Source of the DNA: Bugula neritina
Lineage: Eukaryota; Animalia; Bryozoa
Assembly (NCBI GenBank): GCA_964035545.1
Contig: OZ037765.1
Location: forward strand, 9,248,698-9,312,697
Reading direction: 5' to 3'
Length of the DNA: 64,000 nucleotides
The notes under the pieces are model-generated. The model was not told the origin of the DNA. It did not search any database and was given only the letters and a program-made list of their open reading frames with translations. Shown here one piece after another: positions 1 to 64,000 of the stretch. Position 1 is the stretch's first letter. Each line of letters starts with the position of its first letter. The position numbers and the translations under genes are program-made.

Positions 1-302
1 ATCATTGTTGTGTATATTATAATATAGAAATTCAGAACTCAGTGATGGTGATACAGTGAGAGTGCATGTTAATTCAAATGTTCCTAAATTTTTTGTTCAG
101 ATACTATAAATCCATTTGTGTGCATAAATTTTATTTGTTACTGAGATGTCTAATACATAACACTGCTAACTTAGCTTTTATATTCAAACAAAAAGTAGAA
201 ATAATATCTTAGGTGTTGACTGATGAAATAGAAAATTTTCAAAAAGGGATTTTGCTTTATAGTAGCTACAAAAAGTTGGGAAAGAGAGAATCATTATAAA
301 AA

Positions 303-365
303 TCACACACACGCACATACGTACACACACATGCACACACGTACACACACGTATACACGCACACT
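303..365. repeat. Degenerate (CA)n/(CG)n microsatellite
   Basis: Alternating purine-pyrimidine run tcacacacacgcacatacgtacacac...; explains spurious ORF 184..408. Confidence 0.9.
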
Positions 366-1966
366 TAGAATGATGACAAACCTCTTTTCTCTTGCAAATT
401 AAAATCAAGGTAACACAACTCTAAGAAAAAATGTATTTGCAAAATATATTAGTTGATAGGATAAAAAAACTGCCAAGATATTGTATACGTGTAACAGAAA
501 TTGCTATTAGCAATATTATTTTTTACTAACACCTACTATATCAGGTGGTATTTTGTGATCATAAGATATACAACATTAATAACTTGAAGAGTTGCTATTA
601 GAATTTGCAGTATAACCATAACTTAGAACAATATATACTATGTTAGATTGATTAAAAGTATTGATCAACCTGAAGATATATAAAGAAAGGTTTGTTTAGA
701 GATTCTTCACCAGTCTGTAATTTGGAGTATATTAGCCTGTATATGTGTATTAGACTGATATTTTAGTCTTCACTTCCTTCAGTTAGTTATTGTATTTCTA
801 TTGATTTATGCTGACAGTTCATAATGTGATAATAGCCCACTCCTTCATAAGCATACCAGCTGTACTAAGTATGAGATGCATCTAAGCACTACCAGCTGTA
901 GTCATTTATAATCTATAAACTTGACCCAACAACTTGGGAGCCATTAAATCCTAACATAACAGTAAGTTGAGTATATTTTAGTTGAATAACTTACATTAAT
1001 ATCTATTAATTATATTGCATTATTACTCATTCTAGTGCTGAATATATTTGACTTATTAGATTATTGAAGCATGTCTCCTAACGTTTAGTTACACATTATA
1101 TTATATTTGATTTGCAACATGTTCAGCTTCAATGAGCATTTAAGTACATTCAGCTAAGCATAAAATTTACCTACTCCTACAAAAATGACAAAATTTACAA
1201 AAAGTAACCAAGCTATCTGAGAAATTTGTATGCTGTCTCACCCAAAAGATTGTGGAAGGATTTTGCAAGTAATTTTAATATAAAAGTTGTAATATTTCAT
1301 ACACACCATATTAATGTTGCGAGCAGCAGCCTTTTTTAAAAAGTGCTTTGAATCTACTGGGTAGATTTTAGACTGAACTGTGTTATTTTCACTCAACAGA
1401 TATTAGTTAACCCTGCTGTCAAGTAATAATTACCAATTTCCTCTTTCATGCAAACACTAGAAAATATAAATATTCAATGATACAATATACATATCCACAT
1501 ATTATACTTTACACTCACACAGCTAGCTGCAACAAATAGCATAACGTGATCATATAGTTTAAAGCAGAGTAGTAGTTTAGTGAAATTTTAAATATTGTGC
1601 ATTGTGCCAACATATTTTAATCATGATTTGAGAATTGTATTGTACGCCCAAGGAGCTCAATATCATAGCTTTTATCTGGTAATCTTAACTTCGATTGCAA
1701 TTAATAATGTATATTCTGCTGATCCACTAATTACTATGCAAAGGCTGCTAATCAATACTTAAATTAAAAGCACAGGACTTTGATAGGTGGCTAGGTATCT
1801 TGCATCATCAATACTGGTTTTGTAACTGCACTGATTGCCTAAAATTCTACTTTATTACACCTTACGTTGATAGCTGGGAGCTACATGGCATTTTGTGAAG
1901 AGCATTTGTGTGTTTTTGGTTTAAATAGTATTGATATCCTTAGGCACATAATTACTGATACAAATT

Positions 1967-3092
1967 ATGACTTCGAAGAGCAAGAGTATGAATCCTAAAG
2001 CTGAAAGCAGTGGCCATTTTGATGATAGAACACAGGAAGAAGTTCCAGCAGTAACAATTTCACCAACATTGTGCACGGTAAGCATCAAAATCCTATTACG
2101 TAAATAGAGAGAACTGATAAAATTAGACATATCAGATCATATACCAATTTCGTATGCTCATTCAACCAAACAATATAACACATCTGCCAGCAACATCATA
2201 AATAAAATTAAGTGTACATTCTCTAGTCATCAATAACCAGAATACTCAGTATAACTACAATAATACTAATTACTGGATTTAGCTACATCCATAAACAAAT
2301 TAAATAATAGAGTTGATTGATTCTCAAGAAATCTTTCATATGAAAAAATATATATTTGGGTTCATCTAAAAAGAATGTCTTTTATACTTCTTCGATTTTG
2401 CTAGTTTCATTAAAATGTAAAAGTAATGACTTTTATTTGCAAGAGTTGAAAGCCAAGCTGCTAATACATGAACTTGGAAGTAATAATTGTTGGGAGTAAT
2501 TGCATACAATTTTCTGTTTATATTACAACACTGTACTGGTTTGGAAGCAATGTATTGTAATATTAAGATAAAACTTAGCCTGTGCTATATTATTGCATTC
2601 TTTCAGCAACTGCCCCACACAGACTCATTTTCTAGCTTAAGACAAAGTCCATCCAATCTGTCGTTACATAATGCATTGACTTCTTCACCAGTTCCATGGA
2701 GAGATGCATCAATGGAAGTATTAGTTTCTCCTAATGATGGCCCTCAGATATCAATAGAGGACTTTGACGACTGCCTAACAGTAGATTCTCCATTTCTCAC
2801 AGATATTTCTGAAGACTTTGACACTATATCCATGTGTGAAATAAATTCCACCAAGAATCATGTCCGACTACATTCTGAAACTTCAGCTGAGCCATCAACA
2901 ACTGGTATTGATAAAATTCTTGATAGAAAATTTGCTTGCTATGGTGTTAGTCCGCGACTATCTCGAAAAACAAACGACTTTTTTGCAACCCAATTTAAAC
3001 CAGCTGGAAAAGGAAGTCGACCAACAACCTTGGGCTGTCAAATTGAATTGTCAACGCAGTCTTATGACAGTGTGAAAAAAGTGACAAAATAA
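1967..3092 (+). CDS. Hypothetical 198-aa Ser/Thr/Asp-rich protein; coding exons 1967-2077 and 2607-3092
   Basis: ATG at 1967 with in-frame TAA just upstream; phase-0 donor ACG|gtaagc and acceptor ctttcag|CAA join into a 161-codon open terminal exon. No family recognised. Confidence 0.55.
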
Positions 3093-3910
3093 AAAGAAAT
3101 TAGACAATATATTTTAGAGTCTGTAGACTAAAAGATAATACTTTGATTTAAATTGTATTTGTATTGATGTTGGTGAAATATAACTGTAAGGTAACATGTA
3201 ATTTGGTTGATAGTGCATCGGAGCAAAGTGAAAGTTCACATTATTGGGTTGCATTTACACAAAGCTAACATAATTATAGTACTGTTGATTCTCTAAACTC
3301 TAAAGCAATTGTGCTAGATGAGAACCTATATGATACATAGGCCTACAGAGTATTGCAAAAATACCCTTGACACTTCTAATTAGAAAACTTGGAGAAAGGC
3401 ACACGATTTGGTAATTTCTAGTTACTAATGTTATAGATCACTGGGTAGAAAACACAATCAATATTAATCATAGTTTTATCATTTACATTGGTCTGAGATG
3501 CATATACCATATAGTAGAAGTTAATAGTGTTTAGCTTATGTGTTAATAACATTATTATGAGAAGTCTAGCATTTAGAACCCTTTTGCATCTCTTTTTGCT
3601 CGTGATGTTAAATACTGCAAACACAATAACAAGCTGTATAAAGATATGATATTTAGTAATGGGAACAAACTTCTCTTGCCATACTTAGTTGCAAATTATA
3701 TTTTACCTAGCCATTGCACCTACACGCCTTGCAGGCTATCATTCTGTACCTGTACAATGCAAATATAACTACAAAAGCATTGTATTTATTCTAGATTTTC
3801 CACAAATTTACAATAAATACCAACATATTTGTTTGAAGATCAACACAAGATGTGCTTTCAGTTCTTATGTTTAGGTAATAAAGTCAAGTCACAGCTTTGA
3901 CCAATGAGAT

Positions 3911-6900
3911 TCATCTCTTGTGTTTACTGTTTATTAATTCACGGAGATTATTCTCAGCATCCTTCATTGACTTTTCAAGATATACCTTTTGATTCTACAA
4001 GAAAATAACAAAGATGTAGAGCATTTAGTATATTCAACAACCTGAGCCTACATTGTTACAATCATTAATTGCAGCTTAAAACTGAAGTTTTCAAACAAAT
4101 ATATATTGGAAAGCATTAACTAGTGTTAAACAGTCATTGTATAGTACCACGATTGAATAGGAAATGATAAGTAGTGCACACAAGTTACAAATCAATCGAG
4201 AATCAATCACATGCAGTTGCAAAGGCCAAGTTCTAGCAACTGTACAATAAGTTAAAAACAAGGTCTAGTAATCTTTTACTTGGGTCCAGCTGGTAAACTT
4301 TAATGAATAACACGCCTCACAAAATGCTAGGCTCATAGCTTGCACCAGCCAGTCCAAAATGATGCCACTTCACAAAATCATACTGAAATTATTCATTTTA
4401 ATAAAAGTGGAATTAAATAAATTTTAATGTTTGTACCTCTATTGTCTTTATTTTATCGCTATTAGCCTTGCTTTGTGCATTTAATGTTTTTAATACATCA
4501 GCTTGTGGAGTCAACACAAACCTAAAAATAGAAAAGCATTTGTGAATTTTGTATGTTACAATTTTCAATAATAATTAAACACTATACTTTTTATGAATAT
4601 CAATAAGTAACATTTCTTTAAAAGACATGGACACCGGCCAGCAGCACTCTGGTTTATATGCTGAAACAGTGTATTTTGTTCATAAGGTAGGATAAAATTT
4701 AATAATTAGATTAAAATATAATACCATATCAATACTGAGTAATATGCTACATACATTCGGCCTACACTTTCATATGTTGGGGTTGCAGCAGATAATGATG
4801 AAATCTCTTTTTTCACTATCTCCCCATGTTGAATCTTCTTTTTCAACCCATCAATTTGTGCATCATTAACTTTTAGTTGCTGCTTAGTTCCGACTAATTT
4901 ATTCTGAAGCTCTTGAAAAGCCTAAAGCAAGTAAATATGATTTGTGGCTAATTACAAAATAACAAGTTACATTTTATTTGACCCATCGGTTGTGTAATAA
5001 TTGTGTTGTCAACACTAATAATAAAAGGAAGCAGAAAAAAACGTTATTTGTTGATTATGAATAAAACCAATGCTTTAAATTATGAAATATCAAGAGTAGG
5101 AAAATTTTATTGGAAAAGTCTATAACTCGAAAATAACAAAAAAAGATAAATGGTTTTAGGGTAAAAGTTGTCTTAGTTCAAAAATATGAGCTGCAAAAGA
5201 TGAAAAGTGTTATATATAAAGTGCTGAAGATAAAATAAATTAAGTTAGGAAATAAAAACAAAACAATGAATATTTAATTAGACTAAAGTGAATGGTGAAA
5301 TCTGAGTTACAAGTATACTGGAAAAAAGTTGACATGTCGGCAAATATATATTAGAAATTTTTATCTAGCTTGTAACTCTTAATAGAATATAATATTTCAA
5401 AAAGAATGAAATGCTTATTGAACAATTTAATTTCATTACATCTTAGGTGAAGCTTGAAATTACTAAAGTTGGCAATGTGAAGTAAAAACTTATTAACTAC
5501 ACTGCTTTATCATTGATATTTTACAACTACATTATATAAATATTGCATTAAACCACCCACTTGATACAAAAAACAGTTAGTCAAAAAGTTTTGTTCGAAT
5601 CAGCTTACAAATGTTATCTCACATTAATTCATGTTCTAGAATATTTGAAGTGATGACTAAATTTAAATTCTAACTGCACAAAGGCAAATTCTAATGGCCT
5701 TCAATGTATACAAGATGTGCAACTTAGTTTTAAAAGCTAATCACTAAAATAAACTACTTATGCCAACTTAAACAACATAATATTTCAGAACCACAGCTAA
5801 TTGCCGTCATTCACCATGTTACTGGCATGAATCAAAAACATATCTAACAAAGAGAATGATTTTCTGTAAATAAACAGTAACAGATAGAGCTGCTGTTGAC
5901 TAAGCTCTCACTTTGAAAGTTCTCTAGTAAAGCGGAATCAGCATTTTTATTTTTGCTTCAAAAAATACTTAGTTTAAGAAAGCAAAGTTTCCTTCTTTAT
6001 AAATTAGCCTGCGGAACTATTGTTACAGCAATATAAAATTATAGGGTCCAACTTTATCAGCACAACCATTCACCCAGTATGAGTACCAGCATTAAAACGA
6101 TACAATCTATATGAATTGGCTTGAAATGTTTTACTCGTTTATGTAACCACAGTTTCTAGGGCAAGGTACTAATACACATGTGCTAACAGATAACAGTATT
6201 GATATTAGGTCAGTTGGACTCTTACATTAAACATTGATTAAATTTAATGGAAGTGAAGACTAACAATAAGACTAATAATAACACTAATAATAATACTAAG
6301 TCTAATAGTAATAGTTTATAGTATTACTATCAATATTCAGTATTGAGTGAAACTAAATATAATTAATTGTATCTTTGTTTTAATTAATTTTGATTTAATT
6401 TAAAATTAAATTGAAAATTTAAATTTAATTTTGTGATATTAATATTATTATTATCATTATAATTAATATTATTATTATGATACTGAATTTTTATTTAATG
6501 ATTAATCATTCATTCATTATGATTTAGATTATGATTAACTTTAAGATTTAAGTTCAACTTTAAGATTAACAATAACATTTATTTTTAATGATAAATTTGT
6601 ATTTAATTTTATGATTTAGAACAGGGCTGTCCAACAGGCGGCCCGCGGGCCGGATCCGGCCCTCCAGCTATATTTGTGTGGCCCCCCAAAGGTATAGCAA
6701 GTTACAAATTTTTGTTCATCAAATTTGCTAACTAGCCTGAAACAGCAGCACATGGTATAGTTGAAAGCATCCCGCTAAGAATTTCTATTAAAATGTAGTT
6801 TAAGTTCTTCTACAATATTGTTCTGTGGGTGGCATGCGTGTTGCCTACTTGTCATTGTTTAGCCTGAGATCAAACTACAACCAATAACAGCAAGCTAGTC

Positions 6901-8652
6901 ATTATAGTCTGTTAGCTAGCAAGCCTGTGACTTATAGTAATGTAGCTGCCTATATTATATGCTCATCTCTACGCGTTCACTGAAGTGTGAAGTGATGCAC
7001 AGCGTTTACTACTTGAAAAGAAATATACTATTTCCCGTGTATAAATCCACAATTTATATAAAATCTAAAAGTCATTGCCTTTTTTATTCAGATATCATGT
7101 TTTCCTGCTAAGATATTTTACTGGTACTACAAAAATCAACTTTTGAGGCAAAATTAGCCAAAAATGTGCAGTTTTTTTCTATAACTTTGCAAAAGAATGA
7201 AAAAATTCCAAAAAAGCTGCACTGAAAAAAAAAAAGATTCACACCATAGTTTTTAAATTTTGATTCTAGTAGCCTTCAGTTAAATAAGATTGTTTTTACT
7301 GGTACTGAATTTTTACACAGTTACAATGCAAACCTCAGCAAGGCAGTTGCAGCTAAAAAGTTGCCCTTAGCTATCCTGCGCAGACAGATGTTTCAAAGAC
7401 ATTTAATCAGGACAGGCCATATAGAGACAAGACTTTTTTGAAAGTATAACTGAGATCTCACTTTTATTGACTGTATTGTGAAAGATAAGTAGTTGAAGAA
7501 TCCCTGGCACATTTCACTTATGCAGTACTAAAATATTCTTATGTATATGTTAGTTTTCATTTACATACTGTTTTAAGGTTAGATGCCTAAACAATTTTGT
7601 TTTATAATGAATTTTATGCGAGTATGTACTGAAATGATTTGGGATTTGTGATTGCCTTGACCTTTGACTTTTGACCCTTAACTGCTTGTTAGATGCTGCA
7701 CTGCACTGAGATGGCTTGAAGGTTTGAACTCTAAGCTTTCAATTTTCAGTCAAATGAAATACACAAAATAAATACTACACTTCACTCACTAGTCAGCACT
7801 TAGTCCAGCAACTAAGGGTTATATGTTCTAATACGAAACCAGATATTAACATAATGGTTCAAGGCAAACAGTACTCACTGTGTACTCACAAGTGTTTCAC
7901 TGATGGTTGTAAAATATAACTATACTGATATGAGTACAGACTCTTAGCACTGGCACATCTTGTTTAAATTTGCATGTACAATCATGAATTTATACTTTGT
8001 ATGAATATATATGTATAATTTCTTATGCACAAACATAAATGCATATATAATTATTGATTATTAAAGTAATAAAAATGAAATGTTTCTTGTTTACCTATTT
8101 TAATTAAATGCATATATACACACATACACATATAAATAATATATATCTATTCAAATATGTTATGATTTTAATAAACATGCAAAGCCTAGCCCTCGCTTAT
8201 AATTACAATGCATATGGCCTGCAGATGTTTAATGAATCTTGAAAATTTATTTTAAAAACAAAAAAAATGTTGTGGCCCCCAGCTCAAGCTGAAACTTGCA
8301 GACTGGCCCTCGGTCTGAAAAGGTTGGACACCCCTGATTTAGAAGTAGACTGTCATTATCAATATCATAATCATAACGATAATGATAAACACCAAACGGA
8401 TTATCATTATCATTATGATTATGATTATCATTATGATTATGATTATCAAATTCAATATGAATATAAATATATGAATTTCCAATAACATTAATTGGCAATA
8501 AGTAAATTAGTACTTAATATAACTAGCTTTAAGCATTATGACATTCACATTGTAAATAGCGTTCTTTTTTCAAATTGTAGTATAATATGAAGTAAAATAC
8601 TATTACATACCTTTTTCAACTCTAAATCAACAGGAAGCCCAGCTGCCGCCAT
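3911..8652 (-). CDS. PFDN1: Prefoldin subunit 1, 125 aa; exons 8652-8611, 4921-4755, 4521-4437, 3994-3911
   Basis: Spliced translation MAAAGLPVDLELKKAFQELQNKLVGTKQQLK...TYESVGRMFVL...NQKVYLEKSMKDAENNLRELINSKHKR matches the PFDN1 pattern (PVDLELKKAF.ELQ, YE.VGRMF.L); all introns GT-AG, 378 nt. Confidence 0.95.
6622..8336. mobile_element. Non-autonomous hAT (Charlie-like) DNA transposon, 1715 bp, in PFDN1 intron 1
   Basis: TIRs cagggctgtccaac / gttggacacccctg; exact 8-bp TSD atttagaa at 6614-6621 and 8337-8344; GC-rich ggccc subterminal motifs; no transposase ORF. Confidence 0.9.
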
Positions 8653-8960
8653 GTTTAAACAATTGATCGGTCTCAATAAAATGTCCACAAATTTCTAGTC
8701 AGAGAAAAGATAATTCCATAACATTAAATAAGCAAATAATTAAGTGCGCTGCATTGATCTCTTGTTCGTAAACAATAATTTACAAATGGGTAAATACAGT
8801 GTATTCTTTAGCGAGCATTCAAACCGAGAACTGGGTGTGCTCTTTGCACTGCGCTGTTCAGTTTTCTGCCTTCCACAGTGACAGTTAGCTTGCGTTGTTG
8901 CAGTTATTCGACTGTGTTACATCTTCATTTCATTACATTTACAGCCATTCTGATTACAAA
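8653..8960. promoter_or_regulatory. Probable bidirectional promoter / 5' UTRs of PFDN1 (-) and NHERF (+)
   Basis: Locally GC/CpG-richer stretch directly upstream of the PFDN1 ATG; the NHERF first coding exon is preceded by a strong acceptor (ttttttcttctag, 10162), implying an upstream non-coding exon. Confidence 0.5.
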
Positions 8961-9371
8961 ATTGTATTTTAGGCTTTATTGGGATTTGCTTAATTTTACT
9001 TTCATTATGATAAGGGTGTTATTATATTTATTATGATTATGAATTATTCATTATTTTCAATTTTAAATTTCAGTTTGTCTCACTCTCGGTCTGCATTAAA
9101 TTTAATCACATTTAGTTTCACCGTTGTCCCTTACTTTTATTTTTAAAATTACTGATACTGTTACGCTTACTGTAACCGCTAATCAGTTATGAGTTATGAC
9201 TAATAATTATACTAATACAGTATAACTTACACCTATAGTTATACCTATGAGTTGTAGTAGTCCAAATTCAAATTGCATTAAAATTTAAAGTGCTAGTTTT
9301 CCAGTAGTAACTAAATGAGTACAGTAAAAATTACAAGTTAAATAGTTTTTTGTACTAAGAATTTAATTGAT

Positions 9372-9575
9372 AGTACTACTAGTAGTAGTAGTACTAGTAG
9401 TATTAGTAGTAGTACTAGTACTAGTAGTAGTGATGTGGTAGTAGTAGTAGTACTAGTAGTAGCAGTACTAGTAGACGTAGTAGTAGATGTAGAAAAATTT
9501 AAGGTAGTAGTACACTGTAAAGTAGTACTACTAGTAGTAGTACTAGCACTAGCTACTAGTACTAGTACTAGTAGT
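9372..9575. repeat. (TAG/TAC)n trinucleotide microsatellite
   Basis: Continuous agtagtagtactagtag tract. Confidence 0.9.
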
Positions 9576-9702
9576 ATATGTTCAGCTCACTCAGAAGTAA
9601 TGATGTAGCAGTTACATACATAATGTTACATAATAAAATGTACATTGTTTTATAGCCTGTATTGTAATAATATTGGTATAACATTTATGAATTTGTATAT
9701 GG

Positions 9703-9890
9703 GAGCAGCTGTGGTTTAGGGGGTAGAGTGTTTGGCTTATTAAGTGTGAAATCATGGGCTCAAGGCCATTGGTGATGTTAGAAAGAGCATAATTGCTCCT
9801 GTGCTTCATGTGAATAAATCCTTAGTCTAATTTAACAAAAACCCTTTCCATCAGGGGTTTCTCACAGGGATGACGACTATAAACTTGAGT
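9703..9890 (+). mobile_element. tRNA-derived SINE copy (same family as 16400-16612)
   Basis: Alignable by eye with 16400-16612; tRNA-like head (tggtttagg..tagag) and shared tail ...ttctcacagggat..actataaacttg. Confidence 0.7.
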
Positions 9891-10274
9891 TTTTTTCTAT
9901 GAGTGTGTATATGTGCCTCTCTTATCTAAACAAAGATGATTTTTAATAAGTTTTTTCTTCTTTGTATATTAAGAATGTTAGCTTCTGTTTAGCATAATCT
10001 CAATACCTTATACTTAGTTTAAGAAAATGCTAGGTATAGTGCTAGAATGTGCAGGTATATTTAAAAATTATAGGCTAAGCCAGTTCCATTGAGTTAGCAA
10101 CTTTTGTATATGTAAATAGGTGTTGGTGACTGTCAAGTGATAATGTCCCTTTTTTCTTCTAGTTTTGGATCAGAAGATCACCTATATTTATTACTCAGTT
10201 TTGATCCATCTTGCTAAAAAGAAGTGAACATCTATATTGTAAAATTATTGGCTGTTGTTACTCTGGCAAGTATC

Positions 10275-13200
10275 ATGGCGCTGTCTAAAGGCAGTCTCAG
10301 GAAATGTTTGGTGAAGAAATGGCATGATGAGAAAGCTGGGGGATATGGCTTCAACCTGCATGCTGAGGTAGGAAAGGCTGGTCATTTCATTGGCAAGATT
10401 GATGAAGCTAGTCCTGCAGAATTGGCTGGGCTAAAGGAAGGAGATAGAATTATAGAAGTGAATGATGTAAACATTGGGAATGAGAACCATAAACAAGTTG
10501 TCTCAAGAATAAAGGCTAGTGGAGACTCTGTTTGGTTACTTGTAATTGATAAAGAAGGTGATGAGGTTTCTAAAAACAACAAAATAGTGCTGTCTAAAGA
10601 CCTAGAAGAAATTCAAGTGGTTGAGTGTCCAGACAGCCGGCCTAGTGGTATGCTGAATTTATTTTGTTTTGCCAGTTAACACTACAGTTGGCTTTTATTA
10701 AAGTTTTTTTTCGCTATAAGCTTAATATGTACTTGTTTTTACTAACGAGTAGTATTATTAGCTGCTTTTTAGGAGTTTTTCGGCCACTGACTGTTCTAGT
10801 ACAGGTACAGGTCATGGGTTTTAGTCCCTTAGTTGGTGATTCCAGATAAAAACATCAAGCATGTGTCTATGCTACAGTAATATCCCTCAAACCATGTTAC
10901 CTGCATAGGGAGGGGCAAAGTCGTTTACCTTGTAGTCAGGTATTCTCACAAGGATAGCAACATTTAAAATTTAAACAACCTAAGTATTGACTGATTTTTG
11001 AAAATTTTCAAGGTACCTTAATGAAATTTTTAATGCAGAACTGAATGCAGAGCAATGTAGGTGTGAGGCGTTACTTTATTGCGTATATTATCTCTCCTCT
11101 ACCAGTTATACCTACACACGTATAGCCCCATAACCAGTGTAAAGTAGGACTATATTATGTTGTGTTATCAGTAAGTGTTTGATAGTAACCAAGCAGCAGC
11201 GACTGGGTGTAACGCATTGCTACGCTTCATACTTAATATCTTGCCATTAATGATCTTGTTCGTGGCATCAATTTGTCACTTGTTTCTTATCAACATTTTA
11301 TCCAATCAAAGTCAACATTCCTTGGTGATAGTCGTCAGTTAATCTGCAAACTAGTATTCACCTTAATCAAAAAAATTTTCTTTAATACATTAGATAAATT
11401 AATATGCCACCTTCTAAATTTCCTTGTTTGTTTCAGCTCCAGTACCTTTAATCGTAACATTGTCCAAATAGAGTTTAAAGTTTACACTGTAATTGGCATT
11501 TCGGTAATATTGCTAAATGATGAAATCTACTTGATAGCCATCAAATTTGAAACACCCAATATTTTACCTGCAAATTAGTAAGTTGCCATGTGGGTGACAC
11601 ATGTAATTAGGTAACATACTTGATGCAAATTTCTTAAAAATTTTGCTTCTGAATTCATCCGCAGTTTTATTTGATCAGCTTTATGTATACTTACAGCTCT
11701 AATAAATTATTCAAAGCAGGCTGACTGATTACAGTAATAAAATCTACAGGAATATCTTGGCTACAACCCATTTACAGCTTTAGAGTTGCATATCCAACCT
11801 AATTGATTTTGGCGTGCAATTTCATCCCGTATCTTTTCACCTAATTTACAGTTAGATGAAGTTGGTAAAACCTACAATTAAGAAGATGATTCGCTAATAT
11901 AGCCAGTTAGAACTTTTGAAAAAATAGCTTTTTTAATTTTCGGATTTACTTGCAGACACCCTTGATCATGTTAACACTGGATCTTAGGTTTTATCTGTAA
12001 TAGCATAATCAACTAATGTTAGTAAATGTTAGTAAATTTTGGAGTAATTAAAATTAGTTGTTGGCAGTTGTAGTAAATTCATAAATGATAATTACTGTAA
12101 TATTTCTATTGTAACGCAGTTTGCAATTTTTTATTTCAACTAATGTCATCATAAAACAATTAAATTAATTAGATAATAAAGTAATAATAGGCTAATTGAA
12201 ATAAGAATGTTTATACTGATACTGATCAATTTGAGTTTGAACTGGAAATAACACCAAATATTTTAGTCATCTGTTTTTAGTTTTATGCTTGCCTTGTGCT
12301 ATTACTTGACTATTGAAGTGATAGACAATAAATTATAAATTTTGTGGATAAATGCATTGAATTAATTCAGCATGATGGCTGGCTTGACTCTACAGCAGGG
12401 TAGCTTCATTTGTTTTCTCAATAACAGCCTGTGTTGCAAACATTATAGCCAGTTTAGTGATGACTCTGAGTGCTGCAGCAGCAAAGAATAGCATGCAATG
12501 AAAATCAGCAATAGTTAGTACCAGTTCTATAGTACCACGGACACTGAACCGAACAAGCCATCATTCTAAGGACATGCATGCACAAAATTTATTATAAATC
12601 AAACACACTTGGGCATACTACCCTGAAGTTGTATTTTACTGATAGCCAAAATATATGTGAATAATTTAATACTGCGTTAATGGAATGTGTCATAGAGTCT
12701 TAAAGTATATGATGTGTGTATAATATTGAATGATGCTCACATTTTCAACTGTTTATATTAAATATCTGATGCAGTGAGAGTCCTATTTTATGTAGATGAT
12801 GGAACAAGTGAAGAAACAGTTGAACCACCAGCTGAGCCAGAGGTATTAACAGCTATTCTATTTATAATAAATGATCAAGCTATATTAGGCATGTATTGTA
12901 GTCATTCTAACACCTTTAGCCTTGCTGGGAGACGTTTTACTGCTTCTCATACACTCCATGATTTGCTGTATATCATTGAACACACGCGGTGTTCAGTTGT
13001 ACTTTCCGTTTCCCTGAACATAAAGCTAGCAGATCTAGTAGGCTGCTGATGCACAATGCACTGAAGGCTCCATAAACATAATAAACCTATTCATTCAATT
13101 TCACTTTGACAATAACCTTTTTTACATCATTCAGCACATAATTTAGCTGTATTATAATGGATGTTAGAGAGCTGATAATATATTTCAAGTGATGCTATTG

Positions 13201-16200
13201 TGTGGAGCATGCTGTATCCCAAGAATACTAACAATTTGCAATGTGATTTGTATTATGATGCAAGCAAATGATATTATAATGGTAGGAGCTATGACTAAAC
13301 CAGTCACTGAACAAGATGTAACATCCAGTATATTAAATACATAGTAAGATCACGATATGGGATTTAATATAAATAACAACTATGTACTATATATAATGTT
13401 AGAACTATGATTATAGTGTAGCACCATTTACATCTCCCAGCATGGAGGCCCAGTTACGCAGTTACCTAAGTCTAATAACTTTGTTTATTTGTTTATCCTC
13501 ATGGCACCCCTACACTGTGTATAATTGATAGTTGTAAACACGTATTTAAATGCATGGCGCTGCTATTAGAATTAACTTTAACACGGGTGGGTGTATAGTC
13601 TACCAAACCTTTATATCAAGATTTTACTACCAAAGTCTCATTTCCATCCTGACAGTAGATGCCATGCAGTGTGTGTACAAACACTAGTAGTTAGTCTGCA
13701 CTATCTTTTACTGATCTGTCTGTCACATCACAGTGGCGCAGCTGAAGTTCATGAAATATAATGAAACACGTCAAGTGGAACAAAAGCTTTTACCAGCATG
13801 GCTTGTGTTTACCTCTGTTGGTGGGTTGACTGGTGCACCATTATGCTTTACTTATTTTCTGTTAACTTCAGCTAGTAAGTTGCTTTTTACACCTGTATCA
13901 AACAGAACCCACCTGCTGCCGCTGATGTACACGATGCTGACCCTTCAGGGGATGATAGTGAGGAGGAGTTACCCCCACCACCTCCTGAACTTTCAGCTTT
14001 AGATGCTGCTGTTAATGTAGGTCTGCCGGGCTGTCTACTTAGCTTGTGTGTGTCTAAATGCTCTCTCTCTCCATGTAATGATAAATTAGCTAAGTGTGTT
14101 GCTGCTTTGATCCAATGCTAACCCACCTCCTTGCTCCTGTGTTAACATTTGTTTAGGCTTTACGAGCAATGTTAGAATAGCGAATTATTGTTATCTGATA
14201 AATTATATGAAGATTAGGTTATAATTCTTTTTTAAATATCTCAGTTATCAGTAACTAATCTATCAGCTAAAATTCTTCTATTCTAACATTGCTTGGGCTG
14301 ATGCTTGATTGTTTAGTTAAACTGCTAGACTTTTTGTTTCAAATTTCATTCTTTCTATACAGTTTGCTGTTTATGAATTCTCATGTGTTGTAAATTTAGT
14401 TTGTAATCATTATCTTAGTCTGCTAGTGCTGATGACCCCTCTCAATCAAATACTTCTTCCACCCCTGAGACTGAAGCACCCCAAACTGAGCTTGAGCCTG
14501 AGGAACCTGTCTCAGCTGAGGCTGAGCCTGAGGAACCTGTCTCAGCTGAGGCTGCAGAAGAGGCCCCTTCTCCGGCAAAGGTAATATGCTCTTTGATTGG
14601 CTGCTAAATCAATACTTTCTTGTGTTATTCACCCTCAATAGCCAAGAAGAAAGTGATTCCCTCATAATTCGATTTAGCATAGTGAGTGGCTAAACTGTTA
14701 CATGAGTAAGGTATTAGCTCGATCTCTAGATTTGTTGTAAGGCTGTGTTGTACTGGTACCATTATAACTGTGCATAGTTAGTAGAACTTTTTTGCCATCT
14801 ATTAGCATAGTTATATGTACTTGGCATTGCTGTTTTCCTTAACCTTGCTACCAATTTTCTTATTCGTTGTTAATAAGATGTGCATTTTTGGGTTTATTTC
14901 TAGTGTATGGAATAAATTTTGCACAATTTTAATGCAGCTAATTTGACCATTGTTCATATGGCGTCACAGTATCAAATAAGATGTGTAGTATGGCATTATG
15001 TTTATAATGGCCTATGTATAACACTGTTGTATAATACAGTCTTACAGTTCTAGGAACACATAATGATCAGTGGACTTTCTGTATTTAGAAAGGGTGTAAA
15101 TATCTTGAAAAATAGCTGGCCATTTGGTCTGCAGTTTTAATCAAGTATAAACATGTCAGGAAAAGCTCATCCCAGCCAATGCTGGAAACACCAAGAGAAA
15201 GTAACTCTAGTGACAATATAAATTTCCACTGAAATGCCACCTCGTCTGAAATTTAGTGAAGTAGTTATGACACTGCATAATTTAGAAGCCAACATATTCT
15301 TTGGTTACAATTCTGTCAAGTTGAATTGAGTGATTTATTAGTGGAATGCTATAGAGTAGCAATTCCCAAACAATCAAAATTCAAGTGTTTTCATTGCCTG
15401 TGTTTTTCAGCAAATTCTGCCAACTTTTAAATTATTTCCACCTAATTGTGTTTACATAAATTTCAATAAAACAAATTTCTTGTGCTTTTTCATTCATTTA
15501 GAATTTATTATAAAGAGTTGTCTACTCTTCAACATTATTTAGAATAATTCATTTGTCTTAATATGCTTTTGGGAAGCTCCAACTTGTAGGATTGCTACTC
15601 ATTTTGAGAAGATTATTGTAAAGTTTATTGTTAATGTCTTCTAATGCCACTACTTAGTTTTATAACTGTTCGTAATATTTATAGAATAGTTGAGGTTAAG
15701 ATTCTATAAAATATTATGCCTTTACAGTTGTGGAATCATACGAAAAAAAATGTTATCGTCTTCATTGACAAAATCTTAGTAGGAAAACAAGTTATCATGT
15801 GTATTGTCTTATTCTAATTGGTAATACAATAGGGTAAAGCTTCCTAAACAACTTCTGATAAAACTTGTGAGAAAGCTGTAGGTTTAAGACAACTACCAGT
15901 GGATAATTCTTCATCTTGTCTATAAAGATATTTTGCCAACAATCAATAGGCTCTGCCTTTATAAGTGTTGCAAAAGATTTCAAATCAAAAAAATTTTAAA
16001 TTGCATGTTTTTGCAATAGAAGATTGGTATATTAGCATAGTGTCTGTATGTTATTATATTACTCATGTGAAGTTATCTACTCTCTGTTATAACTTGTTAC
16101 TCTGTCTTTAGGAAGAAGAGGAGGAAGAAAAGGAAGCTGAGCCTTCAGCACCAGCAACTCCACCTGAGCCGGAAGAGCCTCCAAAACCAGTTGATGCTCC

Positions 16201-16792
16201 TGCAGAGAATGGCGTTGCAGACCCTCCCAAACCAACAGTATGTTGTAATTATAACCTGTTGACTCACCAATCAGAAATGAGTATAAATCTGTAGTGTGAA
16301 GTATAAACCAACAGTTACTGGTCATGTAGTGCATTGTTGGCTAGCTGCTGTCTTCTTATTTAAATTGCAATTTTTGTTAGTTTTTTAATAAAGAAAAATA
16401 ACAGCTGTGGTCTAGGTGTTAGAGCATTTGCTTTATAAGCATGAAGTCACGGGTTTGAGCCCGACAAAGTCCATTGGTAATGTTAGGAAGAGCATCCAGT
16501 CATAACTGCTCTTGTGCCACATATGAATAAGTCCTTAGCCCAATTTAACAACAACAAAACAAACCTTCCATCGGGGGTTTTCTCACAGGGATAGTAACTA
16601 TAAACTTGCGTGAGTTGTTAGTTTTTCAATCTTGAATCTCTATATTGTGTACAGGAGACCAAGCCAGATGTGGTGCCGAAGATGACTGCTGCTCAGATGA
16701 GAGAAGCACTAGCCAAGAATAAGAAACCTGATCCACGTAAAGATAAGTCCATTGCAACTAAAGATAAACTGAAGATGTTCCAAAACCTGTAG
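10275..16792 (+). CDS. NHERF1: NHERF/EBP50/Sip1-type scaffold: one PDZ, acidic Pro-rich linker, ERM-binding tail; 318 aa; exons 10275-10647, 12796-12842, 13906-14016, 14419-14580, 16112-16237, 16655-16792
   Basis: PDZ GYGFNLHAE...IGKIDEASPAELAGLKEGDRIIEVNDVNIGNENHKQVVSRIK; C-terminus MTAAQMREALAKNKKPDPRKDKSIATKDKLKMFQNL resembles the Sip1/EBP50 ERM-binding domain; phases consistent, 957 nt. Confidence 0.88.
16400..16612 (+). mobile_element. tRNA-derived SINE in the last NHERF intron, with target-site duplication
   Basis: A/B-box-like head (tggtctaggtgttagag...gggtttgagccc); central ttaggaagagcatccagtcataa; flanked by ttgttagttttt at ~16374 and ~16615; the paralogous site (~22271) is empty. 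Confidence 0.8.
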
Positions 16793-18793
16793 GAAACACT
16801 CCTTGAGAGAGAGAGTTGTCTACTCTAATAAAGCAATAACTGTGCTGACACATATTTCCAAATTTTTGTGTAATTAAAACCGGACATGCATTAATTTGTC
16901 ATATTATATTGGCTTTTCATATATCAAGATATTTTTGGTTTGTCATTATTAGAATTGTCTTTTCTTTGTTTCCACTTTTCATAATGTAATTTTTGATGGC
17001 AATCAGATTTTAAACAAAATTGCTTTGATGTTAGTTTCATACATTTAGCATCTATACAAGATTTTATATATGTAAAACTAACATTAGATGTTTCAATTTC
17101 ATCCTCTTCAAAGATATTACTGATTGCACTCTGTTACTGCGCTATTTATTATACTGTCACTGGTTTTGAATGGAATTTAATAGTAATCATTTTGATATTC
17201 TAGAATTAGCATTTGTATCAGCAATTATGGGAAACTGTTCTGTTTCAGTCATCGTAATTCATATTTTTTGAAATTTGACTATAAGACTATTGATTGTTTA
17301 TAATTTATAGTGTGGCAATTCTTATATTACTTTTTGGTGATTTAAGAAATAAATTATGATTGTTACTTATCACCAACTATATAAGCTCAGTTTTCTACAT
17401 AACTCGAACTAAGTGAGTTGTTGAAATGCAGCATAATTATATATTGGGGTTGAGTTAGCTTAAGTCAGCTTACAATAATAAGAACTTCATTCCTATTGAA
17501 AAAGAAAGCATTTTGAATAACAAAATGTATAAGTTTTGTCTATGGAAGTAGTGGTTAAAGTTAACATTATTGCTTGGCTTGTTGCTCCAAGTTTAAAAGT
17601 TAGATTCAACAGCAATCTTCAAATTTTGGTAATGCTTTGGTTTAGTAGAACGAAATAATGTCCAAGTCTTGCACTATTTGATTGCAGCTCTTATGCAAAA
17701 ATATAAAAGTGAGTTATTGCTATCCTAAAAACAATTGAGATATTAATGTCTGAAGAATTTTTGTGTTTTATAATGGCAAGGATTGTAAAAGCTTCCCGAC
17801 CCACCAGAAATTCAGTCGCAGTCTGCCGACTTGCAAGCTAGCATACTAACCGTTACATTATGGAGGCTACTCGGAAATCATAACACTACAGCTATCCTAA
17901 CTCAATAACATGAATTTGAAAATTTAGTTTAAAAAATTAGCTAGCACGTGTGGTTTTTGAAAACTGCCATTTCTATTATTGCACAAACAGATATATAACT
18001 TGTCCCATTTTTGTTTAACTATTTGAAACTCACTAATTTAGTGTGTTTAATTTGCACAAATAATCTCAATTGACAGCCATTGACAGCTTTTATCAGATTA
18101 GCAATCCCAGAAACCCTGCAAGGCGTAGCAACTCTTTGTCATTACTATACTTTTAAATCACAACATTTTTTAGAATAACATAATATATTATAATTATAGA
18201 GTAATTCAATGCTCAACATTGTTATACATGTATCTTATGCAAATTTATATTAGGCACATATATATGTGAAACAGACATGAGAGGTCAGTCTTTAGGGATA
18301 TTTATATACTGCAAAATACTGTATATATAATCAGATATTGAGAGAAAGATTTGATGAAAATAATTAGAAAGTTATAAATAATACAAAAAGCCACATCTAG
18401 TTGGGTTATTAATCATTTCATGATGCATATATTATTATTATTGGAGAATATTATTGGTGACTTCAATTAGCATCAGCTGGTGTTATTAGTCACAGTTTTA
18501 GACATTAAAAGGATCAAGCTTCCTTTTACTTAATGCAATATTCAAAAAGTGTAAAACTTTTTCAGCTGCAGTTAGCATTACGCAAGTTATGACTCTAGTA
18601 ACATTACAACATCCAGAGTATCAAAGCCTTAGAGTATTAATTTAAGCAACCCATGTTACTAGATACAAAGCTAATATAACTAAGTACAAATAAGATTGAA
18701 AGCTATGACAAATAGAAAAACAATATATATTAGGAGGGAAATGTTACCCATAATATTTAGAGCTGGTGGAGAATAGTTGAAGCAACATAAATA

Positions 18794-19391
18794 ATGGCAG
18801 CAGTTAAATATCTTTTTATGCTGACAGCTTTGTGCTGGTACTGTTGTACCCTAATAGAAGCAGAGTTCACAGAAAGTTGCCTGCTGAAATGTGCTCTCGG
18901 AATTGACAGAAACGATATGCAAAGCTCATGGGAAAAAGAACTTTGCGATGCATTCTGTAGAAATCTGTCTGAAGCTGGTGAGTTTCAATCGAGTTACACG
19001 TTCGAAAGTAATGACTTCTAGAAATACAGACAGCTGTTTGTCAATTGAATTATAGCTCACTAATTGTGCAGTATTAACTTATGTCAACTTTTTAGTAATA
19101 ATAATTACTAGCTCATAATTAATACAGCTTATAAAATTTTCAAAATGAATTTAAAATATGAAATGTATATTTTACATAAACATGTTAACTGACCTGTTAA
19201 TATGAACAATTTATTTGTGTAAATAATGGTAAAATTTATGTGTTTTTTAGTATAGCAACATTTTTCTTACATTTTAAGTAACTATAATCACATTATTATT
19301 TTTAACTACAGTGGAGAAACAACGGGCAAAGTACAAATTGAGATCCGAACAAGGAAAAGACAAGTATCTGCCTTTTGGATTTAAACGTTAA
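18794..19391 (+). CDS. Secreted Cys-rich peptide precursor, paralog A (97 aa; exons 18794-19007, 19312-19391; alternative donor after 18977 gives 87 aa)
   Basis: Signal peptide MAAVKYLFMLTALCWYCCTLIEA; CxxxC-x17-CxxxC; phase-1 intron to EKQRAKYKLRSEQGKDKYLPFGFKR*; aataaa at ~19486; paralog at 24795. Confidence 0.8.
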
Positions 19392-19702
19392 TCCCTAATT
19401 TATGCTATGCATTTCTCCATTGAGAACATACATTTATGTACAATTGTCTAATCATTGTAATGTCCAGTATTTTGCTCTTGTGTACAATAAAACTTTAATT
19501 TGTCTGCAAGGAATAATTGAAATCCCAAATCTATAAGCTTAATTTCTTCAAGTTGAGTTTTTAAACCATTTATGACACCAATAAACTTAATTACAGTTTA
19601 CAAGTTAATTTAGTCGGTTATTTGAATGCCAGGAAGAAAATTTGCCACAGATTCAATTTAATAATTCTAAGAGAAAGAATTGAACAGTTTTCAGTTGTGG
19701 TG

Positions 19703-19997
19703 ATGTGGCCCCAGACTACATTTATGTGGTCCTCGAAGATATAAAAATAAATTTGTTGCACACGTATAAATTAGACTGGAAAAACCACCTTTTAAATGTC
19801 TTATTTTTATATATGCTAAAAGTAACATATAACCTGCAGTAATTATTGGGATTTTATTGTGTAATGATCCATAAAATAAAGTAACTTAAAAATTACATAT
19901 GCTGTAGCCCCCAGTCCGAGCTAAATGTTATAATGTGGCCCTCGCCATCAAATATTCCATTTCAGTAGTTCTCTCTCTGAAAAGGTTGGACACCCCT
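19703..19997. mobile_element. Truncated hAT element related to 6622-8336, at the duplication junction
   Basis: Ends in tctgaaaaggttggacacccctg, identical to the right end of the 6622-8336 element; tgtggccc subterminal motifs; left TIR missing. Confidence 0.8.
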
Positions 19998-20551
19998 GGG
20001 ATAAAGGCTTGATAAACATAATAAATTTATTCATTCAATTTCACTTTGACAATAACCTACTTTTAATTTGGTTGCATTATAATGGATGATAGGAACAGCT
20101 GATAATCTATTTCAAGTGATGCTATTGTGTGGAGCATGTTGCATGCCAGGAATACAAACAGTTTATTATGTGATTTGTATTATGATGCAAGCAAGTGATA
20201 TTATAATGGTAGGAGCGATGACTAAACCAGTCATTGAACAAGATGTAATATCCAGATATTGTGATGAAGTATTAAGTACACAATAAGATCATGATTTAAG
20301 ATAATATAAATAACAATTGTGACTACATGTATATATAACGCTAAAACTATGATTATAGCATATAGCATCATTTACATCTACCAGCAGTGAGGCCCAATAA
20401 ATATAATAACATACTACACTTGTCAAACAGCTTTTACCAGCCTGGCTTGTGTTTACCTCTGTTGGTGGGTTGACTGGTGCACCACTATATGCTTTACTTA
20501 TTTTTTGGTAACTTCAGCTAGTAAGTTGCTTTTTACATCTGTATCAAACAG

Positions 20552-22448
20552 AACCCACCTGCTGCCCCTGATGTACACGATGCAGGTGATGATAGTGAGA
20601 AGGAATTGCCCCCACCACCTCCAGAACTTTCAGCTTTAGATGCTGCTGTTAATGTAGGTCTGCCGGGCTGTCTACTTGGCCTGTGTGTGTTTAAATGCTC
20701 TCTCTCCATATAATGATAATTAGCCAAGTGTGTTGCTGCTTTGATTCAATGCTAACCCACATCCTTGCTCCTGTTTTAACATTTGTTTAGACTTTACCAG
20801 CAATGTTAGAATAGAGAATTATTGTTATATCTGGTTATATGAAGATTAAGTTATAATTCTCTTTTAAATATCTCAGTTACCTATCAGTTACCTATCAGCT
20901 AAAATTCTTCCTTTATAACATTGCTTGGGCCGATGCTTCATTGTTTAGTCAAACTATTAGACTTTTTGTTTTAGATTTCATTCTTTTTATACAGTTTGCT
21001 GTTGATGAATTCTCATGTGTTGAAAATTTAGTTTGTAATCATTATCTTAGTCTGCTAGTGCTGATGACCCCTCTCAATCAAATACTTCTTCCACCCCTGA
21101 GACTGAAGCACCCTAAACTGAAATTAGCGAGGCTGAGCCTGAGGAACCTGTCTCAGCTGAGGCTGCAGAAGAGGCCCCTCCTCCGGCAAAGGTAATATGC
21201 TCTTTGATTGGCTGCTAAATCAATACTTAGTAGGAAAACAAATTATCATGCGTATTTTGCTATTCTAATTGGTAATACAATAGGGTAAAGTTTCCTCAAC
21301 AACTTTTGATGAAGTTTGAGAGAGCTGTAGGTTTAAGACAATTACCAGTGGATAATCCTTCATCTTGTCTATAAAGATATTTTGCCAACAACCAATAGGC
21401 TCTGCCTTTATAAGTGTTTATTTCGTTGCAAATGATTTTAAGTCAAAAGTTTATTAAATTGAATATTTTTGCAGTAGAAGATTGACATATTAGCATGAGC
21501 CCCAAAACCAGTAGATGCTCCTGCAGAGAATGGCATTGCCGACCTTCCCCAACCAACAGTATGTTGTAATTATAACCTGCGGCTACGATGTCATTGAATT
21601 GTCAATCAGAACTGAGTATAAATCTGTAGTGTGAGGTATGAACCAGCAGATACTGGTCAGGTGTCATCCTACTTAGACGGTTCCCACATGGGCGCTTCCC
21701 ACTTAGACGATATTTATAGGTTTTAGTGTGATGTATGTATTTTATGCTATTATTTAGCACATAATAGAAAGCAAAGAAGCCATCAGCAAGCCACTTACAG
21801 TAACAATGCTTTTATAAGAAGCCATCTTGCACAAACCTTAAACTTAAAAGTAAAAGATAGACAAAATATAATGGGAAAGAAATATCAAATATGTTTATTA
21901 AGTAGTATATTAAAAAAGATTTCAGACAAAAATGGCACAATAAAGTTGCAATATAGCAGTATGTGATATGCATAAAATGGATTTGTGCATTTTATTTTGT
22001 TATTCTGAATAAAATAAACTGTAGCTAAATTAGCATTGGGTTAAAGCAAATGGCTGGCTTGGTAGCTTATTTCATGTTTATATAGCAGTAAATGCAACAG
22101 TTACATAATTATGTATATTACTATATATATTGTACTAAAATAAAAAAAATCGTCCGAGTGGAAAACGTTCAAGTGGGAAACGTCCAAGTGGGATGAAACC
22201 ACTGGTCATCTAGTGCATTGTCAGTTAGCTGCTGTTTTCTTATTTACCTTTTTTAAAAAAATTGCAATTGTTGTTAGTTTTATAATCTTGAATCTCTAAA
22301 TTGTGTACAGGAGACCAAGCCAGATGTGGTGCCGAAGATGACTGCTGCTCAGATGAGAGAAGCACTAGCCAAGAATAAGAAACCTGATCCTCGTAAAGAT
22401 AAGTCCATTGCAACTAAAGATAAACTGAAGATGTTCCAAAACCTGTAG
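20552..22448 (+). pseudogene. Partial duplicate of NHERF exons 3-6 (no PDZ exon)
   Basis: Exon 3' has a 9-nt deletion; exon 4' has CAA>TAA at ~21114; exon 5' has lost its acceptor and 5' half; exon 6' (22311-22448) is intact. Confidence 0.85.
21660..22200. mobile_element. Non-autonomous TIR element (541 bp, GG termini, 8-bp TSD; superfamily uncertain, Merlin/MULE-like)
   Basis: TIR ggtgtcatcctacttagacg vs reverse complement ggtttcatcccacttggacg; tandem subterminal cccactt(a/g)gacg units; TSD actggtca at 21652-21659 and 22201-22208; empty site at ~16317. Confidence 0.88.
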
Positions 22449-23059
22449 GAAACACTCCTTGAGAGAGAGAGTTGTCTACTCTGATAAAGCAATAACTGTG
22501 CTGACACATATTTCTAAATTTGTGTGTGATTACATTATTTTGTCATATTATATTGGCTTTTCATATATATCAAGATATTTCTTGGTTTGTCATTATTAGA
22601 ATTGTCTTTTCTTTGTTTCCATTTTCATAATGTAATTTTTGATGCAATCAGATTTTAAACAAAATTGCTTTGATGTTAGTTTCATACATTTAGCATCTAT
22701 ACAAAATTTTATATATGTAAAACTAACATTAGATGTTTCAACTTTATTCTCTTCAAAGATATTACTGATTGCACTCTGTTACTGCGCTATTTATTATACG
22801 GTCACTGGTTTTGAATGGAATTTAAAAGTAATCATTTTGATATTCTAGAATTAGCATTTGTATCGGCAATTATGGGAAACTGTTCTGTTTCAATCATCGT
22901 AATTCATATTTTTTCGGCTATAAGACTATTGATTGTTTATAATTTATAGTGTGACAATTCTTATATTACTTTATGGTGATTTAAGAAATAAATTATGATT
23001 TTTACTTATCACCAACTATATAAGCTCAGTTTTCTAAATGCATATTTCGATATAACTCG

Positions 23060-23705
23060 GACTATAAGACACCGAGACCCCTTTTCCCCATTCCTACCAT
23101 AAAAAGAATTGTATCCAGAAATAAACATAATGACAGCCTGCTGCTACTATGAACACTAAGTCAAGTCCCAAGACCTCTCGGAGAGAGTAGTTGTTGGACC
23201 CTCAGATCTATCCAGGCTCAGAAATCCACTACTATCTCCCCCCCCCGTACAGAGCTCCTGGACAGTGCGCAACAGGAAACCCTGCAGGTACAGGCTCCAA
23301 TCGCAGGCGATAGCATTGAAGATGTTAATACGGGTATTCATGTTATGGGTTGAGGATTTCATAGATTTAAGTGTGTTATTTAAGATTGGAAATAAATCAT
23401 CATTAGCAGTAATACAACACAACAAAGAAATTCTCTGTGACTGTCTGCCCTTTCTTAATGTTTCTAGGCCTAGGTCAAATTTGGCATCTGTTACCGATAC
23501 TTCTCTATCTTTTAAATTTTTAATGAACCGCACAGCCCTATTTTGAGTAACTTCTAATTTTGTTATTAGATGTTTATTGCACGGGTCCCATACTTAGCAG
23601 CATATTCCAAGAAAGGTCTACAAAAAGTTTTATATGCAAGAATTTTAACATTTTCTGAGGCATTTCCTAGTGTGAGCTTGATTAAACCTAATACTCTGTA
23701 TGCCA
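23060..23705 (-). mobile_element. 3' fragment of a non-LTR retrotransposon (CR1/L2/Jockey-group-like), degenerate
   Basis: Minus-strand translation contains YKTFCRPFLEYAAK.WDP and LEVTQNRAVRFI, typical of post-RT LINE ORF2; frameshifted; absent from duplicate unit A. Confidence 0.75.
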
Positions 23706-24794
23706 GATATTTATGTTTAGAAAATTTTTGCCCCTGACAGCCGAATCCAATAGCAGTCCTCAGACTAGCAATCTAGCATAGGCCTACTAACCATATAGCA
23801 ACACCACAGCTATGCTAACTCAATAACATGAATTTGAAACTTTAACCTTGAAAAGGTTAGCTGACGCATGTGGTTTTCAAACTGCCATTTCTAATATTGT
23901 GCATGTCCCATTTTTGTTCAACGGTTTAAAGAGAAATTAATCTGTCAGCCATTGATTTAGTGTATTTTACATAAATAAATTCAATTAACAGTCATTGACA
24001 GCTTCTACCAGATTCGCAATCTTAACTACCTTGCAAGAAAGCAGCATAATATATAAAATATATTATATAGAATATTATTTATTAGAATTATTAATCAATT
24101 TAATGCAGTAATTAATCAAAATTGTAATATCTTATACAATTTTATATTTTGCATGTTTAACTGAATTTGCTAACTTTACCAACTTATCGTAACGTACAGA
24201 AGAAGTATATTTAATAGTTGCTAGACTGGTTGCTTAAAACAAATGCAAAAGGTCAGGCTTTAGAGCTATTTATATATCTACTATAAAATACTATACATAA
24301 TATTATTAAATTATGTGAAAGATTTGCTGAGAATAATTGGAAAGTTATAAATAACACAAGTGCAATATCAGAAGCCACATCTAGTTGGGTTATTAATTAT
24401 TCCATTATGCATATATTATTAGTATTGGAGAATATTATTGGTATCTTCAATTAGCAGCAGCAGCTGGTGTTATTGGTCACAGTTGTAGACAGTAAAAGGA
24501 TCAAGCTTCCTTTTACTTAATGTAATATTCAGAAAATGTAAAGCCTTTTCAGCTGTTTGCATTACAGATGCTATCGATTCTAGTAACATTACGACATCCA
24601 GAGTATCAAAGCCTTAGAGTATTCATTTAAGAAACTCATATTACTTAATACAAAGTTACTATCGCTAAGTATGAATAAGATTAAAGGCTATGGCAAATAA
24701 AGAAACAATTAATGTACTTACCATATATATTTAGGTGAGAAATACTACCAATGACATTTAGAGCTGGTGGAGAATAGTTGAAGCAACATAAATA

Positions 24795-25552
24795 ATGGCA
24801 GCAGTTAAATACCTTTTTATGCTGACAGTTTTGTGCTGGTACTGTTGTACTCTAATAGAAGCAGGGGTCATAGAAAGTTGTCTGAGTAAATGTGTAGCAG
24901 AAGTTGACGAAAAAGACGTGCAAAGCTCATGGGCAAAAATATTGTGCAATGCTAGGTGCGGAAATCTGTATCCAGAAAGTGGCTTTCAACCAAGTTACAC
25001 ATTCCAAGGTAATGATTTCAGAAATACAGACAGCTGTTTGACAATTAAATACTCAACTAATTGTATAGTTTCAACTTATGTGACCTTCCTTTCAGATATT
25101 TTAGTCTAATTGTAGCTCATAATTAATACAGCTTATGAATTTATTAAATTTTTAAAATAAAGCCTAGTAAAAATTTAAAGGTATATTTTATATACAAATT
25201 TCAACTGATTTATTATCTATGAACAGTTTATTTGTGCAAACAATATAATATGATTAAATTTATGTGTTTTCTATTAAGAGCAGTTATCTTTTATTTTTTA
25301 ATTAATTATAACCACATTGCTTTAAATTATAGATTCTAAGCATAGACTTTTAAAATAAATCTTATATTTAATTACAAGCCCTACATTATTTATACTGTAG
25401 ATTCAGATGCAGCAGCAAGCAGTGGTCCAATTGACAAAAGAAAATGGACTTGGGTCTGGGATGACAGCGAAACCAAGAAGGAGAAACAAGCCTGGGAAGA
25501 TTACAAAAAGAGATACGTTGATGGAAAAAACAAGTTTCTGCATTTTGGATAA
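24795..25552 (+). CDS. Secreted Cys-rich / amidated peptide precursor, paralog B (121 aa; exons 24795-25008, 25401-25552)
   Basis: Signal peptide; CxxxC-x17-CxxxC; donor CAAG|gtaatg, acceptor ctgtag|; exon 2 DSDAAASSGPID-KR-KWTWVWDDSET-KK-EKQAWEDY-KKR-YVDGKNKFLHFG*; aataaa at ~25645. Confidence 0.85.
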
Positions 25553-27785
25553 ACATTAATATGCTATGCATTCCTCCATTGAAAACATACATTTGTGTAC
25601 AACAGTCTAATTATTGTAATGTCTAGTATTTTGCTCTTGTTTACAATAAAACTTTAATTTATCTGCAAAAAATAATTGAAGTCTCAAATCTAACTTTGTT
25701 CAAGTTGAGATTTTAAACCATTTATGACAAAAAATAAGCTTAATTACAGTTTCCTAGTTTATTTAGTCTGTTATTTGAATACCAGAAAGAAAATTAGCCA
25801 CAGATTCAATCTCAGTTTATGCAGTTTATAGTTATGGTGATTAATTCAATATAATTTGTATTATAAAGACAAAATGAAGAAAATATCATTCAACAAGTTG
25901 ATAGTTTTATATAATTAAAATTTTACAGTCTGCTATAGATAAAAACAATAAATTAAAATGCAACGTAATGTATAATACAATTATTAATGTGTACCACGTT
26001 TCCAATGGGGCACTTTTAACAGATGAAAAGATGTGTAGAAATGTTTCTGGCTTTTGTTCTTTTGAATCTGCAAGATTTTAAATGTTTTTTTAAGATACAT
26101 AGTGTGATTTTTAATAGTTAAAGAACAAGTAATAATTACTGCTTTGAATGTGTTTATTATTGGAATAGGATATGTTGTCTCAAACTGCATAAATACATTT
26201 ATTAGGCATGGAAATTTAAGTGACTAACATGCTGACAGAAATTTGTGTAGTCAAAACGTTTGCAAGAAATAAGTTTTCTTACAGAAATAAGTTTTCGAAA
26301 TAAGTTTATACACAGCATTAATAAACAGGTAGCTATTGACCTCATGTAGATAAATTCCTGTTGTTTAAACTCTTAACAGTATAACTGGCTGATGGTTAAT
26401 TATTAATTCAAACAGATTAAATGAAAACTCATTGGGACTGACAATGACTGTCTGCAGCCACTCTTTCAAAATACTAAAGAGTACAAAATGTATATTTGAT
26501 TCATATACGAAAAAGTTTGTATGCAATATATGAAAAGATGTTAATAGCTAAAACCGATGTTTTGTTTAAATGCTTTATTGCATCAATAAGTTTAATGAGA
26601 AAGTAGATAATATAGGTTGTCATTCAAAATATGGTAATGATGCGCTAATAGTGGAGCTAGTGGATGCCCAGGTCCAAAATGGTCAGCAACTTCTCAGTCA
26701 ACTAACATCTCTCCGTCAAGAAGGCTACAGTGTACACCGCCCTGAATGCTCTGAAATTAGATTGATTTTTGAGATCAGGTTTTAGCCTATTCCATAGTGC
26801 AGACTTCTGGTAACATATACTTGATCTGCTAATGAGAGATGTCCTTTTTGCTAAAGACTCCTTCGGGTGCTAATTAATCAAAAAGCTATTGATGAATAAT
26901 ACCATTATTCAAATTATTGTAATAATCAATTTTGCATTTCAACTAAATGACAGCATCACGAACTAATGAAAATGACACGTTAAGACAATACACACATGGT
27001 GTTTTCTTATAAATGTATTCATAATTAATGTTTAGCCACATTAATATTGCACTGCATTTTCGTGTCAGCTTCTTTTGGCCTAAAAGCTCCTGGCAACATT
27101 AAAACTTAAAGTTAACTTTTCTATCAAATGGGGTACATTCCTGATACAGGCTGAATCTGCCACAATAAAATGAAATATAGTTTTTTATATCTAAAGATTT
27201 ACTAAGAAAAACTTTTCTTAGATTTTTAAAGGAAACTTATTATTTTTAGCTTGTAACTTGTGCAAGAAAACAGTTCTGATAACTACGTTGTATAGCAACA
27301 CTACACTATACCTACACTTTAAAACTCCACCCATACTCGGTAGATATTATATAAGTTCTTATTCAATTCACACTATAATGGTGAGCATAGTATGGCGAAG
27401 AAGCAAATACTGGCAAAAATGAAAAAACATGTCAATATTAAAAATTAAACGAAGATGACAAAAACAAATGATTCATAGGTGTAACATTTTGAATCATCTA
27501 ACTAAATGCTGCAGATAAATTACCCCAAGCAATATGTTTCCCTGAAAATGTCAACCTGATCATATTAACCTCATCAGATAAAAAATAACAGAATCAGAGA
27601 GCTATAATCTTAGACGCTTGAAACTAAGGATTGTGTGACAGTTTGTATTAACATCATATACTGGTGTTTGTTTACCACATCAGCCTGAATGAAAATAATA
27701 TAGAAAAACAAATATCACCAGCAAATTAAGTCAAAACTCATTACTAAGTCATTTGTTGACAAGCTTGCTTTTGTAATTGGTAACT

Positions 27786-27854
27786 GCAGATCAGCGTGAG
27801 GATAAAGCTATCCTTGCCATTGGTAACGACAGCTTTATCCTCACGCTGATCTGC
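27786..27854. repeat. 69-bp near-perfect palindrome (24-bp perfect arms)
   Basis: gcagatcagcgtgaggataaagct ... agctttatcctcacgctgatctgc; the centre also pairs imperfectly. Confidence 0.9.
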
Positions 27855-29881
27855 GAGCATATCAGCTATGCTGAAGCTGTTTCCCATCCCAATTATTATT
27901 ATCTATTGGATGAGTAAAATAAAACACTATCAACTGCTCTAAGTGAGAACCAAATCTTAGCGTGTTGCAGTTTAGCTCAAAAAGTTTGGTTGACTTAATT
28001 CAGTTTGGAGTTCGTACATATATATGTATATATAACACATGCAAATACAAATATGCATATACAGTATAATATATATATAATACATTAATATATGCATATA
28101 ATACATGCATATAATACATGCATATAATACATACATGTATAACACGTGTGTGTGTGATCACTTCGGTCTCATGCATCAAATGAAAAATCCACTAGCATAT
28201 TACAAAGCATAGGGACGTAGTGAAAGTGAAATATAATGCTTGCAGAAGTTATTTTTAATTTGCAAGTTGTTGATATGGAAGGTATTGCTAGCTAGCTAGA
28301 ATACTATAATAATATGAGGATGGCACTTCTATAAATTCCAATTGCTCATTTTTAAGTAAAAAGCCTACTTTGATATCATTTATCAACCAGCCTATGTGCA
28401 GAGAAATTTGTAGGAATTGATATAACCTTAAAGTACTAATATTTTATTTGAACAATTTCATCAAACTAGAAAATAAGATTATATCAAGATAATAAAATAT
28501 CAACAAAATTAAGAAGCTATGCCTAGTCACAATTGGCAGGTCATTAGCTGACTTGCTAAGCCTCCTCGTGCAAGGCAGTCTTTAATAAGTCTACCAACAG
28601 AATATTTATGTTCAGCTGAACACAAGAGAAAGGCAAGCTACAGTAAGTTATAGTCCTTTGACTGTATTAATAACTGCCACCAGCTTACTAAGACATTATT
28701 AGACTAATGAAAAGTAAGAGATGCATAGATAAACACATTATTAATATTTGTCAACATGAAGCCTGATTATTGATAAATATTTCATCACTGCTGCTGCTGC
28801 TGAAAATGAAACTTCAGGAAAATACTTGATGCACTTGGCTAAAGCATTTAATTACATTGAAGTGTGTAAAGCTGAATTTCAATTTGAAATGTAAATAATA
28901 GAGCTTTCCCAGCAAATACTTTGCATATTGTAATGTAAATTATGAATTGTGAATCATGAAGACAATTGCGTAATGAGCTACTCTTATAATATAATATGTG
29001 GAATATATAGAATATTAAGCAATGGTTGCCTGTATACGTGCGAAATGGCCTTTTATTTCAGAGCAGGACCCAAGTTTACAAGTTTTCATATCACGAAAAA
29101 AAATTGCATAGTGCTAATCAATATTTTACAGCAGATAGCAATTTAGGTGCAACACTTTTCCATCATGATACGTTATTACTGCAAAGGTATCATGTGATTA
29201 AGTTCAACCATGCATTGTGATTTAATGATTGTAAACTGAGATGTAAACCTGCCAGCAGTATGCATGTGCAAGGCTTATAGGCTATGATTTTGTGGTAACA
29301 TTCAAAAGCTCAATATGTGCTTGAATTATCTAAAATTCTTTAATAGAATGGAATAAATAAATAAAATAAAAACAAAAACAAGGAGTAAATAAATGTTTTT
29401 TCACACAAATACAATAAAAACATATATATTATATATATTGCCAAATGGTAAATATATTTTTTAATTTTTCAACACATTCTTTGGACTGACAGCTTGCTGC
29501 TGCAAGAGAAATAATATAATATATCATATCATAATCTATAATGAAATTCATGTCATATGTATAATATATGACTTGCTAGATAAGAAAAAGAGTCATATTG
29601 AACTACATTTATTGACAAAATGCTGCCTCATAAATAATATATTTAGCTCATTAGATTATATACTTTATTACTACTGCACTCGGACAAACTTTAATTTAAT
29701 CAAAAATAATGAATAAAAACCATCATAGTTTGGGTAAATACAAGCATTGAAATAATGTTTTAAAATTTATAAAACTCTTCTAGGTGATTGGCATGCACCA
29801 ACATTACAAGCAATTTATTAATGTTTATTCTGTAAATATTGAAGAGAAAGAAATGTGTTTATGTTAGCCAGTTTGTTGCAA

Positions 29882-32800
29882 TCAGCAGGGCAGACCTGTT
29901 CGTTCAATACACAGCTTGTCTGCCAACCCCCTGTGAACAGAACATAACAAATTACATTAAAATATAAAACATATAACATTAAATGGAGCACTTATATGAA
30001 AACAAGCATATATATTCTATGACAGTGTTGAGATGTAAGTAAAAACAGACAAGAACTACTGTTATAATGAACAGACACAAAGCTTCATTTAAATACTAAA
30101 AATCAATACATTGTATTTAGAGTCTAGCAAACAAATTCAAATAACTTCAAAGCAATAATAACTGTTCATTTACAGTATTTGCAGGAGTAATTAAACAAGA
30201 AGAAATTGCTTACACCACAAAATTGTTTACTTCAAATGTTTCAGAGTGGGTGTAATTTATGTACTTACACAGTTTCCTTGTGTTGCTGCTGGTTTTCAAT
30301 GATGTATTTTAATAAGAATCTTATAACAGCGTTTTCATCCCTTTGATTCTGTTCATCTCTACAAGCATAATCGATGCAACAGTAACTACATGTTATTTGT
30401 TCAAACGCATGTAATATGTTGTCACTCGAAGCCATGATTAATTTTCAGTTGAATTTATAAATGTTTTGAAAAAGTTTAATTAAAATGAAAATGAAATTTA
30501 CTTTTGTAAACGAAATCAGGAGAAACGTTGCTTTTATCTTTACTCATAGGTAGCAATTGAACTAGGAAATAAGGAAGCTACTTCAGCCACCGTCTTTCAG
30601 AATTATAAATTTAGTTGGAGGAACCTAATTATTTACAATGGTTACTTGTATAAAGAAAAGATAACTCTATAAGTAAGCTTTTAATGGTCTCAAAACCGAA
30701 ATAGATTTACAACGAAGCCAGCTATGAAATAATGAGAAATCAAACTAATAATGCGATTAATTAATGTTATAAAGATAGAAAATATAGTTAACATAATTAG
30801 TCTAAAGTATTTATTGTAAAGTACTTATTGCAAAAAACTAGGGAAACAATAAATTTTGATGAATATCTTCGAGTCATCTACAGAGTGTCAGTGTAAATTG
30901 TTATTTTTATATCAGATCATTTAAAATAGAAAAGACAACTTTACAAATAAACTGCAGGGTTCTACCAATATAATTAGTACTTCTTTAAATGATCTTGCAT
31001 TTAGAAATATGTTTTTTATTCAATAAGAATTATGAACAGTTTATATTTTTTAGAAGATTTTAGCAAATCTTCTAAAGGAATATACCTTATCTTGGACCAT
31101 TGACGCGAGCCTCTACTTGCTCCATCATACAATGGGGGTCTCATAGCAGATGAAGGCTCATCACTAGCTTCGCTGAATTCCCGCTTGTTTCCAAACCAAT
31201 CTGAATATCCTGAAAATAATAAATTAGAGTTAAACTTAAAAGCTGTAATGCAACATACTATATGTCATGTGTAATACACACAACTAACTCAAGCAAGTGT
31301 GATAAATTGCCATCATTAACCATGACTTTGTAAAATCATATGGTAACTGGGTTATAGGTTTTTTGTTTTGTAAGATTCAAACATTTGCACTGTTTATTTT
31401 AATACGCTGCTATTATTTCAAAGCCAAACAATCACAAGAAGCGCATTTCTAAAAAATAATTATAACACTTTGGTTTTTCAACAATTCTCATGTCCACTAA
31501 GGGTGCTTTCGGATTTTGTTAAAATAATAATGAACTATTTTTTTGGAAATTATTATGAATGTCTTACAATATTTTAAGCACACTAATAAAATGCAAACTA
31601 AAAGATTTTTTAAAACTTAATAAAAATATAGTTATTAGTGGAAAACAGATATTTAATGTCTGCTCAGACTGTATTCACACTGTGTAGGTATTATTTAATT
31701 TGTGGAGAAAGTGACAAATAATTGAATTTCTCTGTTATATTATTACCATTTAAATTATTCAATTATGGAGTTAACAAAGAGTATGCTATATTAAATTATT
31801 ATATAAATATTACTAAAAGCGCTGTCAATTGTAGTGCATTGAGTGTGAGCTTATAAGATATTTTATTGCAAATAGACAAAATATCTTATAAGCATCTGGA
31901 CATTTCAATTTTGAGTTGACGTTAAAAAAGGTATTATTTTGACTTTCATAATATCTGAAACATTACACTAACTAGAATACCTTGCATATACTCACCGTTT
32001 ATATGTGCAGTCTGAACAAGTGCGCAGTCATTCATAGTATTCATAATGCAGTTTTTCTTGCTGTAAACAAAAGAAATGATTCAATGAAACTATATAGTTG
32101 TCTTTTCTTGACTATTAACCTAATTTTGAAAAATATATCTATAAAATTTTATAAAATAATTTTCAATGATGACTATTTTTCTTAGATACATAAAACATTT
32201 TTTCAAATCACACACCTAACTATGGAGTGCCAAAGGGTCAAAAATTTGCTTATTATTGCATCTCATAGGCTTATAATAAAGTGTCTGAGCATACGAGAAA
32301 GAATAATGGCTAGATACTTTATTGTAAGCATATGAGATGCAATAATAAGCAAATTTTTGACCATTTGAAACTCCATATGATGGCATCAATTTTAACTGGT
32401 TTAATAAAAACTCAGATTTAATACTTTACTATCATTAGTCAAAATTTGAAATTGCTCAATGTTTATTTAAAGAAATAAAATTTATAGGAGTTGTAATTCA
32501 TTGAACAAAATAGCTAATACTTGCATAAACTTTATTTAAACTAAAACGACAAAATAAAAATATTGCTAGTTAGATTTGACATAAAATTAATGTATATGTA
32601 CTTCCATCTAAGATAAAAAATATCAAATATTTTATCTTCGAATTAGGCATATATGTTAATGAAAAGTAAAATATCCAACAGTTCACATGAATAATATAAT
32701 ATACGGTTTATAACTTATGCAATGAATGGGAGATAGACAACTCCTAAAACGTTTTTATTTGGGTTGTTCTGAATATTATTATGCTTACAAATGATCAACT

Positions 32801-33781
32801 ATAATACAAAAACAAATAAATAGTACCTACCTCAGTGCTTTGATAGGTGTTGGAGGCTTGCCTGTTATAGGCCGGGTGAAACTGTTATCGCCAGGTTTTT
32901 CCTTCTCTTTCATCATAAATTTCAAATCATTCAATAACTGTTGTAAATCATCTTTGCTAAAAAATTTAATGCAGGTGAAAATTTATAAATGATTAATATA
33001 TCTATTAGCAAATTGAAATTGTGAGGTATAAATTATTCAATATTATTAACAGACAATGGGATGTCAAAAACGTTGAGCTATGTGTTTAAAAATAAAATTC
33101 AAATTATCAACCAATGGCAAGCAAACAAACCATGGAACCCATAGTCAAAGTACTACTTTAAATGAAATGCAATGATGCTGCTTCATGATATGTCTAGGGA
33201 ATAAATAGTTATTGTAATGTAATAACTTTAGCTAATTACATGCAGTAAAAAATTCTAGTGTTTTAATTTATTTGCTATTGATCCTAGATAGTACCCACTT
33301 TTCAGTACATTATAACAATAACTGCATAATAAAACCACAATTGTAAATTATATATTGATTAAAGCAGCAACATTAAAACCATTGGTGTCTATTCAAGCGA
33401 CTTGCTAATCATATATCCATAGAATTGTTGAAAGACTGAACCCTTTGTATCTTAAAGTACAAATCTCTCATCATTCTGTTTATAAAAACTTATAAAAAAT
33501 AAATGAACCCAATAAATAAAAAAAATACATTTAATCAAAATATACAGACAGACAAAAAGATTTGCAGGTCATTCAATATAAAAGCATAATTTCAGCTTAA
33601 TATTATGATTAAAATTTTTGGGTAAAACTTTGCTTAGTGTGGTTAGTGTGAATTTAATATTAAAAGGCAAAAAAGTTGATTGTTCCTACCTTTTTGCATC
33701 ATTTCTTCCATTCTCAATAACTGCTGTTATACACACGCCAACACATGCGCAGAAGAAAATAACTGCAGAGTATTTCTTCAT
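29882..33781 (-). CDS. Calcitonin-like neuropeptide precursor, 181 aa; exons 33781-33690, 32956-32831, 32060-31996, 31209-31086, 30358-30269, 29930-29882
   Basis: Six phase-compatible GT-AG exons (546 nt): signal MKKYSAVIFFCACVGVCITA, pro-region, KK-NCIMNTMNDCALVQTAHINGYSDWFGN-KR, acidic spacer, C-terminal GLADKLCIERTGLPC*. The gene model is well supported; the family call is weaker. Confidence 0.75.
32221..32377. mobile_element. MITE-like foldback (~70-bp imperfect arms) in an intron of the neuropeptide gene
   Basis: tatggagtgccaaagggtcaaaaatttgcttattattgcatctcata... / ...tatgagatgcaataataagcaaatttttgaccatttgaaactccata; TA at both ends. Confidence 0.8.
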
Positions 33782-34549
33782 CTCTTATGCGTTTCTACAA
33801 GAATTGAGTTAGCTTAAAGACCTGTATCATGACTACTAGCACCATTAGCCAAGTCTAACCCATTATTAAGTGTACTGTGTATTGTTACAAACAGATAATA
33901 GTTGATGAATTACTGATAACAGCTGAACACCTGGCATAGTAATTTTTGAACTACACTGATAATACTTGTCAAATCTAAAACTAACAACCAATATCTATAT
34001 GCCTATGATTTTATTGTAATAGAACTGGTTATTGGAATTTATATATTTCAAAATATGCAAATCCAATTATTGAGCTAGAAGTTTTGTTCACTTAATATTA
34101 TTTACAATATTTATATATTTTTTAAGAAATTTAGTAAAAAAAATTTGATCACCAAACCTGTTTTTTATTTGAGCTGTATTAAGAGTCTTGAAGTTTACAA
34201 ACATGTGTGTTTTAGAAGTAAATTCGCCAATTATTAAATATTGAAAATAAACTCCTGTAAGCTCATAATTGACTATCTATTATTACATTATTAGACCATT
34301 TTTAATATAGGATACATACATTTATTGGTAAATATATAATTTATATATTTATTGGTTAGAGAATCAACACAAGACGTGATTTGTAACTATATAACTTTGC
34401 AGACAATAAATAGGTCTACAAATATAAAGTATTTTAGCTCAACAGAACCACTATCTTACGTACGTAGATAATATTTTTATTTTTCCTTATTAATTGACAT
34501 ACATATGTATAATTCATATACAACAGGTAGACAAGAATATAAATCTTAC

Positions 34550-34770
34550 AGAGTGAAATATTTTCCAGGGCTGTAACAAGCTGCAATAGTACAGCTGATT
34601 ATTGCAAAGCAGTATAAACTTAAACTGTAAGGTTACATACATTGCAATAAATGATACAAATTTTCCTTACCTGAAACTTGCAAATAAAAGATTAAGTTGA
34701 AAGTGAAAAAAGTTGACAGAAAATAAAGCTGTCCTTTCTCTTGGTGCGTGGAGGTTGGAATGAGTGAGTT
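34550..34770 (-). other. Possible 5' non-coding exons of the calcitonin-like gene (~34770-34671 and 34624-34550)
   Basis: Minus-strand donors CAG|gtaagg (34670) and TCT|gtaaga (34549), acceptor cttacag (34625); the ATG exon has an acceptor at 33795. The implied 46-nt intron is short. Confidence 0.4.
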
Positions 34771-37700
34771 TATGTGAAGGTGAGTGAAGTTATTAACAGA
34801 AGAAACTTGTTAATTATTGATAAGGGTGATAAACAAACACAAGCTATGCTTAGTAACAGAAGTGTAAATTTAATTTTTAACTTGCGAAATAGCAGTGGAA
34901 TTTCATCATTCAAAACGTTTCCTATAGCATAATCACAATATTTTAAACAATTTATATTAACAGAAAGTCTATGAACCACAGTTGGTACATAAAAAATTTA
35001 TATGAAAAATGACGGTTTTGAATGTTCAAATCAAACTATGACCCCATTCCCCCAGTCTTGCCTACACAAAATCAATCCACCACTTGAAAAAAACCAAATA
35101 AATCAACTGTTTAAAGAGCGTCAATAAACATATATAATGACCGGTTAAACACTCCAATGCTTGATAAAATCACTTTATATTTTATTAAGTCAACATTTAC
35201 CAACTAACACGTATATGCTATATTATCAAAGAAATAAAGCACCGCTTATGATGTCACAAGAAACAACTATATTCACGGAAAATCAACAAACTAGCAAACA
35301 AATAGCTGTTGTGCAAAATCATTCAAATTCTATTACCTGCCGGAAATGATGATTGCAAAATATGCAATATTTATACAAAGAATGGTACGTGTGCTCTACT
35401 GGTTAGACTGTTGGTTTAGTGACACATTATTGGTGTTGGGCTGATGGTTAAACTCGGTAATTTCCAAGAAGAGTATTTCACATAGTGTGCAATAATAATC
35501 CCTCAGTTACATGTTGGCAGAACATTTTATAGCTTCTTAAAACCTCACCAATATGTTTCTTGTAGCCATAATAATTAATTATTATACTGATATTTATAAA
35601 AAAACCCTGAGCCTCACTTTAATATCTGTCTGCATAATTCATACAAATACTTTATAAACTAAAAACATACCAGCTAGAACATAAAATATATAAAAGTATA
35701 GGAAAAGACAAATTTAAATCATCATAATCTTTTACACTAAAGATTGTGAATGTAACAATCTATTGTGATTGAAAATGTAGTATATATATAATTTTAGTTA
35801 CCAGAAGTTGATCTTTCAGATTCTTTATAAGATCTTGTTTTTAAAGAGATTAATGGACGTATCAAATATGAAATTTGCCACAAACCATACTCCAGACAAG
35901 CTGAGAACTTGTTTACTAATTAATTATGGCATGAATGAACATCTCAATAATTATGTCACTTTGCTTAAAACCAGCCACTTTATTTAAATAAAATATGTCT
36001 CTAGAGAATAGCTTGTCTCAAGAGATTTTACAAAGTTGTGCAAGAATGAGGCTCGACTGGTGATGCAGTGAGTGGAAGTAAAAATACATACCTCATTTTC
36101 AAAAATATACACTATTTTAAAGCGCCCAATAAACTTTATAAAACAGCACAGAATATGACAATCGCTTGTTACATAAAACTATTCAAAAATAAAACATATT
36201 TCCAGTTTATTTCAACGTATTATTTTTATATAAACCATACACACCTTTATAGAGAAACTTTTATAGCAGTAATCATGATCATCATTAGTATTATTGTTAG
36301 AGGTATGTAACTGCCATCACCCCCATTGAAAATGACTTCACCCAAATTTGAGCCTTTATAAAATTTCAATTTTTATAAAGCATCATAGTACATTTATATA
36401 TATTTGTATATTACTAGAGTTTATACTGATAGATTCCCAAATCACTAGAATGATCACTAATTTTGAAATAAAGAAATGACATACCTTTCTATACAACGTA
36501 ATTAATTTAAAGTGAACTTTCAAAGTTGGATAGTTGCTAAAACTCAAATGTGAGAAAATATAAGTTTTAATCTTAAATGTGCCAAAAGGTAGTTCTTGGT
36601 GTAAATTATTGACATATTTTGTGGATAATTCGAATATGATTATACTGTTTTGTATAATTATATTTCATACAAGCTGTGAATGTAAATTAGTAAGTTTTAA
36701 TTTAACAGCAGCAAGATTGATGTGCCTCTATTAGCTTACATTACAATGCATATACAAAACAAGAATTTATAAATTATTATCCTTCTAAAATTACAAGCTT
36801 ATGACTACTCATCTCAAAGGTAAACAAACAGGTGACATAAAACCTAAGTATTTAATATCAACAACTTGTAGTACATGCATCTTCCCTATAAAAAATTAAT
36901 GATTTGACTACGCAATTCCTAAATTGCTAATGAGATGACTTGATTGTTATGATATCTCTTGGCAACACCTTTAAAAAGATAGTCATCCTGAAGTATGCTA
37001 TAGTAGGGTGTAATTTATAGAACCACTAAATTTTAGAATAAACTAGTAATATAGTCATCTGTACATTACATGATAGCAAAAATCCAAACCAAAGGTTGTA
37101 TTGCTTTGTGCGATTGGCTCGCTTATAGTAGCAGTAGAGGAGAAATTGAGATAGCCTAAGTTCTTTAATTTTGTTATTAAATTTTGGTATGGGGTGCAGG
37201 TAAAAATTCTTGTGAGAACATAACTTCTTTTGTTACATTTTTAATCTAAAACACAGGCTTTTCTCAATTTCTCCATTACTGCACTTGGTGGTTTACTCAT
37301 GTGCAAAATTATTAAATTAAATTTTAAGCCTAAACACCAAAATACATGTGACATTCAAGTGAAAAGAGTGATATGGGAGACAGTAGTTAGGTTCACTCAG
37401 TCTAAGCTATTAGTGTTTACTAATGCTTTCACATGCCTTGTGAAATTGTGGTTAAAAACTGAGCACACAGGAGTACACTGCATGTAAGCTTACAAAATAT
37501 TGCTCTGTCCACCTACTAATAGCAAAATTTTACAGGTGGCACCCAACAATATCTTGGAAACTTTAATTTAGCTAAAATATTTTTATTGTCAAAATAATTT
37601 ATACATGTATTGATTTATGAAATTAGAATCAATTCACTTCTTGTATCTATAAATTGCAGAGTTCTTCATGACACAAAAATATGTTTGGCTGCTTAAGGAT

Positions 37701-40700
37701 TCCTTACGCCATTTACAGTTTGAATTCTTTAAGTGCTAGGTTATGGTTAGCTCATAGCAAATATGGAACTCAGGCTTATTATTAAATAAGCAAAGGATAA
37801 GGCTAGATGACTCATATCCAGCCACAACTCGGTAATCCATATGTTGGTCTGTAGATGAGGAATCAAATCAAATTTAAAATTAATTGAAAAAGAAAGTAAA
37901 GTAAATTGGGTCTTAATTGACCAAAAGTATATCTTGCGACAAGGCAAAACACTCTTAGCTAGTACATATATTTGGAAAAGCATATACAAGTGAAAAAATG
38001 CAAGAAAGTTTAAAAAGTATAATAAAGCTTGTCCATTTATCTTGTTTTCATTTCAAGACTTTTCAAAGAAGAGAAGGGAAAACTGTTTTTCCCTCATACA
38101 GATATTGACGTGATGTATAATTCCTAATATCAAGAGATCTAATCAAAAACATAAGTGGTTCATATCACCTAATCTTTTATTACAATCAATTGTAAACAAC
38201 AAAGACAAGACAGACAAAGACAACAAGAATAGTATTAACTAGGTATTTGTGACAAATATAGGCTAATTTTTAAAAAAAAAATGTAACGAAAACATATGGC
38301 GCATATTTATTGCCCATAAAGCAGCAAAATGTCAAGCCCATAGAACTAAATGGGCAGAGAAAAGTTTTTATGCTAAGTTTTTGTTGTGTTGTAAATAGCA
38401 AATTTCAAAAAGCAAATTTATTCTCACAAGTTTTATTATTGTGTAACAATTCTTTTAACTAGATGAGGCCATGAGGGTATAAAAAATGCATATTAGGCTA
38501 AGTTTTGCGCTTTTATCGTTTTTGTATGGGGGATTTACGGAGTGGCATTCTTTTGTGAAAAGATATGGTTTATTTTTTGTCATAGTAAGATTCTCTAATA
38601 TTTATAATTGATAGACAATAATTTTCACTAAAATAACCTGTATAATTACTTTACAACCATATCGGTATACTTTTGTAAGCATGCTTGAATCATAGCATGA
38701 AAGAAAGATTTTTATTACCTATAGCGATCAATTGTTTTTCGAAATATAGAAGGTATTGAAGTCTCAAAACTTGTGTCAAGAGTGTGAAAGTTGGATGGAG
38801 TGGATTTTGCTAGAATCTAGATGGTCTTTTTAACAGATATAACATTCCTGAATTCTGACTGAGTGATTAGTTGTATGACTTAGATATAAAAGAAGCTGTA
38901 AATTTCATAACCCTGTCGCCCACTCATACTCTGCATTGTGTATGCAAATCCTGCTATTATTCTAGTGTTATACGTCACCAAAACAAGATCAAAGCTGTTT
39001 AATATTGTGAAGTTATTCTAGTGTTTGTTTTAAATTACTTAAATGCACTTCCTATACTCATCAGAAGCATGAGCAAGTCAAAGTGTGGCAGTAACATGAC
39101 AAGCAGGTGCTCTATGAGTTTACATAATTGTAGTCTTGAGTGGTGTTAGTCAAGTTACGGAACAACAAATAGTAGTACCATAGTACACCAATGAAGTATC
39201 GCGCTGATTCTTAGACCCAGTTCACTATACTCTAGCCCGGAACTGACTTGCCTCAATCAGCACGTGCTTCAGCATCTACTTTGAAGCAGAATAATCCACC
39301 AGCCACCCACGCAGATAGGCTCGAGGGCCATTATTGCAAAATGTTTTACTTTAATAAAAATTATTGTTATGTTTAATAAAACTGTATGTTTCAACCATAG
39401 TTGAAAATATTCAAATATGTCATTATAACGCAGATATAAATACTCTTTTGATCAACAAAATTATCATCCATCAACAAATAACCAGAAAATTTTATATTAG
39501 GCTGATGATAATTACAAATAAATGATTTTTTCATATTTTTCCCCTAAATATTTGAAAAAAAAAACTAATTTTAGCCTACAACTTGGGCTATTAATTCCTA
39601 TATATTTATTTCATTAGCAGAAAACTTTAGTGCAAAGTGCAATCTAAAAACTCAGTTTATTATTATTCTGGGTATTATAACAAAACACCTTTCAGATTTG
39701 TCCATATTTCAGAAAAAATAGCAATATTATTTGTGTTAGTGTAATGCTCATATTCATTCTTCTAAGCAATTTGCCACTAACCCAGTGTGATTAGCATAAA
39801 TACCAATATATTGAAATGAAAATTTCCATGGAAAAACTTGCGCATATCAATATATCTAAGCTGAGCCAACTTTTATTTTTCAAATAGAAGTGTTGATAGC
39901 ATGTACTAACTGACCCCCAAAACAATTCAAAATTGTTATCAGCACTTGTAGCTCCTACATACGATTTCATGTATTTGCAAGTGGATTCCAACGTAATTTT
40001 GATTAGATATCAGTTCATAGCAACCATCAACATCACCGAACAGATATGACAAGTTACAGTGCTTTACATTACAAGGACTTAGATAAAGAAGAACCATAGT
40101 TTGTGACGTTGGTCTAACCACAGCAAGACTGTCGGTTCCCTCAATGAACTTTATCTAACATCCGCAAACAGAAGTTTTATAACCCACTCATGTTGTTTGC
40201 AAACAATGATGGATTGCTTCATATGAACACTTTGGCACTAAATTATTGGAAACTCGATAGGGAATAAACATTCAAATACAGAAATTTTCAGCACTAAATG
40301 TTGAATTTTTAAACTAGATACTACATGTGGCGTTGGTGGAGCAATAAACACTACCCTAAAACTAACTGCACTACCTTAAAACTAACTGAGATAAAACAGT
40401 TATCTTCTATTAACTTATATGAGTGTCTACAGTCTACAGTATAAGCTTATAGGAATTGAAATTAAACTTAGTGGTGATTTTAATCAATAAAATGTTCAAA
40501 TCAAAGCTCAATACTAGTGTAGCAGTGTGTTATTAAAACTGTGAAATTAAGTGGGAATGACCTGCAATGACTAATTTTCCTATATTGAATGTAAATATGA
40601 GAATATATTATAGCAAGTGCTTTATTCTAGTTTTGGACCAACAGCTTCTAAGAGTCGTATACTAGTGGTTTGACTGCCAGTGCTATATCACAATACTTTG

Positions 40701-40849
40701 TAAAAGTCATAACTCAAGAGCTCACTATCACTCTATCAGAGTGAATTACTTAAGAGAATTAAATGTATCTTGGTCAGCGAGCGCAGACATAATTCCTTTC
40801 TAAGTTTCATTTAAGAACAATAGATTCTAGATTTAACGAGCATGTAATG

Positions 40850-41620
40850 ATTTGTTTCCTGATACGGAGAGATTAGAAAGAAGGTTAGAGATCTAGAGAG
40901 AGAAAATAGAGGCAGCGGGATTGAAGATAAGCCGAAAGAAAACAGAGCATTTGCCATCAGTTGGAGACCAAGAAAACATCAGGATGAAGAAGTATGGTAG
41001 TCAGGTTATAGAAAGCCTGACTAAGTGTTCCCAATTCAAGTACTTGGGCACAACAATCTGCCAAGCTGGAGGCTGAAGAGAGGCTGAGCTGAGAATATCC
41101 TGGCTTGGAATAAGTAGAGAGAGCTGTCTGGTGTGCTCTGTGACAAGAAAATGCCTACAAATTTGAAAGTGCTGATTTATAAAATAGCTATCAGACCAGC
41201 CCTGCTATATGGAAATGAGACATGGCCCATCACAAGATCTCTGGCTGATAAGATGTCATCATGTGAGATTTGCATATTGCGATATTTTTTGAATGTCAGT
41301 TTAGAGGATCATAAGCCAAATAAGGAAATAACAGCTGAGGCCGATTAAAGACCTAGTGAGGAACAGACGAATGCAGTGGTATGGACATGTTAGACGGAGA
41401 AAAAGTGAGGATGACATCCGGATAGTGTCAGATATGACAGTTGAAGGAGTTCGACCTAGGGGTAGACCAAAGCAAAGATGGTGTGACACAATAAACTCAG
41501 ACCTTAGATAGCTTGATCTAGATGGTGCAGATGCTGAAGATCAAGTGCGATGGAGAAGTCTGGTAGAACTTGGTATCAAGCAAAGACCTGCCACCCGCGC
41601 AGGACCACGGCAGTGAAAGG
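40850..41620 (+). mobile_element. 5'-truncated, decayed RTE-clade LINE
   Basis: GLKISRKKTE, FKYLG, AWNK.RELSGVLCDKKMP..LK..IYK..IRPALLYG.ETW, WYGHV.RR, RPRGRPK.RW motifs, with stops and frameshifts. Confidence 0.9.
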
Positions 41621-41654
41621 TAAACAAAGGTAGACATGATTAAATCAACGATTT

Positions 41655-41860
41655 TAGCTAAAAATGGCACAGGTAATATGGTGCAAATGGAAAGTGGATA
41701 TAATGGCACACTGATGCTAAACTTAGACCCCCAAACCCAAATCCCCAATATTCAGAATGTGCCATTTTTATCTACTTTTTCATTTGTGCCATAATTACTT
41801 GTGCCATTATTATCGTGGCATTTTTACCTGTCCTATTTTTACCTGTGCCATTTTTACTGA
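41655..41860. mobile_element. Foldback-like MITE remnant with repeated aaaatggcac / gtgccatttt units
   Basis: Left units aaaaatggcacaggtaa mirrored by tandem ttttacctgtgccatttt units on the right. Confidence 0.55.
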
Positions 41861-42326
41861 AATAAGCTACATTTGTGAAAAAAGAACCTAACAATTTAGT
41901 GCTTAAAGTTGCCCATTGAAATTTTTTTACAAACTTATCAAAACTTTAAGTTTTTATAACTACTTAATTTTATTTTCAATAAACATTATACACAGCTTCT
42001 CAAAGAACAGTTTTTCAAATATTGAAACAATAACCATGTATTAAATGCAGCTGACTTATAAAAACTAAGTTACATTGATATGTACACATCAGTAAACTAT
42101 TCCGGCAAATATTTACATAGACAGACAACAAATATTTGAAGGTGTAAAAATTTAGTTCCAAGTTCACACCTGGTAAACTACACGGTATTTACACTAGCAG
42201 GCTTTAAATTTACAACTTCCAGTAACAATACATAGCAGAACAATAGACTTATTTCAATGTTTTGCAAACATTACTAAACTCTTCTTACACACAATAGTGG
42301 TTTTGTGCGAGTATTTAACTCAAGAG

Positions 42327-45300
42327 TTAAATAATATTACTTTGGTTTTTAAGAAACTTGTGGAGTTGCCCTCCCAAATCTTCATCTTGATAAGACCATG
42401 ACAGCAACACTCCGATATTTGCCTCATCAACTTTGCTAACTTGTATCAACACCGACTCAGATATGCTGATAGATCCATCCTGATTGTGAAGAACTCCCTT
42501 CAATCACACATGCAGACACTGATGCAATGCTGAGCTCACAAGTTTTACATTTGGGAATAACTCTCCTGATAGACATCTGTGTACGTAGTTAGTGTTTGCA
42601 TAATTTCCGACCACGCATTCAGTAAATATACTTCAAGTAATTGAGATAAAAGAATTACATACCTTTGAATTCACAACATTAATATGCGAATTAATTGATT
42701 ATTTTAGAAATGTTAATGGAAAAGTGGAGGCTTTACCTTACACTTGGCTCTTGTCTTTAAAGCTGAAACTATTTTCTCAGTGACCTGCTGGGCAGGTAAA
42801 GCGATTGATAGGACAAAGTTAGATGTGAACCGAATGGTTTGAGAGGGCAACTCCAACTCTGCCAGAGTTTCTTCTGTAGATAATAGTCTGAGGTCTGAGT
42901 CATCCATAACCAAGACTCCATTGACTAGTGTGGATCTTTTAGGGGCGGGTTCTACACTGCCACCTACAAAAGCAAACTATTTGTACTCAAAGAATAAAAC
43001 AATTTCTTCTAGAGAACTGCAGCTGTATGAATGTATTTTTACACAAGCACAAATCTACATAGAGCTTCAACTGTTTCCACATAAATACTCCATTCAAAAC
43101 TGTCACTAGTACTAGGTGCTGCATTATATTAACAATATTTAGAGGTGAACAGAAAAAAACTGCACTACAGAAAATGGTAACTTATAAAAAACACAATTAC
43201 TATAATAAACGCTAGAACAAAAGCAGAACTTGAATTGAACATTAACTTGAAAGTACAGTGCTCCTTCCATATCTCACTATGCTGCATGTTCCAAAATCTC
43301 AATCTGTGACAAAGTAGAATACCAGATTTAACTAACTGATCCGTTAAATTCGGCCATTTTGTCCCTATACAGTATACACACATATATAAGTCACAAAATG
43401 AGAGTCCAAGCCCTTCTCGTGACCTGTGGAAATGAATCCGTGAGACATGGAGAGAGCACTGTACACAAAGTATTTCCTTATAAATCACTAGCTAATTTTT
43501 AATATGAATCACTAGCTAAGTTTTAATATGAATTACTGGCTAAGTTTTAATTTACGAGAACGAGTACAGTAAAAAGTTGTTAGATATGAATACACATGCT
43601 ACAATATGACAGCACATACCATGATCCGTAAATGATCTCTTTAACAACTTGAGAGAAATATCGACAGGTATTTTACACGTGGTTTCTATGGTAACAGTCT
43701 CTCCATTAGCTGGCATATAACACTCTATCCCAAATTCATTGCGAATTTTCTTTTTCAGAAACACCATCTTGCCTTCTTCCCCGTGCACAAGCATGACGTT
43801 CTTAGGTGCAGATTGCCGTATCAATTGTATAATACCTGAGCCATTATAAAGATACAATGTGTTTAGAAATTGAAAGCTTTAAAAATGCTGATAAATTAAT
43901 AAGCATATAACATTTATTGTTCCTAAAGTTTTCTAAGATAGAAATTTAATTACAGAACAAATTGTATACACTAATCAAATGATAATACTAATAAGAGTAC
44001 TATAATTAACATTAATAATATACAAGGCTTATATTAGTGTCAGTTACATTATCGTCTACTTATATTAAAGTAAAGCTTAGACTCTGGAATGTATGTCACA
44101 GGATTGACTACGTAATATATCATACAGTGTGACTAGTAATATATCATACAGTGTGACTAGTAATATATCATACAGTGTGACTAGTAATATATCATACAGT
44201 GTAACTGCGTAACATATCATACAGTGTGACTAGTAATACATCATACAGTGTGACTAGTAATATATCATACAGTGTAACTGCGTAACATATCATACAGTGT
44301 GACTAGTAATATATCATACAGTGTGACTAGTAATATATCATACAGTGTGACTAGTAATATATCATACAGTGTGACTAGTAATATATCATACAATAGGTAG
44401 ACTATACAGTTTAAATATGTAATATATTACACATATTGATTGTGTAACTTACTTCACTTACCTTTAGCATCTGCATGAGCACTGAAAGACATGTATTGCA
44501 CTTTCATCCTCACGTCAACCGTATGACCATCAAAGTCGATCTTTTTCACTCCGTTGAGAATTTTGTGACCCACAGTTCCTTGCACACAATAGCCGGGCAT
44601 AATGACCATGTTCTTGTCACTGGTGCACCATCTTTTGAATATTTGCAGAGAAAGACCAGCGTGCAGCATGCCAGGTGTAGCAAATACAACCATAGCCCCC
44701 GGGTTGTCCATATACGCCTTGTCAAAGGCTTTAATATGTTTGAAATCAAACATATTTCTGTGTACAAAGGTTTTCTTGATCTTCTGATTAGTCCATGAGA
44801 TGAAAAGTTTGTAATAGTGATTAGCTTTCTCCGCCAACCCTTGTGTGAAATATACAGGTACTTTCAAGTTCAGTCTGTCCCAGAATGTCTCCAGTAGGAT
44901 ACACAACTCCTGTGCTCTCCCCAACGCAAATACCGGAATCAAAACCTAAACTCAAGGATGAAAATAAAACCTTCTATAAATGATCCAAAAACTGGGTTGC
45001 AAGAGACTCAATAAGCTCCAAAACACGGTTTTTAAAGTCTTACAGCTGTATGAGCCATGAGGTATAATCTAATTTGATAGCTGAGTGTGTGCTTCAATAA
45101 TTAAAATAATACATCAAAAACTTAAAGATTACTTGAATATAGAAAATTTCTACTGCATTTCATAGTAATCTATAGCACAGAGAGCATGTATATATGTTTA
45201 GATCACGTAATACTAACTGATAAGTGTGGTAAAAATACTTAGAAAACCTCAAACTTCATTTAATTATAGGAAAACTTGTTGAAGGAGGGCAGATTAAAAT

Positions 45301-46641
45301 CTCTTTAATAGCAACATAATTAATTGAATATTAAATATTGCATGTTATGTTGATGCATCTATGCTTTAGTAGCAACATTAGGTTTTTTAAATTGCATTGT
45401 TCCATGCTAGGGAGGGAACAACTCCCAAAACATTTACTGGTCCCATATTTTAATGTAGCACACAAATGTGTGTACGTGTGTGTGTGTGTACGTGTGTGTG
45501 TGTGTGTGCGCGTGTGCGTGTGTGTGTGTGTGCTAGTGTGAATGAGTGTGAGTGTCTTACCTTTCCTCCCTTTTCCACACAATCCAGAACCTTTTTCAGA
45601 AAGTCCCGCTCTCGACATCGTTTGGAATCTCTGATGGTCGTAGCATAAGTACTCTCTGTGATCAGCAAGTCTGGTCTACATTTGTCTATCCAGGCAGCAC
45701 CCAAGTGTCTGTCTGGTGTCATATTATAGTCACCAGTATACACAATAGACTGTGAACCAACGCGAATATGAAACATAGCGGCTCCTAGAACGTGTCCCGC
45801 ATAATAAGCTTTTATTTCTAACTCATCATCGACCTAAATTTGTAAACAATGTAAAAATAATAAAAAAGCAATGAAAATGTCTTGAGCCAGTAACAATGAG
45901 ATAAGTAGAGGCATAGCCTTTCAGGCTGCAGTGAATAATATGAATCAGAAAAATATACTGCTAGGTAGATGAAGAAGCAGAAAATATGCTTTATAATTCA
46001 TTGGATGCAAAATTTCTCCCAAGATATGTTTCAAAAAATAGTCTGCACAAATAATCAAATTACAGATAATAAATCTATTTATGTACGAGTTGTCAATTAT
46101 GCCGCCCACTAACTTGAACTCTTTGATGGAGATTCACAGCTATACTTTTCTTCATACATGTCTTTATATTTTCTGAAGTGAAAAAATTAGAATGATCTCC
46201 TTCCTTTCCGACAGTTATTTTTCTGAAGTCCTCCAACAGTATTGGCGCTATAGCCTTAGTGGGATGAGTCATATAGATGGGCCCGTCATAGCCAATTATC
46301 TCTGAGAATAATGAGTATAATGAATAAAATTGCAGATCAATGAAATAAACATATTTAAGTATGAGCAGGTATCAATAATATAAAAGCTTGAACTAACCAG
46401 TCATATATGGCAAGGCTCCACAATGATCCAAATGAAAGTGACTAATAATTACACAATCTAAAAAGTCTGTAAGAGGCTTCCCATCATCAATGTAATCGAA
46501 ATCAGGAAATCTTCTGTTATCGTTGTACCCCATATGCATGCCACAATCCAGCATGATATTCTTACCACCCAGAGTCACAATAATACAGCTCCTTCCTACA
46601 TCCTGACCGGCTCCAAGTGGAACCACCTTTATTTCAGTCAT
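42327..46641 (-). CDS. INTS11: Integrator complex subunit 11 (CPSF3L; metallo-beta-lactamase/beta-CASP endonuclease), 600 aa; exons 46641-46398, 46301-46114, 45833-45561, 44945-44462, 43835-43620, 42963-42737, 42497-42327
   Basis: [54 protein letters not shown] and C-terminal [11 protein letters not shown] motifs; 1803 nt in frame. The last junction uses a weak gaag acceptor inferred from frame. Confidence 0.96.
44113..44392. repeat. 24-bp minisatellite (gtaatatatcatacagtgtgacta, ~11.5 copies) in an INTS11 intron
   Basis: Head-to-tail units with a recurring variant (gtgtaactgcgtaacat); no unique spacers. Confidence 0.95.
45467..45553. repeat. (GT)n microsatellite in an INTS11 intron
   Basis: Direct inspection. 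Confidence 0.95.
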
Positions 46642-47109
46642 TCCGTACCAATATTGAAGGTTTCACTATCAACTACAATTCTAAGCCAAAACACAATAAT
46701 TGCATATATTAGAATATTAATTTAAGCATTGGGCAAGTATATTAATAGTATAAGTAAATCAAAGTATAATTATAAACTATTAGTATTACATTTACTGTAT
46801 TAGTAATAAACAATAGCAATACATTTACTGCAATAGTATTAATATTAGTATTAATATTAGTGCAATTATTACTGTACAGATATTAATAATTAATGGTTAA
46901 TACAACATAATTATCATAATTAACAAAAATGTACTATTTATGTTATTAATATCATCAAGAATATCCTAATCACAGTTTTAGAAAAAAGCTTTGATTTTTC
47001 AGTTCAGTTTGTTGAAAATATTTTGCTACAAGCCTATGTACTAGAAGCTATAACTATAAGCTTTAAGTATAAATATTATTATAAAAATAAAAAAATGTAT
47101 CACTTTTAC

Positions 47110-48030
47110 CTCCAAGTTTAATAATTCAATAAAAATTAGAATAGCTATTAGCTATATGTAAAGTAGGGAAAAACTTTTTTAATAATCTAACACCTGTAGG
47201 CGCAAAACTATGAGCGCCTCTTACTCTTAGTCTTATGTTGCTTCGTATTATTACCAATAGTGAATACTAATACTAATACTAATAGTAATAGTAAGAGTAA
47301 TGCTAATAGTAAATAAGTAATACTGATACTTATAGCTTTAATACTACTACTAGTATTACTGTATTACAGTAGCAGTATGATTATTACTATTAATATTATT
47401 ATTAGGTAAGTCAAATGATAATTTTTAGGTCACGATTTACGTTTCAATTTTACTTATTATTAGTTAGAGTTTCACTTTCAGCTTAATTTAAATTTTCAAT
47501 GATTACTTACAGTTACACTTACATCAACTTACATCAATGGTGACATCGCGCTAGACCGCCTAGTGGCATACCTAAGAGGCGCGCCTCAGTTTTTGGTTAT
47601 GATTGAGCAGTAGAGTATTATTTTTTAACAGTGTATCAAATATGAATATCATACTCATAGGTAGGGCATATTCTATTCATATTGCTTTAAATCTTAAAGT
47701 TTATGATAATGTACTTGACCATTATTAATAAGCACAAAATAACTACTACAATATTTCCTCTTTTTTTTCAGAACTGACTAACTACGAGTATTGCAAATGT
47801 TACTTACAAATTTGAAGCTCAAGCTAGTTTCTTTCACAGTCACTACTTTGGTTTTTACTTAACCAATTACTTTCACTAGTTTTATAAAGAATGCAAATAG
47901 TTAGATTCGCCAAAGCTTTACTCAGAAAACGCCGTTTAAGACACCCATAAATTATTGAAAATTCAACGACTACCTCCACTGACGCTCATTCCGCAATTCT
48001 GACTTCCGCAACACACGTTCGCTCGCAAGC
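47110..48030. promoter_or_regulatory. Divergent promoter region INTS11 / EIF3J
   Basis: Head-to-head ATGs 1.4 kb apart; CpG-containing patches at ~47195-47220, 47545-47590 and 47960-48030; minus-strand donor at ~47110 suggests an INTS11 5' UTR exon. Confidence 0.65.
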
Positions 48031-51000
48031 ATGGCTGATTGGGGTATGTATTAAAAAATATGAATTACTTTTTTAATTATTCTGACAATAATTTTCCGTT
48101 TTTATTTTTAATATCTTTAAACTTGGGAAATTTATTTTATCTAATTTATTAGTTACAGTTAAATAAGATGTGAATGAAATAATTCTGAGGTTTCACTGAC
48201 ATTTAATGATTTATAAGTTGAAGATTGGGAGTGAGACTCAGACTGAGAAATGAAACTGAGAAGTTTACAGTTTCAGTTTGAGTTACAGTTACTCTAAGTC
48301 ATGGTGATAGTGCAACTAAACTTCAAGTTGAAATTGATCCTTAGCTTTTTTCAGTCTGAATATCGTTGTTCAGTCAATGTTTTCGCTCTAACAGTAACAC
48401 TGACAGTGACTCACTGAGTGTGACAGTCACAGTGATACTCGCATCGGCAGTGGTACTGGTAGTGGCTGAGTTGAAATATCATATTTCATTATTTAAATTT
48501 AGTCTCGGTCTCAAAGTCAATCTGAGGCCGAATGGGAAAACCCATACTCATAGGCTATAGGCATACTGATACTCGTAGCTTAAGCCTTAAGCCGAACTCT
48601 AAGCTAATAGTACTACTCGGAACTTACTCGAAGTGATCATCACACTAGACCGCCCTAAAGGGAGAAAGGGGTGTGCCGCATATGGGCGCTGTGTTGGACA
48701 GTCATTGGTCAATAGTCACGCAGTTAGACTGTTTGGGCTGTATTTACTGAACAGGAACTTAATCCTGTCCATGTAGAGATCTCTGAATTATTGCTTTGGT
48801 TGTGCCCAATTTTCAGGTCCCGCGTAGTCCTATTTCAACTGTAGCAGTAACAACAAAATATAATATAAACTTAAGGTATCATTATGATTATGATTAACAT
48901 TAATAAATTAAAAATAGTTAATAAACATTATGATTATGATAATCATTATCACTATTGAGTATTATTAATTTTATCATGGGTAGTATAATTATGATCAAAT
49001 AATTATAATCATTATGATGAAAATCTTTATTATTTTTATTATAATAAAGATCAGATTGTCACAATAAATATAATTATAAATATTTGTAATTTTGGCTCAT
49101 TCTAAATTAGTCGATAAGTTTAATTGTCTATCCTTATGATTACTAAACATATTCGTACTTGGTAATCGTGTTGTGGTATTGGCTTAAAATTGCATTCATT
49201 TTAAATTTGGTTTTTTAATTTAATTTATCTATTATAATTGAATTACAGTATTCACAGCATCTCGGACTTGGACACAAAGTTAGAATAACTGCAAGTTTAA
49301 TATATTGTTCTGGTAAATAACAAACCAAATTGAGCAATCAAACCATTAAATTTAATGTTTTTGGCTGCAATTTTGTTAAAAAATTGCACCCTCCCAGGCT
49401 ATTAGTATTCTTATTAACCAACTATTGTCCTATCACATTTTATGCTGATATTGACAGCAGTTGAATTTTTAGCAGCGCATAAAGCTATTAAAACTCAATT
49501 CCAAGTAATAGACAATTGTGATACGTTTAAGCCAAAAACAAAAGTGTAGTCTCTTTTATCTATTAATTGTAACTTGAGTAAATTGTAAATTTAAGTTGTT
49601 TCAAAATATTGTTACAGATACTACCATGAATGATTGACTAATGCTATAACTATAAGAATAATATTTTTGTTTTTTTGCTTCATGGAACTGTTATAGCAAA
49701 AGTATAAGCCATTGATAACCGTAAACCCGAAGTGCATAAACTCTCACTTTGATTCTTTGTGAATATGGATTTTATTCCCTCAAGATTTTAGCTATGATCA
49801 GTAGCTCACTAAAATAAACTCATGTTGTGGTAAGACTACACTTACCTACAGCATGGCATAGCAAGGCATAGGGCAAGCTTATGAGCTGAAAATATTTAGT
49901 ATTTCCGTGTTATGAATTGTGTAAGAAGTTAAGAAAGCAATCAGACTATATAAGCAATCATTTGACAGTAATAAATAGCCTGGAAGTGTACAATCTGTAG
50001 GAAGGAATAGTATTTGCCATTTACCAAGCACCTGTTACATTAAAACATCATTATTCATAGTTGACATTATTCAACTGTAATCTAGATCATACTTGACGAT
50101 AAATAAGACTGATTACAAATTCATGTAATGTATGGCAACTTTGGCATAAATGTTTTTTACCAAGTATAGATGTTTGTTCTTGTTTTTATGATATAAAACT
50201 GTAGGGAACTTTCATTTCTAAAAGTGGCTTTCCGCTAGTTTTAGACTAAGCAGTGTTTGATTTCGTAACTTGTCCACCTTACCATATTAATTTTGAAATC
50301 CAAATTTAATTGATTAAGTTAAAGTAATGTGTAACTCATAGTTCACAGTTTTGTGTTGTTAGTATATTAATAAACACTTAGTTGTACCTAAACTAAAAAG
50401 GCTCAAAATTGTAAATGTTGAAGTTGAGTTAAATTTGTTGGAGTATGTTAAATGTGGCTCAGCTGAAGATCAGAACTGTACATACAATGGTTTTAGTGAT
50501 ATTCATGCTGCTGTTTTTTATATTAAGATGATGAAGACTATGACCCTGAGCCAATAGCCGGCAATACGGATGCTTGGTCTGGGGAAGATGAAGATGAGGC
50601 TATAAAGGTGAGGTCATTAATTCGCCGTTTAAAGCAATAAAGTTAATTTTTCGCGAATTGAATACTTTTCGTATAATTTTGTCATTTTTCAATCTTGTAA
50701 TATTTTAGGACAATTGGGAAGACTCTGATGATGCCGATGAAAGTAAACCTGCCCCTGTACAGACAGTCAAAAAGAAACCATTACGAGTAATTTTTTCACC
50801 CCTGTAAATTTACTGTTTGGTGTTTTTGATTCTCATTCTATGATTCTCCTCTTTTGATTTATACAAAATTGAAAAAGTTTTTATGATTGTTAGGAGCGCA
50901 TAGCGGAAAAAGAAGCCAAAAGAAAGGCAGAATTGGAAGAAAAAAGGCGGAAGGAAGAGGAAGCTAGACAAAATATGACCCCTGAAGAAATCGTGGCTGA

Positions 51001-53158
51001 AAAGTTGCGGCTAAAGCTTCAAGAAGAAGAGGAACAGCTGATGCTTGCCAAAGAACTAGTGGGTAGGCAAATAGTAGACATGCCTACAAGGCGACATATT
51101 ACTCTGGTGTAAACATAATTGACGTATTTCTTCACTTACTAATAGACAAATATTTAAAAGGGTGAAATTGTTGGTTCTATGTTCATTTTGTAATATTATT
51201 TTTGCAATACGTTTTTGGTATGAAGATATCTTTCATGCCATCTATGTGTGATACTATAATTTTCTTCTGAAGGTGTGACTGTAACCCCTGCTTCTGGATT
51301 AGACGCAATGAGACCATCTACTTCGGAAGAGTTTACTGATTTTGCCAAGAAGCTAAAAAATAAAATTTCAGAATCTGAGGTAATGTAATTGTAAAATTTT
51401 TAAATTGTTTTTCAAAAAGATTATAAGGACTGTGTTTTCAAGGTTTGATACAACCATAAAAATGCAATAGTTTTGTTTTAAAATTAGTCATATTAACAGC
51501 TTCAGTGGTGCCAAAAATTATGCCTGGCATTTATCTTTTGGGTACCATAGTTTTACTGTTTTGTTCAGCTATGTGTTTCATACAACACAAATCAATACTT
51601 CTAACTTGTCAAACTAAGCATGTGCAATTTATGAAATTAGTTATTTTATTTAAATAATATTATATTTGGCTTGTTTTGATTTAGATTTGCAAATTTACAG
51701 TCAACATCACAGCTAAATGTCAGTCCTATAATTTTCTCACTTGATTTGTTTTATTTGCAGAATAATTATATTGTTTCTAATTATACCATATCTGTTATTT
51801 ATATTGAGTATAATCAAGATAAAACAAATTAGAATAAAATAATTGTACAATTGTACTGGAATGTATGTTTCAACTGCTTGAACTTTGAGCTAAGCTGAGG
51901 CAATAATTACATAGTTTCAAACCTGGTCAACCAGCATAGTAATTATTTCTAGCTGTAGATTAGAACTGTAGCAGCTCACTCCATTGCCCCCATGTTCTTT
52001 GAGAGGATTAGTAGTATGCTGGTAACCACTAATTAGACAAACTATTGCAATGATCAGATCTGGTAATTGCCGGGTCTTTCATGCTCTTTTACATATTTTG
52101 CATTGGCTAATCACAGATATTGTTACTAGAAGTTCATTGATTTTCAGAAAGGGAAATTTTATGAAAATTATGTATTAATTTTCACTAGAGCAATGTTTCA
52201 GCATGCCCTTCAAATTTTCAACTATTTTCACAGCCAATCAGCTGAACTACTCAACTTAGCAATTGTTTATTTGTTTTGCAGCAACATCCATTGTATACAA
52301 AGTTTTTAGAAGATTTGTTCAGGGATTTATGTGTGTCATGTAAGTATATAGTCATACATTAAATATGAAAGTTGTACATACATATTATGTATCCACCACA
52401 ACAATTTTCAATATATATTTACTTTTTATGCCTAGTCATAATCTCTACTAGTAGCCTTATAAAACCCTGGATTTTTCTTGCATTGGTGAAGAGTCTTCTT
52501 CTCGCACTAGTAATTTTGGCAACCTCAGGTGTTGACATCAAATTTGTAAATAGGCTCAAGATTTTAGCTGCATATGCAGGTGGTCAAGTACTAAGTAGGT
52601 AGTTGCTGAAACCTCATTAATTATATCGTGATCATATCTGAAAACAATTGTATATGCCTCAATATGTATTATATCTACTACATGCATATATAATAAATGT
52701 ATATTTCCATATTGTTTCATATATTACCCTGTATTGTATTTAATATTTCAGTATCATCAGAGAGTATCAAAAAGATTGGTTCATCTCTTACTACTCTAGC
52801 TAATGAAAAACAAAAACAAGAAAAGGTATGCAGAAAATAATGGAAAATTAGTAAAATTTAGTATTGTAGTTTTGATTGTTCAGTAATTTTGTTTGTTTCT
52901 CTTTAATCTTAAGACATGCTAGTGTATAACACCTATTGTATGTCAGCCAAGTCGGCCATAACTCTAACCCTACTTCACCATTAAACTGAGTTGTAGTTGT
53001 TTTGGAAAAAAATCGGCAGTTTTTCATAGATTTATTTGCTATTTTAGGCTAAAGATGGAGGAAAATCAAAAAAGAAAGGCAAAGGGCCAGCCATCAAACA
53101 AGTTAGAGCTAATGATTTTGATGAAGGAGAATATGATGAATTTGAAGACTTTATGTGA
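48031..53158 (+). CDS. EIF3J: Eukaryotic translation initiation factor 3 subunit J, 229 aa; exons 48031-48043, 50528-50607, 50709-50786, 50894-51062, 51273-51379, 52282-52339, 52752-52825, 53048-53158
   Basis: MADWDDEDYDP..WSGEDEDEAIKDNWED..MTPEEIVAEKLR..LDAMRPSTSEEFTDF..FLEDLFRDLC..IKKIGSSLTTLANEKQKQEK..YDEFEDFM*; 690 nt, all GT-AG. Confidence 0.95.
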
Positions 53159-53912
53159 ATATTTTTCAGCTATTGAAGTTACATAAGTCAATTTGCATTA
53201 TAGTTTATATCAAATTGTTTTTCTACTGCTTAACCACCTATGATACTCTGTTTTGCTGCTGCTTCAGCCTGCTGTAATAGTTAAGTTTAGTTATTTATGA
53301 ATGTATGTTTTGTTTACTCATGGTTTTGACACCCCACTTTACAGGAACTTTTTAATGCACTTATGTGTGCAATCATTATCATTAGCAATTTTCCGAATTT
53401 GATTGAAGTCTCTATTTTAAAGCACACGCTGGAAGACTTGAATTACAAAGTAAAAACGAATTCATAGATATTGTGTTTAACTGTTAACAAAAAATGCCTC
53501 TGAAAAATTTGGTTAGATAACTTTCAGCTATAAGTATAAAATTATGTTGTTCATGAAAATGCTTTATTTCAATATAATGCAATTAAATATAAATATAGAA
53601 ACATAAATATAAAACGAGATCATGCAACTAATAAATTAACCAATAAATAATCACAGAAAAGTTGGCAGAATAAACTTGATAGTGTTGATCAAATTTACAA
53701 CACATTTAGAAATAAGTGGAGTCATACTTGAACTTAATAGGGCAACTGATACTTTGGAATGTGCGATTGTCTTTCTGTAAACAATATGATTTAAACCTAG
53801 GGTAAACTGGGAATAAAGCAAGGGCTTTGAAAATAGTGCTTATAAAACTTGATTTGGTCATTCTGATTTCACAACAAAATAATACTCTCATTAATTATAT
53901 ATTAAAAGGTCT

Positions 53913-56900
53913 TTAACAATCCTTTTTCTTGACTTGTTCTTCTACAGCCAATTTTATTTGTTCAACATGGTCTGTCAGCCGTCTTGGTGATCTAAATAAC
54001 CAACCACATGATGGAATACTTCTTGTGGATTTCAAACTTCATCACATTATGTACAAGTAACATAGATGATAGTATATCAGTTAATGAACTTACTTGGTTG
54101 GAGAAGGGGATACAGCAGACAAACATGAAGTGTTAGCACCATTCATCGTAGCCTTTCTGTACTCATCAAATTTCTTTCTCTAAATATAAATTAACCGACA
54201 ACTGAAAATTCAACCGAGTCAGAAAGAATGCAAACATTGCATCTTGAATTGTGGAAAAATTAGAACATCTTTGAGCAATTACATTTTTATTCAAGCCAGC
54301 AGGTACTTAATGAAACGTGCTAAATGACCAATGAGTGTTGAGAACATGTGCTCAGCTTCCTGTCATAATTGGAGCCCACGAACAGCTTCAGGGACTTAGG
54401 AAAACCTGTTTTTATAATCATATATAGAATCATATATATTTTAGAATTAATTTAAAAAATATTTCTGTGGCGTCTGAAGCAATGTCATACTAGTGGTTAA
54501 TTATGTCTGATTTCACATTAATTTAAATTATAATTATTTTAAGTTATCAGTGTTTATACAGTTATCTTTAATTGAAAGCTTTTAAAATCGTATTTGAGGA
54601 GCTGGTTAATTTGTTGGAAAATTGAAAGAAATTATTAGTCACAAGTTCATAAGTTACAGCGCTTAACAATGAAACTCTGTGGCTAAGAATTTCCAAGGTC
54701 TGGATATCAATTTAAAAGAAAAGAGTTGTCGTATCTTGCTAGCTTTGAAAAGTTTTGTTTTTCTATCAAACTACTATAAGTAATTTTAATGTTTCGAGAA
54801 ATGACAATTATGCTGTTGATACCGTAGAATTTCTTCACTCCAATTTCTTTTATCCAAAGATAGCATTTGATGCCCCAAGAATACATCTACTATACTTACT
54901 GATTTGACACAAAACAACTCTCAATATAATATCTACGGTGATATGATAATACCTCTCTGTGGAGGCTGATAGCAGCTTCTGTTAAATTCTGCTTCTCTTG
55001 TTCTAGCTTTGCTCTTTGTGTATACAACATGCTTTTCTCTTTGGATAAATTTTCTTGCTCTTCTAACAGAGAAATGCTGGAGTTCAGATTTTCATCTCCA
55101 ATCATGTAAGCCTAAAAGAGCAACATAAATCTCTGCATGTTGGAATAGATTCAGGTTTTCAAGTCATTCAGACTATTTGGCATTAAACAACACTATCACA
55201 CAGTAAATCGCACCTCTATAATTGGATTTGTTTCCAGGCCATCTTTTTCTAATGTGAATGTTGAGTTAAATTTGGAAGTAACTTCTACAATAATAGTATT
55301 AAAATTAGATGGTCGTCAATTTAAAATCAAAGTTATCACTATACCATTATAAATGAGATCTAAATACCTTCTAACATTGATTACATGAGAAAAATAAAAC
55401 CAAATTACTGGCCTTCTAATCACTTGAAAACTAGTCTATGCTAAAACATTTATTTGTTGATGCTATTACATTGCAGAACAACAGCTGTACTATATGAATA
55501 TATTAGACAAGGCATAGGCTACTCAGATAATTACCTGTCCCCTGGGCATTACCATTGGAGCGAATTAATGAGCAGGTTTTCTTCAAAGAATCTGTTAATC
55601 GTTTATGCACCATATCTATAGGCATCTGAGCATGATCTAAACCAAATACCAGTAGCAACACAGAAATATAATAAACTTAATTTTAACAGTTTAAAAAACA
55701 CGAAAAAACTATCAAAATTTAAAAACATGTAATATCAATAAGTTGAAATTAAAAATCAAAAGGCAGAATATCTATAAAAAGAAAAGTTAAGAAAGCTGCT
55801 TTAGTAAAAAATTTAAAAAGAATAATTAGAAACATAACGATGGCCAGTCACAAAACACATCATAATAAACAGGGCTGATAAAAGAAGGTGAATAATTTTT
55901 AATGAAGCAAAATATTGCAGAAACAAATGCGTGTGACAACCAACAGTAACAATATGCTAGAAGTTCACTTTGACATTTGTCAGTTCAAGTTAAGTTAGTA
56001 CATTATATGTAAGTGCACTACATGTACAACATTTACACACTAGCACTTACACCAATTAGTGTAGTCAGTCAAATGTAGTTACTAAAGCATGAAAAGAAAG
56101 ATCCTTATCACCACTAAACATACAGAATGAACTCTAGACCTGCTCACATAACATAGTTATGTAGGCTGTGATCAGCAGATTAAGATATTAATAATAACCG
56201 ATATACCATGCCATCAAATTTCCTTAGTGAAACTAAATTAGCCCAGACTACTGTCAAACAAAACTAAAAAACATATTCCAACATATACTTGAGTTAAATT
56301 TTAAACTAGTACTCACACTTTGTAAAAATAAAGACTATGAAAGTGCTTTGTATATATCATAAAATATTGCTATCAACCTTTCAGAGAAGACTTGCGTGGA
56401 GATGACTGCTTATTAATTTCAAGTGAAGATAATTCCAACTGCACATCCGTTAGGATTTCTCTTAGCCTCCTGTTTTCTGATTGCAGACTAGTGCAACGCC
56501 CTTCATAGTTATTCAATACAGCATTATACATGTCTTCCTCGTTTCTGAAACACCACACTCATATCAAGCACAAATAGAGTCCCCATTTCTATTTTAGATA
56601 GGTTGGTAGAGCGAAAATAGAATTCTAGAAATACCACTCAAAGCAATGTTGAGAAATCTTACAGCTTTCTTGCTAGCCTCACAGCTTCATTTTTATAACA
56701 AAGAAAGTTTATATTCTCATTTAAAACCCAAAATAATTTGCTTCTGTTATCCCAAAAAGTACTGAACAGAGAAATACCAGATTAAGGTAATAGAAGTGTT
56801 CATGTATATCTTACCGCATATTTGAAGTATCGTTCCTCCATTTGCTTCTCCGTGTGTCGGTTCTATTCAGACAAGCAGTGATTTCCATGTTGGGCACGTG

Positions 56901-59345
56901 ACTCGCCTTAGCTTTGTCTGTTAACAGGAGCTGGGCTCTCTCTTTTATAGTTGTCATTTGTCTCTCTAGCTTCTTCACCTCATGTTTATACTGATTCTCT
57001 GTTGATTGCATGAGCGACTTAAGCCTTTTTGTCTGCATAGCCAAGCAAAGTGTTCAATTATAAAACAAATACACACTGTATTGCTATACGGCACAAATTA
57101 GACAGTAACAGCATCCTAGTTTTTTTATATATATAAAAAGTTCAATTCAAAATATTTTATGTCACCTCATTGAGCTGAGCTTTGAATTTCAAGTGTACAT
57201 TTGAGTTTTCTATTCGAAGTTGCCTCTCTTGTTCCTCTAGTTTAGCTACAGTGTTCTGCAAAGAGTTAATTGATTGTCGTAACCTCTTTTGACTGCTTTG
57301 ATTGTGTTCCAATTCAGTTGAGCTTTGACGAACTCTGCAACATAAACCATGTAAAACTAATGAGTTGAATCCAAAATACTGTAATAATATTATCATTGAT
57401 ATAATAGCATAATAGATATATTATATAGTAATGTATTGATTGTAACTTATACCATTGACTGGCGTATAACTGAAAGACAAGCTGTTAAAAAGTGCCGTAA
57501 GTTAATGAAAAAGTTAAACAAGTTAAAAATATACCCCAATTGAATAAATTTCAAACAAACACTTTATTGGTTGACATTTCAATAAAAACTTTAAGAGCCA
57601 ATGGTGAAAAGAACAAAAACAGACTGCTCCTGAAGATTGATTAATTTAGTTTAATCTGGCTGTCATTTGAATGGCCTTGTAGCTATGCATTCTTTGTACT
57701 GCACTTGAACTCAGCTGTGCAGAGACTGAACTGCTTATCAGTACTTGAATTACCTAACTTAGAAATGTTATTACATATATACTAATTGATAAGGCTATAT
57801 ATTAGCCATTATTGCATTTAACTGAACCAACTTTATATGACTTAGCAAAAGCTAAACTAATTTTTAGGAAAGTGCAATTTAAATTTCAAAAAGTAACCCA
57901 CTATTAAGAGCTGACTATAAAAGGCAATATAGTAATAGTACTAGCACTGCTGGGAACATACTAGGAGAACATCAGAAGACACTTTTGACTGGCCAATAGA
58001 ATTTGCTAATTTGATTATTTTCTTATATCAATGCAACTTGAGTGCAAATTTTCTTCCTCAGTATTTATTATGTATCTAGCTGCTAGCATGTATCCAGCAG
58101 CTAGCATGTGTGTAGCTGCTAGCATGTATCTAGCTGCTAGTATGTATGTAGCAGCTAGTATGTATGTAGCAGCTAGTATGTATGTAGCAGCTAGTATGTA
58201 TGTAGCAGCTAGTATGTATGTAGCAGCTAGTATGTATGTAGCAGCTAGCATGTATGTAGCAGCTAGCATGTATGTAGCAGCTAGCATGTATTTAGCATCA
58301 AAATAAAAATATTGTGTGCACCTTGACTCCAGCTCTTCTCTGTACCTACTGGACTGTTGGCATTTCCTGAGAAGATTATGGGCAACATTCACCAACTTGG
58401 TGACATCAAAACTGCCAGTAGAGTTGTACAGACCAGATAGACCAAGCACCTGGCACTCCTGCCAAATATACAAAATGTTTCAGTTATTGACAGCTGACAA
58501 GATATGTAAAAGTTATGATTCATTCATTGACTAAACTGTTTGTAGCACATAATTATGAACAATTCAACCATATTACTCAAATTCAATAATCAATATAATT
58601 ATTGAATGCAGTGTCGAATGATGTTAAATCAAACTTAGTAGTAGTAAAGTAGAATTCATGGCAAAAAACCTTTCAGGTTAATTTAATTGAAAGCAAATAA
58701 GAAAAATACAATAGCCTAGAATCTTTGCTAAAAAAAAGCAAACAACCTTAATTTATAATGCAAATATCAAAGCTTAATATCTAAAATGAATAAACTTATT
58801 GAGCAAACACCACAGATTAGACCAAATAGTACTTTGTACATCTCGTATTCGTCTAGTGATTACCAGCTTCAATCGTTATATCTGATAAAGATAAAAGATC
58901 AGCAGTGGGTTTAAACCCACCCACTTAGCAGTGCTGAATGAGCCCCCCACCCCCAGTTCCTTTCACACTTAAGAGAGGACCCCTCTGGCCTATACAATGT
59001 ATGAGGCACTTTTAGCTGCGTTTGCATTTCATACGCTACTACAACTGGACTAATTTATAACCAGTTACTAATATTATACAACTTCTCTCAACTTGTGACT
59101 GTTAACGTGCTGTGGTTAGTACTACAGATGGCGTTGGATGAAATGAACAATAAGCTGTACTAAAAACTAACCTTGTCCATGTATTGTATGCACTCATTCA
59201 AATTAGCTTTGCAACAGAACTCTTTCTCAGCCTCTCCATTCAAAGCAATTTGAGATGAGATCAACCTTTCTCTAAGGATGCTGCCAGTTCTAGATGGAGA
59301 AATCATCTTTAAATATGGCCCCAAGGCCACATCATCATTCTCCAT
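53913..59345 (-). CDS. SSX2IP: Afadin- and alpha-actinin-binding protein (SSX2IP/ADIP), 453 aa; exons 59345-59172, 58458-58322, 57334-57166, 57032-56815, 56544-56378, 55636-55535, 55284-55214, 55111-54953, 54179-54094, 53991-53913
   Basis: FC..NL..CIQY..KE...LG, QYKHEVKKLE, LNRTD.RR.KW, NEEDMY....NYE, LLEE.E.L..E and TEAAI.L..ER coiled-coil motifs of the ADIP family; 1362 nt in frame. Confidence 0.88.
58069..58297. repeat. 18-bp minisatellite (atgtatgtagcagctag(t/c), ~12.5 copies) in an SSX2IP intron
   Basis: Tandem units starting ~25 nt after the exon 2 donor; generates the repetitive ORFs on both strands. Confidence 0.95.
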
Positions 59346-61239
59346 TTAATAACCGGCTTGATAATAGTTTACTGTAAAACAAATGTGTTACAAGTACACT
59401 ATTCAAGAATAAATGTTACATCTTTAATCAAAATAAATAATTGCTCATCGAGTTGAACATAAATATATCTTAGAATCTTGAGTATACAGGAAATAGATGT
59501 ACAATTTCACTATTCTGCCCGCAGATTTTTAATAATAGTATTTACAGAAAAACCTTGCAAATTAGCCAGTAGACATACATAATAAGGAGCTGCAATTACA
59601 AGCTGGAGTATGGGTTTGGTACTAATCTTTACTTACTGCTAGTTTTTTAGAGAATGAAAGACAAACTATGCTAAGTTTTTTTAAATTACACATATAAAGA
59701 CACCTATACAAAATATTGAAATTTTAAGCTTACTAAAATGAATTGAGCAATTAAATAAAATTATTTTCGAAAATAATTCTGTGTGAAAAGTTCATTATAC
59801 CACTACTAATATTTGAAATTGACAGCTAGCAGTAATGCCATCGCCCACATTTGATTTAACCCAACATCACTTATTTTGATTTTGACAAAAAGTTAAAGTT
59901 TATTTATGCTAACTAATTATCTTGTGTAACTTGCTTTCACCAGTTAATATCTACCAGCACACATAAGAAATTTAAAATTTAGTCATTATCTGAATTAAAC
60001 ACTTGATTACAAATAACAAAAATTAGTAGTAGCAAATAAATGCAAACACTATTATTAATGTAATTATAATTACCAGTGAAGAAATTACATTTTAATAGCT
60101 TTTTTAAATAGTAACCAGAATGACTATGAAAAATATTAAAAACAATACAAATATATTAATTAATTATGCTATCTTTTTCATTTCAGCTACAACACCATCT
60201 CATCAAACAGTGGTAATAAGTACGATTATTAAATTAAAAATATATAAAACTTTATATTTTATATGACACTGAACTGGTTAAGGTTCCACATCTGGCTGTT
60301 GAATAATCACCAAAGTGTGCACCTTTTAAGTCTTACTAAAGCATGCACTGAGCAAATTACTTTCAAAAAATTCCTATATATTTTTAACCAGATTAAAATG
60401 TAAACTTACTATTGGAAAGTGCTGAAGTTAAGCATAAATAAATGATTTGACCTGTGCCAGATGAATAAGATTTCTGAAACAAATAATTTGCACTGAATAT
60501 CAACAATACTCTAATTAGAAGTACACTATTGTTGTCATATCACACCAATTGTTGGCACTAAATTCTTTGTTATTAGCAATGCTCTGATTCCTAATACTTC
60601 AGTCAAAATAGTTGAAACTGTTACTTTACAATACTGCCCTCTATTTAAGTATGGATAGTATAATTTAGCAAGTTATTCAACTTTAAAACTTGGTTTATTC
60701 ATTGAAAACTGATTCTGTAACACTTTCTACGACATTATTATATTTGGTATAATAAACTTAGTTACAAATTGTAAAATTTATTTTGAAAGCAATAGCTGTT
60801 TTAGTAATTATCTGGAAACTTTAATTAAATTAACCTATACACAAATATTTTATTGAACTTCACAACTACAAAGACAACTTATTGGTAAAGTTACTAATGA
60901 GGTATGTCTAATATACATTAGACATAGTTATCATTAGCACTAGACTAAGTAGATCAGGTCACAATACTTTGGGGTAGCCAGCTTTCTGTTACAAGCATTG
61001 CTCATTTAACTTATGACGACCTGTGCCTGGTAACTTGTTTACAATTGATACTAAATAATAATAATAATGAAGATGTATGTTATTCTTTTGTTAAGACCAT
61101 GACAGTGATGACCTGACTTGAACTAGTTTAGTGAGTAGCTAGCCACCAACCTAACTTGATTTGACTTGCATAAATTTGATCCAGTTAATGTTATGCTGTA
61201 CAGTGCATCACTGTATGTAATCATTGTAATGTAGACTTA

Positions 61240-61980
61240 CTGATCTTATTTCATTATGATTATAATTACAATAAAAACTATCATGATGATATTTATCGAG
61301 ACTAATTATTACCAGTACCATAGTCTCAGTATCATTATTGAGTAAGACAAATTGAAACTATCAACTCAAATCAAACTCACAGTAACACTAACACTCTAAC
61401 ACTCACAGTAACTGTTAGTAACAAACTCAAAGATTGAAATTTCAAGTCACAGTTACTTTAGTTGATTACTAATTACTATTACTATTAGTATTACTATTAG
61501 TAATTTATAATTACTAATTCGTTAACCTAAGAGTAAGACTAAGAGTAACCTCTAACACTAAATGTAAGTCGGTCTAATTTTTAGACTCAGTTTCAGATTG
61601 GACTTGGTCAAAAAGACCGAGATACTCATACTGATAAACTAACTCGTAGTCTTACAGTTACTCCAACTCTTAGAGTTACTCTAAGTTTATATGACTATCA
61701 GTATGAATATTAATATCATAAAGGCTGACCATTTATAGTTATACCTCAGTCTCAGTCTTATTATTAATATTATAACTGATAGTGATTAACTCACATTCAC
61801 ATTGATGATTGATCATTCACATTGTGATTGTCACTATCATTGTGATGTCACTATCATACTGATATTAAATTTAATACTTGTTAAACTTAATAAGATATAA
61901 CAATAAATGTGATAACCTATATTAATAGTTATTACATTTACTGTTATTAGTAAGTTTTATTTATTATTGATGAGTTATGA
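61240..61980. repeat. Low-complexity tract with 3/6-bp periodicity
   Basis: Drifting hexamers such as acagta/acacta/actcta, agtaag/actaag, ctcagt, cacatt, cactat. Confidence 0.7.
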
Positions 61981-64000
61981 GTTTTTATAGTAAGGACTCG
62001 GGAATAACTTTAAATTCTAGCTTCAAAAATTTCGCAGTAATCTGCTCAATAGTTTCAGAGCCCTTTATGCGGGTTCTGAATAGTTGTCTTTGCTCACTAA
62101 CATTTTTGCGAATAATGTCTAATCTCGAGAAAGGCAAAGAAACACGCCAAGCTTATTTGTTTGAATGGTGGAGTTATCACACTTAAGACATGGTAGAATA
62201 ACTAGCTTTATTGATTTATAATTGAGTCTATACTCTATGGTCTATATTATTATATAACCACTCAGTTATATTTCAATGGGTCTAATCATACCCAGGAAAG
62301 TAACTGGTAACCCTTTGGGTTTTGGCCATACCTAAAAGTTGAGATTGCTTGAGGAACCATATTTTAACTGGGAATGAATTTCTAAGCATCATAGCATTTT
62401 ATTGTTTGATGGTATATATAAATTCACAATTTTTCAAAATAGCACCAAGGAATTCCTGAGTTGAATTCAAACCAAACGTAAATAAGGGAGAACTCATGCA
62501 CAACCACTGTGTTGTTTGGACAGGGCACAGTGATTAAATTAATGAAGTCCTTTGTTACTCATTTTTCAGCATGCATCAATTAATCTGTTAATTAGCTGTA
62601 CAAGTCTTCTTAGAAAGCATATTGGAAAAAATTTTGCCCCAAGGTAAAAAAATTTGAGTGGTCATGGTAAAACACGAGTTCTGACATAAATGATACCTAC
62701 TTGTCCCAAGTTAAAAAGCAGTTTAAACTAATTAACATTTTAAGCTTTATCAACTCTGAAGATGATCTCTGTGCAAAGATAAATTAAGACAATGAATCAC
62801 TAAGCAGGTTGGAAATAGTGCACATTGCTAGTTCTACATTATTGTTTGCAATAGACAGTAGCTATTGGAATCACTTACACTTTTAGGAAGCTATTATATA
62901 TCTATTTAACGACACAGCCTAGCTATTACAGCTACACTAACTACGTGAATATACAGTTATGTTATGTGAATAAAGTGAAAAAAACTGCAAAAAATTTTTA
63001 AACATATTTTATTTGGTTAAAATTGTCTGCTACTACATATTTTAGTTGCAGATATATCCACTATCAGGTTTTTTGTAAAGTTTTAGCAATGACCACCAGT
63101 GCAATTGAAAACATGAAAGATATTTGTACTAGAATTCTTAACTCAGTAAAATTTCTCTGGAACTCAATTAAATTTATGTCTAAAACATAGTTCAGCACAA
63201 ATAGAAACTCTAACATTGAGTTAAGCAGGTCTAAGGTTGAGTAAATCAGTAAGTAGAATTATAATTCATTGATTAAAAAGACAAGATTGTTGAAACAACT
63301 GAAAATAGTCAAATTCTCCACTTGTTGAAAACCCTAAGTTTCTAGAAAGATTGTGAAAGTGAGTATTATGATCTCTGTGACACATGATAAAGTAAGAGAT
63401 ATGGCAAAGTCGCACACAAAAATTAGTGAGTAATTACAAATATTTACATTGAAAATATTATATTCATTTTTATGGATATATGTTGGCCAACTAGCTTAAG
63501 TAAAAAACGGTCACAAAATTAAGTAGAGCACTACTAAGTTTACTGGATGCTGGAAAAGATGAAAAATTGAAAATATTCTTTGTGTACAAATAAGTAGGGA
63601 TAAGTTAAGTTGTTTTAAAAAATCTATAAACTTATCAAACAGCTAGCCACTTTTACAAATATATATATAGAGAACCTAAATATTAGTTACTACTCCTTAT
63701 GAATATGACTACTTCATGAAATATATAAATGAATTCAAAATTGAATAAGAAAATCTTGAACTGTAGAAAAATGTGATTTCAAAGTGATGGGATTAATTTC
63801 TGCTCATCTAAGCAGCTGTAAAGCAAAAGTCTGCCATAACTGTATATTTACACCCAGTAAGATTATCTCCACAGTGATATATCTAGCTCATGTCTTCCTC
63901 ATACTACCCTGGTACATGGGGTTTTTAAATGTAGATGTAGCTTCAACATATATTGGATTTTTCGTCTACAAATCAAACAGACACATAACACATCATTAGA

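Follow-up and report, generated by a model that had tools for sequence, protein, structure and literature searches.

We found in the window, that is, the whole analysed stretch of 64,000 nucleotides of Bugula neritina DNA (contig OZ037765.1), a calcitonin-like gene that is expressed, conserved and unannotated, and whose descent from calcitonin is very probable from motif register and architecture, not from an E-value. Its precursor has no amidatable unit, which is new, as phoronid precursors keep amidated copies according to the sequences drawn on from PMC8557429; our literature search found no report of a bryozoan calcitonin. The reading that we favour, and hold to be reasonably likely, is that the gene descends, in bryozoans, from the two-peptide calcitonin gene of lophotrochozoans and is probably its only ortholog there, with both units shortened at the C-terminus and with a product that would act as an agonist.

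The window is AT-rich animal DNA within an assembly of 216 Mb. The gene has six coding exons on the minus strand (Table 1), none of which (0/6) appears in the list of open reading frames, and all five introns are of the GT–AG type, with phases 2, 2, 1, 2 and 2. The joined coding sequence of 546 nt encodes 181 amino acids and a stop codon. A 1024-nt Logan contig from run SRR4020085 encodes the complete 181-residue B. neritina ortholog (P0004); it maps onto the six exons with the introns removed and confirms the five junctions and the stop after Cys181, although rare isoforms are possible beside this one contig. A GT donor and an AG acceptor also flank every junction in the B. neritina reference assembly. 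A sequence-only reading of the window had proposed a hidden six-exon gene outside the open reading frame track, and such a gene is indeed present, with GT–AG introns and transcript support for every junction. In GenBank, the B. neritina model is broken up between two contigs and appears as two hypothetical proteins. When exon 4 was searched among 1.84 billion proteins, one true relative was returned, a B. neritina hypothetical protein, and the remaining half of the gene (KAF6038791.1) and the full-length P0004 fall into its cluster.

Table 1. Features of the calcitonin-like gene (positions in the window) and class B1 receptor loci of the surrounding genome.
Feature	Position	Strand	Basis or remark
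Non-coding exon 1, 3' end (5' extent beyond)	34671–34688	minus	18/18 match to transcript 5' end; GTAAGG donor follows
Coding exon 1: short 5' UTR, ATG at 33781 (coding part 33781–33690), signal peptide residues 1–20 (33781–33722), start of pro-region	33690–33796	minus	transcript; hydropathy 2.3–3.0, h-region
Coding exon 2: first amphipathic pro-helix (residues 33–45), Pro/Thr-rich linker; phase-2 intron in codon preceding KK	32831–32956	minus	transcript
Coding exon 3: KK site (32059–32054), first 18 residues of peptide 1, ring Cys77-x7-Cys85 (32050–32024)	31996–32060	minus	transcript
Coding exon 4: end of peptide 1 (Trp99, 31198–31196), KR (31186–31181) without preceding Pro-Gly, acidic spacer	31086–31209	minus	transcript
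Coding exon 5: second amphipathic pro-helix (residues 145–157), like the helix ahead of the second calcitonin in other lophotrochozoans	30269–30358	minus	transcript; by-eye comparison
Exon 6, coding part: single Lys171, second ring Cys173-x7-Cys181 (29911–29885), stop directly after Cys181	29882–29930	minus	transcript
3' UTR, reaching at least 29442	29442–29881	minus	transcript matches 29930–29442 at 91%
PTH-like class B1 receptors (two)	C5:14.86 Mb; C4:22.72 Mb		PF02793/PF00002 scans
unc-4/PDF-like class B1 receptor	C4:6.84 Mb		likeness to brachiopod receptors taken for the unc-4/PDF-like group
CRF-like class B1 receptor	C1:10.22 Mb		PF02793/PF00002 scans
Calcitonin-type receptor candidate	C3:32335090–32347109		B. 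neritina ortholog P0007, 571 aa, KAF6036260.1, annotated hypothetical

Conservation was measured between the two close Bugula genomes. Comparison of the window coding sequence with the B. neritina ortholog yielded a dN of 0.033 against a dS of 0.213. Residues 74–104 differ by a single amino-acid change, whereas about 14 would be expected under neutrality, and the last 15 codons carry four synonymous and no non-synonymous changes; the ortholog evolves under purifying selection. Because dS reaches 0.213 and introns are 85–89% identical, we infer that the window genome is closely related to the B. neritina reference but stems from another lineage. Gene order is kept in B. neritina and runs from INTS11 (beta-CASP; upstream, window positions ~39100–45800, minus strand) over the calcitonin-like gene to a secreted gene and a PDZ gene. 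The immediate neighbours are INTS11 and a PDZ gene; calcitonin synteny markers from the literature are PIK3C2A, TRAF6, FAR1, CPSF7 and SMTNL1 (PMC7200681), and bryozoan genomes show strong rearrangement of gene order (PMC11789643). A tandem duplication of ~6 kb (13064–19657 and 20004–25810, 78–94% identical), arranged tail-to-tail with the calcitonin-like gene, comprises the tail of the PDZ gene and the secreted protein gene. In its duplicate first exons at 18794 and 24795, the signal peptide is conserved and the Cys-rich region has diverged; the second copy ends F-L-H-F-G at 25535.

The precursor shows the proposed layout of signal, pro-region and KK-peptide-KR, with a hydrophobic N-terminus at residues 6–18. 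Peptide 1 spans 27 residues (76–102) between KK (74–75) and KR (103–104), has a putative Cys77-x7-Cys85 ring, is split by a phase-1 intron and stops with Trp-Phe-Gly-Asn at +17 from the second Cys, without Pro-Gly. The W-F-G-N-KR end is common to both Bugula genomes; the Cys ring, this terminus and the missing amide donor, all read earlier from the letters, recur in both genomes and in the transcript. The further peptides claimed downstream fared less well: more sequence does follow KR, but it starts with an acidic spacer and continues into another helical pro-segment and a ring ending at the stop, and the mature part has no dibasic site beyond the two named. Unit 2 is preceded by a single Lys instead, and its C-x7-C ring has Gly at ring position 5, as do second-unit rings of relatives. 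In both Bugula genomes, the introns of this gene are free of a Pro-Gly-Lys/Arg cassette. A hidden Pro-Gly exon was rejected for this reason and because the transcript confirms the W-F-G-N-KR end of the peptide; neither the introns nor the spliced contig hold an extra exon that restores a PG-K/R end. We also considered an open frame that overlaps exon 6 and extends beyond its stop (29929–29821, minus strand, alternative frame, 37 codons, both species) as a relic of the lost tail. It carries Tyr-Leu 14–15 codons after a Cys, several offsets are possible, its interspecies changes are not selective, and it is not distinguishable from chance. A single-sequence AlphaFold model was uninformative (pLDDT 36).

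To place the precursor, we set it by eye, and hence without an E-value, beside the calcitonin precursors published for lophotrochozoans (PMC8557429, supplement 2; PMC7200681, supplement). These precursors consist of tandem units: in each, an amphipathic pro-helix is followed by a dibasic site and by a Cys ring with x6 to x10 spacing, and the tail closes with Pro-Gly, +19 to +22 counted from the second Cys. Both tandem units recur in Bugula (helices 33–45 and 145–157, rings 77–85 and 173–181), the second being cut short, and the exon 5 helix closely resembles the one ahead of the second calcitonin in nemerteans. Peptide 1 is flanked by dibasic sites and carries a putative N-terminal ring, whose x7 spacing falls within the published range. 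An aromatic residue at +14 with a hydrophobic one at +15 was found by eye in 33 of 35 published lophotrochozoan calcitonin peptides, and Trp99 (+14) and Phe100 (+15) fit this register. In 200,000 shuffles, the chance of the register given the ring was 0.010, and that of dibasic site, ring and register together was 3.6e-4; stricter patterns gave 6e-5 and 2e-5 (2e-5 for second helix and ring), figures to be discounted as these patterns were picked post hoc. Furthermore, a phase-2 intron lies in the codon before KK, and the same site would apply to Phoronis and Novocrania, judging only from protein isoform pairs that differ by His or Gln just ahead of KR.

These features have to be weighed against a bryozoan-specific neuropeptide family unrelated to calcitonin, in which generic precursor features such as amphipathic helices and Cys loops would have converged. 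Searches of Pfam, PDB (peptide), ESM Atlas, homologs and metagenomes revealed no calcitonin match, with homologs confined to B. neritina; ESM Atlas indicated generic neuropeptide-precursor likeness only, and PF00214 matched neither the precursor nor the genome, its control also matching nowhere. The absence of a database link would suit a separate family, as would the by-eye comparison with some patterns chosen after the sequence had been seen; the ring also lacks the Gly-rich content of most relatives. Against it, independent features agree in order and register, including the two units, the +14/+15 pair, residues shared with Tubulanus and the phase-2 intron. We consider convergence quite improbable, and the new family suggested in the sequence-only reading was set aside, as the precursor follows the two-peptide calcitonin precursors of lophotrochozoans colinearly over its entire length. 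Descent from calcitonin appears likely because tandem helix–ring units, register, shared tail residues and intron position agree in order. Peptide 1 is then likely a calcitonin cut off after +17, and unit 2 one cut off after its ring. Since the canonical Pro followed by Gly-Lys/Arg is absent and the length is 27 instead of 31–33 residues (range from PMC7200681), the gene is best filed as a calcitonin-derived variant and not as a canonical member.

Whether a canonical calcitonin exists elsewhere decides the standing of this gene. Searches of the genome with its exons and with full-length P0004 revealed a single copy. Patterns for the second-unit ring, the in-register ring-to-tail arrangement and the L-N-S-x-x-S-P-G tail returned nothing convincing, no open hit of the ring-to-tail pattern resembled calcitonin, and a DH31 N-terminal pattern gave chance-level matches only. 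All these patterns presuppose constant spacing in an uninterrupted peptide, so that intron-split or differently spaced peptides are missed. With a tail-only pattern, 38 hits were obtained compared with 14 for the control; some eight of the 38 are open and end in Pro-Gly-dibasic. Two of these open stretches (C119:48426–48458 and C1:18222416–18222448) end in Ser-Pro-Gly plus a dibasic site at calcitonin/DH31 tail spacing, which may be chance. That this is the only calcitonin gene of Bugula is therefore somewhat likely but not firm, as the patterns assume no intron while this very gene has one inside its peptide, and as the roughly eight open tail hits may include a second one.

The gene could instead be a side paralog, with a canonical amidated calcitonin or DH31 serving the receptor and this peptide acting as a low-affinity modulator or having moved to another receptor, e.g., the unc-4/PDF-like one. 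Such a division has parallels, in that two calcitonin genes exist in molluscs (PMC7200681), amidated copies occur next to non-amidated ones in Phoronis (sequences in PMC8557429) and echinoderm calcitonins also activate PDF-type receptors (PMC12638048); the open Pro-Gly-dibasic tail hits would be where a second gene might lie. However, exon, full-length, ring, ring-to-tail and DH31 searches yielded no second gene, and both ancestral units are kept, as would be expected of the main locus. We regard this alternative as unlikely. Of the truncated non-amidated calcitonin paralog proposed earlier, descent from calcitonin and the lost Pro-amide are upheld by register, architecture and transcript, whereas paralogy is not, given a single-copy gene and no canonical calcitonin in searches that were incomplete.

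PF02793 and PF00002 scans of the genome revealed at least five peptide-hormone class B1 loci (Table 1), with no clear DH31-type or PDF receptor among the loci scanned. The best solved-structure match of P0007 was CLR (E 2e-36), and its N-terminus shows extra-Cys and helix motifs as in the Lottia/Capitella 'Calc_DH31' group, distinct from the DH31 receptor type. By elimination, the C3 locus is likely the single, divergent calcitonin-type receptor of the L-DCc2/cluster A kind; oyster L-DCc2 receptors respond to oyster calcitonins at the nanomolar level (PMC8557429). Co-evolution of the receptor pocket was rejected as unproven. P0007 lacks the equivalents of CLR Gly71 and Trp121, but other Bugula class B1 receptors are without that Trp as well, so that the loss of amide-pocket residues is not specific; wherever the relevant exon of these receptors was seen, the W-x-N-Y motif of the ectodomain has lost its conserved Trp.

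For the favoured descendant of the two-peptide gene, we propose the following mechanism. The signal peptide would be removed after about Ala20, a prohormone convertase would cut at KK and KR, and a carboxypeptidase would trim the ends, resulting in a 27-residue peptide with a Cys77–Cys85 disulfide and a helix. Amidation needs a terminal Gly, and because the C-terminus offers no Gly donor, the peptide would remain non-amidated, with a free Asn (calculated monoisotopic mass 3029.26 with the disulfide). The 27-mer would be an agonist of the C3 receptor, ring and helix activating it and the conserved Trp-Phe pair providing the docking for which other calcitonins also need the Pro-amide turn; we give agonism at this particular receptor an even chance. 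Unit 2 would either be cleaved off at the single Lys, as a short C-terminal decapeptide ring of 1101.53 Da, or stay on the C-terminal pro-peptide. By analogy with bivalves (PMC7200681), the likely role would be in ion balance or calcification.

An endogenous antagonist of a calcitonin-type receptor had also been suggested, and the peptide is indeed truncated and non-amidated compared with its family. In class B receptors, docking falls to the C-terminus and activation to the N-terminal ring (PMC4504005). Vertebrate CGRP and adrenomedullin receptors depend on the C-terminal amide for binding (PMC4504005), which counts against our favoured reading. Known antagonists lose the N-terminus and keep an amidated C-terminus (PMC4504005); the Bugula pattern is the reverse, and no agonist to oppose was found, which makes antagonism very unlikely. 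Since the ring is kept and the C-terminal tail is lost, an agonist with altered docking is the better fit. Least probable of all, and scarcely credible, is that the peptide serves a different class B receptor family (iPTH/QSGamide) or resembles NdWFamide, although the genome encodes two PTH-type receptors and the peptide ends in Trp-Phe-Gly-Asn. By-eye comparison with Phoronis precursors revealed neither a D-x-R-L-A-[DE] start nor a Gly-KR amide donor. The NdWFamide motif is Asn-Trp-Phe-Gly-Lys-Arg, while Bugula has Asp-Trp-Phe-Gly-Asn-Lys-Arg; as Asn parts Gly from KR, standard processing would yield no Trp-Phe-amide.

The proline amide is one of two hallmarks of calcitonins across animals, and the amide contact is key in vertebrate receptors. 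A natural pair of peptide and receptor working without the amide would, if true, test the need for that contact. It would also help to settle which lophotrochozoan receptor group belongs to calcitonin and which to DH31, a question left open in PMC8557429. Motif searches requiring Pro-Gly would score Bryozoa as having lost the hormone. A more far-reaching reading, which we hold tentatively and think doubtful as a whole, is that Bugula has no amidated calcitonin or DH31, that its calcitonin system consists of a 27-residue free-acid peptide and one receptor with a changed docking pocket, and that the phoronid loss may share its origin.

Phoronids are among the closest known parallels. In supplement 2 of PMC8557429, the sequences of Phoronis ijimai, P. 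australis and P. psammophila comprise two units, as in Bugula, and unit 1 has a ring, Leu+2, Gln+4, Asp+13 and Trp+14 and no Pro-Gly before the basic site; P. psammophila also shares Ser-Asp-Trp with the Bugula tail, in register and without gaps. Unlike in Bugula, the ring of phoronid unit 1 is C-x9-C and Gly-rich, its tail reaches +22, and Pro-amide peptides are still encoded by unit 2 and by an alternative exon, whereas neither Bugula unit is amidatable. Non-amidated calcitonin-like copies (Phoronis unit 1 and short Cys loop isoforms in Lineus, Cerebratulus and Tubulanus) appear in this supplement without comment in the material drawn on. The closest tail is that of a nemertean: the first peptide of Tubulanus shares Leu+2, Gln+4, Asp+13, Trp+14, Gly+16 and Asn+17 with Bugula, D-W-L-G-N aligning gaplessly with D-W-F-G-N, and second-unit rings of Tubulanus and Lineus are C-x7-C and start with Asn-Cys, like Bugula ring 1 (sequences from PMC8557429). 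Both full nemertean peptides, in contrast, end in Ser-Pro-Gly, and where a short Cys loop without Pro-Gly is spliced in, the second peptide is complete (same source). Ring sizes thus differ between Bugula and phoronids and the closest tail is an amidated one; the two losses may nonetheless share an origin.

Among the sequences covered in these sources, colinear two-peptide precursors occur in phoronids, brachiopods, nemerteans and molluscs, and KK before the ring is common to Bugula, Novocrania, mussel and octopus. Mussel CALCI/CALCIa and oyster calcitonins share with Bugula the helix, dibasic site, ring, Cys-Ala-Leu, Trp+14, Asn+17 and two units (sequences in PMC7200681 and PMC8557429), but have 31–33 residues and an amidated proline, and molluscs have two genes (PMC7200681). 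DH31, which belongs to this superfamily and acts on receptors of the same class, has retained its Pro-amide but no longer has the cysteines; the Bugula peptide is the opposite, with two cysteines and no Pro-Gly.
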